Of a stretch of DNA of 64,000 bases, positions 1-64,000 are shown piece by piece. Origin of the DNA: Candidatus Woesebacteria bacterium (GTDB taxonomy: Bacteria > Patescibacteriota > Microgenomatia > UBA8517); the NCBI GenBank assembly GCA_013374855.1, contig CP055308.1, forward strand, positions 661,310 to 725,309. The letters run 5' to 3'. How positions within the stretch are numbered: position 1 is the stretch's first letter; each line of letters begins with the position of its first letter. The notes beneath the pieces were generated by a model, which had not been told where the DNA came from, ran no database searches, and saw only the letters and a list, made by a program, of their open reading frames with translations. The translations under genes and the position numbers were made by a program.

Positions 1-3000
1 CTAAAAACCAAAAACTCCTATTATCATCTTCTAATCCTTGCTAAGAATAATATTGGTTATAAGAACTTGATGAAACTAAGTTCTATTGGCCATATAGATG
101 GATTTTATTATAGGCCAAGAATTGACAAGAAAGTACTTGAGAAATACAAAGAAGGTTTGATAGTAACATCAGCTTGTATGCAGGGGGAGATTCCTTATTA
201 TTTAAAAGAAGGGGAATTTGAAAAGGCTAAAGAATCTGCAGAATGGTACTTAGATGTTTTTGGAGATGACTTTTATCTTGAAGTGCAACGACATAATTTC
301 TTGGATTTTTTAGAACTAACAAAAGATTCTGATATTAAAAATTCAATAGCGCAGTCTGCAGAAGATGAAAAGAGAGTTAATGAAGAACTTGTTAAATTAA
401 GCAGACAACTTGGAATTCCTTTGGTTGCTACAAATGATGTTCATTACCTTAATAAGAAAGATGCTTTAGCTCAGGATGTCTTGGTTTGCATAGCAACCGG
501 CAAGACTTTGGATGATAAAAAAAGATTAAGGTATATTGATACCCCCGATTTTTACTTTAAATCGTCTCAGGAGATGAGAGAAATCTTTGTAGATTTACCT
601 GAGGCTTGTGATAATACGCTTAGGATAGCAGAAAAATGCGAACTTGAAATAGAGGTAGGTAAATGGTACTTTCCTAGCTTTGCTTTGCCGGAAGGAAAAA
701 CAGCAGAAGAACAATTAAGGCAGCTTTGTAAAGAAAGGGTGAAAGAAAGAGTAGGGGAAGTTAATGAAGAAGTTCAAAAGAGATTGAATTATGAGCTTGA
801 TGTTATTTGTCAAAAGGGGTATGCGCCATACTTTTTGATAGTTGCAGATATGGTTAACTGGGCAAACAGCAAGGGGATTATAACGAATACTAGAGGTTCA
901 GCTGCAGGTTCTTTGGTGTCCTACGTTCTTGGAATAACTACGGTTAATCCGTTGACTTATATGCTACCTTTTGAAAGATTCCTTAATCCTTATCGGCCTT
1001 CACCTCCTGATATTGACTTTGATGTGGCAGATAATAGGAGAGATGAGGTTATTAATTATATAGTTGAAAAGTATGGGCGGGAAAAAGTCGCTCAAATCTG
1101 TACTTTTGGAAGGATGCTTTCGCGAGCTGCAATTCGGGATGTAGCACGAGTTTTGGGTTATCCTTATTCTGTTGGAGATAAAATAGCGAAACTTATTCCA
1201 TTTCCTAAACAAGGTTTTCCTGTAAGTATTCCAAAAGCATTGGAGGAAGTTCCTGAATTATCTGAACTTTATCAGAAAGATGATGATGCTAGAAAGATAA
1301 TAGATCTTGCTATTCAAATTGAAGGCAATGCTCGTCATGTTTCTGTTCACGCAGCAGGATTAGTAGTTGCTCCAACTGATATTTGTGATTTTACTCCTGT
1401 TCAGAAGGAACCATCTGGAGAAAATATTATTACTCAGTATGAGATGCATGCTTGTGAAGATGTTGGACTTATAAAATTTGATATTTTGGGGATTCGTAAC
1501 CTTTCTATTCTTGGTTCTGCAATAGATATTCTTAGAAAAAGTGGAATAGAAATAAATCTCAAGGAAATTCCTTTAGATGACAAAAAAACTTTTGAAATGT
1601 TGAGCCGTGGCGAGACGATGGGTGTATTTCAATTAAGCAGTGCTGGTATGACAAAATATCTTAAAGAATTGCGGCCTACAAAAGTTGAGGATTTAATGGC
1701 TATGGTGGCACTTTATAGGCCAGGACCTATTGCGGTAATTCCTGAATATATAAGAAGGAAAAGAAACCCCAAGCTGGTAAAAGTAATAGATAAAAGAGTA
1801 GAGAAATATCTGGAAGCTTCTTATGGTTTAATAGTGTATCAGGATGATTTGTTATTCTGTGCAATAGAGCTTGCTGGTTACACTTGGGAAGAGGCGGATA
1901 AATTCAGGAAAGCTGTTGGTAAAAAGATTCCTGAGGAGATGGCTGCTCAGAAAGAAAAATTCATTCAAGGGGTAATAAAAAATGGGCGTGATAAAAAATT
2001 TGCTGAAGAGCTATGGAAACTTTTTGAGCCTTTTCAGTCCTATGGATTCAATAAGGCGCACGCTGCTTCTTATGGAATGGTTGCATATATGACTGCTTAT
2101 ATGAAAGCAAATTATCCAGTTGAATATATGACAGCTTTGCTCACTGCTGAAAGCGGAGATAAGGATAAAGTTTCAGCTGCTGTTAATGAGTGCCGTAGAA
2201 TGAAAATAAAAGTTCTGCCCCCTGACGTAAACGAAAGCGGGAGCGGATTTTCTATAGTGGAAGATAAGGAATCTCTTAGTGGCAAAGCTATCCGCTTTGG
2301 CTTGAATGCTATTAAAAATGTGGGGCAGGCAGCTATTTCTGCAATTTTGGAAGAAAGGAATAGGAATGGTAAGTTTGCTGATATTTATGATTTCTTATCA
2401 AGAGTTGATAATAGGAAGGTTAATAAGAAAGTTTTAGAGAGCTTAATCAAGGCTGGGGCTATGAGTGGTTTTGGAACGAGATCGTATCTGCTTAAAAACT
2501 TAGAAGAGATAAGAGGTAAGATTTCAAAACGAATTATGGAAAAAGAAGGTCAACCCACTCTTTTTTTTGAGGATGACGAATTTTCTACTAGAAAGGTTGG
2601 TGTTTTAGGTGGTAATTTTGCTGAGCCTGCTATCGAGGAAATGGTACAAGAAGAAATAGAAGCTTTAGAGAAGGAGCTTCTTGGTTTTTCTCTTTCTTCA
2701 CGGCCACTTTCTGATATTCTCCAAGGCCTTGATAATTTAGCAACACATAAGATAAGTGAAATTCTAGATGAGACTCTTGATGTAACAGATGTAGTTTTGG
2801 CAGGGGTAATAAGAGAGGTGAAAGTAATTATAACCAAGAAAAATCTACAAGAGATGGCTTTTGTTCGTTTGGAGGATTTGAGTGGCACTGTAGAATTGGT
2901 GGTTTTTCCTAAAGTTTATGAGTCAATAAAAGATAATTTGAAAGAAGGTAAACCTTTAGTTGTCTCTGGAAAAGTTTCTCATAGGGAGGATTCTGTTTCA

Positions 3001-3261
3001 GTTCTTGTTGATTCAATTCTTTCTTCAGGAGAAAAAGATTATTTTGAAAATGAAGTTTTAATTGATATTCCGCCCAATGTAGATTTAGGGAGACTTAGAA
3101 AGCTAAAAAATTATTTGTTAAGGATACCGGGTGATAAGTCTGTCTCCTTGTTCTTTAGAGAGAAAAATGAAAAAGTAAGAGTTCCGTTTAGGATCAAGTG
3201 GGACGCGGAGGTAGCCAAACAAATCTCGGATATTATCGAAGGAAAAATTTATTTAAATTAG
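1..3261 (+). CDS. dnaE: DNA polymerase III alpha subunit (5' partial; frame open from nt 1)
   Basis: Frame 1 is open from position 1 (LKTKNSYYHLLILAKNNIGYKNLMKL...), so the gene starts upstream of the window. PHP-domain C-terminal region, polymerase core, HhH and C-terminal OB fold are all typical of DnaE. Confidence 0.9.
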   Translation, partial: LKTKNSYYHLLILAKNNIGYKNLMKLSSIGHIDGFYYRPRIDKKVLEKYKEGLIVTSACMQGEIPYYLKEGEFEKAKESAEWYLDVFGDDFYLEVQRHNFLDFLELTKDSDIKNSIAQSAEDEKRVNEELVKLSRQLGIPLVATNDVHYLNKKDALAQDVLVCIATGKTLDDKKRLRYIDTPDFYFKSSQEMREIFVDLPEACDNTLRIAEKCELEIEVGKWYFPSFALPEGKTAEEQLRQLCKERVKERVGEVNEEVQKRLNYELDVICQKGYAPYFLIVADMVNWANSKGIITNTRGSAAGSLVSYVLGITTVNPLTYMLPFERFLNPYRPSPPDIDFDVADNRRDEVINYIVEKYGREKVAQICTFGRMLSRAAIRDVARVLGYPYSVGDKIAKLIPFPKQGFPVSIPKALEEVPELSELYQKDDDARKIIDLAIQIEGNARHVSVHAAGLVVAPTDICDFTPVQKEPSGENIITQYEMHACEDVGLIKFDILGIRNLSILGSAIDILRKSGIEINLKEIPLDDKKTFEMLSRGETMGVFQLSSAGMTKYLKELRPTKVEDLMAMVALYRPGPIAVIPEYIRRKRNPKLVKVIDKRVEKYLEASYGLIVYQDDLLFCAIELAGYTWEEADKFRKAVGKKIPEEMAAQKEKFIQGVIKNGRDKKFAEELWKLFEPFQSYGFNKAHAASYGMVAYMTAYMKANYPVEYMTALLTAESGDKDKVSAAVNECRRMKIKVLPPDVNESGSGFSIVEDKESLSGKAIRFGLNAIKNVGQAAISAILEERNRNGKFADIYDFLSRVDNRKVNKKVLESLIKAGAMSGFGTRSYLLKNLEEIRGKISKRIMEKEGQPTLFFEDDEFSTRKVGVLGGNFAEPAIEEMVQEEIEALEKELLGFSLSSRPLSDILQGLDNLATHKISEILDETLDVTDVVLAGVIREVKVIITKKNLQEMAFVRLEDLSGTVELVVFPKVYESIKDNLKEGKPLVVSGKVSHREDSVSVLVDSILSSGEKDYFENEVLIDIPPNVDLGRLRKLKNYLLRIPGDKSVSLFFREKNEKVRVPFRIKWDAEVAKQISDIIEGKIYLN

Positions 3262-3317
3262 ATAATTGCTAATTTTTTTGAATTGTCTTAAAATAAGCTC
3301 TATTGTTAAATTTAACT

Positions 3318-3674
3318 ATGGCTATAAAAGTAAAAATTAAAGATACTGAATTTGGAGTTGGTGATAAAATTCGTGTTATTCAGAAAATTAAAGAAGCAAA
3401 AAGAGAGAGAAACCAGTCCTTTGAGGGTGTTGTGATTGCAATTAGAGGAAAAGGTAGTGGAAAAAGCTTTGTTGTTAGAAGAATAGGGGCAAATAATATT
3501 GGTATAGAAAAAATATTCCCTGTTGCATCTCCACTAATAGTTGGTGTTGAAGTGATTAAAATGGGCACAAGAGGTGTTAGAAAATCAAAGCTCTACTATT
3601 TGAGGAAAAAACCCTCAAGGTCAATAGGCACTATCTACCAGAAAGCTTCCAAAAGAGAAGGAAAGAGTAAGTAG
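3318..3674 (+). CDS. rplS: 50S ribosomal protein L19
   Basis: MAIKVKIKDTEFGVGDKIRV...KLYYLR shows the L19 signature. Start set at the internal ATG at 3318. Confidence 0.9.
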   Translation: MAIKVKIKDTEFGVGDKIRVIQKIKEAKRERNQSFEGVVIAIRGKGSGKSFVVRRIGANNIGIEKIFPVASPLIVGVEVIKMGTRGVRKSKLYYLRKKPSRSIGTIYQKASKREGKSK

Positions 3675-4033
3675 TGATAGGATTAAGTAAAAGAAAAACA
3701 GGTTTACAGGGAGAGAATTTGGCCGCTGCTTATTTGGAGAGTATTGGTTATAAAATATTAGTTAGAAATTATAGAAATCGCTTTGGTGAAATTGACATTA
3801 TTGCCCTTGATAAGGGAGTCCTTGTGTTTGTGGAAGTTAAGTTTAGGAACAATCGTAGGTTTGGATTACCAGAAGATGCTGTGAACAAAAAGAAAATTGA
3901 AAAGATTAAGAAAGTGGGTTATCTATTTTGGCGCACTGAATTTCCAGATATAAGTAAGTTAAGAGTGGATGTTGTTTCAATATTAAGGGAAGATTCATCT
4001 CTTTCAGTAAAGATTACTAAAAATGTTTACTAG
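3674..4033 (+). CDS. YraN/UPF0102 family endonuclease
   Basis: GEIDIIA...VFVEVK motif of the YraN family. GTG start overlaps the rplS stop by 1 nt. Confidence 0.65.
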   Translation: MIGLSKRKTGLQGENLAAAYLESIGYKILVRNYRNRFGEIDIIALDKGVLVFVEVKFRNNRRFGLPEDAVNKKKIEKIKKVGYLFWRTEFPDISKLRVDVVSILREDSSLSVKITKNVY

Positions 4034-4045
4034 AAAAATTGGGTC

Positions 4046-4765
4046 TTGCTATTTCTAGAATGTGGTTTTATATTTATTTTTATGAAAGAAAAAGTTGTTA
4101 AAAAATCGAGCAAGAGAATATTAAAGAAAAAGATAGAGGAAGTAGAAGGGATAAGCTTAAAAAAAGTAAAAAAGTTTAACAAAAAATTGGCTGTTTTTGT
4201 ATTCTTTACACTTTTTGTTCTTGTTCTAGGGTTTCTGGCTTACCTTAATGCGGGGCTTTTCTTAGTGGCTTTGGTTAATAACAAGCCCGTTTGGAGAACA
4301 GAACTAATCAAACAATTGGAAAAACAAGGAGGAAAGCAAGTGACTGATATGCTTGTTAACAAGTTGTTAATATATCAGGAAGCTAGCAAAAAGGGGGTTT
4401 CTGTGTCGGAACAAGATGTTGAGGCCGAGTATAAAAAATTGGAGGATCAATTTAAATCTCAAGGAACCAGTCTTCAGGACGTAATGGCGCTTCAAGGACT
4501 GAAAGAGAGCGACCTTAAGGAAGAATTAGAGTTCAGTTTATTGTTGAAAAAGCTTTTGGCAGATAAAGTCGCTGTTTCAGATGACGAAGCAAAGGATTAT
4601 TTTAACAAAAATAAAGAAATGTTTGAAAAGGGTAAAACTTTTGATGAATTAAAGGAACAAATCAAGAGTTTCTTGTCAAATCAGAAAATGTCTCAATCTT
4701 ATCAATCGTTTCTCGAAGAGTTAAAATCTTCTTCCAAGATAAGATACTTTGTTAATTTTAACTAA
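4046..4765 (+). CDS. membrane-anchored SurA N-terminal-domain chaperone-like protein (no PPIase domain)
   Basis: N-terminal TM helix followed by SurA_N-like helical region (LVNKLLIYQEA, EAEYKK). Start may be the internal M (MKEKVV). Confidence 0.45.
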   Translation: MLFLECGFIFIFMKEKVVKKSSKRILKKKIEEVEGISLKKVKKFNKKLAVFVFFTLFVLVLGFLAYLNAGLFLVALVNNKPVWRTELIKQLEKQGGKQVTDMLVNKLLIYQEASKKGVSVSEQDVEAEYKKLEDQFKSQGTSLQDVMALQGLKESDLKEELEFSLLLKKLLADKVAVSDDEAKDYFNKNKEMFEKGKTFDELKEQIKSFLSNQKMSQSYQSFLEELKSSSKIRYFVNFN

Positions 4766-4797
4766 TTGAGTGCTTCTTTCTCTGATATAATAGACTT

Positions 4798-5307
4798 ATG
4801 CTAATAATGGGCATTGATCCTGGTACTGCAACTACTGGATATGGATTAATAAGGAAGGATAATGAAAAAATAGAAGCTTTAAGTTGGGGTCTAGTGGAAA
4901 CGAGTAAAGAGCTTTCCCTTGGAAAAAGGTTTATAGATATTTTTTCCAATATTTCGGATTTGATCAGGAAGTATAAACCTCATGTTGTAGCTATGGAGAA
5001 AGTTTTTTTTGCTTCAAATGCAAAAACAGCTATTTCTATAGGCCAATCACAAGGTGTAATGCTTTATTGTTTTGCCAAAAATAAGATTGATGTTTATGAA
5101 TACTCTCCTGCTCATATAAAGAAAACTATTACAGGTTTGGGGCGAGCTTCTAAGAAGGATGTACAGAGATCGTTGAGATCCTTTTTTGGATCTAAAATTA
5201 GAAGTCCCAAAAATGGCAAAACTCATTTTGATGATGCTGCTGATGCTCTTGCGGTAGCATTATGCCATGCTATTAGGTTAGGTAATGATGAGAAAGGGGG
5301 TGAATAA
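4798..5307 (+). CDS. ruvC: Holliday junction resolvase RuvC
   Basis: MGIDPGTATTGYGLI N-terminus plus conserved acidic catalytic residues, with RNase H-like fold spacing. Confidence 0.85.
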   Translation: MLIMGIDPGTATTGYGLIRKDNEKIEALSWGLVETSKELSLGKRFIDIFSNISDLIRKYKPHVVAMEKVFFASNAKTAISIGQSQGVMLYCFAKNKIDVYEYSPAHIKKTITGLGRASKKDVQRSLRSFFGSKIRSPKNGKTHFDDAADALAVALCHAIRLGNDEKGGE

Positions 5308-5310
5308 TAA

Positions 5311-5556
5311 ATGTTTAAGGTGGGAAAGGTTACTCATTATTATGATAAGATAGGTGTTGCTGTTGTTGAGCTTATAGCTGATCTTTCAGTTGGTGAAAGA
5401 ATCAGGTTTTCAAGAGGTGGAGAGGATCTTTTTGAACAAGTTGTTGAATCAATGCAGGTGGAACACAATAAAATTCAATCTGCAAAAAAGGGCGATATAG
5501 TTGGATTGAAGGTTGATAAACCGGTTAGGGAAGGAACAGAAATATTTAAAGTTTAA
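5311..5556 (+). CDS. hypothetical small protein (EF-Tu domain-2-like beta-barrel)
   Basis: 81 aa (KGDIVGLKV...EGTEIFK) resembling translation-factor domain II. No function assignable. Confidence 0.35.
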   Translation: MFKVGKVTHYYDKIGVAVVELIADLSVGERIRFSRGGEDLFEQVVESMQVEHNKIQSAKKGDIVGLKVDKPVREGTEIFKV

Positions 5557-5582
5557 GTTTAACTTAAAATTTTAGTTTTGCT

Positions 5583-5987
5583 TTGAACTATAGTGATATG
5601 GCAAAGGATGTTGTCTGGGTTAATGCTCAGGATGTAAGGAATAAAGCAGAATCTCTTGTTAAAGAAGGAAATTTTTTGTGGTTGGACACTGAAAGGATTT
5701 TTTTTGTTCGATCATATGGAGCAAGAACAAGAGCTTCAGCACGAATTTGGGGTTTGCCAAGAATATGGCAGACGGTTCTTAATATTAAACCTTATTATAT
5801 TATAGAAGTAGTGGGTGAGAGATATGATAAACTTTCCGACTCTAAAAAAAATGATGTTCTGATTCATGAATTTGCTCATATACCTCGCAATTTTTCGGGA
5901 GCTTTAGTACCTCATTTTAAGAGAGGGAGAAGGAAGTTTAGTGACATAGTTGAAGTTTTAAAATCGAGATGTTTTAAAAGGCGATGA
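5583..5987 (+). CDS. HExxH-motif putative metallopeptidase (DUF45/SprT-like)
   Basis: HEFAH motif in a ~130 aa protein; overlaps the next gene by 4 nt. Confidence 0.35.
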   Translation: MNYSDMAKDVVWVNAQDVRNKAESLVKEGNFLWLDTERIFFVRSYGARTRASARIWGLPRIWQTVLNIKPYYIIEVVGERYDKLSDSKKNDVLIHEFAHIPRNFSGALVPHFKRGRRKFSDIVEVLKSRCFKRR

Positions 5988-6658
5988 ATTTAATAATCCT
6001 TCATGGTGAAAATGAAGTTTCTGCTAGAGAAAGGCTTTTTTCATTTGTTTCTGAAGCCAAAAGAAGAGGTTGGGCTGTAGAGAAAATTAAAGAGGGGGAA
6101 TCTGTTTCTGAAAAGCTCAGCCTTGTTAATCTTTATTTTTTGAAAACGCTTTTTGTAGTTGAGAATTATCGTTTAATGAAAAAGAAAGATTTTATTTTCT
6201 TGAATAAGTTTTTTGAAAAAAGTGACAAAGTGCTAGTTATTTGTGGTTTTGGTGAAAACATACCTCAGTCTGTTTTAGAAAAGTTTCCAAAATCTGCAAA
6301 GATAGAAATCTTTAATTATCCAAAGGTTGTATTTGATTTTCTAGACAATATTTTACCGGGCAATTTTGAAAAAGTTTTAAGACTTTTGCATGAAGTATTG
6401 AAAAGAAACCCACCAGAACTTGTCTTTCACCTCTTCTTTACAAGGGTTTGGGATCTTTATTGGGTAAAGACTGATCCATCTACTATTCCTTATTATTCCA
6501 AGCGTGTTTACTATTTGGAAAAACAAGCTTCACGCTTTACTCAAGGGGAGCTTAAAGAAATTTTGGATTGTTTGGCAGATATTGATATTGAAGCAAAAAT
6601 GTCAACTCTTGGTATTGATTATTATCTTGACCTTTTGATATTTAAGTATCTACAATGA
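5984..6658 (+). CDS. holA: DNA polymerase III delta subunit-like protein
   Basis: N-terminal IILHGENE resembles the delta subunit IYLLYGEE. Short (224 aa), as in reduced genomes. Confidence 0.4.
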   Translation: MNLIILHGENEVSARERLFSFVSEAKRRGWAVEKIKEGESVSEKLSLVNLYFLKTLFVVENYRLMKKKDFIFLNKFFEKSDKVLVICGFGENIPQSVLEKFPKSAKIEIFNYPKVVFDFLDNILPGNFEKVLRLLHEVLKRNPPELVFHLFFTRVWDLYWVKTDPSTIPYYSKRVYYLEKQASRFTQGELKEILDCLADIDIEAKMSTLGIDYYLDLLIFKYLQ

Positions 6659-6704
6659 TTTCAGCTATAAAAATATATTAGATCGCTGATGTGATTCAAA
6701 AGAA

Positions 6705-7781
6705 ATGGTAAATATTGACGACGTCGAAAAAATAAAAATTTTTGGAGGAGAAAATGGGGTATATCTTTCTATTTTATCCGTAGCTGACCAGATAGAGCAA
6801 AGTTTTTCTGAAATTTATTCTTTGGAAATACCCAAGAAATTTTTTGCAGCTAAAAACATAGTTATATCAGGAATGGGAGGGTCAGCTTTGGGAGGAAGGG
6901 TAGTTGATTCAATAATTCCACAAAGGGTAAGGGTGCCTGTCGAGGTATTTACTGAGTTCTATATTCCCAATTATGTCAATAAGGAAACTTTGGTTATTGT
7001 TTCTTCTTATTCAGGTTCCACAGCAGAAACTATAAATGATGCATATGAGGCTATCAAAAGAGATGCTTTAGTTTTTGTAATAACAACTGGGGGCAAACTT
7101 GCTCAGATAGCCGAAAAGGAAAAGGTGCCAGCTTTTATTTTTGAACCCAGATTTAATCCGTCCGGACAACCTCGCTATGCTTTGGGCTATTCGATAGCTT
7201 CTCTTTTGGCACTACTTTCAAGATGCGAATACATAAGTCTTTCAAGGGAAGAACAAAAAGGATTGGTTTCTTTTGTAAAAGAGAAGACTTCACAGCTTGT
7301 GGCCGAAGTTGACTCTTCCATTAACCTTTCAAAGAGATTTGCACTTGAGCTACTTGGAAAAGTTCCTGTTTTAGTAACCAGCGAGCACTTAATTGGAAGT
7401 ACACATTCTTTTAAAAATCTTCTTAATGAGACAGCTAAAACTTTTGCAGTTTTATTTGATATTCCAGAACTTAATCACCATCTTATGGAAGGATTGAAAA
7501 ACCCTGTTCGGATAAGAGATTTTTTTAAGTTTGTATTCTTTGAGTCAAAACTCTTTTCTAAGGAAGTTTACAAGAGATATCCTTTGACAAAAGAAGTTGT
7601 TTCCAAAAATGGTTTTCCTCTTCTGACTTATTCAGCTTTAGGAGAGAATAGATTATTACAAGCTTTTGAGGTGGTTGTTTTTTCTTATTTTGTTTCTTAT
7701 TACCTTTCTTTTTTGTATCAAGAAGATCCTGCGAAAATTCCTTGGGTTGATTATTTTAAAGAGAAACTAAAAGAAGTCTAA
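6705..7781 (+). CDS. bifunctional phosphoglucose/phosphomannose isomerase (SIS domain; archaeal-type PGI/PMI)
   Basis: SIS motif ISGMGGSALGGRVV...VIVSSYSGSTAET. Confidence 0.7.
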   Translation: MVNIDDVEKIKIFGGENGVYLSILSVADQIEQSFSEIYSLEIPKKFFAAKNIVISGMGGSALGGRVVDSIIPQRVRVPVEVFTEFYIPNYVNKETLVIVSSYSGSTAETINDAYEAIKRDALVFVITTGGKLAQIAEKEKVPAFIFEPRFNPSGQPRYALGYSIASLLALLSRCEYISLSREEQKGLVSFVKEKTSQLVAEVDSSINLSKRFALELLGKVPVLVTSEHLIGSTHSFKNLLNETAKTFAVLFDIPELNHHLMEGLKNPVRIRDFFKFVFFESKLFSKEVYKRYPLTKEVVSKNGFPLLTYSALGENRLLQAFEVVVFSYFVSYYLSFLYQEDPAKIPWVDYFKEKLKEV

Positions 7782-7833
7782 ACTGCTTCTTGTTTTAAAT
7801 TGTATCTTTTATCTATAATGAAAAATTAGATAT

Positions 7834-10095
7834 ATGTCTGCCCAAAAATTAACAGTTTTCTTTAAAGATTTGGATAAGAATGATGTACCTATAGTTGGTG
7901 GGAAGGGCGCCAACTTAGGAGAGATGACAAAAATAGGGCTTCCGATCCCAGATGGTTTTGCTATTACAATTTTAGCTTACGATCTTTTTCTTAAAGAGAA
8001 TAATTTGGGCAAGACTATTTATGACATTTTAGACAGCGTAGACGTTGACAATCCTGTTCAATTAGAGGAGGCTTCTAAAACGATACAAAAAATAATTAGA
8101 TCATCATCAATACCGAATGTTGTCGTCAAGGAAATTGTAAAGTCTTACACAAAAATCTCTGGTATTTTTAGAAAACCATATGTAGCTGTTCGATCATCAG
8201 CTACTGCAGAGGATATGCCTTCAACTTCATTTGCTGGTCAACAAGCTACTTTTCTCAATATTAAAGGTGAAAATAATCTTTTGAATGCGGTTAGAGATTG
8301 TTGGGCTTCTCTTTTTACCGCACGTTCTATTTTTTATCGAGTCCAGAATAGAATACCTCATAGAAAAGTAAAAATTTCTGTAATTGTTCAAAAGATGATT
8401 CAATCAGAGTCTTCTGGAGTTATTTTTACAATTGACCCGGTCAGTGGAGAAAAAGATAGAATTATTATAGAAGCTGTATGGGGGTTGGGTGAAATGATTG
8501 TTCAAGGGGCAGTTGTTCCTGATCGTTATGTGGTACAAAAGGATACTTTTGATATTCTTTCAAAAGAGATTTCCGAACAAAAGATTCAACTTACCAAGAA
8601 AGGAGAAATAACTAAAGAAACTTTAGTTCCCAAAAGTAGAATAGGGATACCTAAACTATCAGATGGTGAGGTGAAGAGATTGGCAGAAATGGCGCAAAAA
8701 CTTCAGAATCATTACTTCTTTCCACAAGATATTGAATGGGCGAAAGAAAAAGGAAAACTTTATATCACTCAAACAAGGCCTATTACTACATTAGGTAAAG
8801 AAGTTAGTAAGGATAAGAAAATGTCGATTGACCTTCCTGTTTTACTTCAGGGCAAACCCGCAAGCCCTGGTATAGGCAGTGGTGAGGTTAAATTAGTAAA
8901 AAGTCCGAAAGAAATAGCCAAAGTGAAAGATGGTGATGTTTTGGTTGCGGTTATGACCTCACCTGACTTCGTTCCGGCCATGAAGAGAGCATCAGCTATA
9001 ATTACAGATGAGGGCGGAATGACTTCACATGCCGCTATTGTTTCAAGGGAACTAGGTGTTCCTTGTGTAGTGGGGACTAAGAAAGCTACTGTTTTACTAA
9101 GAGATGGCAATTTAGTAACAGTGGATGGAGTTTCCGGAGTTGTGTATAAAGGTACTCTGGAGAGAAAACAAAAAGTTTTATCTGAGAAAAAAGAAATTAT
9201 TTATAAAAAGAGAGCTACAGCAACAAAGCTTTATGTTAATTTAGCTGAGCCTTTTATGGCAAAAAGGATTGCGAAGATGGATGTCGATGGTGTTGGTTTG
9301 CTAAGAGCCGAATTTATGATGGCAGATTTGGGGATTCATCCTAAAGAAGCAATAAAAAGGAAAGTGCAATTAGATTATGTGGACAAATTAGCAAAAGGAA
9401 TAGAAACTTTTTGTAAAGCTTTCTATCCAAGGCCTGTTGTATATAGAGCTACTGATTTTAAGACTAATGAGTACAGAGTTTTAGAAGGGGGTAGTCATTG
9501 GGAACCAATTGAAGCAAATCCACTGCTTGGTTTTCGGGGAGCTTTGCGTTATATTACAGATCAGGAGGTATTTAGTTTAGAGCTTCGTGCGATTAAAAAA
9601 GTTATATCGTCTTACAACAATTTGAGGATAATGATCCCTTTTGTGAGATCTCCTCAGGAACTTTTAAAAGTTAGAAAAATAGTTGCTTCGGAAGGACTCT
9701 TTAAGTTTGCCAGTTTTAAATTTTGGATGATGGTGGAACTTCCTATTAATGTTATTCAGCTTGATGATTTCATAAAAGTTGGTATAGACGGTGTCTCTAT
9801 TGGTTCAAACGACTTGACCATGCTTTTGACAGGCACAGATAGAGATAATGCAAACATTGCCACATCTTTTGACGAGCGCTCACCTGCTGTTCTTTGGGCG
9901 ATAAGAAAGACGATAAAAACCTGTCACAAAAAAGGCATTACTTCCTCGATTTGCGGTCAAGCGCCCTCCGTCTATGATGATTATGTGTTTAATTTGGTTA
10001 AATGGGGAATTACTAGTATTTCTGTTAATCCTGACGCTGTTTTGAGAGTAAGAGAGTCTATATATCAGGCTGAGAAGGAACTACTTAAGCATTGA
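7834..10095 (+). CDS. ppsA: phosphoenolpyruvate synthase / PEP-utilizing enzyme
   Basis: N-terminal PPDK_N (IVGGKGANLGEM), mobile phospho-His domain (GGMTSHAAIVSRELGVPCVVG) and C-terminal PEP-utilizing TIM barrel. Confidence 0.8.
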   Translation: MSAQKLTVFFKDLDKNDVPIVGGKGANLGEMTKIGLPIPDGFAITILAYDLFLKENNLGKTIYDILDSVDVDNPVQLEEASKTIQKIIRSSSIPNVVVKEIVKSYTKISGIFRKPYVAVRSSATAEDMPSTSFAGQQATFLNIKGENNLLNAVRDCWASLFTARSIFYRVQNRIPHRKVKISVIVQKMIQSESSGVIFTIDPVSGEKDRIIIEAVWGLGEMIVQGAVVPDRYVVQKDTFDILSKEISEQKIQLTKKGEITKETLVPKSRIGIPKLSDGEVKRLAEMAQKLQNHYFFPQDIEWAKEKGKLYITQTRPITTLGKEVSKDKKMSIDLPVLLQGKPASPGIGSGEVKLVKSPKEIAKVKDGDVLVAVMTSPDFVPAMKRASAIITDEGGMTSHAAIVSRELGVPCVVGTKKATVLLRDGNLVTVDGVSGVVYKGTLERKQKVLSEKKEIIYKKRATATKLYVNLAEPFMAKRIAKMDVDGVGLLRAEFMMADLGIHPKEAIKRKVQLDYVDKLAKGIETFCKAFYPRPVVYRATDFKTNEYRVLEGGSHWEPIEANPLLGFRGALRYITDQEVFSLELRAIKKVISSYNNLRIMIPFVRSPQELLKVRKIVASEGLFKFASFKFWMMVELPINVIQLDDFIKVGIDGVSIGSNDLTMLLTGTDRDNANIATSFDERSPAVLWAIRKTIKTCHKKGITSSICGQAPSVYDDYVFNLVKWGITSISVNPDAVLRVRESIYQAEKELLKH

Positions 10096-10105
10096 TTTTT
10101 CCACT

Positions 10106-11395
10106 ATGTCTGTGATTAGTAAAATTTGGGCAAGAGAAATACTTGATTCAAGGGGTTGGCCAACAGTTGAAGCAGCTGGCCAACTTGATACTGGTGAAGT
10201 TGCTGTCTTTGCTGTTCCGGCAGGTGCTTCAACTGGTAAACATGAGGCTCTTGATCTGAGGGATCAAGATCCAGAAAGGTTTTATGGAAAGGGAGTTCTG
10301 AAAGCGGTAGATAATGTTAATAATATTTTGGGCAAAGCTGTTATAGGCAAGGATCCTTCTGCACAGCGGGAAATAGATAATATCCTGATGGGATTGGATG
10401 GAACAGAAAATAAGTCAAAGTTAGGTGCTAATGCCGTTTTGGCTGTGTCGGGGTTGGTACTAAAACTGGGTGCTATAGCAAACAGATTAAGCCTTTATTC
10501 TTGGGTTAATGCTCTTGCAAATAGGGAAAATCTAAAAGCTTACGCAAAAATCCCCATTCCTATTTTTAATGTGATAAATGGTGGTTTACATGGAGCAGCA
10601 AACCTTGATTTTCAAGAGTTTCACCTTGTGCCTGTAAGCACAAAAACATATCAGGAATCATTAAGAATGGCAGTGGAAGTCTATATGGCAGTTGGAGCAA
10701 AGCTAAGTGAAAAAAGTGCAGTTCATTCTGTAGGAGATGAAGGAGGATATGCACCACACTTATTCTCTAATTTGGATGCTTTGGAAATTTTAGTTGAAAC
10801 AATCAAATCAACAAAATACGAACTTGGTAAGGATTTGTTTTTGGGCCTTGACGTAGCAGCATCTGTCTTTTTTTCAGGGGCAGGATATAAGATAAGAGAT
10901 AAAACTTCTATTATGGAAGAATCAGCAATGATAGAATACTACATTTCGCTTAATGATCAGTATCACTTGGGTATACTCGAAGATCCTTTGCACGAGGATG
11001 CTTGGGGCGGATGGAAATCGTTGACTGAAAGAATTGGTAATCAAACTATAATTGTTGGCGACGATCTCTTAGTAACCAATTCTGAGAGACTCAAGAAAGC
11101 AATTTCTGAAAAAGCTTGCAATGGAATATTAGTTAAACCAAATCAAACAGGAACTATTATAGAGACAATAGACGTTATTAAATTAGCAAAAGAGGCAGGG
11201 TTTAAGGTTGTGGTTTCTCATCGTTCTGGAGAGACCAATGATTGGTTTATAGCAGATTTTGCAGTGGGTGTTGGAGCAGATTATGTAAAGTTTGGTGCTC
11301 CTGCAAGAGGTGAAAGAGTTGCAAAATACAATAGGCTTTTGACTATTGATGTAGAGCTTTCAAATTATTTAAAAAATAGTAATGCATCCCTATAG
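10106..11395 (+). CDS. eno: enolase
   Basis: SKIWAREILDSRGWPTVEA N-terminus, catalytic SHRSGET, KPNQTGT. Confidence 0.95.
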   Translation: MSVISKIWAREILDSRGWPTVEAAGQLDTGEVAVFAVPAGASTGKHEALDLRDQDPERFYGKGVLKAVDNVNNILGKAVIGKDPSAQREIDNILMGLDGTENKSKLGANAVLAVSGLVLKLGAIANRLSLYSWVNALANRENLKAYAKIPIPIFNVINGGLHGAANLDFQEFHLVPVSTKTYQESLRMAVEVYMAVGAKLSEKSAVHSVGDEGGYAPHLFSNLDALEILVETIKSTKYELGKDLFLGLDVAASVFFSGAGYKIRDKTSIMEESAMIEYYISLNDQYHLGILEDPLHEDAWGGWKSLTERIGNQTIIVGDDLLVTNSERLKKAISEKACNGILVKPNQTGTIIETIDVIKLAKEAGFKVVVSHRSGETNDWFIADFAVGVGADYVKFGAPARGERVAKYNRLLTIDVELSNYLKNSNASL

Positions 11396-13043
11396 TAGAA
11401 AAACCGTTGTTCTTGCTATTCTTGATGGTTGGGGAATTGCTCCACCTGGGCCAGGCAATGCAATACAGCTTGCCAATACGCCAAATATAGATAGATTGTG
11501 GTACTCCTTTCCTCATACTCAACTTATTGCTTCAGGAGATGCTGTTGGCCTTCCAAAAGGAGAGGCAGGAAATACCGAAACTGGGCATCTTAATCTGGGA
11601 GCAGGCAGAATTGTTTATCAGGATTTGGAGAGAATAAATATGTCAATAGCAGATGGGTCATTTTTCCAAAATAAGGTTTTACAAGATGTTGTAAATCATG
11701 CCAATCAGTTTAATTCAAATATACATTTATTGGGATTAATTGGGGCAGGAGGGGTTCACTCTAACATAGAACATTTATTTGCTCTTCTTAAGTTTTTTTC
11801 TTCTAAAGATTTTAGACATGTATTTTTACATTTAATTACTGATGGAAGAGACTCACCGCCAACGGCCTCAAGAATGTACATAGATTCTCTAAGAAAAGTT
11901 ATGCAGCGTGAGGGAGTTGGAACAATAGCCTCCATTATGGGAAGGTATTGGGCAATGGATAGGGACAGAAGATGGGACAGAACCAGAAAGGCTTATGAGG
12001 CTTTGACTGAAGGAAAAGGACACTTAGTGAAAACACCGGAAGAGGCGATTCAGCTCTCTTATTCAGAAGGCAAGACTGATGAGTTCATAGAACCATCTTT
12101 AATTTCCAATCATAATGGTACACCTGTAGTATTGATAAAAGACAACGATGGAGTTGTTTTTTTTAACTTTAGAGTAGACAGACCAAGGCAATTAACTGCC
12201 GCTTTTATTGTTGATGATTTTAGCGACTCAAGTTTGGCGCTTGACTTTGACCCTTATCTTGAAAGATACGAAAAAACACATATATCTGGCAAGATTGCTT
12301 CTTATCAGAAAGTTTTTATGCGTAAAATAAAACTAAACAACCTCTTTTTCTGTACGATGACAGAGTATTCAAGATCGTTGACAGAAAGCGGGGCTAAAGC
12401 TGTTTTCCCTCCTGAAATCGTAGAAATGCCTTTAGGAAGAGTTATATCTGAGAATTCTTTGAGGCAGTTGAGGATAGCTGAATCGGAAAAGGAAAGATTT
12501 GTAACTTATTATTTTAACGGTCAAAGAGAAAATCCTTTTTTAGGGGAGGAAAGGTTAATAATTCCTTCGCCAAATGTTCCTACTTATGATTTAAAGCCAG
12601 AAATGTCCGCTTATGAGATAACAGAAGGAGTATTAAACGCTCTAAAGTCACAACAATACCAATTTATTCTTGTTAATTATGCGAATGCAGATATGGTTGG
12701 ACACACTGGAAGCATAGGACCTGCTGTTAAGGCTTGTGAAGTTGTTGACGAATGTATTGGCAAAATTGCCAATTATATCTTAAGTGTTAATGGCTATCTT
12801 TTGATCACCGCAGATCATGGAAATGCAGAGGAGATGATAAATCTAAAAACTGGACAGATTGACACCGAGCATTCTACTTTCCCTGTTCCGTTTATTGCCA
12901 TTTCAAAAGATTTTTTGGGAAAATCTCTTACTTTGGAAAGCGGGATATTAGCAGATGTTGCACCAACAGTACTTTATCTTTTGGGGATAAACCCTCCCAC
13001 AGAAATGATAGGTAAAAACCTTCTTAGAAGTGTATTTAGATAG
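11382..13043 (+). CDS. gpmI: 2,3-bisphosphoglycerate-independent phosphoglycerate mutase
   Basis: ILDGWGIAPPGPGNAI and ADHGNAEEM metalloenzyme motifs. Overlaps eno by 14 nt. Confidence 0.9.
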   Translation: MHPYSRKTVVLAILDGWGIAPPGPGNAIQLANTPNIDRLWYSFPHTQLIASGDAVGLPKGEAGNTETGHLNLGAGRIVYQDLERINMSIADGSFFQNKVLQDVVNHANQFNSNIHLLGLIGAGGVHSNIEHLFALLKFFSSKDFRHVFLHLITDGRDSPPTASRMYIDSLRKVMQREGVGTIASIMGRYWAMDRDRRWDRTRKAYEALTEGKGHLVKTPEEAIQLSYSEGKTDEFIEPSLISNHNGTPVVLIKDNDGVVFFNFRVDRPRQLTAAFIVDDFSDSSLALDFDPYLERYEKTHISGKIASYQKVFMRKIKLNNLFFCTMTEYSRSLTESGAKAVFPPEIVEMPLGRVISENSLRQLRIAESEKERFVTYYFNGQRENPFLGEERLIIPSPNVPTYDLKPEMSAYEITEGVLNALKSQQYQFILVNYANADMVGHTGSIGPAVKACEVVDECIGKIANYILSVNGYLLITADHGNAEEMINLKTGQIDTEHSTFPVPFIAISKDFLGKSLTLESGILADVAPTVLYLLGINPPTEMIGKNLLRSVFR

Positions 13044-13045
13044 TT

Positions 13046-13660
13046 TCAGTTATATTTTCTTATAAGCCCAACAACTTTTCCTTGAATTTTTACCTTTTTT
13101 ACGAATATAGGATCCATGTTAGAGTTTGCTGGTTCAAGTTTAATTCTTGTTGCCTCTTTGTAAAATCTTTTCAAAGTAACAAATCCATTTTCCAAAAGGG
13201 CAACTACTATTTCTCCATTTCTTGCAGTTTCTGTGTGTTCGCAAATGACATAATCACCATCTCTTATTTGTTCCTCTATCATCGAATCTCCTTTTACCTG
13301 AAGTACAAATACACTCTTATTGGTTCCACCAAAAGAAGGTGGAATTGAAATTGTTGCGTTCGGATCAGTGTATGGTTCAATAGGGGACCCTGCTGCAATA
13401 AACCCTAGTATTGGAACCTCAAAACCCTCAGGTGATAGAGTGACATCAGTTTTCAATAGAACAATTTCTTCATTCCCTTTTTTTCTTTTTATTAGACCTC
13501 TTTCTTCCATTTTCCAAAGATGTTCGTGGACTGTAGCAAGCGAAGTTACTCCTATTGCTTCTGCAATTTCTCTTAATTTTGGAGCTTTGCCATACTTCTG
13601 AATATACTGTTTGAGGAAATTTAGTATTATTACTTGCTTTTCATGTACTTTCTGTGCCAT
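13046..13660 (-). CDS. lexA: LexA repressor
   Basis: N-terminal wHTH (KQYIQKYGKAPKLREIAEAIGV), GFIAAGSPIEPY cleavage region and S24 peptidase (VKGDSM...). Start set at the internal MAQKVHEK; the longer ORF-track extension is unlikely. Confidence 0.85.
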   Translation of the reverse strand: MAQKVHEKQVIILNFLKQYIQKYGKAPKLREIAEAIGVTSLATVHEHLWKMEERGLIKRKKGNEEIVLLKTDVTLSPEGFEVPILGFIAAGSPIEPYTDPNATISIPPSFGGTNKSVFVLQVKGDSMIEEQIRDGDYVICEHTETARNGEIVVALLENGFVTLKRFYKEATRIKLEPANSNMDPIFVKKVKIQGKVVGLIRKYN

Positions 13661-13706
13661 AATTTTAATTTGTACCAAAAATAAACCGAAGTTGTCAATA
13701 CCCAAC

Positions 13707-15725
13707 ATGACGCAGGCATTTAAACTAAACAGACCATATAAACCCACTCTTGATCAAAATAAAGCTGCAGATCTTTTGGCAAAAAATTTCAATATTGGGA
13801 AAAAATATCAGGTCCTTCTTGGAGTAACAGGATCAGGAAAAACATTTGTTATGGCAGAGTTAATAGAAAAGCTTCAAAAGCCAACCTTGATAATTTCTCA
13901 TAATAAGACACTAGCTGCCCAACTTTACCAAGAATTAAGAAGTTTTTTCCCAAGGAACGCTGTTTCCTTTTTTATTTCCTACTATGATTATTATCAGCCA
14001 GAAGCGTATATTCCATCAACTGACACATATATAGAAAAAGATTCTTCAATTAATGAGCTTATAGATCAACTCAGACTTGAAGCCACTTCAAATATTCTCT
14101 CAAGGAAAGATACAGTTGTTGTGGCATCAGTTTCCTGTATTTATAATCTTGGTTCGCCCAAAAGCTTTCAGAACCTTTCCTTAGCAATCAGCTTAGGTGA
14201 CAAACTACAAATAAGAGAGATAGCATTAAAGCTTATCCAACTGCAATACGAGCGCAACGACTTTGAATTCAAAAGAGGAAGTTTTAGATTAAGAGGAGAA
14301 TACTTGGACATTTATCCTCCAAATTGTAGTTTTGCTGTAAGATTAGTTGTAAAGGGAAATGTTTGTTCTTCTATTTTCATAATAGAGCCTGTTTCTGGAC
14401 AGATAATAGAGGAAAAAGATTATTTTACTTTTTATCCTGCCAAGCATTTTGTCCTTGATAAAGAAGAAGAAAGTGTTTTTGAAAAGATAAGAAGAGAAAT
14501 GGAAGAAAGAGTCAATTTTTTTGAGAAGAAAGGAAATTTGTTAGCGGCCCAAAGAATAAAACAGAAGGTGGAATACGACATTGAGATGATAAAAGAATTT
14601 GGTTATGTAAAGGGTATTGAAAATTATTCCCGATACTTTGATGGCAGAAAAAAAGGGGAACCTCCTTTTAGTTTGCTTGATTATTTTAGAGAAGCTTACG
14701 GGGAAAATTGGCTTGTAATAGTTGATGAATCACATATTAGTTTTCCTCAAATAAGAGGAATGTTTGAAGGAGACAGGTCAAGGAAGAAAAATTTAGTTGA
14801 TTATGGTTTTAGATTACCATCGGCTTTTGATAACAGACCTCTAAGATTTAACGAATTCTTGGAAAAAGTTCCCAATTTTATTGCTGTTTCGGCAACACCT
14901 GATGATTGGGAAATAAGTTTTTCAGACAAAACTGTAATTGAGCTTCTCACAAGACCAACAGGAATTCCAGATCCTGAAATTTTTATAAGGCCAGTTGAAG
15001 GCCAAGTAGAAAATTTAATCGAAGAAATTAAAAAACAAACTAGTAAAAAACAAAGAACACTAGTTACTACCCTCACTAAGAAAATGGCAGAAGATCTTTC
15101 CTTTTATCTAAAAGAAAAAGGATTTAAGGTTTGCTATCTGCATTCTGAAATAAAGACGTTGGAGAGAAGTGATATTCTGGATAGTCTAAGGAGAGGAGAT
15201 TATGATGTTTTGGTTGGAGTTAATCTTTTGAGGGAGGGGTTGGATTTACCGGAAGTTTCTTTGGTTGCAATTTTAGATGCGGATAAAGAAGGATTCTTGC
15301 GTTCAAGAACAAGTCTTATCCAGACTATGGGGAGGGCAGCAAGACATATCGATGGGAGAGTAATTCTCTATGCTGATAATATTACCGGCTCTATCAGGAA
15401 AGCAATTGGTGAAGTAAAAAGAAGAAGGAAGTATCAGCTTTTTGTAAATAAAAAATACGGCATCAAACCAAGCTCTATCATCAAACCAGTAAGAGAAAAA
15501 GTTATAGAAGCTGAGAAGGAAAGTGAGACAGCTCGAATTGTCTTGGGAGAAGACTTTGAGCTTATTAGAACCAATAGCAATGATATAGAAGGACTGACAC
15601 CTATGGACAAGAGAAAATTAATAAAAAGGATGGAAACAAAAATGCGTCAAGCTGCGCATAATCTTGATTTTGAAACAGCAATATTGTTGCGGGATAAAAT
15701 TAGGAGTATAGAAAAAGACTTATGA
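13707..15725 (+). CDS. uvrB: excinuclease ABC subunit B
   Basis: True start at MTQAFKLNRPYKP. Walker A GVTGSGKTF, helicase motifs, C-terminal UVR domain. Confidence 0.95.
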   Translation: MTQAFKLNRPYKPTLDQNKAADLLAKNFNIGKKYQVLLGVTGSGKTFVMAELIEKLQKPTLIISHNKTLAAQLYQELRSFFPRNAVSFFISYYDYYQPEAYIPSTDTYIEKDSSINELIDQLRLEATSNILSRKDTVVVASVSCIYNLGSPKSFQNLSLAISLGDKLQIREIALKLIQLQYERNDFEFKRGSFRLRGEYLDIYPPNCSFAVRLVVKGNVCSSIFIIEPVSGQIIEEKDYFTFYPAKHFVLDKEEESVFEKIRREMEERVNFFEKKGNLLAAQRIKQKVEYDIEMIKEFGYVKGIENYSRYFDGRKKGEPPFSLLDYFREAYGENWLVIVDESHISFPQIRGMFEGDRSRKKNLVDYGFRLPSAFDNRPLRFNEFLEKVPNFIAVSATPDDWEISFSDKTVIELLTRPTGIPDPEIFIRPVEGQVENLIEEIKKQTSKKQRTLVTTLTKKMAEDLSFYLKEKGFKVCYLHSEIKTLERSDILDSLRRGDYDVLVGVNLLREGLDLPEVSLVAILDADKEGFLRSRTSLIQTMGRAARHIDGRVILYADNITGSIRKAIGEVKRRRKYQLFVNKKYGIKPSSIIKPVREKVIEAEKESETARIVLGEDFELIRTNSNDIEGLTPMDKRKLIKRMETKMRQAAHNLDFETAILLRDKIRSIEKDL

Positions 15726-18643
15726 ATCAGAATCAATTTATCATCATAAAAGGAGCAAGGGAACATAATTTAAAAAATGTAGATGTTAAAATACCAAAAA
15801 ATAAGCTTGTAGTTTTTAGTGGAGTCTCAGGAAGCGGAAAATCGTCTTTAGCTTTTGACACTATATATGCAGAAGGTCAAAGACGGTATGTAGAATCTCT
15901 TTCTACCTATGCTAGGCAGTTTTTGGGGGTTATGGACAAGCCAGATGTTGATTCAATTGAAGGACTATCACCAGCAATTTCTATTGACCAAAAGACAACT
16001 TCAAGAAACCCAAGATCAACAGTTGGCACGATAACAGAAATTTATGATTACTTAAGGCTTTTATTTGCAAGAATAGGCCATCCTCATTGCCCTGTTTGTG
16101 GTAGAGAAATCCAAAAACAAGGAATTGAACAAATTACTGACTCTGTAATCAACTTGATTAGAGAAAAGATAGAAAACAAGAAAAATGTTCGTTTTTTAAT
16201 TCTTTCCCCTATAGTAAAGGACAAAAAAGGAGAGTTTAGTTCTCTCTTTTCTAATTTAAGAGCTAAGGGATATCAAAAAGCGAGAATTGATGGAAAAATA
16301 TACTCGATAATGGACGACATTTACCTTATAAAGACAAACAGGCACTCTATTGAAGTTGTAATTGATAAATTCAGTTTAACTTCTAAAGACTTAAAAGAGA
16401 CTCTTTTTATTGAAAATCTTAAGACTCGCATTTTTGATGCTGTTTCACAATCTCTTAATCTTTCACTGGGAACTGTGATTTTTTCTGAGGTAAAGGATAA
16501 AGATTTTAATATGCCGGAGTACCCAACTGAGCTCGAGGATCACTTGTTTTCAGAGCTTTTTGCCTGTCCTGTAGATAACATACAAATACCAGAGATAGAA
16601 CCCAGAACTTTTTCTTTTAACTCGCCACACGGAGCTTGTCCTGATTGCAACGGGTTGGGAATAATTAAAAAAATTGATAAAGAAAGAATCCTTTCCACTC
16701 AGATTTCTATTAGTGAAGGGGCTATATTACCTTTTGCAAGACTCTTTGAGAAACAGACTTGGTATACCAGGCTTATACTTCAAGTTTGCAAAGAAAACAG
16801 AATCGACACAAAGAAACCTGTTAAAGATTTGGGTGAAGGTAAAATTAATATTTTACTCTATGGGACTGGAGACAGAATCTACAAGGTAGAGGGTATTAAT
16901 AGATGGGGAAGACCAACTGTAATTTGGGAAAATTTCCCTGGTATTATAGCTGAATTGGAAAAAAGATTTAGAGAAACAGACTCAGAATTTATAAAAGGTG
17001 AGATTGAAAGATTTATGAAAGAAGAAAAATGCCCCGCATGTCAAGGGACAAGGCTTAAAAAAGAAGCTTTATCTGTTACTATTGATAATCTTTCTATTGC
17101 AGATGTCGCTGCTTTACCAGTAGAGGATCTTTATAGGTGGATTAAGAGATTGGCAGAAGAAAATATTCTGACACAAAAAGAGAAAGAAATAGGAAATCTT
17201 ATAATCAAAGAGGTATTAAAGAGACTTGAATTTTTGATTTCTGTTGGAGTGGAATATCTTTCCCTTGAAAGAAGTGCCTCATCACTTTCCGGAGGGGAGG
17301 CACAAAGAATAAGACTTGCAAGCCAGATTGGCTCTGGGCTTACAGGAGTTTTGTATGTTTTAGACGAGCCGACTATTGGTCTTCACCCCAAAGATACAAA
17401 GAAACTAATTCATACACTTAAAAAACTAAGGGATTTGGGGAACACAATTATTGTTGTTGAGCATGACAGAGAAACAATAGAGAGCGCAGATTTTGTACTT
17501 GATTTTGGACCTCAAGCGGGAGATAACGGGGGAGAGATAATAAGTCAAGGAACAGTTGAGGAAATCAAAAACGATGCAAAATCAATAACAGGGGCTTATT
17601 TGTCAGGTAAAAAGAGAATCGAAATAAATCAAATTATAAAAGAAAATAAAGTAGAAGACGGGAAAATAACACTCTATGGATGTTATAAGCATAATCTTAA
17701 AAAAATTGATGTTTCTTTTCCTTTAGGTAAATTGGTCGTTATAACAGGGGTGTCGGGAAGTGGAAAATCTACTTTGCTAATTGATACTCTTTATCCTGCG
17801 ATTAAAGATTATCTGGAAGGGCAACCTGTAAGAAAAAGAGACCTGGAGTTTGAAAATATCGAGGTGGAAGGAAAAATATCAAGAGTAGTGCTTGTTGATC
17901 AAGCACCTATTGGTAAAACACCTCGAAGTAATCCTGCAACATATACTAAAGTATTCGATCTAATAAGAGAGGTTTTTGCTTCAACAAAAGAGGCAAAATT
18001 TGCAGGATTTAAAAAGAGCCATTTTTCTTTCAACTTAAAAGGAGGAAGATGTGAAACTTGTCAAGGACAAGGCCAAATAAAAATAGAGATGCAATTTATG
18101 AATGATGTTTGGATAAACTGCGATGTTTGTAAAGGAAAAAGATATAATTCACAAATACTGGATATTAATTTTCGTGGCAAAAATATCTCCGAAGTTCTAA
18201 ATATGTCAGTTTCTGAAGCAATAGAACATTTTCATTCTTACCACTCAATAATTAATAAACTAAAAACTTTGGATGAAGTTGGTCTATCTTATATTCGCCT
18301 TGGTCAATCGGCTACTACTCTTTCTGGAGGGGAATCTCAAAGAGTAAAACTTGCGCTTGAACTATCAAAGAATACAAAAGGTGGAACTGTTTTCATACTT
18401 GATGAACCGACAACAGGACTCCATTTCGCAGATGTTGAAAAACTTATGCTGGTTTTGAGAAGATTGGTCAATATGGGAAATAGTGTTTTCGTAATAGAAC
18501 ACAACTTAGATGTAATTAGAAATGCAGACTATATTATCGATTTAGGACCAGATGGCGGAGAAAAAGGTGGAAAATTAATCGCTTGCGGGGAAACTGATAG
18601 AATAAAGAGCAATAAGATGTCCTACACAGGAATTTTCTTGTAA
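15722..18643 (+). CDS. uvrA: excinuclease ABC subunit A
   Basis: Two ABC ATPase modules ([12 protein letters not shown] / [11 protein letters not shown]), zinc fingers and LSGGE signatures. Overlaps uvrB by 4 nt. Confidence 0.95.
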
Positions 18644-18652
18644 GATAAATAT

Positions 18653-20518
18653 ATGAAATCTGTCATTAATTTTTTAGCCCCTCTTTTTATTTTTTTTTGT
18701 TTGGCACTTTTTTCCCCAAAAGAGATTTTCTCCCAGAGTCAACAACCAGCTTCTATCGACTCCCAAATTTTTTACAATCTGAGGGACGATAGCTATGTAG
18801 AAGTTGTCCAAAGAATAAAAATTACAAACCAGCTACCTGAGGTTTTTATTAGTGATTACAAATTATTTCTAAAATCAGTAGTCCCAGAGAACATAGAGGT
18901 TAAGGAAGAAAATATTAATTACCCGTTTCACTTGAATAAAGATAAAGATGGATACATTTTAGAAATAGACTTTCCTGATGCAAGAGTAGGAAAAGGTAAT
19001 TCTAGAGAGTTTGAAATTAGGTATCATACCCATAGTTTAATTAAAAAAATCGGCGAGGTTAGAGAAATTTATATTCCAAAACTTAATAACAACAATTTTT
19101 TTAAGACTTATGATGTTCAGCTAAAGGTTCCTGCTTATTTTGGCAAATTAACCTATTTTTCCGAAGAACCAGCAGAAACTTTTGGAGATAAACAATATAA
19201 CATGTTTTATTTCAGGAAAGATCAGATTGAGAAAGAAAACATATCATTAGGATTTGGAAACTTTCAAATTTTCTCTTTCATTCTTCGTTATAATTTAGAA
19301 AACCCACTAGAAAAAGAGACGAAAGTTAAAGTGGCAATTCCCCCAGATTCATTCTATCAAAGGGTTTTTTATGATTCGATTAATCCAACTCCTCAGAAAA
19401 TAGAAGTAGATAATGACGGAAATTGGTTGGTAACTTTTAAATTAAAACCTCGGGAAAGAATCATAGCAATAGCCAAAGGTTATGCTCAAATATTTCCAAA
19501 ACCTTACCCTTTATATCAACCATCAAAAGAGAACCTTATAAATAACACAAAAGAGGACAAATATTGGGAAACTAAAGATCCTCAAATAATAAGTATTGCT
19601 TCAAGCTTAAGAAGTATAGAAGATGTCTATAAATTTGTGGTAAATAATCTTAACTACGATTATGAGCGAGCTGCTAACAAAAATGAAAGATTTGGGGCAA
19701 GACAAGCTCTGGGAAAAAAAGATAGCGCGGTATGCACGGAGTTTACTGACCTTTTTATAACTTTACTTCGAGCAAAAGGAATACCTGCTCGTGAAGTAAA
19801 CGGTTATGCTCTGTCTGAAGATCCAAAGATTAAACCACTCTCTTTGACTAAGGATGTTCTTCATGCCTGGCCGGAATATTGGGATGAGAAAAGAAGTGTT
19901 TGGATTGCAGTTGACCCTACTTGGGAAAAAACTACAGGAGGAATGGATTACTTTCAAAACAACGACTTAAAACATTTTTCTTTTGTTTTCCATGGAGAAA
20001 GTTCCACTCAACCTTTAAGCCCTGGTTCATATAAATTTGGCGCTGATCCATCAAAAGATGTTTTTGTAACTTTAGGAGGGACACCAGATTTTGTTAACAA
20101 TAAAATAGAGATAAGTGCAGAGATAGTAAGATTAGTTCCTTTGGTAAAATACAAGTTAATAATAAAAATTTCCAACAAAGGCCAATCCGCTGTTTACAAC
20201 GAAGCGACAAAAGTAACTTTTGATGGAAAAATAAATTACGAAGAGAATGTTGAAGCAATTCTACCATTTTCGGAAAGAAATCTTGAAATAGACATACCAT
20301 TCTCTTTCTTGGGCAGGAATTCTCCCGAAAAGATTACTATTCAATATCACGGTTTAGTCAAAGAATTAGTTGGTGTTAAAAGAAAAATGGTTTTGGGAAC
20401 TGTCATTTTGCTTTTCTCAATTATAGCTCTTATTCTTTTTTATCTAATCTTCAGAACAACTAGTTTTCACTTTTTTCAAGGTATAAAGAATAAAATTTCC
20501 TTAAGAAGGGAATCGTGA
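18653..20518 (+). CDS. secreted/membrane protein with transglutaminase-like cysteine protease core
   Basis: Signal peptide, C-terminal TM helix, and Cys..His..Asp core (AVCTEFTDLF...HAWPEYWD). Confidence 0.55.
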   Translation: MKSVINFLAPLFIFFCLALFSPKEIFSQSQQPASIDSQIFYNLRDDSYVEVVQRIKITNQLPEVFISDYKLFLKSVVPENIEVKEENINYPFHLNKDKDGYILEIDFPDARVGKGNSREFEIRYHTHSLIKKIGEVREIYIPKLNNNNFFKTYDVQLKVPAYFGKLTYFSEEPAETFGDKQYNMFYFRKDQIEKENISLGFGNFQIFSFILRYNLENPLEKETKVKVAIPPDSFYQRVFYDSINPTPQKIEVDNDGNWLVTFKLKPRERIIAIAKGYAQIFPKPYPLYQPSKENLINNTKEDKYWETKDPQIISIASSLRSIEDVYKFVVNNLNYDYERAANKNERFGARQALGKKDSAVCTEFTDLFITLLRAKGIPAREVNGYALSEDPKIKPLSLTKDVLHAWPEYWDEKRSVWIAVDPTWEKTTGGMDYFQNNDLKHFSFVFHGESSTQPLSPGSYKFGADPSKDVFVTLGGTPDFVNNKIEISAEIVRLVPLVKYKLIIKISNKGQSAVYNEATKVTFDGKINYEENVEAILPFSERNLEIDIPFSFLGRNSPEKITIQYHGLVKELVGVKRKMVLGTVILLFSIIALILFYLIFRTTSFHFFQGIKNKISLRRES

Positions 20519-21843
20519 AGAATAAATTAATTGATATCACAAAGGACAACTTTATTGAAAAAATTCCACCTGAAAATGGGGTCTATAAATTTATTGACAA
20601 AAACAAGAACGTCCTCTATGTAGGGAAGAGTGTAAATTTAAAATCAAGAATTTCTTCCTATTTCACCAGCAAACTTTTACCCAAAACAAAAAAAATGATT
20701 TCTGATTCAAAGTATATTTTCTTTATCATTACAAAAAACGAGTTTGAATCTTTGATCCTTGAGGCAGAACTAATAAAAAAAGAGAAACCAAAGTACAATG
20801 TTGTTCAGAAAGATGATAAAAGTCCTCTTTATATAAAAATAACAGAAGAAGAGTTTCCAAGAGTCATTCTTTGTAGAAAAACAGAAATAAAAAGAGATAA
20901 AAAAACTTCATATTTTGGACCTTATCTTTCTAGTAGAGACGCCAAAAATGTAATTAGAACCATAAGAAGATTCATTCCTTTTTCTGACCACAAACCGGAA
21001 AGAAAACCCTGCTTTTACTATCAAATAGGGCTATGCAATCCTTGTCCTAGTTTAATAAAGAAAATCACTAATCAAAAAATCAAAAATCACCTAAAGTCTA
21101 CCTATCTCAAGAACATAAATAAGGTAAAAAATATACTCAAAGGTAATATTTTACCTGTAAAGAAAAAACTGGAGAAAGAACTGAAAACTCTGATAGAAGA
21201 GGAAAAGTACGAAGAAGCCAAAGAGTTATCAAAAAGATTAGATTTTTTTGAAAGAGTTATTCAGAAAAAGACAGACCCTCAAGAATACTTAGAAAACCCA
21301 AATTTAATTTTTGATATAAGAAGAGAAGAAATAAAATCTCTAAAAAATTTTTTGAAAAAATACTACAAAATCAGAAAAATAAAAAGAATAGAATGCTTTG
21401 ACATCTCTCACATATCAGGTAGTAATGTTGTTGGATCAATGGTAGCGTTTGTAGATGGTGATAAAAAACCCTCACTTTACCGAAAATTTAAGATTAAAAA
21501 ACCAAAAAACAACGATCCTGCTTCAATGAGAGAAATTATTCAGAGAAGGCTAAATCACTTAACTGATTGGGGCACTCCAGATTTAATTATCATTGATGGA
21601 GGTAGACCTCAACTTAGCAATATTTTTGACTTATTGTCAGAAAGCCAAATTCCGTTTGTTGGAATTGCTAAAAAGGAGGAAGAACTTATTCTTCCTGTTT
21701 TAGGAAAAAACAAAGTTAGGTTTCTGAGAAAGAAAATCAAAGGTGAAAATTTTGGCAATCTAATTATAAGAATTAGAGATGAATCACATCGTTTCGCACA
21801 GAAGTATTATCATTTGTTGCAGACAAAAATTAAAAGTGCTTAA
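20515..21843 (+). CDS. uvrC: excinuclease ABC subunit C (short form lacking C-terminal HhH)
   Basis: GIY-YIG N-terminus (GVYKFIDKNKNVLYVGKSVNLKSRISSYF) and C-terminal RNase H-like endonuclease domain (IDGGRPQ...ESHRFAQ). Confidence 0.8.
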   Translation: MKNKLIDITKDNFIEKIPPENGVYKFIDKNKNVLYVGKSVNLKSRISSYFTSKLLPKTKKMISDSKYIFFIITKNEFESLILEAELIKKEKPKYNVVQKDDKSPLYIKITEEEFPRVILCRKTEIKRDKKTSYFGPYLSSRDAKNVIRTIRRFIPFSDHKPERKPCFYYQIGLCNPCPSLIKKITNQKIKNHLKSTYLKNINKVKNILKGNILPVKKKLEKELKTLIEEEKYEEAKELSKRLDFFERVIQKKTDPQEYLENPNLIFDIRREEIKSLKNFLKKYYKIRKIKRIECFDISHISGSNVVGSMVAFVDGDKKPSLYRKFKIKKPKNNDPASMREIIQRRLNHLTDWGTPDLIIIDGGRPQLSNIFDLLSESQIPFVGIAKKEEELILPVLGKNKVRFLRKKIKGENFGNLIIRIRDESHRFAQKYYHLLQTKIKSA

Positions 21844-21852
21844 ATTAATTAG

Positions 21853-22257
21853 ATGATTAAAAAGACAATAAAAATTATTGTCACAGAAGCTTTGTCTTTA
21901 TATCTTATCACTCAAGTAGTTGAGGGTGTTTATTTTAAAGGGGGAGTAGAAACATTCTTCTGGGCAGTTTTTGCACTCTCTATGGCAACTTATCTTGTCA
22001 AACCAATTATAAATTTATTAATATTACCTTTGAATTTAATAACTTTTGGTTTCTTTAGATGGGTATCTTCAGTTTTGGCTTTATATCTTGTAACATTAAC
22101 TGTTAAAGACTTTATGATTGAAAGATTTTTCTTTCCCGGACTTAGCACTTATTGGATAGATATTCCCCAACTTAATTTTCAAGGTTTTTTTGCAATACTT
22201 GCATATTCGCTTTCGCTCTCAATCATCACTTCATTCCTCCGATGGGTATTCAAATAG
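21853..22257 (+). CDS. multi-pass membrane protein, PF04020 (phage holin 4_2)-like
   Basis: Four predicted TM helices. Paralog of 40653..40991. Confidence 0.45.
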   Translation: MIKKTIKIIVTEALSLYLITQVVEGVYFKGGVETFFWAVFALSMATYLVKPIINLLILPLNLITFGFFRWVSSVLALYLVTLTVKDFMIERFFFPGLSTYWIDIPQLNFQGFFAILAYSLSLSIITSFLRWVFK

Positions 22258-22286
22258 AATTTTCTATAGTATAATAAAAAGCTAAT

Positions 22287-22502
22287 ATGGCAAACTTTTT
22301 TTTCTGGAGTCAAATAATATCAGCCATTGCAGTAATTTTTTTGGTTACAATCCAAACAAAAGGCACGGGTCTTGGCAGATCTTTCGGACAATCATCAAGC
22401 ATCGCCTTCAAAAGAAGAGGAGTGGAAAAACTTGTGTTTCGACTAACATTTATTTTTTCTTTTCTCTTTTTATTTTCCTCTATAATTAGGGTATTAATAT
22501 AA
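22287..22502 (+). CDS. secG: preprotein translocase subunit SecG
   Basis: 71 aa with two TM helices and a central glycine-rich loop (GTGLGRSFGQSSS), typical of SecG. Confidence 0.6.
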   Translation: MANFFFWSQIISAIAVIFLVTIQTKGTGLGRSFGQSSSIAFKRRGVEKLVFRLTFIFSFLFLFSSIIRVLI

Positions 22503-22520
22503 TAACCTATTACAAAAACA

Positions 22521-23861
22521 ATGTCTTTTTCTGTTAAGTACTCAATAAAATTATTAGGTGCTTTCTTAGTTAGATTCAAGGGACTTATTGCTTTGGGGCT
22601 TTTCTTGGGCGTATTTTTCTTTTTTATTTTTAAATGGCTTGTTACTCCTTTTCTTATTAACGCAAAAACAGAGAAAATTGGTTTGATAGGAAGCTATACA
22701 CCAGAAAGATTGCCACAATCAATTACAAACTTGATAAGCAATGGCTTAACCAAACCCACACCAGAAGGTCTTTTTGAACCGGCTTTAGCCGAAAGCTGGG
22801 AAACTCCAGACAAAGGCAAAACCTGGATATTTCATTTAAAAGAAAATGTTTACTGGCAAGATGGTTCCAAGATTAAAAGCGTAGATATTAATTACCAATT
22901 TTCTGATGTGGAACAGGAAAAGCCTGACGAAAAAACAATAATATTTAAACTTAAAAACCCTTTCTCACCATTCCCTTCAGTTGTTTCAAGACCCATATTC
23001 AAAAATGGACTACTAGGAACAGAGGAGTGGCAAGTCAAAAAGATAAATCTTCGTGGATCGGCAGTACAAGAAATGGAGATCGTAAACAAAAAGAACAAAT
23101 TGAAAAGAATTTACAAATTTTTTCCCACAGAGGATACCTTAAAACTTGCTTTTAAGATGGGTAAGGTAGATAAAATCATAGACATAATAGACCCAAATCC
23201 TTTTGATAAGTGGACAGCAGCAAAGGTTGATTCAAAAATCGACTATGAGGAAATTGTAACTTTATTTTTCAACACTCAAGATAGCGTTCTTTCAGAAAAA
23301 AACATTCGTCAAGCTCTTTATTATGCTATCAATAGAGAAGAACTTGGAAAAGAAAAAGCTTTTTCTCCTATTATCCCAACATCTTGGGCACACAACTCTC
23401 TGGTAAAAACCTACGATTACGATCCGGAAAAGGCAAAAAAGATCATAAACAGCCTCCCTCAAGAGGTTAAAGATAAATTGTCAATAAAAATATCCACCAC
23501 CAACTCTCTTTTTCCTCAAGCAGAAAAAATATCCAAAATGTGGCAAGAAATTGGAATAAAAGCAGAAGTATCCGTATTTAATACAATACCAGACACCTAT
23601 CAGGCGTTACTTGTCATTTTTCAGCCTCCCACAGATCCTGATCAGTATTCCATTTGGCATTCAACCCAAGAGTCAACAAACTATTCGAAATTAAAAAATC
23701 CAAGAATAGACGCCTTATTAGAACAGGGGAGAAGCATTCTTGATTTAGAGGAAAGATTAAAAATTTATCTTGATTTCCAAAGATTTCTTTTAGAAGATGC
23801 TTCTGCAGCGTTTCTTTATCATCCAACATATTACACAATAAGTAGAAAAAAACTTTTTTGA
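22521..23861 (+). CDS. ABC transporter substrate-binding protein, family 5 (peptide/nickel type), membrane-anchored
   Basis: N-terminal TM anchor followed by an SBP_bac_5-like fold. Confidence 0.55.
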   Translation: MSFSVKYSIKLLGAFLVRFKGLIALGLFLGVFFFFIFKWLVTPFLINAKTEKIGLIGSYTPERLPQSITNLISNGLTKPTPEGLFEPALAESWETPDKGKTWIFHLKENVYWQDGSKIKSVDINYQFSDVEQEKPDEKTIIFKLKNPFSPFPSVVSRPIFKNGLLGTEEWQVKKINLRGSAVQEMEIVNKKNKLKRIYKFFPTEDTLKLAFKMGKVDKIIDIIDPNPFDKWTAAKVDSKIDYEEIVTLFFNTQDSVLSEKNIRQALYYAINREELGKEKAFSPIIPTSWAHNSLVKTYDYDPEKAKKIINSLPQEVKDKLSIKISTTNSLFPQAEKISKMWQEIGIKAEVSVFNTIPDTYQALLVIFQPPTDPDQYSIWHSTQESTNYSKLKNPRIDALLEQGRSILDLEERLKIYLDFQRFLLEDASAAFLYHPTYYTISRKKLF

Positions 23862-23874
23862 TATAATTTAGAGT

Positions 23875-24219
23875 ATGCTTGAGTTTTTGTTATCTATAAC
23901 TGCAGGCTATAAATTAGCCAAAACCTTCTCACATCCTACTTCAAAAATAAGAAAAAGAATACCTGAAATTAAAATCAAATTTATACAAGTTCTGCCAAAT
24001 ATTAAAATTCACCTAAAGGGCCGAGTAATTCATGTACACCATTGGATTTTCTTGTCGGTTGTTTTGATCTTAAGTTTTAAATCCAATTCAATGATTTCTG
24101 ATTCGTTAATTCTCAAAGGTTTGTTAAGTGGGGGAATAATCCAGGGATTCTCATTTCCCGATTGGAAAAAAATATTAATTAAGCAAGAAAAAAATATTGG
24201 GGTGGCTGAGCGGATTTGA
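23875..24219 (+). CDS. hypothetical membrane protein
   Basis: ORF with one hydrophobic segment and no recognisable motif. Abuts tRNA-His. Confidence 0.25.
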   Translation: MLEFLLSITAGYKLAKTFSHPTSKIRKRIPEIKIKFIQVLPNIKIHLKGRVIHVHHWIFLSVVLILSFKSNSMISDSLILKGLLSGGIIQGFSFPDWKKILIKQEKNIGVAERI

Positions 24220-24294
24220 ACCGCCAACCCCTTGCTCCACAGGCAAGTGCTCTAACCATTGAGCTACAGCCACCAACTTTTACAATTTTAACAA
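24218..24294 (-). tRNA. tRNA-His (anticodon GTG)
   Basis: Cloverleaf folded by hand: extra G-1 paired to discriminator C73 (His hallmark), anticodon loop CTGTGGA, T-loop TTCAAAT, CCA encoded. Confidence 0.85.
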
Positions 24295-24319
24295 AAATTA
24301 CATATTTTCACAAAGCATA

Positions 24320-25018
24320 TTGACAAGTTTAGTTGTCTTGGTGCAAAATGAACTAATGCCTGAGGAAAAAGACAAAAGTAAAATAAAAGTAGAGGTTATC
24401 AAAGAAGAATTACCTACAGAGATAAAAACAGAAAAAAAGGAAAATAAGGAAAACCTTTATTTTGAAGAAAGAGAAATAAAAAGGGAAGAGGAAAAGGAAG
24501 AAAACAAAACAGATGAGGATAAAAAACCAAAACCTAAGAGCGAAAAAACTCCTTTTTTTATCCTATTTTTAGTCTTTCTCTTTGGCTTGGTAATAGGAGC
24601 GGGTCTGATAGGTGGAATATTCTACTACAAAATGAAAATGGAGGGTATGCCAAAGCTTGCATCTGTTAAAGAAACTCCAAAGCCAGAAGAAAAAAAAGAG
24701 GAACCAACACCCACTCCCAAGCCACAAGAGGTCAACATCAAAGATCTCAAGGTACTGATACTGAATGGTTCTGGAATTAAAGGAGAAGCCAAAAGAGTAG
24801 AAGACTTACTTAAGAAAGAAGAATTTGAAAAAACAGAAACAGGAAACGCAGATTCATATAATTATACAGATACAATTGTTTACTTGAAAGAAAACCTAAA
24901 AGACTCGGTTTATGACAAAATAGAGAAAACACTTTCCAATTTTTCTATCAAAAAGGATGTTTTAGAAAAAGATAGTCCTTATGATATAAAAATTATCGTT
25001 GGTAAAGCTAGAAAATAA
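24320..25018 (+). CDS. membrane protein with K/E-rich linker and C-terminal LytR_C domain
   Basis: Charged low-complexity N-terminus, one TM helix, and a C-terminal LKVLILNGSGIKGEA...IVYL region matching the LytR_C pattern. Confidence 0.45.
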   Translation: MTSLVVLVQNELMPEEKDKSKIKVEVIKEELPTEIKTEKKENKENLYFEEREIKREEEKEENKTDEDKKPKPKSEKTPFFILFLVFLFGLVIGAGLIGGIFYYKMKMEGMPKLASVKETPKPEEKKEEPTPTPKPQEVNIKDLKVLILNGSGIKGEAKRVEDLLKKEEFEKTETGNADSYNYTDTIVYLKENLKDSVYDKIEKTLSNFSIKKDVLEKDSPYDIKIIVGKARK

Positions 25019-25147
25019 CCTTCCTGCTTGCAATACTATCTTCTGTTTAGATAAAATATAGCCATAGTTAGATTTACTTACATAAAGCAAAAAAGAATTT
25101 TTTAAAAGAAATATAACAAAAAATATTCTTTAAAATTTAATTCACAA

Positions 25148-25232
25148 GCCGAGGTGGCGGAATGGTATACGCGCAGGACTTAAAATCCTGTGGTCCAACT
25201 GGATCGTGAGGGTTCGAGTCCCTCCCTCGGCA
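25148..25232 (+). tRNA. tRNA-Leu (anticodon TAA)
   Basis: Acceptor GCCGAGG/CCTCGGC, anticodon loop CTTAAAA, long variable arm, T-loop GGTTCGAGTCC. Confidence 0.85.
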
Positions 25233-25254
25233 CAATCCAATCTATGTTCTATAT

Positions 25255-25327
25255 CGGGGATTGGCTCAGTTGGTAGAGCGCACGGTTTGGGACCGTGAGG
25301 TCGTCGGTTCGAATCCGACATCCCCGA
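25255..25327 (+). tRNA. tRNA-Pro (anticodon TGG)
   Basis: Acceptor CGGGGAT/ATCCCCG, anticodon loop TTTGGGA, T-loop GGTTCGAATCC. Confidence 0.85.
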
Positions 25328-25419
25328 CAAACAAAGAGAATATATTGCTGTTCAAAATTGTAATGTACACAACTTAAAAACTGGAGAGTATAAAAATTTA
25401 TCATTTAGAAAAATAAAAG

Positions 25420-26541
25420 ATGATAAATCTCGCTATAATCTTTGGAGCAAAATCAACTGAACATGAGGTATCTATAATTTCTACCCTCCAGGCACTTGAT
25501 TGGATAGACAGAAACAAATACCATCCCTTTCTTATTTATATAGACCACAACAATAATCCTCTGCTTTGTAAATGGCCTAAGAAAAGAGATTTCTCTGGTT
25601 TTATAGAAAGAACTATCAAGAGTAGAAATAATGTCGAATTTACAAGAGGAGGAATAAAAATAGGTAAATTATTAAAAAAAACAGTAAAAATAGATGTTGC
25701 TCTTCTTATTATGCATGGGGCATATGGTGAAGATGGAAAAATCCAAGGTATCCTTGATTTTTATGATATAGCCTACACTGGATGTGATGTAACAGGAAGT
25801 GCTTTGGGAATGGACAAAGTTTTATCAAAAGAGATATTTAGCAAAGCAGGGTTGCCTGTTTGCCCTTTTGTTTGGTTTTGGGATAAAGAATTCAAGGAAC
25901 AAAGGAAAGAAATATTGGACAAAATTGACAAAAATCTTAAGTACCCACTTTTTGTAAAACCAGCAAACAGCGGCTCAAGCGTCGGTATAACAAAGGTAAA
26001 AAACAGAAAAAATTTAGAAAAGGCAATTGAAAAAGCATCCAAATTTGATCACAAAATACTTGTAGAACAAGCTGTAGAAAAAGCCTTTGACATAAACTGC
26101 GCAGTAATAGGTGATTATGATCTAAAAGTTTCAGTTTGCGAGCAACCAATCAGTGAAGATGAATTTTTGTCATTTCAAGAAAAATATCTAAAAGGAGGGA
26201 AAACTAAAGGTATGGCTGGGCTTTCAAGAATAGTTCCAGCTCCAATTCCGGAAGAAATATCGAAAAAAATACAGGAGTTTGCAAAAACCGCCTTTAGAGA
26301 AATTGGAGGGTTTGGAATGGCAAGAATAGATTTTCTATACCAACCAAAAACTAAAAAAGTTTTTATAAACGAAGTCAACACAATACCCGGATCTCTTGCT
26401 TTTTACCTATGGCAAGCAAGTGGGATAAAACCCGAAAAAATGATTGATCAAATGATTTCTATTGCAATTAAAAGAAAGAAAGAAAAGAACCTACTCTCTT
26501 TTGAGTTTAAGAGCAAAATTCTAGAAAAGACAAAAATTTAA
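25420..26541 (+). CDS. ddl: D-alanine--D-alanine ligase
   Basis: ATP-grasp enzyme with Ddl N-terminal domain (HGAYGEDGKIQGILDFYDIAYTGCDVTGSALGMDK) and C-terminal ATP-grasp (EVNTIPG). Confidence 0.85.
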   Translation: MINLAIIFGAKSTEHEVSIISTLQALDWIDRNKYHPFLIYIDHNNNPLLCKWPKKRDFSGFIERTIKSRNNVEFTRGGIKIGKLLKKTVKIDVALLIMHGAYGEDGKIQGILDFYDIAYTGCDVTGSALGMDKVLSKEIFSKAGLPVCPFVWFWDKEFKEQRKEILDKIDKNLKYPLFVKPANSGSSVGITKVKNRKNLEKAIEKASKFDHKILVEQAVEKAFDINCAVIGDYDLKVSVCEQPISEDEFLSFQEKYLKGGKTKGMAGLSRIVPAPIPEEISKKIQEFAKTAFREIGGFGMARIDFLYQPKTKKVFINEVNTIPGSLAFYLWQASGIKPEKMIDQMISIAIKRKKEKNLLSFEFKSKILEKTKI

Positions 26542-26543
26542 AA

Positions 26544-27704
26544 CTAAAAGTAATGATCAGGAAGTTCATTTTCAATTAAAATAACAGATGGCGGTTTGAA
26601 ATAAGGCATAATCACCTCTTGAATACTTTCATTTTTTCCAACAAGCAGAACTTTAAGTTTTTTATTTTTGGCAGCCAAAGCACCATTCTTAAGAGATTTT
26701 TTGTTAGTTTTACCAACTATAACAAAAATATCAACTAATCCAGCCGCATATTTGGCAGCTAGAAAATTAAATTCATACTGCTTTTCCCCAAGCTCTATCA
26801 TACCCGGAGTTATTAATATCTTTTGTCCCTTATATCTTTTAAGTCTATCTACCGCCTTTCTAAAACCAAGTGGATTTGAGTTATAAGAGTCATCAAGAAC
26901 TAATAAATTTTTATTTTCTCTTCTCTCTTCAAGTCTATGAGGAACACCTGTAAAATTTTCTAAACCTCTTTCTATTTCACTTTTGTTTAGATCTAGAGAA
27001 GAACTTATCTTTTTTACCACTTTATCAAAATCAATAAACTGATGAAACGAAGTGGGAACAAAAAGTTTATTCTTATCCGATATAAAAGGTATTAATTCTA
27101 ATTTTGCCTCCCTTATATTTCTTATACTCCCAAATCTTTCAAGATGCATTACGCCAAAAATAGTTATAACACCATAATCAGGTTTAGTTAAATCGCAAAC
27201 CTCTCTAATGTCGCCCTTTTTATAAGCACCAGCCTCTACAACAAAGATCTCGTGGTTTTTGTTTAATATTTTAAGAATAACTTTTGCTATACCAATTCTA
27301 GTATTAATATTCTCAGGAGTCTTTAGAACCTCATACTTTTGACTAAGAACAAAAGCAAGCTTTTCCTTAAAAGTGGTTTTTCCATAACTTCCGGTAATAA
27401 CTATCCTTACTAAATTGGGGTAGAAATATAACTTTGTTTTCGCAAGAAAAACCAAAATCTCCTCAAGAATTTTAAAAAAAACTCCAATTATTTTGTTTGA
27501 CATTCCAATTGATTTCTTTTCCCCAAAAAAAGGCAGAAATAGCAAGGAAAAAACAAATGTAAGCACAATTCTTGGTGTTAGAACAAGTTTCTTTTTCCTC
27601 TCTTCAAGATCTGCGATATTATTCCTTTTTAACCAATCAAAATATCTGCTTGTTTGATACTCCTCGAGTTGTAAAAGGTAAAGCAATTTCCTTAAATCTT
27701 TCAT
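26544..27704 (-). CDS. murF: UDP-N-acetylmuramoyl-tripeptide--D-alanyl-D-alanine ligase
   Basis: Mur ligase P-loop ITGSYGKTT with central and C-terminal Mur domains. Convergent with ddl. Confidence 0.75.
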   Translation of the reverse strand: MKDLRKLLYLLQLEEYQTSRYFDWLKRNNIADLEERKKKLVLTPRIVLTFVFSLLFLPFFGEKKSIGMSNKIIGVFFKILEEILVFLAKTKLYFYPNLVRIVITGSYGKTTFKEKLAFVLSQKYEVLKTPENINTRIGIAKVILKILNKNHEIFVVEAGAYKKGDIREVCDLTKPDYGVITIFGVMHLERFGSIRNIREAKLELIPFISDKNKLFVPTSFHQFIDFDKVVKKISSSLDLNKSEIERGLENFTGVPHRLEERRENKNLLVLDDSYNSNPLGFRKAVDRLKRYKGQKILITPGMIELGEKQYEFNFLAAKYAAGLVDIFVIVGKTNKKSLKNGALAAKNKKLKVLLVGKNESIQEVIMPYFKPPSVILIENELPDHYF

Positions 27705-28402
27705 AAATTACTAAAAAATTCATCTATCAAAGAAGCCACTTTTTGAGGTTTTTCGATAAAGGGAAAGTGAGCTGTATTCCTAATTATTTTAACCGAAGAA
27801 CTTTTAATAAGACTGCTTATTAGAAAAGCATCTGCACTTGGCAACTCGTTATCCCCGTCACCCCATATTATCAAAGTAGGAGTTTTTATTCTTGAGAAAT
27901 CTTTTTTCAAGTCCTCTTTTACCACCTCCTTGAAAACTGGCAAAAGTTTACCTGCTTCTTTGTAATCATGACTTATCAAAAACCTTTTAAAAATATTAAG
28001 CATTGGAAACCTCTTTAAAAATGGCAAAAACGGATAATAAAATCTGGGGTGGGGAATTCCAGAAGTAGAAATCAAAATAAGACCTTTTATCAAACTGGGA
28101 TTATCAGCTGCAATGATGCTTGCAATTTTACCACCAAAAGAATGTCCAACCAGAACAATATTACAAATTCTTTTTGTTTTAAGCCATAGAGTAATAAATT
28201 CAGCATAATCATAAGAATTATTTAACCCTGATCTATAAGGTGTTTTCCCAAATCCAGGCATATCCAACAAATAAATTTTATATTTATGATAAAGATGGGG
28301 TATAAGAGGAGTAAAACATTTACCGCTTTGCTGCCAGCCATGAAGGAAAACCAAACTTTTTTTACCTTTTCCAAAAGAAAGATAATGGGTTTCTTTTGTC
28401 AT
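27701..28402 (-). CDS. alpha/beta-fold hydrolase
   Basis: GHSFGG nucleophile elbow and HGWQQS oxyanion region. Confidence 0.6.
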   Translation of the reverse strand: MTKETHYLSFGKGKKSLVFLHGWQQSGKCFTPLIPHLYHKYKIYLLDMPGFGKTPYRSGLNNSYDYAEFITLWLKTKRICNIVLVGHSFGGKIASIIAADNPSLIKGLILISTSGIPHPRFYYPFLPFLKRFPMLNIFKRFLISHDYKEAGKLLPVFKEVVKEDLKKDFSRIKTPTLIIWGDGDNELPSADAFLISSLIKSSSVKIIRNTAHFPFIEKPQKVASLIDEFFSNL

Positions 28403-28478
28403 TAAGCCAATTTTATCATAGCCTAAGATTACTTACTTGTAGAAAAAGTTCTAAATAAATATAATATATCCAAAGAAA

Positions 28479-28549
28479 GCGGGATTAGTTGAGCGGCTCA
28501 ACAGCTCCCTTCCAAGGAGCAGAGACGGGTTCGACTCCCGTATCCCGCT
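28479..28549 (+). tRNA. tRNA-Gly (anticodon TCC)
   Basis: Acceptor GCGGGAT/ATCCCGC, anticodon loop CTTCCAA, T-loop GGGTTCGACTCCC. Confidence 0.8.
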
Positions 28550-28585
28550 CACCTTTTTATGTTGAAAAATAAGCTCCTAATTTTC

Positions 28586-30277
28586 CTAATTGGAAATCGC
28601 AGCTTTTAAAAAAGAGACAAAAATAGGGTGGGGGGTAAGAGGGCGGCTTAAGTATTCGGGGTGAAATTGTGTTCCTACAAAAAAGGGATTATTTTTAATT
28701 TCAATAGCTTCAACCAGCTTTTTATCAGGAGAAATGCCAGATATCACAAAACCCTCCCTTTCAAAAAGCTTTCTGTATTTTAAATTAAACTCGTATCTAT
28801 GTCTGTGTCTTTCAAAAATAGTAAGTTCTTTTGTTCTATGATATTTCTTATCTCTTGGAATAAACCAGGGACTATCTGGATTCTTGCCATAGATAGTATA
28901 GGCTTTTTCCAAAATAGTGCCTTTTTTAACCACACAAGGCCACGCACCAAGTCTTATTGTTCCTCCGTACTGCTTTTCCTCAAGATATTTTTTCTGATTC
29001 GGCATTATATGAATTACAGGGTAGAGAGTTTGAGGGTTAACTTCCTGAGAATTAGCACCCACAAGCCCTAAAACATTTCTTGCAAATTCAATCACTGCCA
29101 TTTGCATTCCAAAACAAAGACCCAAATAAGGAATTTTATTTTCTCTCGCGAATCTCACTGCATTAATTTTTCCTTCCACACCGCGGCTTCCCCATCCTTG
29201 TGGAACAATAATGCCATCTACACCAGAGAGTTTTTCTTTAACCTCTTCCTGTGTAGAATTGTCAAAATCAGAAGAATTAAACCATACAACCTGAGGTTGA
29301 ACACCCCAAAAGCAACCAGCGTGCTTTAAAGCTTCTATTACACAAACATAAGAATCAGAAAGCAAATAATCTCCTGTTTTTTGATATTTACCCACAATTC
29401 CTATTTTTACCTTCTTTGCCGCTTGTACAAAAACCATTTTTTCCCATTTTCTAGCTAGGGACTTATCTGCGAGTTTTTTCTTCAAACCCAGAAAAGAAAT
29501 TATTTTTTCATCCAATTTCTGTTTTTGCAAAACAAGAGGTGCTTTATAAACATTATCAAGATCAGGGTTTGAAATTATATTCTCAACTGGTACGTTTGAG
29601 ACAAGAGAAATTTTACTTTTTCGCTTTAAATCAACTTCTTTTTCCGCTCGGCAAATTATAAAATCTGGCTGAATTCCAAGAGAATGAAGATGAGATATTG
29701 ACTGCTGAATTGGCTTTGATTTAAGCTCTCCAATCGAAGGGGGAGCAGGAAGATACCCCACATGGACAAAGCAGATGTCCTTAGGCCGTTTTAATCTTAT
29801 TCTCCTTGCTGCTTCATAAAACAAAAGCCCTTCATATTCTCCTACAGTTCCTCCAAGCTCTACTATCAAAATTTCGGCTTTATGTTTTCTGCCGGCTGCT
29901 TCCCATTTGGCTGTTATTTCAGGAGGTATATGATGGTATGGCTCAACACAAGCTCCATCGTAAAAAAGAGCTCTCTCTTTATCTAAAACTTCTTTATAGA
30001 TCTGGCCATTGGTTAGATAGTTTTCCCGAAACAAATTTTCTCCCAAAAATCGCTCGTAATGACCAAGATCTTGGTCTGTTTCAACACCATCGTGAGTAAC
30101 AAACACTTCTCCATGTTCAATCGGGTTCATAGTACCTGCATCAATATTTAAGTACATATCACACTTCATTATTGTTACCCGATAACCTTTTGTTTTAAGA
30201 AGAAAACCAATTGAAGAGGCTGTTATCCCTTTTCCCAAACCACTTAAAACTCCACCTGATACAATAATAAATTTCAT
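28586..30277 (-). CDS. pyrG: CTP synthase
   Basis: MKFIIVSGGVLSGLGKGITASSIG N-terminus and GATase domain (GLCFGMQ). Confidence 0.95.
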   Translation of the reverse strand: MKFIIVSGGVLSGLGKGITASSIGFLLKTKGYRVTIMKCDMYLNIDAGTMNPIEHGEVFVTHDGVETDQDLGHYERFLGENLFRENYLTNGQIYKEVLDKERALFYDGACVEPYHHIPPEITAKWEAAGRKHKAEILIVELGGTVGEYEGLLFYEAARRIRLKRPKDICFVHVGYLPAPPSIGELKSKPIQQSISHLHSLGIQPDFIICRAEKEVDLKRKSKISLVSNVPVENIISNPDLDNVYKAPLVLQKQKLDEKIISFLGLKKKLADKSLARKWEKMVFVQAAKKVKIGIVGKYQKTGDYLLSDSYVCVIEALKHAGCFWGVQPQVVWFNSSDFDNSTQEEVKEKLSGVDGIIVPQGWGSRGVEGKINAVRFARENKIPYLGLCFGMQMAVIEFARNVLGLVGANSQEVNPQTLYPVIHIMPNQKKYLEEKQYGGTIRLGAWPCVVKKGTILEKAYTIYGKNPDSPWFIPRDKKYHRTKELTIFERHRHRYEFNLKYRKLFEREGFVISGISPDKKLVEAIEIKNNPFFVGTQFHPEYLSRPLTPHPIFVSFLKAAISN

Positions 30278-30336
30278 TTTTAGGAAAAGGACTCTGTTGT
30301 AAATTAAATCAACAAGAAGATATTGTCAAGTAGCAG

Positions 30337-30408
30337 TGCGCCTGGAGAGAATCGAACTCCCATATTCGGTTCCGAAGACCGACGTTCTGTCCGTTGAACT
30401 ACAGGCGC
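30337..30408 (-). tRNA. tRNA-Arg (anticodon TCG)
   Basis: Reverse complement folds with acceptor GCGCCTG, anticodon loop CTTCGGA, T-loop GGGAGTTCGATTCTC. Confidence 0.8.
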
Positions 30409-30450
30409 ATTTAGACAAAGAAATAGCTAGCCTGTATAATTATAGGCCAG

Positions 30451-31533
30451 ATGGCAGATATTTATCAACAAATTGAGGATATCCAAAAGGAAATAAGAGA
30501 AACCCCATATCACAAAGGCACAGAACACCACATTGGTCTTCTGCGTGCTCGTATCGCACGATTAAGGGATAAACTGCTTGAATCAACAAGCAAAAAATCA
30601 GGTGGTGGGGGAGGATACGCTATTAAAAAGCAAGGTGATGCAACCATTGTTCTTGTTGGCCCACCTTCTGTTGGTAAATCAACCCTTATAAACAGATTGA
30701 CAAACGCCAACTCCAAGATTGCTCCTTACGCTTTTACAACAGTCTCAGTTATTCCAGGGATGATGAACTATAGAAACGCAAAAATTCAAATCCTTGATGT
30801 TCCAGGACTCATCGAGGGAGCAGAAGAAGGGAAAGGAAGAGGAAAAGAAGTAATTTCCGTCATCAGAGGTTCTGACCTTCTGGTTCTTATAACTGAACCA
30901 ACAAAAATAGAAGCTCTTGAAAGAATATCTACTGCGCTTGAAAAAAACGGAATAAGAATAAATAAAGAAAGACCAGATATCAAGATTGAAAAAAAGACTC
31001 AAGGTGGAATAAAGGTCTTTTCAAATATAAACCAAGATTTATCAAAAGAGACAATCAAAGATATCATTCTTGAAATGGGAATAAGAAATGCTGAAATTAA
31101 GATAAACCAAAAAATAAGCATAGAAGAATTAATTGATGCTCTTTCCAAAAATAGAGTCTATATCCCTGCTGTTTTTGTTGTTAATAAGTCAGATCTAATT
31201 GCCAATAAAGAACAAGGAGATGGCAGTATAGAAAAACCCATTCTAATAAGTGCTCAAGAAGGTTATGGAATAGAAATCTTTCTTGAATCAGTTTGGAAAA
31301 AATTAAAACTTATAAACGTTTATTTAGTGGGGCCAGATGAAAGACCATCACTTAGAAACCCAATGATAATAAAGGATGGCTTAACATTGTACGACATTGC
31401 AAAAAAAATTGGAGATGATTTTGCCCAAAAAGTTAAATCCGCAATAATCTGGGGAAATAGTGCAAAATTTGAAGGGCAACAAGTTTCTCTCAAAACAAAA
31501 GCGACAGATGGAATGATGGTAAGATTTGTTTGA
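30451..31533 (+). CDS. OBG-class GTPase of the DRG/Rbg1-like type with C-terminal TGS domain
   Basis: G1 GPPSVGKST, G3 DVPG, G4 NKSD, plus a C-terminal TGS-like region. Domain order matches archaeal/eukaryotic DRG proteins. Confidence 0.7.
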   Translation: MADIYQQIEDIQKEIRETPYHKGTEHHIGLLRARIARLRDKLLESTSKKSGGGGGYAIKKQGDATIVLVGPPSVGKSTLINRLTNANSKIAPYAFTTVSVIPGMMNYRNAKIQILDVPGLIEGAEEGKGRGKEVISVIRGSDLLVLITEPTKIEALERISTALEKNGIRINKERPDIKIEKKTQGGIKVFSNINQDLSKETIKDIILEMGIRNAEIKINQKISIEELIDALSKNRVYIPAVFVVNKSDLIANKEQGDGSIEKPILISAQEGYGIEIFLESVWKKLKLINVYLVGPDERPSLRNPMIIKDGLTLYDIAKKIGDDFAQKVKSAIIWGNSAKFEGQQVSLKTKATDGMMVRFV

Positions 31534-31560
31534 AAAATATTCTTCTGTTGTTTAATAATG

Positions 31561-31632
31561 AGCGGTGGAAGGGATTTGAACCCTCGACCTCTTCCTTGGC
31601 AAGGAAGCGTTCTACCACTGAACTACCACCGC
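31561..31632 (-). tRNA. tRNA-Gly (anticodon GCC)
   Basis: Reverse complement: acceptor GCGGTGG, anticodon loop TTGCCAA, T-loop GGGTTCAAATCCC. Confidence 0.85.
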
Positions 31633-31652
31633 ATCTCTTTATTAAATTAATG

Positions 31653-31725
31653 TGCCGAGGGCGTGAGTCGAACACGCATCTGACGCTCTTCAGGCGCCCG
31701 CCGTGACCACCTTGGCTACCTCGGC
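31653..31725 (-). tRNA. tRNA-Phe (anticodon GAA), atypical D-arm
   Basis: Reverse complement: acceptor GCCGAGG, anticodon stem GGCGC/GCGTC (one G-U), loop CTGAAGA, T-loop GTGTTCGACTCAC. D-loop of 9 nt on a 3-4 bp stem is unusual. Confidence 0.65.
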
Positions 31726-31753
31726 TTTTCTGGTAAAAAGTATTATATCAAAA

Positions 31754-31933
31754 AGTCAACGACCAATAAACTTTCCTATCAAAGTAAAAACCAAAAAGGC
31801 AACTACTATACCAATTAAAATCTTAATCATAAAAACAAACTCCGGATAAGCAGAAAGAGTACTCCAAAATTTTCTAGATATCAAAGCCAGCCAATAATCA
31901 ATGGATGCTTTTTGATATTTTTCCTCAATAGAC
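31754..31933 (-). CDS. hypothetical small membrane protein (59 aa) inside the tRNA cluster
   Basis: ORF MSIEEKYQKASIDYWLALISRKFW...IVVAFLVFTLIGKFIGR, below the ORF-track length cutoff. One predicted TM helix; no other support. Confidence 0.2.
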
Positions 31934-31965
31934 ATGATAATTTTTGCAAAAAACCAGTAGTAGGG

Positions 31966-32039
31966 TGACCGCTGAGGGACTCGAACCCCCGGCCTTCTGA
32001 ATGTAAGTCAGACGCTCTAGCCAACTGAGCTAAGCGGTC
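31966..32039 (-). tRNA. tRNA-Val (anticodon TAC)
   Basis: Reverse complement: acceptor GACCGCT, anticodon loop CTTACAT, T-loop GGGGGTTCGAGTCCC. Confidence 0.85.
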
Positions 32040-32044
32040 TTTTG

Positions 32045-32126
32045 TGCGCGGGACAGGATTTGAACCTGCACGCCCGAGGGCACAGCCTCCTCAAGACTGC
32101 GTGTCTACCAATTTCACCACCCGCGC
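32045..32126 (-). tRNA. tRNA-Leu (anticodon GAG)
   Basis: Reverse complement: acceptor GCGCGGG, anticodon loop TTGAGGA, long variable arm, T-loop GCAGGTTCAAATCCTG. Confidence 0.85.
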
Positions 32127-32132
32127 ATCAAG

Positions 32133-32216
32133 TGCAGGTGAGAGGATTTGAACCTCCAAGAGCAAAAGCTCATACGGCTCTGAACCGTACGCGTCTGCCA
32201 GTTCCGCCACACCTGC
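32133..32216 (-). tRNA. tRNA-Leu (anticodon CAG)
   Basis: Reverse complement: acceptor GCAGGTG, anticodon loop TTCAGAG, long variable arm, T-loop GGAGGTTCAAATCCTC. Confidence 0.85.
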
Positions 32217-32257
32217 TTATTTCTCTTATTCTACCAGAAATGAAAGACAATTTGAAC

Positions 32258-33280
32258 TCAAACTGGCAGGCGCTCTTTCCCTTGGTAATCACGAACGGTG
32301 TTTAATAAAAGCCTCTTTAGAATTTCAAGAAAAGAAATCCCATAAAGGTCTAAAATTGAAGAGAGAGCAACATCTGCCTCTTTTGGCCCAAACGCCGGAT
32401 TGCAATTTGCATCTATAAAAAAATATCGTCCAGATTGATCCATTCTTATATCAAACTTGCCATAATCGTACATAGAAACAACATCAAAAGCCTTTTTTAC
32501 ATATTCTTTTAAGAGGTTGTCTTCAAACTTTCTATATTTAAACACTTCTCTTTTGCTAATCCACTGATCCTCAAAAGTTGCAAAGATATACTTGCCCTTT
32601 TTTTTGAAAACTTTCTCAGCAAGATATACCTTTTTATTTAAACCCTCAAGAAGAATAGCTGTAATTTCCCTGCCGACTATAAATTCTTCTACCAGCACTG
32701 GTTGCTTATAAGTTCTAATCAAATACTTGATTCGATCATTCAGATGCTTGCTATTCTCAGAAACCGCATTCTTGGTTATTTCAACAGCTCCATGAACTTC
32801 ATTTAGTTTCGAGATAAGAGGAAAACGAAGGGTGGGGTCAAGATAATAACTGGGTGAATCTATCAGCTGATAATGAGGAACAGGAACACCTGCCTGTTGA
32901 AGCAATTTTTTTACTAAAAACTTATTAGTATCAAGAGATTTTCCAAGCACAGAAGCGCCAGTATAGGGGAGGTCGAGAAGCTCAAGCGCAGCAGGAATCG
33001 AGGAGGATAAGCTTTCTGATCCTTTCACAGAATCAACCAAATTTAGTACTACATCAGGTCTTTTCTTTCTTAATTTTTCGAAAACCAAAGAATTACCCGG
33101 ATAAACTAGAACCTTCAAACCCAACTTCTTTAAGTACTCTGCAACAAGCAAGGCATCTTTTTTTGCATCTTTTTCTGTTAGATAATGCTCTCTTGTTGGA
33201 AAATATTCTCTTTTGACATCGCTGTAAAGAATAACAGCACTTTTGGGCAACTCATAGCCATTATTTAACTTATTTGTCAT
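32258..33280 (-). CDS. D-Ala-D-Ala ligase-family ATP-grasp enzyme (second ddl-like paralog, specificity unknown)
   Basis: Ddl-like N-terminal domain (RPDVVLNLVDSVKG...LLDLPYTGASVLGKSLDTNKFLVKKLLQQAGVPVP) and ATP-grasp C-terminus (FFIDANCNP). Confidence 0.55.
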   Translation of the reverse strand: MTNKLNNGYELPKSAVILYSDVKREYFPTREHYLTEKDAKKDALLVAEYLKKLGLKVLVYPGNSLVFEKLRKKRPDVVLNLVDSVKGSESLSSSIPAALELLDLPYTGASVLGKSLDTNKFLVKKLLQQAGVPVPHYQLIDSPSYYLDPTLRFPLISKLNEVHGAVEITKNAVSENSKHLNDRIKYLIRTYKQPVLVEEFIVGREITAILLEGLNKKVYLAEKVFKKKGKYIFATFEDQWISKREVFKYRKFEDNLLKEYVKKAFDVVSMYDYGKFDIRMDQSGRYFFIDANCNPAFGPKEADVALSSILDLYGISFLEILKRLLLNTVRDYQGKERLPV

Positions 33281-33361
33281 TGAACATATATTGAATTATT
33301 TTTAAAATTTGTCAAGAAAAATTTGGCAAGAAATAGAATTAATTGATATAATTATTTCAAA

Positions 33362-33434
33362 GTCCCTGTAGCTCAATGGATAGAGCAGTCCCCTTCTAAG
33401 GGAAAGGTTGAGAGTTCGACTCTCTCCAGGGACA
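33362..33434 (+). tRNA. tRNA-Arg (anticodon TCT)
   Basis: Acceptor GTCCCTG/CAGGGAC, anticodon loop CTTCTAA, T-loop GAGAGTTCGACTCTCTC. Confidence 0.85.
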
Positions 33435-33442
33435 CTAGACAG

Positions 33443-33515
33443 GGGCCTGTAGCTCAATTGGCAGAGCAATTCCCTCTTAAGGAAGCGGTTGGAGGTTCGA
33501 GTCCTCCCAGGCTCA
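33443..33515 (+). tRNA. tRNA-Lys (anticodon CTT)
   Basis: Acceptor GGGCCTG/CAGGCTC, anticodon loop CTCTTAA, T-loop GGAGGTTCGAGTCCTCC, CCA encoded (to 33518). Confidence 0.85.
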
Positions 33516-33637
33516 CCACCTTTTGCAAAACTTATTTAACAACCATCACAAAAAGTCTAGCCTATCAAAACCACACAATAAAAGTTGACATTAGAAATTC
33601 AATATGGCATTCTAATGAAGAAAAAGCAAACTTTTAT

Positions 33638-34270
33638 ATGTTAAGTTTCTCAAAAGATAATTTAGATTTTGGCTTTTGGAGCAAAGCTTTCTTAGTATTT
33701 ATTTTTATTACCCTTACTCCTTTCGTAATAGCAACCTCAATTCTAGCTCTTTATTCGCTCGAAGAAAAAGAATTATCACCTACAATACCCTTTCCTACAG
33801 ATAGACCGGAAAATCTAAAACTTCTAGTTTCTGATTCGTCTTCTTTTCCAGAAACAGAAACAAAACTGGAGTTCCAAGATGCAAGAGTGGAACTGGTTAA
33901 AAGATATTTAAATCACTACAAATCACCGCTTCTTCCTTTTGCTGAAATGATAGTAAAAGAATCAGACAAAAACAATATTGATTGGAGACTTTTGGTTGCC
34001 ATTGCTCAACAGGAATCAAATCTCTGCAAGGTGATACCAGAGAACAGCTTTAACTGCTGGGGGTGGGGAATCCACAGTAAAGGAACTCTTAAATTTCAAT
34101 CGTATGAAGAAGCAATTAGAACAATCGCCCGTGGATTAAAGAAAAATTATGTAGATAAAGGATACAAAACACCAGAGGAAATAATGAGAAAGTATACCCC
34201 TCTTTCCAATGGAAGCTGGGCACAGGGAGTTATCCAATTTATGGAAGAGATAGCCCTGCCTCTCGAATAA
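33638..34270 (+). CDS. membrane-anchored peptidoglycan hydrolase, GH73 glucosaminidase (FlgJ-C-like) family
   Basis: Start moved to the internal MLSFSK... because the ORF-track start lies inside tRNA-Lys. One TM helix, then IDWRLLVAIAQQESNLCK...NCWGWG and a C-terminal Y/W-rich region matching the glucosaminidase pattern. Confidence 0.5.
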   Translation: MLSFSKDNLDFGFWSKAFLVFIFITLTPFVIATSILALYSLEEKELSPTIPFPTDRPENLKLLVSDSSSFPETETKLEFQDARVELVKRYLNHYKSPLLPFAEMIVKESDKNNIDWRLLVAIAQQESNLCKVIPENSFNCWGWGIHSKGTLKFQSYEEAIRTIARGLKKNYVDKGYKTPEEIMRKYTPLSNGSWAQGVIQFMEEIALPLE

Positions 34271-34280
34271 CTTCAAAACT

Positions 34281-35048
34281 ATGCCAGCGCATTATGACAA
34301 TTATGATTATCCGTCCTACTGGAAAGAGAGGAAATACGAACATTTAAGTGAAATCTTGGCTTTGAGAAGCTTTCTAAAAGAAATACCCAAAATTCAATCT
34401 CTTATTGATATTGGAGCAGGATATGGAAGAATAACTGAAGAATACATATACAGAGCAAGAAAAATAATACTTACTGATCCTTCAGCAAGGCTTCTCAAAA
34501 TAGCAAGAGAGAAATTTGGCAAAAAAAAGAATATAAAGTTTATACAAATAGGTGTTGAAAACCTGGAAAAGAAAGTAAGAAAAAATTTCTTTGATTTAGT
34601 ACTTCTAATAAGAGTCTTACACCATATCGAAAATCCAGACAAAGCCTTCAGAATAATCAATCACATAACAAAAAGAGGTGGCTACCTAATAATGGAATAT
34701 GCAAACAAAAGTCATTTCAAAGCTGTAATTAAGGAATTTATTAGGGGGAACTTTACTTTCCCCATTGATATATCTCCAAAAGATATTAGGTGTCCTAAAA
34801 ACATAAAAAAGAAAAGCATCCCCTTTATAAACTATCATCCTGATAAAATAGAAGAAACTCTGAAAAACAACGGCTTTAAAATAATTAAAAAAAGATCTGT
34901 ATCTAACTTTCGAGACCCTCTTCTCAAAAAAATATTTCCACTTGAGTTCTTAATCGACATCGAGGAAAAGATTCAACCCTTTTTGCAAAAAATTAATTTT
35001 GGACCTTCTATTTTTATCCTTGCTAAAAAGATAGAAGATGTTGATTAA
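34281..35048 (+). CDS. class I SAM-dependent methyltransferase
   Basis: Motif I LIDIGAGYGRIT and motif post-I ILTDPS. Confidence 0.7.
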   Translation: MPAHYDNYDYPSYWKERKYEHLSEILALRSFLKEIPKIQSLIDIGAGYGRITEEYIYRARKIILTDPSARLLKIAREKFGKKKNIKFIQIGVENLEKKVRKNFFDLVLLIRVLHHIENPDKAFRIINHITKRGGYLIMEYANKSHFKAVIKEFIRGNFTFPIDISPKDIRCPKNIKKKSIPFINYHPDKIEETLKNNGFKIIKKRSVSNFRDPLLKKIFPLEFLIDIEEKIQPFLQKINFGPSIFILAKKIEDVD

Positions 35049-35070
35049 TATAGGAATTAAAACCAAAAAC

Positions 35071-35099
35071 TTGACAACCCTGTAGTAATATGCTATAGT
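35071..35099 (+). promoter_or_regulatory. near-consensus sigma70-type promoter (TTGACA-17 nt-TGcTATAGT with extended -10)
   Basis: TTGACA at 35071..35076, 17 nt spacer, TATAGT at 35094..35099 preceded by TG. Confidence 0.55.
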
Positions 35100-35105
35100 A
35101 TGACC

Positions 35106-35216
35106 TAGGTTCTGAGGCTAACCCAGTTTACTGGGAACTTGGCGTCAGAATTTTCCCCGGAGCTTCCAAATGGGAGCTCCCTAAAAAAGACTCTTGGAAA
35201 CAAGAGTCTTTTTTTA
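35106..35216 (+). ncRNA. candidate ~110 nt structured leader/small RNA ending in an intrinsic terminator (possible riboswitch-type attenuator for the downstream GH73 gene)
   Basis: Nested helices CTGAGGC..GCGTCAG enclosing hairpin CCCAG-TTTA-CTGGG, then hairpin GGAGCT-N10-AGCTCC, then terminator AGACTCTTG-GAAA-CAAGAGTCT plus T7. No ORF. Promoter 35071..35099 immediately upstream. Confidence 0.45.
35188..35216 (+). terminator. rho-independent terminator (9 bp stem, GAAA loop, 7 T)
   Basis: AGACTCTTGgaaaCAAGAGTCTTTTTTT. Confidence 0.7.
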
Positions 35217-35226
35217 GTTTAAAAGC

Positions 35227-35709
35227 ATGAGAAAAATACTAACTATTACACTAACATTGCTTATAATAGCCCTGATTAAAGCGGGAGAGGTTGCTTTGGC
35301 AAAAGAAGAGAAAATTATACAAAAGAAATTAATACTTATAAGCTACCTTAGAAACAAAAAATCTCCCCTTGAAGAATATACAGAAAAACTAATCTTATCA
35401 GCAGAAAACAACAATATAGACTGGAGATTGATACCAGCTATTACAGGAGTTGAATCAAGTTTTGGAAAAAGAATCCCTTATAATTCATACAATGCCTACG
35501 GATGGGCAAATGGAGAATATAAATTTGATTCATGGGAAGAATCTATAGAAATCGTATCTCAAACACTAAACAAAAAATATGTCCAAAAAGGGGCGACAAA
35601 TATAGATAAAATAGCAAGAATCTATGCTCCACCATCTACAACTTGGGCAGATAAGGTAAAATTTTTTATAAATCAAATAGATCCTATTGGTCTTCCCTAC
35701 GAACTTTAG
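35227..35709 (+). CDS. secreted peptidoglycan hydrolase, GH73 glucosaminidase family (paralog of 33638..34270)
   Basis: Signal peptide, then NNIDWRLIPAITGVESSFGK...NAYGWANG...YAPPSTTWADKV, sharing the same motif spacing as the upstream paralog. Confidence 0.5.
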   Translation: MRKILTITLTLLIIALIKAGEVALAKEEKIIQKKLILISYLRNKKSPLEEYTEKLILSAENNNIDWRLIPAITGVESSFGKRIPYNSYNAYGWANGEYKFDSWEESIEIVSQTLNKKYVQKGATNIDKIARIYAPPSTTWADKVKFFINQIDPIGLPYEL

Positions 35710-35746
35710 TTTAACTTGCCATTATTTTCTGCTAAAATCAAATTAC

Positions 35747-35829
35747 GCCGAAGTGGCGGAACTGGCAGACGCGCACGGTTTAGGACCGTGTTCCCAAAAG
35801 GATTGTGGGTTCGACTCCCACCTTCGGCA
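35747..35829 (+). tRNA. tRNA-Leu (anticodon TAG)
   Basis: Acceptor GCCGAAG/CTTCGGC, anticodon loop TTTAGGA, long variable arm, T-loop GTGGGTTCGACTCCCAC. Confidence 0.85.
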
Positions 35830-35860
35830 CACATCTCATCTCAACTCTTTCTATTAAAAA

Positions 35861-35995
35861 ATGGAAAACAAGAAAATAGAAATTAAACACAAAATTCAAA
35901 TAACAAAAAGGGAAGAAGTAATTTACGCCTTTATACCCATAGTAGTGTTTTTTGTTTCCTTTTTCTTATCCTTCTTTATAATAAAAAACAAATGA
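35861..35995 (+). CDS. hypothetical 44 aa membrane peptide
   Basis: ORF MENKKIEIKHKIQITKREEVIYAFIPIVVFFVSFFLSFFIIKNK. Its stop overlaps the next gene's start (ATGA). Confidence 0.2.
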   Translation: MENKKIEIKHKIQITKREEVIYAFIPIVVFFVSFFLSFFIIKNK

Positions 35996-36504
35996 CAAAA
36001 CATATTCTTTTTCCAATAATTCTAACCGCTGTTGTTATCACTATACTTGGACTTGTTTCCCAGAAATATCAAAATTTAAATAAACAAAATCAAAATAAAA
36101 CCAAATTAAATTTAAATAAACCAAAAACGACCAAAATAGTTCTGAAGGATAAAGAAATTGAAGTAGAAATTGCAAAAACCGAAGAGGAAAGAACAAAAGG
36201 CCTCTCTCATAGAGAATCAATAGGGAATTATCAAGGAATGCTTTTTATATTTCCTCAAAAAGATGTTTTACCTACTTTTTGGATGAAAGATATGAAATTT
36301 CCACTCGACATAATTTGGATTAATGATGGAAAGATAGTGAAAATAGATGAAAATGTAGATTACCCAAAGGAAAACTCTCAAAAAAATTTAACACTCTATA
36401 AACCACCAACACCTGTTGACTTCGTCCTTGAAGTAAAAGCGGGTTTTTCAAGAGAGAACAACTGGCAGGCAGGAGATGTTGCGAAAATACCTGAGGGAAT
36501 CTAG
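35992..36504 (+). CDS. DUF192 (COG1430) domain protein, membrane-anchored
   Basis: GLSHRE...GMLFIF...WMKDMKFPLDIIWIN pattern of DUF192. Confidence 0.6.
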   Translation: MTKHILFPIILTAVVITILGLVSQKYQNLNKQNQNKTKLNLNKPKTTKIVLKDKEIEVEIAKTEEERTKGLSHRESIGNYQGMLFIFPQKDVLPTFWMKDMKFPLDIIWINDGKIVKIDENVDYPKENSQKNLTLYKPPTPVDFVLEVKAGFSRENNWQAGDVAKIPEGI

Positions 36505-36518
36505 ATCCAAAAAGCACT

Positions 36519-37667
36519 ATGCCAAGAGTAATAAAAGGAGAGAAAATACCTATAAAACTTTGGCTTGATAAAATTGATCCATTAACACTTGAGCAAGCTA
36601 AAAATCTAGCAAACCTTCCTTACGCTTATAAGTGGATAGCCTTAATGCCTGATGCCCACCCCGGTTACGGTATGCCAATAGGTGGGATTCTTGCCACAAC
36701 GGATGTAATAGTTCCCAATGCTGTGGGAGTAGACATAGGATGTGGTATGAGAGCAGTAAAAACAGATGTTAAAGAATTAAGTAAAGAATCACTTATTAAA
36801 ATACTAAGAGAAATAAGAAAAACAATCCCCACAGGTTTTGCACACCATAAAACAAAACAAAATTGGATTGGATTTTCAAAAGCTCCAGAAGTTGAGATCA
36901 TACAAAAAGAGCTAGACAAAGCACATTACCAAATAGGAACACTTGGAGGCGGTAATCACTTTATAGAAATATTAAAAGATGAAAACTCGTACATTTGGCT
37001 TATGGTACATTCAGGAAGCAGAAACTTTGGCTTAAAAACTGCTGAATTTTTCTACAATAAAGCTTTAAAATTTTGTCAGGAAAAAGATATAAAACTACCA
37101 ACCATAGAACTTTCCTTTCTGCCCATCGACAGCAAGATTGGAAAAGAGTATTTTGAGTCTATGAATTATTGCCTTGAATTTGCACAAGCCAACAGGAAGT
37201 TAATGATGCAAAGGCTAAAAGAAATTGTAAATGAAGAAACAGGATGTGGTTTTATCGAAGAAATCGATGTGCATCATAACTACGCAAGTCTAGAGAACCA
37301 CTTTGGCAAAGATGTTTTCGTGCATCGTAAAGGAGCAATAAATGCTGAAAAAGGAAAAATAGGAATTATTCCCGGCTCTATGGGTACACCAAGCTACATA
37401 ACAGAAGGGAAGGGTAATCCCGAAAGCTTTAACTCTTCATCTCACGGAGCAGGAAGAAAGCTTGGCCGTCGAGAAGCTACAGAAAAACTTAATCTGAAAA
37501 AAGAGCAAAAGAAAATGAAAGACATCATTGGAAAACCTAGGCAAAAAAAGGAGCTAGAAGAAGCACCAGGTGCTTACAAAGATATAGAAAAGGTAATGGA
37601 AAAACAAAAAGACTTGATTACTCCCAAAGTTAAACTAAAACCCCTTGCTGTTGTAATAGGTATATAA
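36519..37667 (+). CDS. rtcB: RtcB-family RNA ligase (short form)
   Basis: DAHPGYGMPIGG, GCGMR, GGGNHF and HSGSR motifs in RtcB order. Confidence 0.75.
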   Translation: MPRVIKGEKIPIKLWLDKIDPLTLEQAKNLANLPYAYKWIALMPDAHPGYGMPIGGILATTDVIVPNAVGVDIGCGMRAVKTDVKELSKESLIKILREIRKTIPTGFAHHKTKQNWIGFSKAPEVEIIQKELDKAHYQIGTLGGGNHFIEILKDENSYIWLMVHSGSRNFGLKTAEFFYNKALKFCQEKDIKLPTIELSFLPIDSKIGKEYFESMNYCLEFAQANRKLMMQRLKEIVNEETGCGFIEEIDVHHNYASLENHFGKDVFVHRKGAINAEKGKIGIIPGSMGTPSYITEGKGNPESFNSSSHGAGRKLGRREATEKLNLKKEQKKMKDIIGKPRQKKELEEAPGAYKDIEKVMEKQKDLITPKVKLKPLAVVIGI

Positions 37668-38192
37668 CTATAACTTAAAAATTTCTAATACTCTGTAAGA
37701 AGCTCCATTTTTTGATAACTTTGATTCAAAAATGACAATTTCCTTTAACTTTTCCTTAAAGAAAACTGGCTCTTCAAAATGCAAAAGAGATCTACCTTTT
37801 CCAAACCTAGCAAGAGTTATGTGGGGAATAAGATTTCTCCTTTCTTTTTTCAGATTCAATTTCTCAATTAAAGTATTTCTAAAATTTTCCAATTGAACAA
37901 TTATTTTGCCCTCTAACCACAAAATACGAGGATTCTTCTTATCAGGAGCAGACTTTATACTAACAAAATCGACCTCAAAATTATAAAAAATTTGTTCATC
38001 TAAAAAATTAGACAATAATAATACTATTCTTTTTATTTCATCTTCATACCAAGGAGGAATTAATGTCATATGAAGATTATTTGGGCTAACAAATCTAACA
38101 AAATCGGGAAATTTTTTCTGTTTTTGCCAGTTAGTTATATAACTTACCAGATTTTCTGATAATTTAAAACCAATAAAAATCCGTTTCTTCAT
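37668..38192 (-). CDS. thpR: RNA 2',3'-cyclic phosphodiesterase (2H family, LigT/ThpR)
   Basis: Two H-x-T-x motifs (LHMTLIPP and PHITLARF). Confidence 0.7.
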   Translation of the reverse strand: MKKRIFIGFKLSENLVSYITNWQKQKKFPDFVRFVSPNNLHMTLIPPWYEDEIKRIVLLLSNFLDEQIFYNFEVDFVSIKSAPDKKNPRILWLEGKIIVQLENFRNTLIEKLNLKKERRNLIPHITLARFGKGRSLLHFEEPVFFKEKLKEIVIFESKLSKNGASYRVLEIFKL

Positions 38193-38234
38193 AATTATTG
38201 CCTTTATTCCAATTATAAAATAAACTAAGATTAA

Positions 38235-39629
38235 ATGGAGTTGGCAAAACTAAAAATCAAAAATCTACCCAGCCCAATCCCCTTCAAAAAACTACTTGGG
38301 CCAAGTTTTATTCTTCTTGGGTTAGGGCTTGGAAGTGGAGAGATAATACTTTGGCCATATCTTTCCTCAAAATATGGAATGGGAATTATTTGGGGAGCAA
38401 TAATAGGTATTACTTTTCAATTCTTCATTAATATGGAAATAGAAAGATACACCTTGGCAAGAGGGGAGAGTGTGTTTGTGGGAATAGCAAGAAAGATTGG
38501 GAAACTTTCACCCTTATGGTTTCTTTTATCTACCCTTATCCCGTGGATGTGGCCGGGAATTATAGCAACCTCTGCAAAAATATTAAGTTTTCTTTTCAAC
38601 AAAAGCTACAATCCAGTAATTCCATCAATAATGCTTATTACAATAGGATTAATACTAACTCTAGGCCCCGTTGTATATAAAACTCAGGAAACATTACTCA
38701 AAATTTTAATTCTTATAGGAATTCCACTAATAATTATTATTACCATTTCGCTTGCAAAACCAGAAAAATTAACAGATCTTCTTTTGGGAATTTTAGGTAA
38801 AGGAGATAACTTTTGGTTAATTCCCAAAGGAATTTCAATTGCTACATTTCTTGGAGCATTAGCCTATGCAGGAGCCGGAGGAAACTTAAATTTGGCTCAA
38901 AGTTTCTATGTTAAAGAAAAGGGTTATGGTATGGGAAAATTTTCAGGCAGAATCACAAGCGTTCTTACAGGCAAAAAAGAAGATATTAAGATAACTGGTT
39001 TTAAATTCCCGCTAAACAAAACGAATCTCAAAAAATTTAACATTTGGTGGAAAAACATAAATCTAGAACACGCAATTGTCTTCTGGGCAACAGGGGCTTT
39101 TACAATGGTGATTTTAAGCTTCTTATCATTTTCAACACTTTACAATAGTGGCACAGACCTACAAGGAGTAGATTTTATAATCAAGGAAAGCCAAATGATA
39201 GGAAAAAAAATACTCCCTTTTGCAGGAACAATTTTCTTAAGCCTTTGTGCCATTATGCTTTACTTCACACAATTTTCGGTCCTTGACGCAACATCAAGAA
39301 TAGCAAGCGAAAATCTATTGATTCTTTCAAAAAAACAGGCATCAATACTGCCTAAATTCTATTATTCTTTCCTGTGGCTCCAAATAACAATTGGTGTCTT
39401 AATTATAAATTTTGTTTTTAACGAGCCATTTTTATTACTTATCATCAGTGCTGTACTTAACGCCTTTACTATGTTCGTATATAGTGCACTGCTCCTATGG
39501 CTAAACAACACTTCGCTTGAAAAACCAATAAGACCAAGTTTTCTGAGAAAATTAGCAGTATTCTCAGCTTTCACCTTTTATGGAATATTCAGTTTTATTA
39601 CAATATTCCAATTTGTCTTCAGAAAATAG
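38235..39629 (+). CDS. Nramp-like multi-pass membrane transporter
   Basis: N-terminal LGPSFILLGLGLGSGEI...YGMGIIWG...MEIERYTLARGES follows the Nramp LGPGF..DPGN..LLW..Q.LSARLG pattern with substitutions in the DPGN metal motif. About 11 TM helices. Confidence 0.5.
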   Translation: MELAKLKIKNLPSPIPFKKLLGPSFILLGLGLGSGEIILWPYLSSKYGMGIIWGAIIGITFQFFINMEIERYTLARGESVFVGIARKIGKLSPLWFLLSTLIPWMWPGIIATSAKILSFLFNKSYNPVIPSIMLITIGLILTLGPVVYKTQETLLKILILIGIPLIIIITISLAKPEKLTDLLLGILGKGDNFWLIPKGISIATFLGALAYAGAGGNLNLAQSFYVKEKGYGMGKFSGRITSVLTGKKEDIKITGFKFPLNKTNLKKFNIWWKNINLEHAIVFWATGAFTMVILSFLSFSTLYNSGTDLQGVDFIIKESQMIGKKILPFAGTIFLSLCAIMLYFTQFSVLDATSRIASENLLILSKKQASILPKFYYSFLWLQITIGVLIINFVFNEPFLLLIISAVLNAFTMFVYSALLLWLNNTSLEKPIRPSFLRKLAVFSAFTFYGIFSFITIFQFVFRK

Positions 39630-39630
39630 A

Positions 39631-40629
39631 ATGAAAAAACTAATATTACTCATTATTTTTACAACTTTAGCAATAGCAACAATTATGCACTTCTATAAAC
39701 CCAAAAGGGATTCCAATTCTTTCAAAGAAACTAAGGAAAACAAAGATACCTACATGTACAGATATGCCATCGAGGAAATGCAAAACTACAAAATCAAAGA
39801 GGGAAAAATAGAAATTAAAGAGACAATAGAAGAAAAAGATAGTTTTACAAGTTTTTATTTTGAATTCTTTTTCAATCCAAATTTAGATGGAAGGACTATC
39901 AAGAAAACAAGCGGTATGATAAACATTCCCAAAGATGAAGGAAGATTTCCAATAGTCATAATGATAAGAGGATATGTTGACCCAAAAGATTACAAAACAG
40001 GAACAGGTTCAAAAAACTTAAGCTACTTTCTAGCAGAAAGAGGTTTTATAACCATATCACCAGACTTTTTAGGTTACGCACAATCTGACAAAGAAGCAGA
40101 AAACATATTTGAGACAAGATTTCAAACATACACAACAATAATTTCTCTGATTGAATCTGCCTTCCAAATTGAAAAATGGGATAGAAAAAATCTTTTTATT
40201 TGGGGTCACTCAAACGGAGGACAGATTGCGCTATTCGTACTTGAATCTACCAAAAAAGACATACCAACGGTTCTCTGGGCACCAGTTTCTGCTCCTTTTC
40301 CTTATTCAATTCTATATTACACAATTGACTCTGAGGATAAAGGAAAATTTATCAGAAAAGAACTAGCTAAGTTTGAAGAAAATTACGATACTGATAAATT
40401 CTCAATAACCAACTATTTTGACAGAATAAACACAAAAATAGAAATACATCAGGGAGGAAAAGATGATTCAGTACCTTCAAGATGGTCAGAAAAATTATAT
40501 AAAACACTCATTGCCCTTAAAAAAGACGTAAAGTACTATTTTTATCCAGAATCAGACCACAATTTAAGGCCCAATTGGAATGAAGTAGCACTTAAAACTT
40601 TTGAATTTTATAAAAATTTGACAAAATAA
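39631..40629 (+). CDS. secreted alpha/beta hydrolase (S9 peptidase/esterase-like)
   Basis: Signal peptide from internal MKKLILLIIF. Nucleophile elbow GHSNGG, with catalytic Asp and His positioned downstream. Confidence 0.6.
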   Translation: MKKLILLIIFTTLAIATIMHFYKPKRDSNSFKETKENKDTYMYRYAIEEMQNYKIKEGKIEIKETIEEKDSFTSFYFEFFFNPNLDGRTIKKTSGMINIPKDEGRFPIVIMIRGYVDPKDYKTGTGSKNLSYFLAERGFITISPDFLGYAQSDKEAENIFETRFQTYTTIISLIESAFQIEKWDRKNLFIWGHSNGGQIALFVLESTKKDIPTVLWAPVSAPFPYSILYYTIDSEDKGKFIRKELAKFEENYDTDKFSITNYFDRINTKIEIHQGGKDDSVPSRWSEKLYKTLIALKKDVKYYFYPESDHNLRPNWNEVALKTFEFYKNLTK

Positions 40630-40652
40630 AAAGAGAGTTTAATAATTAAAAT

Positions 40653-40991
40653 ATGAAAATTATTACAAGATTGGCAATAAATGTTTTTACTCTTTACATA
40701 GTAGAATACGTGGTACCAGGTTTTAAACTTTCAGGTATATGGTCAGCAACTGTCGCTGCAATAGTCATAGGTATTGCCAACACTTTCATAAGACCAATAC
40801 TTCAGATAATAACACTGCCTATCTCAATAATAACTTTTGGATTGTTTGCTTTGCTTATCAATGTATCGCTACTTTACGGAGCAAGCCTTTTGGTACCAGG
40901 CTTTGAAATAGAAAATTTTCTAACTGCAATTATTGCTTCCATTGCTCTTTCTCTTGTGTCTTGGTTTTTAGCACGTCTTGCTAAAGACTAA
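40653..40991 (+). CDS. multi-pass membrane protein, PF04020 (phage holin 4_2)-like; paralog of 21853..22257
   Basis: Four TM helices, with a conserved FIRPILQIITLPISIITFGLFALLINV region. Confidence 0.5.
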   Translation: MKIITRLAINVFTLYIVEYVVPGFKLSGIWSATVAAIVIGIANTFIRPILQIITLPISIITFGLFALLINVSLLYGASLLVPGFEIENFLTAIIASIALSLVSWFLARLAKD

Positions 40992-40992
40992 C

Positions 40993-41148
40993 ATGGCAAA
41001 AACTTTCATAAAGAAAAAAGCAGGACACAATCAATCAGGACCTAAATACAGAACACCTGATTTCTTTAAAGGAAAATTAGCATCAAAAATACCGTCAACC
41101 AGTACAAAATTTAACCCCGCCAGATTTCGAATTCAGCACAAAGGATAG
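40993..41148 (+). CDS. hypothetical small basic protein (51 aa)
   Basis: ORF MAKTFIKKKAGHNQSGPKYRTPDFFKGKLASKIPSTSTKFNPARFRIQHKG, lysine-rich and not in the ORF track. No homology recognised. Confidence 0.2.
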   Translation: MAKTFIKKKAGHNQSGPKYRTPDFFKGKLASKIPSTSTKFNPARFRIQHKG

Positions 41149-41190
41149 TTTCGGCTTGCAAAATAATCTCAAAAGCATATAATAACCCCT

Positions 41191-42081
41191 ATGGCCAAAA
41201 AACAAAAAGAGGAGAAAATATCAAAAACTATTGCAAAAACTCAAGACCAAACCATACAAATTACATTCAATATTCCTCGAGAAGAAATTAAGCGTACAGA
41301 AAAAAAAATATTAGAAGAAATAGGCAAAAATCTAACTATTCCAGGGTTTCGACAGGGAAAAGCCCCGCTCACAAAAGTAAAAGAAAACACAAGCAAAGAG
41401 AAAATTATTGAAAGGATACTATCCTTACTCGTGCTCCCAGAACTGGCTAAAGTATTTGAAGATGAAAATATAAAACCTGTAGTTTACCCAAAATTTGAGC
41501 TGATTTCAGTAAAAGATGGGGAGGATTGGCAGATTAGAGTAACAACTTGTGAAATGCCAGAGGTCGTACTTGGGGAGTACAAAAAGGAGATAATCAATCA
41601 ACTAAAGCCAGAAAAAATATGGACTCCCAACAAAAAAAACGAAGAGAAAAAGGAGGAAACAAAAGAAGAAAAAGAAGCAAAAGTTCTTGAGATTCTCCTA
41701 AAAACCGTTAAGGTAGAGATACCAAAATTGCTAATAGAAGAAGATGTTGAAACAAGACTTTCCCAACTTCTTGCACGTCTTGAGAAACTGGGTCTCACAT
41801 TGGAAAAATATTTAGAATCAGTAGGGAAAACAGCACAAGAACTAAGAGAAGAATATGAAAGTCAAGTACGAGAATCTCTAATTTTAGAACTTGCATTAAC
41901 CAAAATAGGCAATGAGGAAAAAATTACAGTTGGAGATCAAGAAGTGCAAGAGCTAATAAATGCATCATCCATCAGCCAAGAGGAGGCAGAAAATCTAATT
42001 AAAGATGAAGGAAGAAAAGAAATCATAAGAAATATAATCCTGCGAAGAAAAGCACTAGACTTTTTGACTTCCTTAGTATAA
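41191..42081 (+). CDS. tig: trigger factor lacking the PPIase domain
   Basis: N-terminal ribosome-binding domain with GFRQGKAP signature and C-terminal chaperone arm. At 296 aa there is no room for an FKBP domain. Confidence 0.65.
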   Translation: MAKKQKEEKISKTIAKTQDQTIQITFNIPREEIKRTEKKILEEIGKNLTIPGFRQGKAPLTKVKENTSKEKIIERILSLLVLPELAKVFEDENIKPVVYPKFELISVKDGEDWQIRVTTCEMPEVVLGEYKKEIINQLKPEKIWTPNKKNEEKKEETKEEKEAKVLEILLKTVKVEIPKLLIEEDVETRLSQLLARLEKLGLTLEKYLESVGKTAQELREEYESQVRESLILELALTKIGNEEKITVGDQEVQELINASSISQEEAENLIKDEGRKEIIRNIILRRKALDFLTSLV

Positions 42082-42120
42082 AGGTATAAAATAACTCTAC
42101 CAAATTTCTGCCCAAAAAAA

Positions 42121-42729
42121 ATGGCCGCCAATAAGAAAAACCAAGGGCAAACAATCAAAAATCAAATAGAAAACATAAAGGAAGATAGCCCTTCTTTGCC
42201 TCAATTTCCTATAAAAGACCCTTTAGAAATTCTTCAAGAAGTATTAGGAACAAACACCATACAGGAAAAACCCACAAGAAGAGAGTTCCGCCCCGGGGAG
42301 TCTATTGATATAGCAAAAATATTAACCAATAAAGAAAACACCCAAAATATAACAAAAAGAAAAGAAAATAGATTCATATTTGCCGAAGAAAAAAAAGAAG
42401 ACGAGAGAAAGATGGCAATCCTAAGGATGCAACTTGAGCAAATAATAAGAGAGGTAAAAATACTTGCTCAATCAACAAAATCTGTAGAAGAACAAATTAA
42501 AGCCATTCCAGATCAAACTCCTCAAGAACCAGGTATTTATCATATTGGTTTTTTTGAAGAAATATTAAAATTAGTAAAAAATGCAAGAAAAAAAATAGAA
42601 GAAGCCTCTGTCTGGCTTTCCTTTGCCACAAACCGAGCACAAAAGAAAAACTACTGGGCAAGATACAAAAAGGGTGGGGCAAGTTTCCTACTTTCCCCAG
42701 ATCATTACCTCACAAGATCCGCAGGATAA
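42121..42729 (+). CDS. hypothetical protein
   Basis: 202 aa, charged and coiled-coil-like, no motif recognised. Confidence 0.3.
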   Translation: MAANKKNQGQTIKNQIENIKEDSPSLPQFPIKDPLEILQEVLGTNTIQEKPTRREFRPGESIDIAKILTNKENTQNITKRKENRFIFAEEKKEDERKMAILRMQLEQIIREVKILAQSTKSVEEQIKAIPDQTPQEPGIYHIGFFEEILKLVKNARKKIEEASVWLSFATNRAQKKNYWARYKKGGASFLLSPDHYLTRSAG

Positions 42730-42783
42730 ACTTGTTGATAAGGTTTGCATAATACTAAATTTTGACTTAAAATATTTTTGTCC

Positions 42784-42857
42784 GGACGGTTAGCTCAGTT
42801 GGTTAGAGCGTTCGCTTGACGTGCGAAAGGTCGGGGGTTCGAGTCCCTCACCGTCCA
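42784..42857 (+). tRNA. tRNA-Val (anticodon GAC)
   Basis: Acceptor GGACGGT/ACCGTCC, anticodon loop TTGACGT, T-loop GGGGGTTCGAGTCCCTC. Confidence 0.85.
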
Positions 42858-42863
42858 CAAAAA

Positions 42864-42940
42864 GGGCCCGTAGCTCAGTTGGCTAGAGCGCTTGGCTGGC
42901 AGTCAAGAGGTCAGGGGTTCGACCCCCCTCGGGTCCACCA
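42864..42940 (+). tRNA. tRNA-Ala (anticodon GGC) with encoded CCA; 3' end is the junction of an integrated element
   Basis: Acceptor GGGCCCG/CGGGTCC with the G3:U70 Ala identity pair, anticodon loop CTGGCAG, T-loop AGGGGTTCGACCCCCCT. The last 6 nt (CCACCA) are shared with repeat A1. Confidence 0.85.
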
Positions 42941-44437
42941 AAGTTGATTTGCCGCCTCGCTCGGCGCTTCGCGCCTCGCTTCGGTGGGCATTTCATACAG
43001 ATAATTCCAAGGTTTTTTGAACGCAACGGACAGCGCACCCGCCGCAAGGCGGCGGTTCGAGCCGATGGTTTTGAGAAAATTTTTCATCTCCGAAAAATTT
43101 TCTTCCAAAATAAGATTTTTGGCTTGGCTGGCTGATAAAATCCAGTTTCTGGTGAGTTCGAGCCAACGATTTCCATTTCGCTCAAAATCAAATAATTTTT
43201 CCTCTAAAGTTTCCTTTTCGCTCATTAGAGCGTTTTTCTTTTGCTGAAATTCTAAAAGCTCCAAAGCGCCTGCAAGGTAGGCATCGGTCAATCTTTCCAG
43301 CTTCTTTTTAACGTTGTTGATTTTCTCTTTAAGATTTTGAGCGAAAAGATCCGATGTTTGGCGGTTCTTCTTTTCCCATTCTTTTAATTTATTCAAATAT
43401 CTTTCCCGCCAAACATCGGGTAGAGAAACTTTTTGACAGTACTCTTTTACTTGTTCGGCTAATTTTTCCTCCCGCAAAAAGCGGCTTTGGGTGCACTTCA
43501 TTGTTTTGCTCTTTTTGGTACAGCGGTAATAGACAAACTCAAGTCCGCTTTTCTTGATGTGCCTTTCTGCCGTTATGGAATAGCCGCACTCTCCGCATTT
43601 TGCGAAATTCAAAAACAGAAATTCTTTTTTCTCTTTCCGCTTTTTGCGGGGCTTGCCGTTGTCTTTTAACGCCTGCTGTATTTTGTCAAAAAGTTTTTTT
43701 GAAATCATTGGCTTGTGACTGCCTTGATGCAGTTCTCCTCGGTAGTAAAACATCCCATAGTAAAAAGGATTTTTCAAAATCTTTTCAATAGACGACAAAG
43801 CCAGCGGCTTGCCGTCCCTGCCAGCCAAGCCAAGGGAAAACATTTTGCACTGAATAGAAGTGAGTGTATATCTGCCAGTGGCAAATTCCTCTAAAATTTT
43901 CTTTACCTTTTTGAAGGTTTTGGGATCCGGCTCTATTGTCCGCAGTCTCGGCTCGTTGAAGTAGCCGAGAGGCGCCTTTGCCGGCAGTTCTCCGCGCCTC
44001 AGCTTCTGTCTTATCCCGCGCAAAATGTTTTCCCGCAAATTGTCGGTGTAGTATTTTGCCTGCCCGAAGGCGACAGAGAGCATAAACTTGCCCTGCGGAG
44101 TCGGCTCAAACCAGAAAGTAGGGAATTTCAGCGATTGGATTTTTCCGGTATCCACAAGGTAGATAATTCTTCCGCCGTCTATGCTGTTTCTTGCCAGCCG
44201 GTCGGGATTCCACGCTAAAATTCCCTGCGCGCCGCCTTTTTCTATTTCATTAAGCATTTGATTGAAGACAGGTCTTCCCGGCTCTTTGGCGGTCTGGCTT
44301 TCGGTGTATTCGCGGACAATAAAGAGGTTATGTTCTCTGGCGTATTCCCGCAGTTCGGCAAGCTGGGCTTCAATAGACAAAATCTGCCTTTCTTCCTCTT
44401 CTGTAGATTTTCGGCAGTAGATGAGGTATTTAATCAT
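42911..44437 (-). CDS. large serine recombinase (resolvase catalytic domain, recombinase domain, zinc ribbon, coiled coil)
   Basis: YCRKSTEEEERQILSIEAQ catalytic serine region, DRLARN, PLGYF, C-x2-C...C zinc ribbon, C-terminal coiled coil. Gene body is ~50% GC against a ~35% host. The last ~49 codons run through repeat A1 and stop inside tRNA-Ala, so the true C-terminus is uncertain. Confidence 0.85.
   Translation of the reverse strand: MIKYLIYCRKSTEEEERQILSIEAQLAELREYAREHNLFIVREYTESQTAKEPGRPVFNQMLNEIEKGGAQGILAWNPDRLARNSIDGGRIIYLVDTGKIQSLKFPTFWFEPTPQGKFMLSVAFGQAKYYTDNLRENILRGIRQKLRRGELPAKAPLGYFNEPRLRTIEPDPKTFKKVKKILEEFATGRYTLTSIQCKMFSLGLAGRDGKPLALSSIEKILKNPFYYGMFYYRGELHQGSHKPMISKKLFDKIQQALKDNGKPRKKRKEKKEFLFLNFAKCGECGYSITAERHIKKSGLEFVYYRCTKKSKTMKCTQSRFLREEKLAEQVKEYCQKVSLPDVWRERYLNKLKEWEKKNRQTSDLFAQNLKEKINNVKKKLERLTDAYLAGALELLEFQQKKNALMSEKETLEEKLFDFERNGNRWLELTRNWILSASQAKNLILEENFSEMKNFLKTIGSNRRLAAGALSVAFKKPWNYLYEMPTEARREAPSEAANQLWWTRGGSNP
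42935..43058. repeat. inverted repeat A, copy 1 (124 bp, identical to reverse complement of 44570..44693)
   Basis: Identity verified base by base. About 60% GC, with hairpins GGCGC-TTC-GCGCC and CCGCCGC-AAG-GCGGCGG (43039..43055). Begins with CCACCA of the tRNA-Ala 3' end. Confidence 0.9.
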
Positions 44438-44569
44438 AGCTTTGGTATTAAATTATTGATAAAGGCGGCGCGCACACCGACAATTTGCTAATCTCATTTT
44501 GGCTTTCGCCGAAGGCGAAAGAAAAATCATCGGCTCTTGCGGCTTCGCCGCAATACAAACTTTGTTTGT

Positions 44570-44693
44570 GAACCGCCGCCTTGCGGCGGGTGCGCTGTCC
44601 GTTGCGTTCAAAAAACCTTGGAATTATCTGTATGAAATGCCCACCGAAGCGAGGCGCGAAGCGCCGAGCGAGGCGGCAAATCAACTTTGGTGG
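44570..44693. repeat. inverted repeat A, copy 2 (124 bp)
   Basis: Reverse complement identical to 42935..43058. Shares 4 bp (GTGG, reverse complement CCAC) with repeat B1. Confidence 0.9.
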
Positions 44694-44915
44694 TGTCTGC
44701 TGGAAAAAGTTAGAACCTTCTACCAGCAAAACCCTGACGCTGACTGATTGCCGCCCGCAGGGCGGCAATCCCGCCCAGCGGCTCGCTACTGCCTGACGGC
44801 TGCAGGCAAAACCCGAAAAATTTCTTTTTCTTTTAATAGGCGCGCGCAAAAAATTTTTTCAATTAAGGAAACAATTTTTGCGGGTTTTGCTTCCTTGCTG
44901 ACGCAAGGACGAGCT
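44690..44915. repeat. inverted repeat B, copy 1 (226 bp, identical to reverse complement of 50155..50380)
   Basis: Identity verified base by base. GC-rich, with hairpins matching those in copy 2. Confidence 0.9.
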
Positions 44916-45012
44916 TGTATTTTTTAGTCGCCCTTGTCCCACCCAACCCAACGCGGGCGACAACAAGGAACTCCCTTGATAATTTCTGTGGACAAAAGAT
45001 TTCAAATAAGTT

Positions 45013-45068
45013 ATCATTATAGTAGAAAGAATACACACTTTATAAAATAATCTATATACTATAATGAT
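45013..45068. promoter_or_regulatory. 12 bp perfect inverted repeat (ATCATTATAGTA ... TACTATAATGAT) bracketing the promoter region of the HTH controller gene; candidate operator (C-box-like)
   Basis: Arms at 45013..45024 and 45057..45068 are exact reverse complements with a 32 bp AT-rich spacer. The ATG of the HTH gene lies 9 nt downstream. Confidence 0.45.
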
Positions 45069-45076
45069 AAACAATA

Positions 45077-45286
45077 ATGAAAATTATGTCAAATAGAATT
45101 TCTGAAAACTTAAAGAAGCTACGAGATAAAAAGGGCTATTCTCTTGAAAAGGTGGCTCGTCTTGCTGATTTATCGCTTAATACTATTGTTAAAATAGAGA
45201 ACGGAGTAAATCAAAATCCCACAATAGAAACATTAACTAAAATCGCCAGAGCATTAGAAGTTGGTGTAGATGATTTAATTAAATAA
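45077..45286 (+). CDS. XRE-family HTH regulator (restriction-modification controller, C-protein-like)
   Basis: 69 aa; HTH_3 pattern LRDKKGYSLEKVARLADLSLNTIVKIENG...IETLTKIARAL. First gene of the methyltransferase-containing operon. Confidence 0.7.
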   Translation: MKIMSNRISENLKKLRDKKGYSLEKVARLADLSLNTIVKIENGVNQNPTIETLTKIARALEVGVDDLIK

Positions 45287-45288
45287 CT

Positions 45289-46518
45289 ATGAAAAATTTT
45301 CAACCAATAACAAAAAAATTATTTCCTGCTGATTATCAGTTAATTGATGGAACTGATGAAATTTTTGAGTTAAATTTTGCTTTTTGGGAATATGAAAATC
45401 TTAATAAAAAAGATTTAATTAGACGCAGTGCCTATTTTAAATCAATAGAAGGCGAACCAACGATTCACTACCAAACTTGTAATCTTCAAAATTTAGAAGA
45501 TATACACCGCAATAGTTCTTTACGCACAAAAGCCTTTTTCTTAAATGGTAAATATTCTACAGGATACGCCACTCATAGTTTATTCCCATATAGGGGCAAA
45601 TTTCATCCACAGATGATAAGGGTTTTACTAAATATGATGAGTCTAAAACCGGGTAATGTTGTTCTTGATCCAATGTCTGGTAGTGCGACTTTATCAGTAG
45701 AGGCAAATTTGTTAGGTATTGATTCAGTGGGTGTCGATGTAAGTCCTTTTTGTTGTTTGATAGGCAGAGTAAAAACTTTTGCCTTAAATCTTAACGGCGA
45801 GAAACTTATCCAAATAACCAAAGAGCAGAATAAAATTTTTGAGAAGTTAAATAAGAATAAAGTACCGCATTATTTTATAAAAGATAGCGACGATGAAGAT
45901 AGGTCATACTACGAAGTTGCTTTATTAGCCTATCTTGACGCTGTAGGTTTTGCGCGCAGAAGCTCTAAATCAGTAAGCACTCTTTTCCCGATCGTGCTTA
46001 ATAGGTATATAACAACTATCAAAAATTTCCAAAATGCAAGAGAAAAACTGGGTCTAAGAATAGGAAAAAGTAAAATTATTGAGGATAGTGCGTTAAAATT
46101 ACCCCTGGAAGATAATAGCGTTGACGGCGTAATTACCTCTCCGCCTTATTCTTTTGCAATAGATTATGTAGATAATGATAGACCACAATTGGAATATCTT
46201 GGCTATGTCCCAGAAAAGTTAAAAGAAAATATGATTGGTTTGCAGGGTAGAGAAATAAGTCAAAAATTGGAACTTTATTTTGAAATGCTTGATAAAGTAT
46301 TTAGAGAATTGGCAAGAGTTAGTAAAAAAGGCAGCAAAACTATTTTTGTGGTTGGAACTAATGATATTCAGACAAAAGGTGTCAGATTGGAGACGAAAAT
46401 TAAGGAACTAGCAGAAGGGCAAAAGTTTAAATTTCTTTTTGAAATTTTGAAACCAATTAAAGGTCTCCAAAATACGATGAAGGAAGAATATATTTTAATT
46501 TTTGAAAATAACAAATAA
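45289..46518 (+). CDS. DNA methyltransferase (amino-MTase, N6-adenine or N4-cytosine; motif I then SPPY)
   Basis: FxGxG-like DPMSGSATL followed by catalytic ITSPPYSF. Confidence 0.75.
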   Translation: MKNFQPITKKLFPADYQLIDGTDEIFELNFAFWEYENLNKKDLIRRSAYFKSIEGEPTIHYQTCNLQNLEDIHRNSSLRTKAFFLNGKYSTGYATHSLFPYRGKFHPQMIRVLLNMMSLKPGNVVLDPMSGSATLSVEANLLGIDSVGVDVSPFCCLIGRVKTFALNLNGEKLIQITKEQNKIFEKLNKNKVPHYFIKDSDDEDRSYYEVALLAYLDAVGFARRSSKSVSTLFPIVLNRYITTIKNFQNAREKLGLRIGKSKIIEDSALKLPLEDNSVDGVITSPPYSFAIDYVDNDRPQLEYLGYVPEKLKENMIGLQGREISQKLELYFEMLDKVFRELARVSKKGSKTIFVVGTNDIQTKGVRLETKIKELAEGQKFKFLFEILKPIKGLQNTMKEEYILIFENNK

Positions 46519-47521
46519 AAATATGATTATAATTTCAAAACCCACAACTGAATCAAAATTTAAGCTGGTTATAGATAAAAATACCTTTTATCTTTACGAC
46601 CGTGACTTTGAGGAAAAATACGAGGGCTATATTTCTTCAATCAAAGAATTACTTTTAGTATTGCGAAATAAAGTCTCAACAGAAGGACTTAAAAAAGACT
46701 TTTTTGTTGAATTAATCCGCAATAAGAAAAACGGCTTACGAGCACTACTTGCATTGACTGGTATCTCAAATGAATATTTAAAACGCTTAATAACTCTAAT
46801 AAGAGTGATTGACGATGAGGAATTAAACAGGATTACATTGAAAGATAAATGGCAAATAGGAGCAGAAGAAATTGATGAGGGAGGAGTTAGTGAATGGAGC
46901 GACTCAAAGATTGCTAACCTAATAAAGAGCAATGAAAACTTTGCGAAAGGAATTATAAATATATTTTTTGAGGGCTCTACCGTTCCTGTGCTAACTCAAG
47001 CCCTGCCTTTATTTGAACTTAAAAAGCTAAGCGTTGAAAAGCTGGAATTTAAAATAGAATCTCTTGTTGATACTTTAATACGCTACAAAGAGAAAGGATC
47101 GTATGCTGGTAAAAAAGAAAATAACCCAGAGGTCCTTATTGAGAAAATTTTAGAGGAACTTGAAATACCATATACTTCTGGAGATCTACAAAAATTAGTT
47201 GGTGTGCTGGATGAAGAAAAACGAACAATGGATTTTATTATTCCCGATCAGGATAATCCATTATTGATTGTCGAGTCTTCTTATGTTGTAACCACTTCCT
47301 CTGGCCAAGGAGATAAAGCAAAAACAGAGATAAATGTTGCTAAACTCATCAAAAAGTATTATCCCAAAGCTCTATTTATTGGTTTTGTGGATGGTATCGG
47401 TTGGTATGTAAGAAAAAACGACCTTAAAAGAATGGTTGGAGCTTATGATGAAGTCTTTACTTTTCATAAAGAGGAACTTAATCGCTTTAAAGAGTTGTTA
47501 TCAACCGTATTCAACAAGTAG
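46502..47521 (+). CDS. candidate restriction endonuclease (PD-(D/E)xK-like C-terminal core)
   Basis: Sits between two MTase genes downstream of a controller gene. C-terminal MDFIIPDQ...LIVESSYVV...GDKAK resembles a PD..E.K nuclease core. No confident family match from sequence alone. Confidence 0.3.
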   Translation: MKITNKNMIIISKPTTESKFKLVIDKNTFYLYDRDFEEKYEGYISSIKELLLVLRNKVSTEGLKKDFFVELIRNKKNGLRALLALTGISNEYLKRLITLIRVIDDEELNRITLKDKWQIGAEEIDEGGVSEWSDSKIANLIKSNENFAKGIINIFFEGSTVPVLTQALPLFELKKLSVEKLEFKIESLVDTLIRYKEKGSYAGKKENNPEVLIEKILEELEIPYTSGDLQKLVGVLDEEKRTMDFIIPDQDNPLLIVESSYVVTTSSGQGDKAKTEINVAKLIKKYYPKALFIGFVDGIGWYVRKNDLKRMVGAYDEVFTFHKEELNRFKELLSTVFNK

Positions 47522-47523
47522 TT

Positions 47524-48444
47524 ATGGCTAAAGATATTAAAAAATTTGAGAACAAAATTATTCTAGGCGATTGTTTAGAAGTAATGAAAGATATCCCTGA
47601 CAATTCAGTGGATATGACTTTTGCTGACCCACCTTTTAACCTAAAGAAAAAATATAACCACTATGAGGACACAAAAGAAAAAGAGGAGTATTTAGAATGG
47701 TGCAATAAATGGATGAACGAGATGGTGAGAATTACAAAACCAAGCGGATCTATTTTTGTTCATAATATTCCCCGTTGGTTGTCGCATTTTGCCGAGTACC
47801 TAAACAAAATCGCCTATTTTAGGCATTGGATTACTTGGGATTCCGGTGGTGCACCAATGGGCAAGACGCTTTTACCGAATCACTATGGGATTTTATATTA
47901 CACAAAATCAAAATCATACAAGGATTTTAAGTTTTATGACATTAGATATCCACATCCACGCTGTCGTGTCTGTAAGGAGTTTTTGAAAGATTATGGGGGC
48001 AAAAAGGATCAAGCACATGGCTTCGGCCCTCTTCTCTCTGATGTATGGTCAGATATTCACAGAATCCGTCATAAAAAACGAAGAGACGAACATCCTTGTC
48101 AATTGCCTGTTCCATTGTTAGAAAGACTTATCTTGATGAGTACTGATGAAGGAGATATTGTGTTTGATCCATTTATTGGCACAGGCACAACTGCTGTTGC
48201 GGCTAAGCATCTGGGGAGAAAGTATATTGGGATAGATATTGACCCACAGTATATAAAAATCACAGAAAAAAATCTAAAACAAGCAAAAGAGACAAAAGTA
48301 AATGGCTGTTATGTATCTGTCTATCTTGGTGAAATTCGCACAATGAGAGACAAAGATTTTAAAGAGATATGGAAAAACAAAGAGGAAAATTTGAAACTAT
48401 TAGATAACAAAATGTACAAATTAAACAAAAGATTTGATTTGTGA
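47524..48444 (+). CDS. DNA methyltransferase, beta-class N6A/N4C (DPPF then FxGxG)
   Basis: N-terminal catalytic FADPPFNL and C-terminal motif I DPFIGTGTTAVAA. Confidence 0.8.
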   Translation: MAKDIKKFENKIILGDCLEVMKDIPDNSVDMTFADPPFNLKKKYNHYEDTKEKEEYLEWCNKWMNEMVRITKPSGSIFVHNIPRWLSHFAEYLNKIAYFRHWITWDSGGAPMGKTLLPNHYGILYYTKSKSYKDFKFYDIRYPHPRCRVCKEFLKDYGGKKDQAHGFGPLLSDVWSDIHRIRHKKRRDEHPCQLPVPLLERLILMSTDEGDIVFDPFIGTGTTAVAAKHLGRKYIGIDIDPQYIKITEKNLKQAKETKVNGCYVSVYLGEIRTMRDKDFKEIWKNKEENLKLLDNKMYKLNKRFDL

Positions 48445-48459
48445 AATTACAAGAATTCT

Positions 48460-50124
48460 ATGAGTAGGGTTTTATTAAGAAAGTTAACAATTAAAAATTT
48501 AGGACCGATCAAAGAAGATGAGGTTTTTTTCAATGAATTTACTTTTTTTGTCGGGAGAAACAACGCCGGAAAATCACATTATCTGAAGGCAATTGAACTA
48601 TTGCTGTCTACTGGAATAAGGAAGGAGCATATTCCAAAATGGCAACATGACAAAGATAAACCGATAGTTTTAAAGGGCGAATTTACTGGAGTTAGTGATT
48701 TTACTCATTTAGTAAAGGTTAGTAATCACAAAGAGGCGATAGAAAACGCTATTGATAATGGTGTTTTGAAGATTGCCTCTGTACTAACTCCGGAGGCGGG
48801 TGTTCAGATTGGTATTTATAAAGAAGATGGTACTTTACACAATCCAAGTGGTTTTACAGGAAATTTATTAAAAATTCTTCCAGATGTTATATCGATTCCA
48901 GCTACTGCAGATACTGTGCAAGAATTAGCTGATAAATCTACAACAGCATTGGGAAAATTAAAAAAAGAAGTAATGAGCTCTTTCTTTCAAGAATTAGCTG
49001 TTAAAACAAAATCTGTTTTAACAGATTTGGACAATTTCCTCCATAGCGAAGAAGAGGGAGTACGTTCTAAAGCAATTACAGAGTTTGAGGCTGGGTTAAA
49101 GGAAGAATTTATGGGTGAATTTAGTGATATTACACCATTTGTTGAATTTGGCTTACCAGACGAAACTGTTATTGCAAAAGAGATGAAGATCTTCCTTGAT
49201 GACGGACATAAAACAGAAGTGGAGCAGAAAGGGCATGGCCTACAGAGAGCAACATTATTAGCTTTTTTGAAGTTATTAGCTAAAAAAGGTAAAAGATATC
49301 AAGATCGTCCTGCACCAATGTTTATAATTGGAGAATTAGAATCTTTTCTTCATCCGTATGCTCAACGTGAGATGGCAAATGCTTTAATCCAAATGATGGA
49401 GCGTTATCAGATAGTAACAACTACACATTCACCTTTCATTGTTACACCAACAACTATTGAGGGCTATCGAAGAGTAAGAAAAACTAAAGATGAAGGAACC
49501 AAAAATATCGCTCTCAATCCATCCAGCGTTGATGTAAGTTTAATTAAACGACACCTTGAGCGTCGTGGAAATCTTGAAGGATTATTTGCTGACAGAGTTG
49601 TTTTAATTGAAGGTAGTCATGACGAGAATTTTTATGAAAAATTAAAAATCATTTTTAATATTCATCCTCCAAAAGGAAAATTTACTCTTTTCATTAAAGC
49701 CGATGGCAAAAAGCAATTAAGATTGGCGAGGAAATTCTATCAACAAATGTGTTTTGATGATATTGCTGTGATATGTGATTTAGATTATTTATTTAGTCGT
49801 GATATAGAATATCTGCTTGAAGAATTTGGATTGAATAAAGAATTACCCCAACAATTTCGTGAACACATTGATTGCCAAGACGATTGTGATCCAAAACTAG
49901 ATTATATAGCTCAAAAATTAGAAGAAAAAGGAACACCTGATGATTTTGATGATTTGATCCGGAATTTACAGGATAAACGATTTTTTGTGTTGCGACATGG
50001 CGCGCCGGAAATGTATTATAAACATAACAAAGGGGAAAAGAATGGTTGGAATAACATTAACTCAGAAGATGATTTATTAGAGTCTGATTATTTGAAAGAA
50101 CTGATGAAATCGGTTTTAATGTAA
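48460..50124 (+). CDS. OLD-family ATP-dependent nuclease (ABC-type ATPase + C-terminal Toprim), standalone
   Basis: Walker A GRNNAGKS, Walker B/D-loop FIIGELESFLHP, TTHSPFIV, and C-terminal Toprim VVLIEGSHDENFYE...DLDY. No adjacent helicase. Confidence 0.7.
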   Translation: MSRVLLRKLTIKNLGPIKEDEVFFNEFTFFVGRNNAGKSHYLKAIELLLSTGIRKEHIPKWQHDKDKPIVLKGEFTGVSDFTHLVKVSNHKEAIENAIDNGVLKIASVLTPEAGVQIGIYKEDGTLHNPSGFTGNLLKILPDVISIPATADTVQELADKSTTALGKLKKEVMSSFFQELAVKTKSVLTDLDNFLHSEEEGVRSKAITEFEAGLKEEFMGEFSDITPFVEFGLPDETVIAKEMKIFLDDGHKTEVEQKGHGLQRATLLAFLKLLAKKGKRYQDRPAPMFIIGELESFLHPYAQREMANALIQMMERYQIVTTTHSPFIVTPTTIEGYRRVRKTKDEGTKNIALNPSSVDVSLIKRHLERRGNLEGLFADRVVLIEGSHDENFYEKLKIIFNIHPPKGKFTLFIKADGKKQLRLARKFYQQMCFDDIAVICDLDYLFSRDIEYLLEEFGLNKELPQQFREHIDCQDDCDPKLDYIAQKLEEKGTPDDFDDLIRNLQDKRFFVLRHGAPEMYYKHNKGEKNGWNNINSEDDLLESDYLKELMKSVLM

Positions 50125-50154
50125 CTAACCCCACCCGCCACCCTTTTGATTAGT

Positions 50155-50380
50155 AGCTCGTCCTTGCGTCAGCAAGGAAGCAAAACCCGCAAAAATTGTT
50201 TCCTTAATTGAAAAAATTTTTTGCGCGCGCCTATTAAAAGAAAAAGAAATTTTTCGGGTTTTGCCTGCAGCCGTCAGGCAGTAGCGAGCCGCTGGGCGGG
50301 ATTGCCGCCCTGCGGGCGGCAATCAGTCAGCGTCAGGGTTTTGCTGGTAGAAGGTTCTAACTTTTTCCAGCAGACACCAC
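50155..50380. repeat. inverted repeat B, copy 2 (226 bp); right end of the island ends in CCAC
   Basis: Identical to the reverse complement of 44690..44915. Internal hairpins CCTTGC-GTCA-GCAAGG (50162..50177) and TTGCCGCCC-TGC-GGGCGGCAA (50302..50322), plus an 18 bp arm pair 50180..50197 / 50248..50264. Confidence 0.9.
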
Positions 50381-50449
50381 AAGTAAAATCCCCTACTCAA
50401 ACCACCCCCATAAAATATATAATTAATACCAGATAAACTACTAAGTCTA

Positions 50450-51286
50450 ATGCAAAAAATAAATACTTTAAATACCAAGAGTCAAACTGAAGCCGTTGGG
50501 CAGAATACTCAACCTTATTTTTTATCAAAAAATATAGTTATCTATAACGAGGACTTCCTTAAAATTAAAAAAATCCCAATATCTTCAGTAGATCTAATTG
50601 TAACTTCACCACCCTACAATGTTGATATCCATTATAATTCTCACAATGACAATTTATCATATAACAATTATTTAGAATTTACTACCAAATGGCTCAAAAA
50701 GTGTCTAGAAATAACAAAAAATGATGGAAGGCTTTGCCTAAACATTCCCCTTGATAAAAACAAAGGTGGGCAACAATCTGTCTACGCAGATGTAACCCAC
50801 ATCGCAAAAGAGGTGGGTTGGCGATATCATTCAACAATAATTTGGAACGAAGGAAACATTTCAAGAAGAACTGCTTGGGGATCTTTTAAGTCTGCATCAG
50901 CACCTTATGTTATTGCTCCAGTTGAAACAATTGTAATTCTCTATAAAAAATATTGGAAAAAAACAAGCGGAAGCAAAATTAGCGACATATCCAAAGAGGA
51001 ATTTATGGAGTGGACAAATGGAGTATGGACTTTTAGTGGAGAAAGTAAAAAACGCGTAGGGCACCCCGCACCTTTTCCAATAGAATTACCTAGAAGATGC
51101 ATAAAATTATTTAGTTTTGTAAATGATACTGTTTTAGATCCATTTGTAGGTAGTGGTACCACTCTTCTAGCAGCCAACTCTCTTAATAGGAAAGGAATAG
51201 GTGTTGATATAGATAAAGAATATTGCAATTTAGCCATTAAGAGATTGAGGAAAGAAGCAAAAATACACCAAGCAAGTTTATTATAA
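50450..51286 (+). CDS. DNA methyltransferase, beta-class N6A/N4C
   Basis: VTSPPYNV catalytic motif then DPFVGSGTTLLAA motif I. Lies just outside the island's right repeat. Confidence 0.8.
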   Translation: MQKINTLNTKSQTEAVGQNTQPYFLSKNIVIYNEDFLKIKKIPISSVDLIVTSPPYNVDIHYNSHNDNLSYNNYLEFTTKWLKKCLEITKNDGRLCLNIPLDKNKGGQQSVYADVTHIAKEVGWRYHSTIIWNEGNISRRTAWGSFKSASAPYVIAPVETIVILYKKYWKKTSGSKISDISKEEFMEWTNGVWTFSGESKKRVGHPAPFPIELPRRCIKLFSFVNDTVLDPFVGSGTTLLAANSLNRKGIGVDIDKEYCNLAIKRLRKEAKIHQASLL

Positions 51287-51287
51287 A

Positions 51288-51875
51288 ATGTCAAAGAACA
51301 AGAAAACAATCGGAGACTTGATAAAAGAATATTTCAAGAAGCATGCAAAGCAAGATATGCAGCATGGCCCTGTAGTTGATTGGGTTGAAGAACAATATCT
51401 AAGAATTTATGGTCGAAAACCAAGAGATATATGGCGTAGCATACGTAGCCTGCACGAGCAAGGTTTCCTTATAAAAGTTAAAAAAGGTGTCTACCGGTAT
51501 GATCCTGAAAAAATCAAAAGAAGAAAACTAAAAGACTTTACAACAAAACAAAAGGTGCAAATACTAGAACGTGATGGATACAAATGCGTGATATGTGGAA
51601 GAGGTAAAAAAGAGGGAGTCGAATTACATGTTGACCATATAAAACCTAGGTATCTTGGAGGTAAATCCACAATAGAAAACGGACAAACATTATGTGCCCA
51701 ACACAACTTTATCAAGAAAACTCTAAATCAAACTGAGACAGGAAAGAAAATGTTCATTAGGCTGTATGATTTAGCAAAGAAGGAAAAAAATGAAAAGATA
51801 CAAAAATTTTGTTCCGACATACTTGAAATCTACGAAAAGTATAGAATAAACGGACACATAAAATGGGAAAAGTAG
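51288..51875 (+). CDS. HNH endonuclease (candidate type II restriction enzyme partner of the preceding MTase)
   Basis: C-terminal HNH motif (CVICG...HVDHIKPRYLGG...N...LCAQHN). ATGA overlap couples it to the upstream MTase gene. Confidence 0.65.
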   Translation: MSKNKKTIGDLIKEYFKKHAKQDMQHGPVVDWVEEQYLRIYGRKPRDIWRSIRSLHEQGFLIKVKKGVYRYDPEKIKRRKLKDFTTKQKVQILERDGYKCVICGRGKKEGVELHVDHIKPRYLGGKSTIENGQTLCAQHNFIKKTLNQTETGKKMFIRLYDLAKKEKNEKIQKFCSDILEIYEKYRINGHIKWEK

Positions 51876-51888
51876 TATAATTCATTCT

Positions 51889-53628
51889 ATGAATAAAGAG
51901 GAAAAGTTAAATGCAATAAGGCACACCGCAGAACATATTCTAACCCAAGCAGTACTTAAACTCTTTCCCAAAGTAAAGATGGCAATGGGGCCTGCAATAG
52001 ATAATGGCTTCTATTTTGATTTTGATCCAAATGGAGAAGATATAAAAGAGGAAGACTTTCCCAAAATTGAAGCTGAAATGAAAAAGATAATAGACCGCAA
52101 TCTGCCACTTACAAAAGAAGAGATAACAATCAACAAAGCAAGAGCAATGTTTTCTGACAATCCTTACAAACAAGAATGGCTTGATGAAATCGAAAAAAGA
52201 AAAGAAAAACCAACTGTCTACTGGACAGGAAATGAATTTGTTGATCTTTGTGCTGGGCCTCATGTAAAGTCAACCGGAGAGGTTGGAGCTTTCAAATTGC
52301 TATCTGTAGCTGGAGCTTACTGGCACGGAAATGAAAAAAACAAAATGCTTACCCGCATTTACGGAACTGCATTCGAAACAAAAGAAGAACTAGAAAAATA
52401 TCTTAAAGCTCAAGAAGAAGCCAAAAAACGTGACCACAGAAAGATAGGCAAGGAGTTGGGACTCTTTATCTTACCAGAAGAAGTAGGAAGTGGACTGGTT
52501 TTACTTACTCCAAAAGGAGCAATAATTAGAAGAGAAATAGAAAATCTAATAATAGAAGAGCAGACCAAAAGAGGTTATTTGCATGTATACACCCCTCACA
52601 TAGGCAAAAAAAGCCTTTGGAAAACATCAGGACATTGGGATCTCTATAAAGACAAAATGTATTCTGCGATGAAAATAGATAAAGATGAATATTTAGTAAA
52701 ACCAATGAATTGTCCTTTCCATATGGCAATATATAAATCAGAAATTAGAAGCTATAAAGATATGCCAATTAAAATCGCAGAGATTGCAACTGTATATCGC
52801 TATGAGAAAGCAGGAGAGTTATCAGGACTTTTGCGCGTAAGACACATTACCCAAGATGACTCTCATATTTTCTGCCGAGAGGACCAAGTTGTAGAAGAAT
52901 TTGTAAAAGTCTTTGAATATACAGAGTACCTTTTATCTGTCTTTGGATTAAAAAATTATTACTTAAGACTTGGTTTGCGATCTCCAAAAGAAAAATATCT
53001 AGGAAATGATGCAATATGGAAAAAAGCAGAAAAAGAAATCATAAAAGCCATAGAAAAGAAAAAACTAAACTATGTAAAAAGCGAGGGCGATGCAGCGTTT
53101 TACGGGCCAAAACTTGACATTGTTATAAAAGATGCACTTGGTAGAGAGTGGCAATGTGGAACAATTCAGGTTGACTTTATGCTTCCACAAAGGTTTTCTC
53201 TTTCCTACATTAACAAAGAAGGAAAAGAAGAAACGCCTGTCTTAATCCACCGCGCGCCCCTTGGATCAATTGAAAGGTTTATGGCAATACTGATAGAACA
53301 TTATGCTGGAAACTTTCCATTATGGCTCTCGCCCGTACAAGTAAAAGTCTTATCCATCAATACCAGAAATGAAAAATATGCCGAGGAGATATTTAAGACA
53401 CTCCTAAATCACTCAATAAGATCAGAAATTGACAAAGAAAATCAAACTCTTTCCTACAAAGTAAGAAAGGCAGAAAATGAAAAGATACCGTATATTTTGA
53501 TTATCGGAGACAAAGAAGAAAAGGAAAAAACAATCTCTGTAAGATCAAGGAAAGACAAGAGTGTAAAAGAGGAAAAACTAGAAAACTTCATAAAGAAAAT
53601 AAAAGAAGAGATAGAAAATAAATCTTAA
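51889..53628 (+). CDS. thrS: threonyl-tRNA synthetase (short N-terminus)
   Basis: tRNA_SAD HTAEH motif, class II catalytic core and C-terminal anticodon-binding domain. Confidence 0.9.
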   Translation: MNKEEKLNAIRHTAEHILTQAVLKLFPKVKMAMGPAIDNGFYFDFDPNGEDIKEEDFPKIEAEMKKIIDRNLPLTKEEITINKARAMFSDNPYKQEWLDEIEKRKEKPTVYWTGNEFVDLCAGPHVKSTGEVGAFKLLSVAGAYWHGNEKNKMLTRIYGTAFETKEELEKYLKAQEEAKKRDHRKIGKELGLFILPEEVGSGLVLLTPKGAIIRREIENLIIEEQTKRGYLHVYTPHIGKKSLWKTSGHWDLYKDKMYSAMKIDKDEYLVKPMNCPFHMAIYKSEIRSYKDMPIKIAEIATVYRYEKAGELSGLLRVRHITQDDSHIFCREDQVVEEFVKVFEYTEYLLSVFGLKNYYLRLGLRSPKEKYLGNDAIWKKAEKEIIKAIEKKKLNYVKSEGDAAFYGPKLDIVIKDALGREWQCGTIQVDFMLPQRFSLSYINKEGKEETPVLIHRAPLGSIERFMAILIEHYAGNFPLWLSPVQVKVLSINTRNEKYAEEIFKTLLNHSIRSEIDKENQTLSYKVRKAENEKIPYILIIGDKEEKEKTISVRSRKDKSVKEEKLENFIKKIKEEIENKS

Positions 53629-53693
53629 AACTTTAATACTTGATAAGAAATCTGTATTTTAGTAAAATGATATCGGTTTTAAAATAGGCAAAG

Positions 53694-54230
53694 TTGAAAG
53701 ACGTTCTATCCAACTGGAAAATTAATCAACAAATAAAAGCAGATTTAGTAAGAGTTCTTGATGCCGACAAAAAACTAGTCGGCATTATGAGCTTAAAAGA
53801 AGCATTAGAAGAAAGCGCAAAAAGAGAGCTAGATTTGATTGAAATCGCTCCCAAAGCAAATCCGCCAGTAGTGCGGATGATGGAGCTGGGGAAATTTAAA
53901 TATGAACTTGAAAAAAGATTAAGAAAAGAAAAAAGAGGTGCAAAGGGTGGTGAAACAAAAGAAATCAGATTTTCACCATTTATAGCAGAAGCAGATTTTC
54001 AAAACAGGCTAGAAAGAATTAAAGAGTTTTTGCAAGAGGGAAATAAGATAAGAATAGTAGTAAAATTCACAGGCAGACAAATGAACAGTAAAAATTTTGG
54101 CTACAAAATCATAAAAAGAGTACTTGATGAGATAGGAATGAATGTAAATATAGATATGGAACCAAAATTTCTTGGTAGACATTTGGTAAGTGTTATTTCG
54201 CCTTTAGCCAAGTCTAAAGCAAAAGAATAA
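53694..54230 (+). CDS. infC: translation initiation factor IF-3
   Basis: IF3_N ([24 protein letters not shown]) and IF3_C ([13 protein letters not shown]...). Non-ATG start (TTG or a nearby ATT), as is common for infC. Confidence 0.85.
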
Positions 54231-54234
54231 AGCT

Positions 54235-54429
54235 ATGCCAAAAATAAAAACAAAAAACATAATCGCAAAAAGATTCAAAATTACCAAAAGAGGGAAAGTC
54301 CTACGAAAACAGGGTTTTGCTCGTCATTTAAATACAAAAAAATCATCAAAAAGAAAAAGATCCTTAAGGAAAATTGTTTCAACAAAAAAAACTTGGGCAA
54401 GGAAAATAAAAAAATCAACAGGTAAATAA
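54235..54429 (+). CDS. rpmI: 50S ribosomal protein L35
   Basis: [23 protein letters not shown]-terminus. Confidence 0.9.
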
Positions 54430-54430
54430 T

Positions 54431-54769
54431 ATGGCAAGAACCAAATCAATAGCATCTAGAAAACATAGAAAAATATTAAAAAAAGCTAAAGGCTACAAGC
54501 AAGCAAGAAGCAAGAGGGTTAAGGTTGCCAAAGAAGCTCTTCTTCATACAGGTCAGTACGCATACGTTGGCAGAAAAGAAAGAAAAAGAAATCTAAGACG
54601 GCTTTGGATAACTCGTCTCTCTTCCGCTGCCAAAAACGAAGGATTATCTTATTCCAAACTAATTAAAAAGTTAAAAGACAACAAAATCGAAATAGATAGA
54701 AAAATCCTAAGCAACATAGCATTTAAAGAGCCAGATCTTTTCAAAAAAATATTAAACAGCCTAAAATGA
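54431..54769 (+). CDS. rplT: 50S ribosomal protein L20
   Basis: MARTKSIASRKHRK...RRLWITRLS signature. Confidence 0.9.
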   Translation: MARTKSIASRKHRKILKKAKGYKQARSKRVKVAKEALLHTGQYAYVGRKERKRNLRRLWITRLSSAAKNEGLSYSKLIKKLKDNKIEIDRKILSNIAFKEPDLFKKILNSLK

Positions 54770-54860
54770 AGCATTTTACCTCCGCCTTATATTACTTTAG
54801 AATATAATTCAAGGCGGAGTTTTCTGGTTTTAAAATCTCCGCCAAAACGGAGTATTTTTT
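54766..54860 (+). promoter_or_regulatory. candidate pheS attenuator: 13-codon leader ORF (MKHFTSALYYFRI) overlapping mutually exclusive hairpins S1:S2 / S2:S3 / S3:S4, ending in a T-run before pheS
   Basis: S1 CTCCGCCTT 54780..54788 pairs with S2 AAGGCGGAG 54811..54819. S2 can instead pair with S3 CTCCGCC 54837..54843. S3 pairs with S4 CGGAG 54848..54852, followed by TATTTTTT. Leader ATG 54766 overlaps the rplT stop (ATGA). Same gene order as the E. coli pheM-pheST attenuator locus. Confidence 0.4.
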
Positions 54861-55895
54861 ATGGAGACAGAAGAAATATTGAATTTAAAAAACGAAGCTT
54901 TTGCTCAAATAACAACAGCTCAAACCAAAGAAGAGCTCGAAAATATTAGAGTAGCTTACCTTGGCAAAAACGGCAAAATAACAAACCTCATAAAAAAAAT
55001 AAAAAATATCACTCCCGAAAAAAGGAACAAGTATGGGAGAACAATTAACTCAACAAAGCAAAACATAGAAAATCTGCTTTTTGAGAGAAAGCAACAGATA
55101 ATAGAGGAGTTGGAAAAAAAAGAAGAATGGTTTGATCTAACAATACCGGGAATAAAGCCTCAAATTGGCTCAAAACATCCACTTCTTGAAACACTCAAAG
55201 AAGTAGAAAATATATTTCGATATCTTGGATATCAAGTAGCAGAAGGACCGGAAATCGAAACTGATTACTATAATTTTGAGGCACTAAACATTCCTCAAGA
55301 TCACCCAGCAAGAGACATGCAAATGACATTTTATCTCAACTTAAAAGATGAAAAAGGAAATCCTAAAATATTGCGAACACAAACATCGGCAATGCAGGTA
55401 AGAGTAATGGAACAAATAAGACCTCCTTTCCGAGTTCTGGTTCCTGGCAGAAACTTCCGATATGAGCAAGTAGATGCCTCACATGGTTTCGAGTTCTGGC
55501 AAGTAGAAGGATTTGTTGTGGATAAGGATATCTCTCTTACTGATCTTTTTGGAACAATAGATTTCGTTCTAAGAGAACTGTTTGGAGAAAACATAAAATT
55601 AAGATTTGCTACAACTAATTTTCCTTTTGTGGAGCCGGGTGTGGATACTTATATGAGTTGTACTATTTGCAATCAAAAGGGTTGTCCTTTTTGTAAAAAT
55701 ACAGGATGGAGCGAGATTATGCCAGCAGGAATTATTCATCCCAATGTCCTCAGAAGAGGTAAAATAGATCCTGAAAAATGGGGAGGTTTTGCCTTTGCAA
55801 TTGGTCTTTCAAGAATAGTTAACCTAAAATACAGAATAAGCGACTTAAGAACACTAAATACACCAGATATAAGGATTCTTTCTCAATTCAAATAA
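54861..55895 (+). CDS. pheS: phenylalanyl-tRNA synthetase alpha subunit
   Basis: Class II motifs; FRYEQVDASHGFEFWQVEG and AFAIGLSRIV. Confidence 0.9.
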   Translation: METEEILNLKNEAFAQITTAQTKEELENIRVAYLGKNGKITNLIKKIKNITPEKRNKYGRTINSTKQNIENLLFERKQQIIEELEKKEEWFDLTIPGIKPQIGSKHPLLETLKEVENIFRYLGYQVAEGPEIETDYYNFEALNIPQDHPARDMQMTFYLNLKDEKGNPKILRTQTSAMQVRVMEQIRPPFRVLVPGRNFRYEQVDASHGFEFWQVEGFVVDKDISLTDLFGTIDFVLRELFGENIKLRFATTNFPFVEPGVDTYMSCTICNQKGCPFCKNTGWSEIMPAGIIHPNVLRRGKIDPEKWGGFAFAIGLSRIVNLKYRISDLRTLNTPDIRILSQFK

Positions 55896-55896
55896 A

Positions 55897-57852
55897 ATGT
55901 TAGCACCAATTAACTGGTTAAAGCAGTACGTAGAAATAAGCCTTCCAACAGAAGAGTTAATGTGGCGACTGACCGAAATTGGCTTAACCTGCGAAAAATT
56001 ACAAAAGATAAACGGCGAAGATGTACTTGATATAGAAACCACTCCAAACAGACCAGATTGGATGAGCGTGCTTGGAATAGCAAGAGAAATAGCAGCAATA
56101 GAGAATAAAAAGATAAAACCACCCAAAACAGAAGAAATAAACTACCCCAAAAAAGACATACTTCCAATAAAGCTGAATGTAGATTTTAATCTATTTGAAA
56201 GATGGACTGCAATAACAATAGCCAATATTAAAATAGGCCCATCTCCAAAATGGATACAAGACACTCTTAAATCAGTTAATCTGCGTCCTATTAATAATGT
56301 AGTAGATATTACAAACTTTGTTATGTACGAACTGGGTCTGCCAATGCATGCTTTTGACTATGATGAAATAAAAGGAAAAGAAATGACTGTTCTTCTTTCT
56401 AAGGGTGGAGAAGAATTCACCAGTGTTGATGAAATATCCTACAAACTCCCTAAAAACGCTATGGTCATCAAAGATAAGGAAAGAATAATAGATTTAGCAG
56501 GCATCAAAGGTGGTTTTAATTCTGGAATTAAAAACTCTACAAAAAATATCCTGCTTCATATAACAATAAATAATCCATCAATTATCAGAAGAACATCGAT
56601 CTCACTTGGTTTAAGAAGCGATGCTTCGGCAATATACGAAAGAGGGCCAGACAAAGGTGGAACAATAGAGGCACTTAAAAGAGCTGTCAATCTCATCATT
56701 AAATACGCACAAGGAAAACCCGCTTCAAAGATAATTGATATCAAAAAAACAGACTTCAGGCCTCAAAAAAAGGAGGTCAATCTTGATTATCTAAAGCAAG
56801 TTCTTGGAATAGAAATCCCAAAGAAAAGAATTTTATCTATACTTGAAAGTCTTGACCTCTCACCAAGTATAAAAGGCAGTAAAATAACTTGTAAAATTCC
56901 TACAAGAAGATCCGATATAAAAGATAAAGAAGACCTTGCAGAAGAAGTTGCAAGAATTTATGGTTACAACAAATTCCCCAAAACTCTTCCACGCGGAGAG
57001 TTAAAAAAAGAAAAAATTCCTTATCTTAAAGATCATTCTGTTCAAAACACTTTAAGAAATATACTCGTTGCCTGCGGTTTTTTCGAATCCATGAATTACT
57101 CACTAATTTCTGAGGAAAACTTAAAAAAATGCTTGCTCGAAAACAAAAATTGGGCAAGGATAGAAAATCCGGTAAGCAAAGACTTTGAATTTTTAAGACC
57201 ATCAATTATTCCAAGCCTAATATTGGCAACAAAACTCAATCAAACAAAAAAGAAAATAAAATTATTTGAGATAGACAAAGTTTTTCCTTCAGAAAAATAC
57301 AAATTATCAGGAATATGCAAAGGAATAACATTCAGAAAGTTCAAGGGTATAATAGAAACAATACTTGAGACTTTAGAAATCAAAGATTACAAAATAATCA
57401 AAGAAGTAAAAGAAAAAGTCTGGCATACTAGAAGAAGTGCAAGAATAGTTACAAATAAAACAGAGCTAGGAGTCTTTGGAGAAATAAATCCAAAAGTAAA
57501 AGAAAATTTTGGAATAGAAGGAGAAATTTGGGCATTTGAGCTTGACATAGAAAATCTAAAGAGCTTAAAATCAAGCAAACTCTTTAAAGACATTTCAACT
57601 TACCCTCCACACATAGAGGACATTACCTTTATCTTGCCGGAAAAAACAGAAATAGGAAAGGTTATCAATTCAATTGAAAAAACTTCAGGTCTGATTGAAA
57701 AAACCAAATTAATATCAAAGTTTAAAAACGCTTGGACTTTTAGAATAGTTTACCAAAGCCAGAGTAAAACACTAGATGATAAAGAAATTGAAAAATTAAG
57801 AAATAAAATAATAAAAAATATAGAAAGAATCTACCTAGGAAGAGTAAAATAG
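55897..57852 (+). CDS. pheT: phenylalanyl-tRNA synthetase beta subunit (short form)
   Basis: B3/B4 and B5 regions and C-terminal FDSIT-like domain. 651 aa, lacking the N-terminal tRNA-binding domain. Confidence 0.85.
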   Translation: MLAPINWLKQYVEISLPTEELMWRLTEIGLTCEKLQKINGEDVLDIETTPNRPDWMSVLGIAREIAAIENKKIKPPKTEEINYPKKDILPIKLNVDFNLFERWTAITIANIKIGPSPKWIQDTLKSVNLRPINNVVDITNFVMYELGLPMHAFDYDEIKGKEMTVLLSKGGEEFTSVDEISYKLPKNAMVIKDKERIIDLAGIKGGFNSGIKNSTKNILLHITINNPSIIRRTSISLGLRSDASAIYERGPDKGGTIEALKRAVNLIIKYAQGKPASKIIDIKKTDFRPQKKEVNLDYLKQVLGIEIPKKRILSILESLDLSPSIKGSKITCKIPTRRSDIKDKEDLAEEVARIYGYNKFPKTLPRGELKKEKIPYLKDHSVQNTLRNILVACGFFESMNYSLISEENLKKCLLENKNWARIENPVSKDFEFLRPSIIPSLILATKLNQTKKKIKLFEIDKVFPSEKYKLSGICKGITFRKFKGIIETILETLEIKDYKIIKEVKEKVWHTRRSARIVTNKTELGVFGEINPKVKENFGIEGEIWAFELDIENLKSLKSSKLFKDISTYPPHIEDITFILPEKTEIGKVINSIEKTSGLIEKTKLISKFKNAWTFRIVYQSQSKTLDDKEIEKLRNKIIKNIERIYLGRVK

Positions 57853-57853
57853 A

Positions 57854-58207
57854 CTACTTATTTCGATGATCTCCTTTGGATTCGGGGGCTGTTCTTTCAG
57901 TGATGTAACGCACGGCTTTTGCTACAAATAAATCAGAAAGAGGATCCCGTGGGTCCCCTTCAGGATAATCTGGAAATAACTTTACTTTTCTTTCATCAAA
58001 TTCTTTTTGATCAATAATTCCTAATTTAAAACTCATTCTCAAACACCACCACCTATGCAATAAACTTTCTACTTCTGGACTGGGAAATTTATCAGCCCCA
58101 AGATGAGAAAGAAGAGAACGCTTCCAATTCTCCCAAAAAGAACCTCTAAAATTTTTAGCTTCTTCCTTTGAACAATAATCAGAAGGCCTTGTTATTTCCC
58201 TTGTCAT
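57854..58207 (-). CDS. hypothetical protein
   Basis: 117 aa ORF convergent with pheT; no motif recognised. Confidence 0.3.
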   Translation of the reverse strand: MTREITRPSDYCSKEEAKNFRGSFWENWKRSLLSHLGADKFPSPEVESLLHRWWCLRMSFKLGIIDQKEFDERKVKLFPDYPEGDPRDPLSDLFVAKAVRYITERTAPESKGDHRNK

Positions 58208-58246
58208 TTTAAATATTATACAAAAGATGTCAAATGAATTTAAAAA

Positions 58247-60847
58247 TCAGGGAAGTGGACTGGGTACCAATGATGGTGTAGGTGAAGGAGTTGGAGTAGA
58301 GTAATTCCATTCAACACCAACACCAATTGTTATCTCTTTCTCTGAAGTATTACCCGCTTTATCTTTTGCTCTTGCTTTCAACTTGTGAACGCCTTTTGTC
58401 AAAGAAAGAATAGTTGTATAAGGAGGCTTAGAAAAAGTGCGGTAACTATTTCCATTTACAAATAAAACAACATCCACAATATCAGAAATAGAATCCGCTC
58501 TAATCTTAATTTCTAAATTCTCCGGCAAATTGGAAGATTTGTCCTGTGGTTTTTCAAAATCAACAGAAAGAGGGTTTGCAGAACCGCAATATTCAGTCGG
58601 CGGATGATAACGCGGGTCAGTCTGGGCGTAAAGCCAATTCAAGATTGCTTCCTGCCATTTATTTGGTCCGCCACCTGATGTAGGATCTTCCTCCTTAAAA
58701 ATGAAAAACTCCTTTTCTTCGTAATTACCACTTTGAATATCAGCAGGTGTTGCTAATTTTCCCTCACTCTTACAAACTTTCAACTTAACATGCACAGGAT
58801 CATCCCCAGGTTCTGTTCCTGATACAAAAATTTCAGGCCTTGAAGGAAAATCATCATGAGCTCTGTAACCTGAAATTTTATCTACATCAACCGTTACAAT
58901 TCCTTCTGGCCTCTCAAAACCAATACTTGGCTTACCTGAAAGTGCCTCAAGAACAATTTTTCTCCATATAGGTGTCGCCCCCGAGACACCAGAGGCTACA
59001 TTCTTCATTTCAGAATTATCATTATTTCCTACCCATACACCAACCATAACTTGTGTATTTCCTCCTATCGCCCAATTATCTCTCTTATCATTAGTTGTAC
59101 CAGTTTTAACCATAATAGTCCTGCCGGGAATATTAAGAAGAGAATTTGGACCAAATACATCGCTTCTTGCATTATTATCCGACAAAATATCAGATATGAT
59201 ATAGGAAATTTCCGGTGTTAAAACCCGATTCTTTTTCTTTGGTTTTACTTCTTCTAAAACCTTACCATTCAAATCCTCGACTTTAAGAATAGAAACAGGT
59301 TCTACCTTAAAACCTTGATTGACAAAAGCGCAGTAAGCACCAGTTAACTCCAAAAGCCTTACCTCACCTCCACCAAGCGTCAAAGAAAGACCAACTCTGC
59401 TTAAGGTATCCTTATTTGGTTCAAGAGAAGAAATACCAAGATCGTAGGCCAGTTTAAGCACATTTTCTATACCAGTCATTGCAAGCATCTTAACCGCCGG
59501 AACATTCAAAGAATTACCCAGAGCATAACGAACCTGAACAGGGCCTCTGTACTTACCATCATAATTAACTGGCTTATAAGGCTTTCCGCCCTGACCCATA
59601 CCAAATTCAGTAGGCACATCCATCAAAAGGGTAGAGGCAGTGTAGCCCTTCTTTAAGGCAGCAGCATAAGTAATTGGTTTTATGGCAGAACCTGGCTGTC
59701 TCAAAGAAAGAGTAACATTTACTTGTCCGTCATAGTTAGGATCGGAAAAATCTTTCGACCCTACCATTGCTAAAATTTCCCCTGTCTCAGGGTCAAGAAC
59801 AACAACAGCACCATTCGTAATGTTAAATTTTTCTACTTTTGATATTTCTTCCTTTACTATACCTTGAGCCTTCTCCTGAAGTTTAAGGTCTAAAGTCGTT
59901 GTTACTCTCAAGCCTCCTTTTTCCACAACATCCTCCCCATATCTTTCCTCTAAAATTTTTTGGACATACTGAACAAAATGAGGTGCCTTAAAGCCTACAT
60001 CTTTTGGCTTAAAAACAACATTCCCAAGTTGATTAACCGCTTCTTCCTCCTGATCTCTAGTAATATAACCGTCTTCTCTCATTCTCCTCAAAACCGCTTT
60101 AGTTCTTTCAATGTAAGCTTTTGGAGTAGAGGAATAGGGAGAATATACAGATGGCCTTTGAGGAAGGCCTGCCAAAATAGCCGATTCAACAAGATTAAGA
60201 TCCTTAACTTTTTTGCCAAAATACATTTCAGAAGCAGTTTCTACACCCCAAGCAGTACCACCATATGGAGCTTCATTTAAATACATCTGCAAAATTTCAT
60301 CTTTTGTATATTTTCTCTCTATCTGAACCGCCAATATAAATTCCCTGATTTTGCGGAAAAGAGTGCGCTCTGAAGTCAAAAGCGTGTTTTTAACCAATTG
60401 TTGAGTAAGAGTTGAACCACCTTGAAGCCTTCTCTTTACAACTATATTAAATATCGCCCGCAAATAACCCCTGATATCAAACCCTTTATGTTTATAAAAG
60501 TTTTTATCTTCTATAGCTACAGTTGCCTGACGAAGATATAAAGGAACCTCCTCCAGTGAAACTGGAGTCCTCCTTTTATCCTGGAAAATGTCATATAAGG
60601 TCTCACCATTTCTATCTAAAATCTTTGTAGAAAAACCTTCTCTCCTTACAACCTTATCAGGAGAAGGAAGATTGAAAGCAAAAAAAGGAACCAAAACAAA
60701 AAACAAGGCAAAGATAGTAATAACCGACAAAAAACCTATTTTCGCAAAAAATAATATCCTTTTACTTTTTTCCAAGCTAATTCTCGAACGCAAACCATAA
60801 GTTGATATTTTCCTCCTTTTTGCAACCTGTTTCCATCTAGGTACCAT
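58247..60847 (-). CDS. class A penicillin-binding protein (glycosyltransferase + transpeptidase) with C-terminal Ig-like extension
   Basis: TM anchor, GT51 motifs (ATVAIEDKNFYKHKGFD, GGSTLTQQLVKN), and transpeptidase SAIK (SxxK), SLN, KTGTT. Confidence 0.85.
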   Translation of the reverse strand: MVPRWKQVAKRRKISTYGLRSRISLEKSKRILFFAKIGFLSVITIFALFFVLVPFFAFNLPSPDKVVRREGFSTKILDRNGETLYDIFQDKRRTPVSLEEVPLYLRQATVAIEDKNFYKHKGFDIRGYLRAIFNIVVKRRLQGGSTLTQQLVKNTLLTSERTLFRKIREFILAVQIERKYTKDEILQMYLNEAPYGGTAWGVETASEMYFGKKVKDLNLVESAILAGLPQRPSVYSPYSSTPKAYIERTKAVLRRMREDGYITRDQEEEAVNQLGNVVFKPKDVGFKAPHFVQYVQKILEERYGEDVVEKGGLRVTTTLDLKLQEKAQGIVKEEISKVEKFNITNGAVVVLDPETGEILAMVGSKDFSDPNYDGQVNVTLSLRQPGSAIKPITYAAALKKGYTASTLLMDVPTEFGMGQGGKPYKPVNYDGKYRGPVQVRYALGNSLNVPAVKMLAMTGIENVLKLAYDLGISSLEPNKDTLSRVGLSLTLGGGEVRLLELTGAYCAFVNQGFKVEPVSILKVEDLNGKVLEEVKPKKKNRVLTPEISYIISDILSDNNARSDVFGPNSLLNIPGRTIMVKTGTTNDKRDNWAIGGNTQVMVGVWVGNNDNSEMKNVASGVSGATPIWRKIVLEALSGKPSIGFERPEGIVTVDVDKISGYRAHDDFPSRPEIFVSGTEPGDDPVHVKLKVCKSEGKLATPADIQSGNYEEKEFFIFKEEDPTSGGGPNKWQEAILNWLYAQTDPRYHPPTEYCGSANPLSVDFEKPQDKSSNLPENLEIKIRADSISDIVDVVLFVNGNSYRTFSKPPYTTILSLTKGVHKLKARAKDKAGNTSEKEITIGVGVEWNYSTPTPSPTPSLVPSPLP

Positions 60848-60951
60848 TTAGAATATTCTAGAATATAAACACAAAAAGGTAAACTCAAAAAATCAGTTTT
60901 GTAAAATAAACAAATTGAAAAGAAAATAAAATTGGGTGTAAAATAAACATC

Positions 60952-62100
60952 ATGGATATAGATGAAGTATTAACAAGAGGAGTAGAACAAATAATTCCAT
61001 CAAAAGAAGATTTAAAATATCTGATCCAAAAGAGAAAAATAACTCTTTATCAAGGTTTTGATCCTACCACGCCCAACCTTCATATTGGACATCTTGCTGG
61101 AATTATGAAACTTCGCCAATTCCAAAAAATGGGTCATAAAATTATATTTCTCATAGGAGACTTTACTGCAAGAATAGGCGATCCCACCGGAAAACTATCA
61201 GCAAGGAAAATGTTAAGTGAAAACGAAGTAAAAAGAAATTTAAAAGGCTGGAAAAAAATAGTCCAAAAGATCATAGATTTCAATGGCAAAAACAAAGCAG
61301 AAATTGTATTTAACTCTAGATGGAACGAAAAAATAACATTCGCCGACCTTATTAAAATCTGTTCTAATTTTACAGTTCAACAAATGATAGAAAGAAATAT
61401 GTTCCAGGAAAGAATGAAAAGAAAAAACCCAATTTTTTTATCAGAATTTCTTTATCCTGTAGCACAGGCAATAGATTGTGTCAATTTAAATGTTGATTTA
61501 GAAATAGGCGGTTCTGATCAACTCTTCAACATGCTAGCAGGACGCCAACTAATGCTTGCCACTACAAAAAAGGAAAAGTTCGTTATGACACTTAAGCTTC
61601 TAACTGACAAGGAAGGTAAAAAAATAGGGAAGACTGAAGGTAACGCAATAGTATTTAACAAAGGAGAAATTGATACATACGGGAAAATAATGAGTTTGCC
61701 AGATGAAATAATCTATCCTGCATTTGAACTTCTTACCGAAGTAAGTCTGTCAAAAAAGATGAAAGAAATCAAAGAAAACCCAATGAGAGAGAAGAAAAAA
61801 TTAGCTTTTGAGATTACAAAAATAATTTACGGCGAAAGAAAAGCAATTCAAGCAGAAATTCACTTTGAAAAAACATTCCAGAAAAAGAAACCAGATTTTA
61901 ACCAGAAAACAAAAAATATGGGAACATTGGCAAAAACCATAGCTGTTCACACACCAAGAAAATCAATTTCTGAAGCAAAAAGATTAATTATCAACAAAGC
62001 AGTAGAAGTAAACGGAAAATTAATTCAAGACCCAACATATAAAACACGAAAAGGGGATAAGATAAAAGTGGGTGAAAAAATATTCTTGCAAGTAGAATGA
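60952..62100 (+). CDS. tyrS: tyrosyl-tRNA synthetase (with C-terminal S4-like domain)
   Basis: HIGH motif (PNLHIGHLAG), KMSKS-like KIGKTEG, C-terminal S4 RNA-binding domain. Confidence 0.8.
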   Translation: MDIDEVLTRGVEQIIPSKEDLKYLIQKRKITLYQGFDPTTPNLHIGHLAGIMKLRQFQKMGHKIIFLIGDFTARIGDPTGKLSARKMLSENEVKRNLKGWKKIVQKIIDFNGKNKAEIVFNSRWNEKITFADLIKICSNFTVQQMIERNMFQERMKRKNPIFLSEFLYPVAQAIDCVNLNVDLEIGGSDQLFNMLAGRQLMLATTKKEKFVMTLKLLTDKEGKKIGKTEGNAIVFNKGEIDTYGKIMSLPDEIIYPAFELLTEVSLSKKMKEIKENPMREKKKLAFEITKIIYGERKAIQAEIHFEKTFQKKKPDFNQKTKNMGTLAKTIAVHTPRKSISEAKRLIINKAVEVNGKLIQDPTYKTRKGDKIKVGEKIFLQVE

Positions 62101-62204
62101 AGACAAACAAGAAAAAAATTCTCGTCAAAATTATAGTCATTATGGCAGCTCTTGGTCTTTTAGCTTCCTCTGTTCTTCCATTCCTAATTTATCTAAGATA
62201 AAAA

Positions 62205-64000
62205 ATGGATCTTTCTGACTCTGTAAAAAAAATTCCACTTGTAGGTGGACACTATGCCAATCTTCTTAAAAAACTTGAAATAGATACCGTAGAAAATCTA
62301 CTCTTCCACATACCCCTAAGATATGTTGACTTTTCAAACAAGACAAACATAAAAGAGGCCCAAATAGGAAAAACAATAACCATAGAAGCAGAAGTTGAGA
62401 AAATCCAAAATGTATATACAAAAAGAGGTAAAAACATTCAAATAGCAGAAGTAAAAGACAAGACCGGTTCTTTGAATATAGTCTGGTTTAATCAACCATA
62501 TCTTTATAAAACAATAAGAAAGGGAGAAATATATTATTTTTCAGGCAAAGTAAATTTTTTTAACTTTAGGAAAACAATGATTTCACCTGAATTTGAAAAA
62601 AAAGAAACAGACGAAAGAATTCACACAGGAAGATTGGTCCCTGTATATCCTCTTACTAAAGGTGTATCAAGCAAATGGTTGCGTTCGCGAATCAGACAAG
62701 CCTTAAATATATACAAAAAATCAATTAAGGAAAATCTGCCTCAGGAGGACTTAGATAGTTTTAATATTATGGAAAGAAAGAGGGCATTTGAAAGGGCACA
62801 CTTTCCTCAAGACAAAAACGAAGCCAGAAAAGCCAAAGAAAGGTTGGCGCTTGACGAGCTTTTGAAATTACAACTTGTTAGCCTTTACAAAAAAGCCAAA
62901 TGGCAAAAAGAAAATAAAGCAGAAAAATTATTTATAGACAAAGCTAAAGAGAAGTTTACCAAGCTGATTCCTTTTAAACTAACAGAAGATCAAGAAAAAG
63001 TAATTTCAGAAATAGAAAACGACCTTAAAAAAGAAATACCAATGAACAGACTTCTTGAGGGAGATGTTGGAAGCGGAAAAACAATTGTAGCCGCGTTTGC
63101 AGCCTTCTTGGCTGTCAATAACAGAAAACAAACAGTTGTGATGGCGCCAACTGAGATTTTGGCAAAACAACACTATCAAACGTTTAGCAATATCTTTAAA
63201 GGACAAAAAATAAGTCTTGTCACTTCATCATTTAAAAAAATCGAGAAAAATGCAAAAATAATAATAGGAACACACTCTCTTCTTTACCAAAAAGAAATCT
63301 TTAAAAAACCAGCACTTGTAATTATAGATGAACAACACAAATTTGGGGTCTTCCAAAGAGGAAAATTGATAAAATCAATAAAAAAAGATAAATGTCCTCA
63401 TATCCTCACAATGACAGCAACTCCCATCCCTCGAACTATAGCACTGACAGCCTATGGACATCTTGACCTTTCAACTATAAACACTATGCCTTCAGGAAGA
63501 AAAAAAGTTTTAACATGGATTGTACCGGAAGAAAAAAGAAAAAAAGCATATGAGTGGATTAAAAATAAAATAAAGAAAGAAAAAGAACAGGTTTTTATAA
63601 TTTGCCCCCTAATAGAAGAATCAGAAATAGATTCTATGAAACAAGTTAAATCAGCACTATCTGAATACGAAAAACTTAAAAGAGAATTTAGAGAATTCAA
63701 AGTAGAGGTTCTTCATGGTAAATTAAAACCAAAAGATAAAGACAAAATAATAAACGACTTTAGAAACAAAAGAATAGATATCTTGGTAAGCACACCGGTA
63801 GTTGAAGTTGGGGTTGACATACCAAATGCAAACATAATTGTAATTGAAACCGCTGACAGATTTGGACTCGCTCAACTGCATCAATTAAGAGGCAGGGTGG
63901 GGAGAGGTGAAAAACAAGGATATTGTTTGCTTTTCTCCGAAAGCAAATCAAAAAAGACTCTAAAAAGACTATCTGCTTTAAAAGAGGAATCATCAGGTTT
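62205..64000 (+). CDS. recG: ATP-dependent DNA helicase RecG (3' partial; continues beyond window)
   Basis: N-terminal wedge/OB region, Walker A GDVGSGKT, DEQH box, MTATPIPRT, motif VI QLRGRVGRG. Confidence 0.85.
   Translation, partial: MDLSDSVKKIPLVGGHYANLLKKLEIDTVENLLFHIPLRYVDFSNKTNIKEAQIGKTITIEAEVEKIQNVYTKRGKNIQIAEVKDKTGSLNIVWFNQPYLYKTIRKGEIYYFSGKVNFFNFRKTMISPEFEKKETDERIHTGRLVPVYPLTKGVSSKWLRSRIRQALNIYKKSIKENLPQEDLDSFNIMERKRAFERAHFPQDKNEARKAKERLALDELLKLQLVSLYKKAKWQKENKAEKLFIDKAKEKFTKLIPFKLTEDQEKVISEIENDLKKEIPMNRLLEGDVGSGKTIVAAFAAFLAVNNRKQTVVMAPTEILAKQHYQTFSNIFKGQKISLVTSSFKKIEKNAKIIIGTHSLLYQKEIFKKPALVIIDEQHKFGVFQRGKLIKSIKKDKCPHILTMTATPIPRTIALTAYGHLDLSTINTMPSGRKKVLTWIVPEEKRKKAYEWIKNKIKKEKEQVFIICPLIEESEIDSMKQVKSALSEYEKLKREFREFKVEVLHGKLKPKDKDKIINDFRNKRIDILVSTPVVEVGVDIPNANIIVIETADRFGLAQLHQLRGRVGRGEKQGYCLLFSESKSKKTLKRLSALKEESSG

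Follow-up and report, generated by a model that had tools for sequence, protein, structure and literature searches.

What might a short, apparently non-coding RNA be doing between a strong promoter and the gene for a secreted peptidoglycan hydrolase? The question is raised by a locus in the genome of a Candidatus Woesebacteria bacterium, analysed here as part of a 64,000-nt stretch of DNA (hereafter the window), for which an earlier note had described a near-consensus promoter, a structured transcript without an open reading frame (ORF) and an intrinsic terminator, and had suggested a riboswitch or attenuator in front of a GH73 hydrolase. To our knowledge, almost nothing is known about gene regulation and non-coding RNA in bacteria of the Candidate Phyla Radiation (CPR), which are mostly uncultivated. 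An RNA at this position would control the expression of a secreted peptidoglycan hydrolase, and this in organisms of debated cell envelope and episymbiotic lifestyle.

A promoter and three hairpins ahead of the hydrolase gene

All elements of that description are present in the window sequence (Table 1). The promoter agrees with the consensus at 11 of 12 positions and has the TG of an extended -10 in addition, which bears out the near-consensus promoter that had been claimed; only three such sites occur on the + strand within 30000-40000, this one included, and one of the other two (33323) lies just 5' of tRNA genes. In 42 distinct homologues ascertained through the hydrolase protein, the -35, the TG and TATAGT are kept, and an invariant A follows the -35 at a distance of 36-37 nt. 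The spacer is conserved as well, in the form of an element CCTRTA(A/G)T (consensus cctataat in these homologues; 35078-35086 in the window), and a TATAG...CTATA dyad also lies within it. In the window the invariant A is A35107, the putative transcription start, and from its position 8 nt past the -10 the first hairpin would open the transcript, with no unpaired leader before it.

The predicted transcript (~35107-35215) is about 109 nt long and comprises three hairpins. Its sole ORF has 4 codons, starts with ATG (35170-35184) and is lost in the closest relative, L082; no conserved ORF was found within the transcript. Folding of 35100-35216 yielded three independent hairpins with a minimum free energy of -57.9 kcal/mol, compared to -29.3 +/- 3.5 kcal/mol for dinucleotide shuffles (z = -8.3), none of the 200 shuffles being as stable. 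Fold and ORF content thus agree with what had been proposed, a structured RNA without an ORF whose intrinsic terminator stands directly ahead of the hydrolase gene.

The 5' hairpin consists of a 9-bp stem P1 (35107-35115 with 35145-35153), an adjoining G35116.G35144 mismatch, P1b (35117-35121 with 35139-35143) and P2 (35122-35126 with 35131-35135) closed by the loop UUUA. Two pairs are invariant, G35117-C35143 and C35118-G35142, and P1b and P2 are variable. The pairings named in the earlier note are correct, although P1 is longer than described there and holds the G.G mismatch.

The window belongs to a Woesebacteria sublineage with three hairpins. Hairpin 2 is the homologue of the terminator stem of most relatives, having lost its U run in this sublineage, and a new A-tract/U-tract terminator stands 3' of it. 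The same layout is found in L082, L131, L181, L183 and L108. Hairpin 2 shows compensatory changes in L162 and L184, and the terminator shows one in L082 and L131, from AGACUC/GAGUCU to GGACUC/GAGUCC.

Table 1 Features of the RNA locus and its neighbours (window positions)
Feature	Position	Strand	Evidence or content
Membrane-anchored glucosaminidase-like paralogue, upstream context	~33638-34270	+	Conserved synteny
Class I SAM methyltransferase, upstream context	34281-35048	+	Conserved synteny
Sigma-70-type promoter	35071-35099	+	-35 TTGACA 35071-35076, 17-nt spacer, extended -10 TGcTATAGT 35091-35099
Invariant A, inferred transcription start	35107	+	Invariant alignment column; 8 nt past -10 hexamer
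Conserved 5' hairpin, family-defining	35107-35153	+	Fold, match to covariance model R1, covariation
Short pyrimidine-rich (U/C) linker	35154-35158	+	U-rich, 8-12 nt in most homologues
Hairpin 2	35159-35180	+	9 bp; GGAGCUUCC-AAAU-GGGAGCUCC
Intrinsic terminator	35183-35215	+	AAAAAAGACUCUUG-GAAA-CAAGAGUCUUUUUU plus U; stem 35183-35214
GH73-like (Glucosaminidase-type) hydrolase, 160 aa, secreted	35227-35709	+	ORF, Pfam, homologues
tRNA-Leu(UAG)	35747-35830	+	Constant downstream partner; promoter-like site 35711-35738

The hydrolase and its dependence on the upstream promoter

The protein encoded behind the terminator has a signal-peptide-like N-terminus. Its match to Pfam Glucosaminidase (PF01832) reaches only 24.8 bits, under the cut-off of 30.2, although several homologues carry PF01832 and are called glucosaminidase domain-containing by NCBI, and the family profile matches a phage cell wall hydrolase (PDB 8yxk, E = 1e-5). 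The GH73 assignment made earlier therefore holds only in the form GH73-like. E76 is invariant in the family. Database names assign the homologues to Woesebacteria, Microgenomates or Patescibacteria, and a protein identical to that of the window is recorded on a contig of 802 kb.

The gene has neither a promoter nor a Shine-Dalgarno sequence of its own. A -10-like hexamer (at least 5 of 6 positions) precedes it in 12 of 91 orthologues, and TGn in 1 of 91. By contrast, of 35 distinct cases examined for the tRNA-Leu(UAG), which lies 3' of the hydrolase in ~70 of 80 genome loci, distant ones included, 30 show a -10 belonging to the tRNA itself, 19 of them with TGn. Since the hydrolase lacks a promoter and its ATG (35227) stands 11 nt past the T run of the terminator (35209-35215), it would be transcribed only by read-through. 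Shine-Dalgarno sequences are rare in this genome (10 of 44 ORFs). With many genes seemingly leaderless, a structured leader of ~120 nt is unusual there. Sequestration of a Shine-Dalgarno sequence was rejected for the window copy, given this scarcity and the position of the type A ATG (see below) beyond the terminator.

Search for known RNA families

The earlier note had named an Rfam scan as a check and had pointed to ydaO (cyclic-di-AMP) riboswitches as known regulators of such genes. With Rfam 15 at gathering score, the whole window returned tRNAs only. At E<=10, the interval 34950-35350 gave only sub-threshold matches driven by the terminator, the best being BTnc231 with 23 bits (gathering score 80), and none to ydaO; at E<=0.5, 10 homologous loci spanning all variants again gave tRNAs and no ydaO. 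No family thus matches over the hairpin, preQ1 included, and the ydaO/c-di-AMP riboswitch (RF00379) was rejected for lack of a covariance-model match in the window and in these 10 loci. SRP RNA, 6S, Y RNA/YrlA, PyrR and hammerhead, judged by eye, were discarded too: the loop of P2 varies, neither a GNRA nor a symmetric loop is conserved, a tRNA-like domain is absent, and the CUGA core is disrupted in CCGA variants. Our search of the literature on RNA motifs and riboswitches in Microgenomates, Woesebacteria, Patescibacteria and CPR found no description of this element. The 5' hairpin represents a new RNA family, absent from Rfam and from the literature searched, and is a candidate for an Rfam entry.

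Conservation and covariation of the 5' hairpin

A profile of the hydrolase, run against one genome per species, provided 80 loci. With the window leader as query, nhmmer matched the stretch immediately 5' of the hydrolase gene at about 50 of these loci, although the hydrolase proteins are only 45-60% identical. The conserved core reads A-N-R-U-U-C-Y-G-A-G-G-C, a variable hairpin, and G-C-G-U-Y-R-G-A-A-U, for which RNAalifold predicted 15 pairs, 10 of them with compensatory changes. A covariance model of this form (R1), run with filters off, found a single copy in the 64-kb window (47.2 bits, E = 6.6e-8; next-best match 15.6 bits), and in the 80 loci it gave 44 strong matches (41-65 bits), all on the gene strand and just 5' of the hydrolase, which we refer to as type A. 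In the protein-ascertained type A alignment, 94.5% of paired cells are indeed paired, compared to 77.1% in shuffles and 28-42% with slid partners, and 108 cells with double changes were observed where 36 were expected, the shuffle controls here and below taking no account of phylogeny. Conserved bases lie mostly within P1 and around two small internal loops, one of them 1x1 (the G.G mismatch, flanked by the two invariant pairs) and the other 2x2 (AA/GA). No conserved single-stranded seed was found: the P2 loop and the linker vary in sequence and length, and conservation resides in the stem.

The strand of the signal bears on whether the arms act as DNA. A DNA-level palindrome, such as an operator or recombination site, could be read from the inverted repeats of the arms and from the dyad in the promoter spacer. 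Frequent G.U pairs (24 of 40 sequences at one P1 position, for instance), which would be C.A on the other strand, fit only an RNA of the + strand, and this excludes a DNA palindrome and an antisense RNA; moreover, compensatory changes keep the pairing and the distance from arm to arm varies. We therefore give next to no credence to a function of the arms at the DNA level.

The arrangement of promoter, hairpin and terminator recurs at >190 independent loci, which places the signal well outside chance expectation. These define a new structured RNA family of Microgenomates (CPR) with a fixed architecture, supported by covariation, with >190 examples across several candidate phyla. Its place in the genome is constant, the order of neighbours being paralogue hydrolase, methyltransferase, RNA, hydrolase and tRNA-Leu. 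No extra copies were found elsewhere in the 64-kb window, nor in 80 plus 43 loci. A phage origin was considered and rejected, as exact matches to the type A and type B patterns in IMG/VR numbered 0, and R1, applied as a specificity control at E<=0.1 to 719 kb of viral sequence chosen beforehand with a relaxed version of the motif, gave no match.

Simpler hairpins in distant lineages

The earlier note had held that its reading would be undermined if the leader were not conserved upstream of orthologous hydrolase genes and its helices did not covary. Some form of the leader hairpin precedes 76 of the 80 hydrolase orthologues on the strand of the gene (44 of type A, 32 of types B and C), with covarying helices, and it is absent only from the four most distant loci (L074, L075, L080 and L081). 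The link of the hydrolase and tRNA-Leu(UAG) to the RNA is ancient. Among the 36 loci without a strong R1 match, 32 have a promoter of the same kind followed by a simpler homologue of the hairpin, of the form AGAUCCU(R)AGGU, a variable stem-loop and RCUUUAGGAU, then U6-8, the arms of type B being AGAUCCURAGGU and CUUUAGGAU. The simpler form occurs in Gottesman-, Shapiro-, Davies- and Levy-bacteria, among others, as near-perfect hairpins of 16-19 bp and -17 to -25 kcal/mol. In type B, 94% of the cells are paired, compared to 87% in shuffles and 30-60% with slid partners. The position of the type A G.G mismatch is a G.U pair in type B and again G.G in L076 and L067, and in type C the helix is perfect throughout, leaving no pocket.

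These hairpins stand close to a start codon. In L059, L061, L069, L077 and L078, the AUG right after the U run is that of the hydrolase; in most other B/C copies, an AUG, GUG or UUG at this position opens a mini-ORF of 2-10 codons. This shares sequence with a second hairpin, GC-rich and equipped with a U run, the hydrolase ATG coming after. In both types, the 3' arm holds AGGA 7-8 nt before the AUG. Three evolutionary grades can be told apart (hairpin, U run and AUG; hairpin, mini-ORF and second hairpin; hairpin plus separate terminator), and they show how a hairpin proximal to a start codon can become a separate terminated RNA.

Two further ideas about these regions were rejected. A leader peptide is suggested by the mini-ORF that most copies of type B possess, but the corresponding start codon is missing in type A and the 4-codon ORF of the window is unconserved. 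The other idea was that the RNA mimics tRNA-Leu, since UUUAGGAU occurs both in the 3' arm of type B and in the anticodon loop of tRNA-Leu(UAG); this is likely a coincidence of the AGGAUCCU palindrome.

Copies of the RNA without a hydrolase

Metagenome contigs were also scanned with a DNA pattern of the -10 and the hairpin arms, without use of gene information, giving at least 120 stretches; as the pattern fixed parts of P1 and the -10, P1 statistics are to be taken from the protein-ascertained set. Among the 120 matches listed, 68 have the RNA followed by the hydrolase and, nearly always, by tRNA-Leu(UAG), and 42 have the RNA and its terminator directly before tRNA-Leu(UAG), with no hydrolase. 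In 8 the contig ends too early, and 2 are arranged otherwise. The upstream synteny is largely kept in the same 120 listed matches, with the paralogue in 104 and the methyltransferase in 84. Each contig among the matches listed has one copy, contigs of 593 and 792 kb included, the copy number per genome resting on the strict pattern and the fetched loci.

Hence, among the 110 informative matches listed, 42 have no hydrolase yet retain promoter, hairpin and terminator. Outside the hairpin parts fixed by the pattern, these hydrolase-less copies covary, with 92.5% of cells paired compared to 77.9% in shuffles. L016 has the hydrolase and L128 lacks it, yet their RNAs are almost the same, which indicates that the presence of the hydrolase is labile and the RNA is kept. 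That so many of the informative listed copies keep the module without a hydrolase means that the RNA must have a role independent of this enzyme.

The main rival to the attenuator favoured below is an autonomous small RNA gene, whose product would be a stable and probably protein-binding housekeeping or regulatory RNA acting in trans, with the hydrolase hitch-hiking on leaky read-through. The earlier note had kept a different or novel class, or an independent small RNA, as a fallback, and this proved close to the data. In favour of such a gene, the locus is a complete unit from promoter to terminator with a promoter of tRNA-grade strength, the hydrolase-less loci among the matches listed retain an RNA with covariation in P2 beside a tRNA that has its own promoter, L016 and L128 have near-identical RNAs although only the former has the hydrolase, and hairpin and terminator fold independently (see below). 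On the other hand, the conserved bases lie in the stem and offer no single-stranded seed, the link to the hydrolase is ancient and near-universal (76/80), and the hairpin of the distant lineages adjoins the start codon, as is typical of a cis element; we also know of no partner protein. An autonomous RNA gene is, in our judgement, possible but on the unlikely side.

Terminators and the absence of a predicted switch

In 156 of 161 type A homologues P1 is followed, at a median of 32 nt, by a hairpin and T run resembling a terminator, giving a typical type A RNA of ~83 nt compared to ~109 nt in the window. From the end of P1 to the ATG the median distance is 50 nt, nearly all of it terminator. 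Terminators on the hydrolase side are of full strength (-18 kcal/mol, with 6.8 T in the 9-nt tail), and the idea that those before hydrolases are leakier was rejected, their strength being equal to that of terminators before the tRNA.

We then asked of each homologue whether the nascent RNA could fold otherwise, folding it up to the terminator loop, before the 3' arm of the terminator. No antiterminator alternative was predicted in 152 of the 156 truncated-transcript folds, where P1 stayed intact, with a median extra stabilisation of only -2.6 kcal/mol from local pairing. The 5' hairpin has a median of -19.7 kcal/mol and is not invaded by the 5' arm of the terminator in the predicted folds; as modelled, it is not metastable. 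Among the conserved neighbours (paralogue hydrolase, methyltransferase and DUF192), no candidate for an antiterminator protein was found.

The absence of alternative pairing between hairpin and terminator, the pocketless helices of distant relatives and the 42 hydrolase-less loci among the matches listed make a classical terminator-type riboswitch unlikely. The generic trait of riboswitches, to be always 5' of regulable genes, does not hold either, as 42 of the 110 informative listed copies precede only a self-promoted tRNA-Leu(UAG). The layout of a promoter-proximal intrinsic attenuator is present, with a GC-containing hairpin plus U run between promoter and ORF and a downstream gene that lacks its own promoter. 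More broadly, a metabolite riboswitch for c-di-AMP or a new ligand would have the 5' hairpin as aptamer and the terminator as expression platform. Its terminator-bearing position 5' of a cell-wall hydrolase, the clustering of bases at the G.G mismatch, the two invariant pairs and the 2x2 AA/GA loop, and the AGGA 7-8 nt before the AUG in the 3' arm of types B/C would all suit such a device. It is at odds with the empty Rfam result, ydaO included, with a hairpin stable at about -20 kcal/mol and lacking any antiterminator or other alternative pairing, with the change of G.G to G.U in type B and the pocketless type C helices, with the persistence of the RNA where there is nothing to regulate, and with a genome that hardly uses Shine-Dalgarno sequences (10/44 ORFs). 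We regard a metabolite riboswitch as very improbable.

The lack of a predicted switch is also consistent with an element that senses no signal at all, its 5' stem-loop blocking 5'-end-dependent decay and its terminator shielding the region from the upstream paralogue-methyltransferase operon and holding hydrolase expression at a fixed, reduced fraction. The hairpin begins at the inferred +1, terminator strength is equal with or without the hydrolase, and the window sequence holds no terminator between the methyltransferase stop (35048) and the RNA promoter, all of which would be in keeping with an unregulated element. Yet a plain stabiliser or terminator needs pairing only, and here candidate phyla retain the sequence of the arms even though that of the inner stem changes freely; the promoter spacer, likewise, is conserved beyond the needs of sigma-70. 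These points leave an unregulated element unlikely.

A proposed promoter-proximal attenuator, probably read by a trans-acting factor

The reading that we favour, tentatively and at a little under an even chance, is a promoter-proximal attenuator module whose main product is a short terminated RNA and whose hairpin is probably read by a trans-acting factor. RNA polymerase would start at about A35107, make the three-hairpin RNA and mostly stop at the T run, yielding an abundant ~109-nt RNA. Only polymerases passing the terminator would transcribe the hydrolase, so that the module would set, and probably gate, hydrolase expression; both termination efficiency and read-through are here predicted from the sequence. 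The factor would recognise either the whole conserved 5' hairpin or the nascent 5' arm, and could act by factor-dependent or processive antitermination or by processing and stabilisation. We infer its existence from two observations. Because hairpin and terminator fold independently, a trans-acting factor is likelier than refolding induced by a metabolite, and because the arm sequences are conserved beyond what pairing needs, such a factor probably reads the 5' hairpin.

Against this attenuator, 42 of the 110 informative listed copies keep the module without a hydrolase, and the perfect helices of type C offer no obvious recognition feature. Moreover, transcripts of the paralogue and methyltransferase operon further upstream end at this terminator too, and closing that operon could be its chief function. 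The attenuator and the autonomous small RNA are compatible readings and do not exclude each other.

Comparison with known systems

Among riboswitches, ydaO (RF00379) resembles the module as a terminator-type leader 5' of cell-wall hydrolase genes, but the RNA described here is a single hairpin of 47 nt without coupling to a platform, whereas ydaO has a pseudo-symmetric aptamer of ~130 nt. The leaders of ompA and aprE and the STAB-SD of cryIIIA are 5'-terminal stabiliser stem-loops. The likeness lies in a stem-loop within a few nucleotides of the 5' end and a GAGG element near that end; these stabilisers differ in that they are not known to have a terminator before the ORF or sequence conservation across phyla. 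SreA of Listeria is a terminated riboswitch or attenuator fragment that acts as a small RNA, and similarly the present RNA is a short 5' leader transcript that ends at an attenuator and would have a life of its own, although the parent of SreA-type RNAs is a known riboswitch.

Closer in layout are the leader hairpins that recruit processive antiterminators, as in LoaP-dependent leaders, N-boxB of phage lambda and put of HK022. These share with the module a small sequence-specific 5' hairpin followed by one or more intrinsic terminators without structural competition. In contrast to them, the hairpin of types B/C itself carries the U tract, and there is no sequence similarity; we know of no LoaP or N-type factor in CPR.

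The PR'-6S RNA-tR' region of lambda, the target of Q antitermination, consists of a strong promoter that constitutively yields a short terminated RNA, the genes right after the terminator, that of the lysis enzyme among them, being reached by read-through alone. As in lambda, a peptidoglycan-degrading enzyme stands behind a terminator, and the promoter region is conserved beyond what sigma needs. Unlike the lambda module, that of Microgenomates is chromosomal, vertically inherited and off viral contigs, its conserved element is an RNA hairpin at the 5' end, and no Q-like protein or qut site was identified for it. The comparison with lambda, LoaP and N-type systems is accordingly one of functional analogy, not of family membership. 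Taken furthest, and as a doubtful extension only, the analogy would make the module a lineage-wide CPR device, in which a factor reads the hairpin RNA, made from one of the genome's strongest promoters, and thereby gates passage through a full-strength terminator into a potentially lethal hydrolase, tRNA-Leu and downstream genes, the RNA standing alone as an abundant product where the hydrolase has been lost. If so, Microgenomates would possess a chromosomal antitermination switch like that of the lambda late genes, or else a new housekeeping RNA-protein pair.

Promoter of the hairpin RNA

The promoter of the ORF-less hairpin-terminator RNA has, both here and in the homologues, a spacer whose conservation exceeds what sigma-70 needs (spacer and -10 together span 35077-35099). 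In the same set, a second -10-like element, CCTATA(A/G)T, lies immediately 3' of the -35. The -10 proper is TATAGT in nearly every case, with a C before it, which creates the dyad TATAG...CTATA; CTATAG is also a palindrome in its own right. This arrangement may represent an operator or, alternatively, tandem promoters. Within the window, no other promoter carries the motif.

Type B hairpins and tRNA-Leu(UAG)

In type B leaders, the simpler hairpin and U6-8 of more distant lineages (L023-L079), the conserved 3' arm CUUUAGGAU includes an 8-mer, UUUAGGAU, that recurs in the adjacent tRNA-Leu(UAG), where it lies in the anticodon loop and stem; their 5' arm carries CUA or CUG, both of which are leucine codons. 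The resemblance probably arises incidentally from the AGGAUCCU palindrome.

Translation starts and small ORFs

Across the whole window, an SD-like motif precedes only 10 of 44 long ORFs, and for many of them a TATAAT hexamer lies 6-8 nt 5' of the ATG (for example at 4798, 30451, 35992, 41191 and 51889), which together suggest that leaderless mRNAs are widespread in this Woesebacteria genome. The 4-codon ORF within hairpin 2, the middle hairpin of the RNA, has a GGAG 8 nt upstream, and it is not conserved, since ACT replaces its ATG in the closest relative (L082). That relative is the only genome in which the 44-aa ORF is conserved (78% identity), and a search for a family match to this ORF returned none.

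Features around the hairpin RNA
Feature	Position	Strand	Location or sequence
Glucosaminidase/SLT-like paralogue, second such gene, membrane-anchored	33638-34270		5' of the RNA
Methyltransferase	34281-35048		Directly 5' of the RNA
4-codon ORF	35170-35184		Inside hairpin 2; ATG GGA GCT CCC TAA
Hydrophobic 44-aa ORF	35861-35995		Between tRNA-Leu and DUF192 gene
RtcB RNA ligase	36519-37667	+	
LigT-like 2H phosphoesterase / 2'-5' RNA ligase	37668-38192	-	

Gene neighbourhood

The 64 kb hold 15 tRNAs, with dense clusters at 30336-33518 and 42784-42940. Several ORFs from the mechanical list, such as 31881-32024, 32042-32305, 33302-33469 and 35687-35886, are spurious, being mere overlaps with tRNA genes. 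Because the long ORF of the glucosaminidase paralogue, opening at 33458, overlaps tRNA-Lys (33443-33518), its true start probably lies downstream. Among the metagenome copies of the RNA from a gene-blind scan (at least 120), synteny with this paralogue was kept in 104 of 120 loci. The convergent RtcB and LigT-like genes, ~1.3 kb 3' of the RNA, are probably unrelated to it, since this neighbourhood is not conserved elsewhere (RtcB in 1 and LigT in 3 of the 120 loci).

The methyltransferase lies in tRNA-rich surroundings next to tRNA-Leu(UAG), a tRNA with U34. Its best NCBIfam match, full-length at 63 bits but far under the cut-off of 366, is CmoM, a tRNA U34 mcmo5U methyltransferase. The enzyme may therefore modify tRNA.

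Follow-up and report, generated by a model that had tools for sequence, protein, structure and literature searches.

A two-methylase type II restriction-modification operon led by an HTH regulator gene is cargo of a serine-integrase island in a Candidatus Woesebacteria genome

The GATC systems DpnII, MboI and LlaDCHI combine one nuclease, containing the Pfam DpnII-family catalytic domain, with two methylases of different classes, one of which is a beta-class enzyme (DpnA, M.MboIB) and one of which appears dispensable. The MboI genes are arranged in the order M-R-M, and DpnA has a single-strand role. LlaDCHI is related to DpnII (cited in PMC4190342). In a second group, the C-protein systems PvuII, AhdI and Esp1396I, a small HTH-only protein is encoded first and on the same strand, conserved sites lie just upstream of its gene, and the regulator shifts between restriction-modification systems as a module (PMC2175313, PMC2504287). 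Classically, the C gene shares its transcript with the nuclease gene but not with the methylase gene (PMC5282649), and the canonical C-box (GACTnnnAGTCnnnnGACTnnnAGTC, about 35 bp) consists of tandem dyads (PMC2504287). The operator sequences of Esp1396I, GACTTATAGTC and GATTATAGTC, and a roadblock mechanism have been described (PMC2504287, PMC6237814). Non-canonical controllers include C.Kpn2I (PMC6237814) and the Mollicutes HsdC (PMC5282649), for which roadblock binding downstream of the promoter, or non-canonical repeats in an AT-rich genome, are reported. The operon described here, found within a window of 64,000 nucleotides from a Candidatus Woesebacteria bacterium, shares with the GATC systems a single nuclease containing a DpnII-family domain, two methylases of different classes, one of them beta-class and one apparently dispensable, and the M-R-M order of MboI; with PvuII, AhdI and Esp1396I it shares the three traits listed for them.

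An intact type II restriction-modification operon of an ordinary kind occupies positions 45086-48444; it encodes a regulator, two DNA methylases and one nuclease, all on the forward strand. The XRE-type, C-like HTH regulator (45086..45286, 66 aa; Pfam, PADLOC and PDB matches) is followed by the amino-methyltransferase M1 (45289..46518, 409 aa; Pfam, PADLOC, AlphaFold2/Foldseek), the DpnII/BanI-superfamily type II restriction endonuclease R (46523..47521, 332 aa; Pfam, Foldseek) and the beta-class N6_N4 DNA methyltransferase M2 (47524..48444, 306 aa; Pfam, PDB, pairing with R), with gaps of 2, 4 and 2 nt between them. In the open reading frame list, the HTH gene spans 45077..45286 (+) and R spans 46502..47521 from a TTG (339 aa); the start kept among relatives of the HTH gene is the ATG at 45086, the alternative at 45077 giving 69 aa, and the R start that fits all homologues is the ATG at 46523. 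A fifth co-oriented gene, encoding an OLD-family ATPase/TOPRIM nuclease (48460..50124, +; Pfam, PADLOC), begins 15 nt past the end of M2, beyond the point at which the preliminary description stopped, and belongs to the same cargo as its final gene. The order reported in that description, HTH gene, SPPY methylase, nuclease and DPPF methylase with tight junctions, was recovered with all four reading frames and both motifs, and gene content and motifs bear out its reading of a two-methyltransferase operon led by an XRE-type HTH gene. Unlike classical C systems, the C-like gene precedes a methylase and not the nuclease, in a C-M1-R-M2 order with 2-4-nt junctions, an arrangement that departs from the classical delay logic (PMC5282649), and the methylases have no promoter region of their own.

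The nuclease R matches Pfam DpnII (PF04556) with 29.4 bits against a cut-off of 23, in a match confined to the C-terminal domain (residues 203-316 against profile positions 169-270 of 278), and a 90%-identical protein is named 'DpnII family type II restriction endonuclease' by NCBI. Representatives of the family match DpnII and/or BanI, and the family sits between the two. The structural model of R is mediocre (pLDDT 69.7; TM 0.32-0.37) and contains a beta-beta-beta-alpha-beta core at residues 218-290. In a Foldseek comparison of the model with the PDB, the top match is BstEII (9ibq; E 4.8e-4, probability 1.0), with further matches to BbvCI (6m9g; E 5e-3, probability 0.84) and, weak and lower-ranked, EcoO109I (1wtd; E 0.59, probability 0.30). 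The specificity of these three enzymes is not transferable to R, because TM-scores against them are low (0.2-0.37) and identity is 10-15%. Across 50 representatives, residues E84, D237, K265, D290, G291, W294 and R297 are kept at 84-100% (D237 at 94%, K265 at 84%); E251 falls below the 80% listing threshold and lines up in the majority of the 12 diverse members compared. The lysine is shifted from the usual ExK position. On the basis of the model, R is predicted to have a PD-(D/E)xK nuclease core in which acidic residues and a lysine are conserved. Profile searches do return a nuclease family above its cut-off, and the Pfam and Foldseek matches together with D237 and K265 make a restriction-nuclease homologue of the protein earlier put forward as a candidate PD-(D/E)xK nuclease.

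The two methylases differ in the order of their motifs. In M1, motif I (VLDPMSGSAT) precedes TSPPY and is separated from it by some 100 aa of helical insert, giving an alpha-like order, and in M2 DPPF lies near the N terminus and FDPFIGTGTT near the C terminus, the beta-class order of IV then I. The SPPY motif is often found in N4-cytosine methylases and DPPF usually in N6-adenine methylases. M2 matches Pfam N6_N4_Mtase with 179.5 bits and, in the PDB, M.MboIIA, CcrM and RsrI; its matches to the PDB DpnA entries (E 3e-18) and to D12 (30 bits) cover the motif I region only. M1 matches N6_N4_Mtase (47.2 bits, above cut-off) and UPF0020 (39.6 bits) in Pfam, and D12 is absent from its Pfam matches. 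In PADLOC, M1 matches MTase_II (1e-26) and many other type II methylase models. The AlphaFold2 model of M1 (pLDDT 81.7) finds its closest folds by Foldseek in archaeal Trm11 enzymes, which suggests a Trm11/UPF0020-like fold.

Two other readings of the methylase pair were weighed against the distribution of the genes. The restriction-modification system is represented by 2890 homologues and 387 species genomes, and the M1-R-M2 trio occurs in dozens of genomes from many phyla. Of the loci in which both flanks are readable (about 67), about 59 have M1-R-M2 contiguous, and eight have R and M2 without M1, with ALAD, SNF symporter, glycosyltransferase or DUF3800 genes upstream; none has R without M2. 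Since R and M2 are found without M1, and R never without M2, M2 would be the obligatory protector and M1 an add-on present in most relatives, which argues against the proposal of the preliminary description that an asymmetric, type IIS-like site is methylated strand by strand, one strand by M1 and the other by M2. The different classes and catalytic motifs (SPPY, DPPF), the retention of the trio in most relatives and the appearance of BbvCI, an enzyme with an asymmetric site, in the list of structural matches would suit such an arrangement, but the eight loci with unrelated, housekeeping genes in the place of M1, the single nuclease gene and the ranking of BstEII as top structural match stand against it, and we regard it as improbable. 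BstEII is a homodimer that acts on a palindromic site. The recognition site of R is most likely symmetric, given that relatives manage with M2 as their only methylase and that the nuclease is encoded by one gene. Still less credible, to the point of being very improbable, is that M1 is an RNA methyltransferase like Trm11 and a mere bystander in the operon. The nearest structures, public names such as 'TRM11 family methyltransferase' and weak NCBIfam matches (TIGR01177, Trm14) point that way, yet those matches lie far under cut-off (48 against 316 bits) and cover motif I only, THUMP is absent from the Pfam matches of M1, the DNA methylase models given above are matched, and in over 50 loci spread across many phyla M1 stands between the HTH gene and R, or immediately precedes R.

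Of the DpnII-like system with a single-strand-specific methylase, the other proposal of the preliminary description, the beta-class M2 is a counterpart, and so is R in its catalytic domain only. The DpnII match is weak and limited to the C-terminal domain of a family placed between DpnII and BanI, M1 is Trm11/UPF0020-like and not a Dam-like D12 enzyme, the constant partner is the beta-class enzyme, and an HTH gene leads the operon. Observed GATC counts are 0.70 of those expected across the window and 0.59 across pooled host flanks, a mild depletion computed without a control set.

Upstream of the HTH gene, ATCATTATAGTA (45013-45024) and TACTATAATGAT (45057-45068) form an exact inverted match with a 32-nt spacer. 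The 12-bp arms noted previously just upstream of the controller ATG are really 14 nt each, the repeat being perfect over 45011-45024 / 45057-45070 and 87% identical over 23 nt. Such a repeat is rare by chance: first-order Markov simulations yield 0.05 perfect inverted repeats of 14 nt, spaced by up to 60 nt, per 64 kb, and 14-nt arms did not arise when the local 120 nt were shuffled 300 times; 12-nt arms on their own are not rare (0.75 per 64 kb). The left arm, TTATCATTATAGTA (45011..45024), overlaps the -10 of the predicted promoter P1 and its predicted transcription start (about 45024), and the right arm, TACTATAATGATAA (45057..45070), lies at about +33 to +46 in the transcript predicted for P1. 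P1 (44989..45017, +; scan match 10/12) consists of a -35 TGGACA (44989-44994), 17 nt and a -10 TATCAT (45012-45017). In each of the 19 distinct relatives, TATCAT is preceded, at a distance of exactly 17 nt, by a -35-like hexamer (4-5/6), the spacing being kept despite a varying hexamer and an intervening 3-nt indel, and the assignment of the left arm as the -10 of P1 is well supported by these comparisons. Farther upstream is a GC-rich conserved element with two small hairpins, here called preC (44928..44978, +), which blastn aligns with about 30 loci; it has one covarying pair, gives no match in Rfam and travels with the HTH module.

The arms are the two most conserved blocks of alignment A2 and are invariant within sequence that otherwise varies, save for A/T at 45019 and G/A at 45022 in the left arm. 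Position 45067 is A in this genome only and T in 18/18 metagenome loci, which were retrieved with N permitted at that position; the perfect symmetry is thus peculiar to this genome, relatives matching at 13/14 or 12/14, and compensatory arm changes were seen neither in alignment A2 nor in the metagenome loci. Paired boxes accompany this HTH subfamily in 10/14 loci and occur in 0/75 others, the loci having been chosen by nuclease homology alone. Each arm carries ATTATAGT, the core of the C.Esp1396I operator and in particular of its right operator. The arms are not individually palindromic, which makes their binding by an HTH dimer awkward. Unlike the canonical C-box, of which no example was found in 44900-45086, they form two non-palindromic inverted boxes with about 42 bp between the centres of their conserved 10-nt cores. 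They are also unrelated to the (GTGTTAN5)2 direct repeats bound by HsdC (PMC5282649). The right box lies within the predicted transcribed leader of P1, a position that would allow binding downstream of the promoter, as reported for non-canonical controllers.

The HTH protein matches Pfam HTH_3 (58.8 bits) and, in PADLOC, Control_protein (E 4.7e-9), which is outscored by capH and HTH_VI; in the PDB, C.BclI (E 4e-4) ranks behind SinR and DdrO. Unlike the regulators of C-protein systems, its module also heads cargoes other than restriction-modification systems. At least six other cargoes stand behind this gene and the same upstream region. Copies of the gene that are 74-93% identical lead a fusion of D12 and N6_N4 methylases, further N6_N4 methylases, and a RadC-D12 methylase with a D12 methylase and an AlwI-family nuclease; the module also leads two non-restriction-modification cargoes, AbiEii/TPR/DnaJ and a glycosyltransferase. 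A DNA methylase comes first in 4/6 of these cargo types.

These observations bear on how far the arms and the HTH protein belong together. If the arms were promoter elements only, their symmetry would be irrelevant to HTH binding, and the regulator would bind elsewhere or not autoregulate; the left arm would be the -10 of P1 and the right arm a -10-like element or a second promoter. Near-consensus -10 hexamers in both arms (TATCAT; TATAAT at 45060-45065), the constant -35 spacing and the uncompensated, genome-specific symmetry agree with that reading, as do the TATCAT-type boxes of divergent HTH classes (about 40% identical; L014, L019) and a lineage (L008, L009, L012) whose HTH protein is 89% identical but whose upstream region is unrelated and lacks any site resembling the arms. 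Against it, the conserved blocks (14 and about 24 bp) far exceed a hexamer, the right-arm TATAAT is invariant though no -35 was found for it (1-2/6 matches), ATTATAGT is the core of a proven C-protein operator (PMC2504287), and the boxes never occur without this HTH subfamily, an association that plain linkage could equally explain. We hold the promoter-only account to be unlikely but not negligible. The case for the C-box-type operator suggested previously is weakened. The conservation of the arms and their restriction to this HTH subfamily speak for it; the symmetry confined to this genome, the departure from the canonical 35-bp form, the lineage with the HTH protein but no such site and the role of the left arm as a -10 speak against it. 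A slightly stronger contender, which we nevertheless place below even chances, makes the HTH protein a general head regulator of the cargo slot, not a dedicated controller; it would govern the expression of any genes inserted after it and is possibly tied to the divergent recombinase gene. This account draws on the reuse of the module before at least seven cargo types, on the higher-ranking capH and HTH_VI models and on the place of the module, which in the window, as in L001, L091, L092 and L096, immediately adjoins a serine recombinase and an attP-type repeat. On the other side, hosts of the Planctomycetota and Bacteroidota type carry the HTH gene together with M1-R-M2, with no recombinase detected in 4-6 kb on each side, and most other cargo types begin with methylases; this account overlaps the dedicated-operon reading and does not exclude it.

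The operon and the OLD nuclease gene are cargo of a small serine-integrase island inserted in tRNA-Ala, as attL, attR and a large serine recombinase confirm for the island context proposed earlier. The target is tRNA-Ala(GGC) (42864..42940, +; ARAGORN, Rfam), and comparison of the att sites places the attL core CCAC at 42935-42938. The recombinase (42911..44437, minus strand, 508 aa; Pfam Resolvase, Recombinase and Zn_ribbon_recom; NCBIfam XisF/CcrB-like match below cut-off) crosses attL, since its stop codon falls within the tRNA gene. As in the elements of phage integrases, SCCmec Ccr and XisF, the recombinase has three domains, the att core is short (CCAC) and the insertion point is the 3' end of a tRNA. 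Its layout is odd in that, unlike those elements, it has an internal inverted copy of the complete attP region (44570..44915), composed of X' (44570-44693), the core GTGG (44690-44693) and Y (44690-44915). The 124-nt repeat X copy 1 (42935..43058), 100% complementary to 44570-44693, is the P' arm of attP and takes in the last 40 or so codons of the recombinase; the 226-nt repeat Y' (50155..50380) ends in the attR core CCAC (50377-50380). The recombinase and the cargo are thereby both bracketed by perfect repeats. The attL, inverted attP and attR sites align around CCAC, and their L001 equivalents around CGACCA. The internal inverted layout is also present in L001 and partly in L092 and L105, and a literature search found no published description of it. 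The OLD protein has an N-terminal ABC-type ATPase and a C-terminal TOPRIM domain (AAA_15 98.3 bits, OLD-like_TOPRIM 28.1 bits in Pfam; PADLOC Old 221.6 bits), as in P2 Old and class 1 OLD-family nucleases. Unlike in those, its gene is the last of a restriction-modification operon and adjoins the right repeat of the island. It is also present in L001, and in L105, which has another cargo, a different OLD homologue (28% identical) occupies the same position.

Taken as a whole, the reading that we favour, with moderate confidence, is that of an intact R-M2 system with an accessory M1, in one P1-driven operon autoregulated by the HTH protein through the arms, with a portable head, as island cargo. 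R would cut unmodified DNA, M2 would protect it as the obligatory partner of R, and M1, of a different class, would be accessory. The operon would probably be transcribed from a single sigma-70-type promoter, P1, with its -10 in the left arm, and translation would be coupled through the 2-4-nt junctions in the order HTH, M1, R, M2, OLD, such that a methylase would be made ahead of the nuclease. The 66-aa HTH protein most likely autoregulates P1 and would bind both boxes, the left over the -10 and start site and the right in the leader, where its binding could create a second operator or a roadblock. Together with its promoter region, the HTH gene forms a portable head that also leads other restriction-modification and defence cargoes.

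The region from 45077 to 50124 holds five genes in the same orientation and constitutes a type II restriction-modification operon that is intact, horizontally mobile, and carried on a serine-integrase island; a C-like helix-turn-helix (HTH) module comes first and an OLD nuclease comes last. On the plus strand, these genes encode an XRE-type HTH regulator (45077 or 45086 to 45286; 69 or 66 aa), a methyltransferase, M1, in which VLDPMSGSAT precedes TSPPY (45289–46518; 409 aa), the nuclease R (46523–47521; 332 aa), a second methyltransferase, M2, with DPPF before FDPFIGTGTT, the beta order (47524–48444; 306 aa), and OLD, comprising an ATPase and a TOPRIM nuclease (48460–50124; 554 aa). The intergenic gaps are, 5′ to 3′, 2, 4, 2, and 15 nt. 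The preliminary description had reported the HTH-methyltransferase-nuclease-methyltransferase cassette and an inverted repeat, and both are present where it placed them; its four genes stand as an operon, to which the OLD gene 3′ of M2, left out there, has to be added. Its assignment of the enzymes was also correct, with R above the Pfam DpnII cut-off and M1 and M2 matching methylase families, as was its view of the cassette as island cargo, the recombinase, attL, and attR having been identified. A TTG start for R at 46502 (339 aa) was rejected, as homologues do not use it.

The R family is a distinct subfamily, widespread but uncharacterized, with a catalytic domain common to the DpnII and BanI families. 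The nuclease fold proposed for the 339-aa version of the protein is borne out by a Pfam DpnII match of 29.4 bits (cut-off, 23) at residues 203–316, accompanied by a weak RE_BanI match, and representatives of the wider family match DpnII, BanI, or both. An AlphaFold2 model of R (pLDDT 69.7) has an all-helical N-terminal half and a β-β-β-α-β core at residues 218–290. Comparison of this model with the PDB places BstEII at the top (E 4.8e-4, probability 1.0), followed by BbvCI subunits, with EcoO109I a weak match lower in the ranking (E 0.59); the sequence of R searched directly against the PDB gave nothing significant, with Ecl18kI at E 0.05. Residues E84, D237, K265, D290, G291, W294, and R297, all in R, are 84–100% conserved among 50 full-length representatives, and E251, also present in R, is aligned in the majority of 12 diverse members displayed. 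A large protein collection contains 2890 homologues of R. Copies 90–98% identical are found in Patescibacteria, Bacteroidales, and Anaerohalosphaeraceae, and copies ~64% identical in an Asgard archaeon; a plasmid search with R returned no homologue.

M2 is a typical N6_N4 methylase of the beta class (179.5 bits), closest among solved structures to M.MboIIA, CcrM, and M.RsrI. M1 scores above the cut-off for both N6_N4_Mtase and UPF0020 and is matched by many PADLOC type II methylase models. The closest fold to the M1 model (pLDDT 81.7) is that of archaeal Trm11, and a helical insert of ~100 aa separates motif I from SPPY. Homologues of M1 are named “TRM11 family methyltransferase” or “tRNA G10 N-methylase” in public records, which is probably a mis-annotation, given their fixed position in restriction-modification operons; genomic position says that M1 is a DNA methylase.

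A scan of one genome per species yielded 387 loci with R, and the six island proteins were mapped on 80 kept loci, from bacteria and archaea, in which R is at least 60% identical. M1, R, and M2 are contiguous at ~59 of the ~67 loci with both flanks readable. In several relatives, a GmrSD-type modification-dependent nuclease sits between R and M2 (loci L016, 2349–4004; L018, 6984–8672; L071, 4171–5853; and L040, 2279–3937). L016 is from Thermodesulfatator autotrophicus S606, with an R 68% identical. At eight loci, R and M2 occur with unrelated upstream genes (for delta-aminolevulinate dehydratase, an SNF symporter, a glycosyltransferase, or DUF3800), and M2 is missing from none of the loci with a readable downstream flank. 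We infer that M2 is a sufficient protector and M1 an add-on, a question for which the genome data are a clean natural experiment. The sufficiency of M2, combined with a single nuclease gene, would favor a symmetric recognition site; the asymmetric site methylated strand by strand that had been suggested earlier is disfavored by the same eight loci and the single nuclease gene. Host DNA shows only mild depletion of GATC by k-mer counts made without a control set. An HTH gene is found upstream of the cassette at ~20 of the ~65 loci with a readable upstream flank and is a facultative part of it; controller genes are usually facultative.

Upstream of the HTH gene, ATCATTATAGTA and TACTATAATGAT form an exact inverted repeat, described initially with perfect arms of 12 bp and extending to 14 nt (left arm, 45011–45024; right arm, 45057–45070) with a 32-nt spacer. 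Such a repeat is rare by chance: the expectation for a perfect 14-nt inverted repeat with a spacer of ≤60 nt is 0.05 per 64 kb, and 0 of 300 local shuffles gave one. Nineteen distinct sequences upstream of this HTH subfamily were compared, 6 obtained via nuclease homology and 13 via a metagenome scan with the right-box pattern in which position 45067 was left free. Two blocks are essentially invariant, with 15–20 nt between and around them variable: the left block, TTATCATTATA[G/A]TA, is the left arm, and the right block, TCTATATACTATAATG-T-TAAACAA, has the right arm inside it. Position 45067 is A in the window only and T in every relative. The arms of relatives accordingly match at 13/14 positions with a G-type left arm and 12/14 with an A-type, with no compensatory change on the opposite arm in the 19 sequences. 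The symmetry is inherited and tolerated, not actively maintained.

In 19/19 sequences, the left-arm TATCAT is preceded, at a distance of exactly 17 nt, by a TTGACA-like hexamer (4–5 of 6 positions; TGGACA, TTTACT, TTGACT, TTTACA, or TAGACA). This spacing, constant despite a 3-nt indel, is good evidence for a predicted promoter, P1, with its −10 element in the left arm and its start near 45024. The right-arm TATAAT is without a −35 element (best 1–2/6), which would put the right arm within the leader, at approximately +33 to +46.

To judge from sequence, the inverted repeat is not a canonical C-box. A canonical C-box has two adjacent dyads and fits within 35 bp, whereas here neither arm is a dyad and the center-to-center distance between the conserved 10-nt cores is 42 bp. 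The core ATTATAGT of the Esp1396I operator, GATTATAGTC (PMC2504287), is present in both arms. The original designation of the repeat as a C-box-type operator was thus too confident, in view both of this architecture and of the symmetry in relatives. Our reading is that the arms may be composite promoter/operator boxes; a serious rival is that they are promoter elements alone. In the set of loci selected solely by nuclease homology, 10 of the 14 with this HTH subfamily have paired boxes, versus 0 of the 75 others. Two observations count against operator function: in one lineage (L008, L009, and L012), the HTH protein is 89% identical and its predicted recognition helix is identical, and the upstream region is unrelated; and the boxes of HTH classes ~40% identical also contain TATCAT. 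With the arms read as composite boxes, autoregulation by the HTH protein is plausible, if unproven: bound at the left arm it would occlude the −10 element, and bound at the right arm it would form a downstream roadblock, similar to the Kpn2I controller, which acts as a roadblock downstream of its promoter (PMC6237814).

Two further proposals for this region were rejected. A long-spaced inverted repeat is not supported as an architecture conserved across divergent HTH classes, reaching p < 0.05 in just 3 of 8 (those of the window, L014, also with a 32-nt spacer between 10-nt arms, and L025). Nor does the region upstream of the HTH gene hold a divergently oriented gene: ORFs that start in the left arm on the minus strand (52 aa in the window, 141 aa in L002, and 255 aa in L001) agree over the first ~25 codons only, where the DNA itself is conserved, and continue into divergent low-complexity sequence. 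At L008 (~4300–4360), where the HTH gene is without boxes and the 3′ end of a tRNA lies ~190 nt upstream of the cassette, there is a 10-nt perfect inverted repeat, CAAACGATTT, with a 10-nt spacer, overlapping a TTGACG −35-like hexamer.

A simple XRE/HTH_3 domain (58.8 bits) makes up the HTH protein. Among solved structures, SinR- and DdrO-type domains are the closest to it, with C.BclI at just E 4e-4, and its PADLOC matches are capH, HTH_VI, and the restriction-modification “Control_protein” (E 4.7e-9). Elsewhere, an HTH gene 74–93% identical, together with the boxes and a hairpin element (preC, 44928–44978), stands upstream of quite different genes. This head module (44916–45286 in the window) precedes at least six other cargoes at metagenome loci L090–L107: a fused D12/N6_N4 methylase, a 465-aa protein, and an OLD or AAA_13 ATPase (L093, L099, and L105); an N6_N4 methylase (L095); a Ymh protein and an N6_N4 methylase (L107); a RadC-D12 methylase, a D12 methylase, and an AlwI-family nuclease (L106); DnaJ, TPR, DUF6804, and AbiEii (L090); and an unknown protein and a glycosyltransferase (L098 and L101). 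A related serine recombinase is often nearby. Controller genes are known for modularity, with which this apparent reuse fits, and the distribution suggests that the HTH module is a more general “cargo head.” The preC element, upstream of the promoter, is GC-rich in a genome of 34% GC and conserved, with two small hairpins; its minus strand, GGG-TT-GGG-T-GGG-ACAA-GGG, is G-quadruplex-like. An RNA element was rejected, as a search of Rfam with 44400–45100 (E up to 1) gave no match and the hairpin has a single convincingly covarying pair (C:G to U:A).

The island encodes a large serine recombinase (42911–44437, minus strand) that ends inside tRNA-Ala. The sites at 42935, 44690, and 50380 share a 4-nt core: attL is ..CTCGGGT-CCAC-CAAAGTTG.., attR is ..GCAGACA-CCAC-AAGTAAAA.., and an internal copy (44570–44915) is, in reverse complement, a complete attP, ..GCAGACA-CCAC-CAAAGTTG.. 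As a result of this inverted copy, the recombinase gene and the cargo are bracketed separately by perfect inverted repeats, of 124 and 226 nt, respectively (42935–50380), and excision would yield a circle with two attP sites in inverted orientation. The ORF of the recombinase runs across attL and has the tail ..NQLWW-TRGGSNP (42911–43058); the inverted attP copy (44499–44747) encodes another tail, ..NQLWW-CLLEKVRTFYQQNPDAD, that would come into use upon flipping of the recombinase segment or excision of the element. Within the recombinase gene is a second 14-nt perfect inverted repeat, CCGATGTTTGGCGG (43351–43364 and 43406–43419; 41-nt spacer). The island occupies the last tRNA of an array, tRNA-Ala, directly after tRNA-Val, with 15 tRNA genes in the ~19 kb upstream (24198–42940). 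Directly beyond attR is a second, resident restriction-modification pair (50450–51875), a beta-class N6_N4 methylase with SPPY (50450–51286) and an HNH endonuclease (51288–51875), followed by genes for ThrRS, IF3, L20, and PheRS.

The same layout is seen in another patescibacterial genome (L001, 4202–11984) at tRNA-Pro, with a recombinase 50% identical and repeats of 159 nt (100%) and 353 nt (97%); in L092, a 118-nt repeat (92%) encloses the recombinase, and in L105, a 110-nt repeat encloses a different cargo. An assembly artifact was rejected as the source of the long inverted repeats: their junctions require real reads, and the arrangement is found again, with repeats that are imperfect (97 and 92%), at other tRNA targets in assemblies made independently. 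A 2255-nt perfect fold-back in the L093 metagenome contig (1–2255 and 8273–10527), around a cargo of the same family, is probably the assembler walking back through the inverted repeat of the cargo. A phage origin was also rejected: 26 viral-contig matches to the left-box pattern are chance matches, all without the right box and HTH gene, and viral contigs hold few relatives of the recombinase, and those are partial. We found no description of the internal inverted attP layout in the literature.

It is conceivable, though we consider it rather unlikely, that the cassette is one cargo of a hitherto undescribed family of small patescibacterial islands that have a serine integrase and an inverted second attP. 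If so, near-perfect long inverted repeats would bracket the recombinase gene and the cargo each, the circle formed on excision would be 2-micron-like in topology, and the repeats would permit flipping of modules or swaps of defense cargo between elements, a form of recombinase-mediated cassette exchange. The hairpin-promoter-HTH head would always open the cargo slot, with the HTH protein as its universal head regulator, and an OLD-family nuclease would sometimes close it. The specificity of R, once determined, could be transferred widely across a large uncharacterized subfamily. Two parts merit further work, the portable head module and the double-attP layout; new insight is likeliest to come from the inverted internal attP. 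One HTH-plus-promoter module before at least seven defense cargoes is a compact and handy model, which could show how such systems are safely established in organisms with very small genomes.
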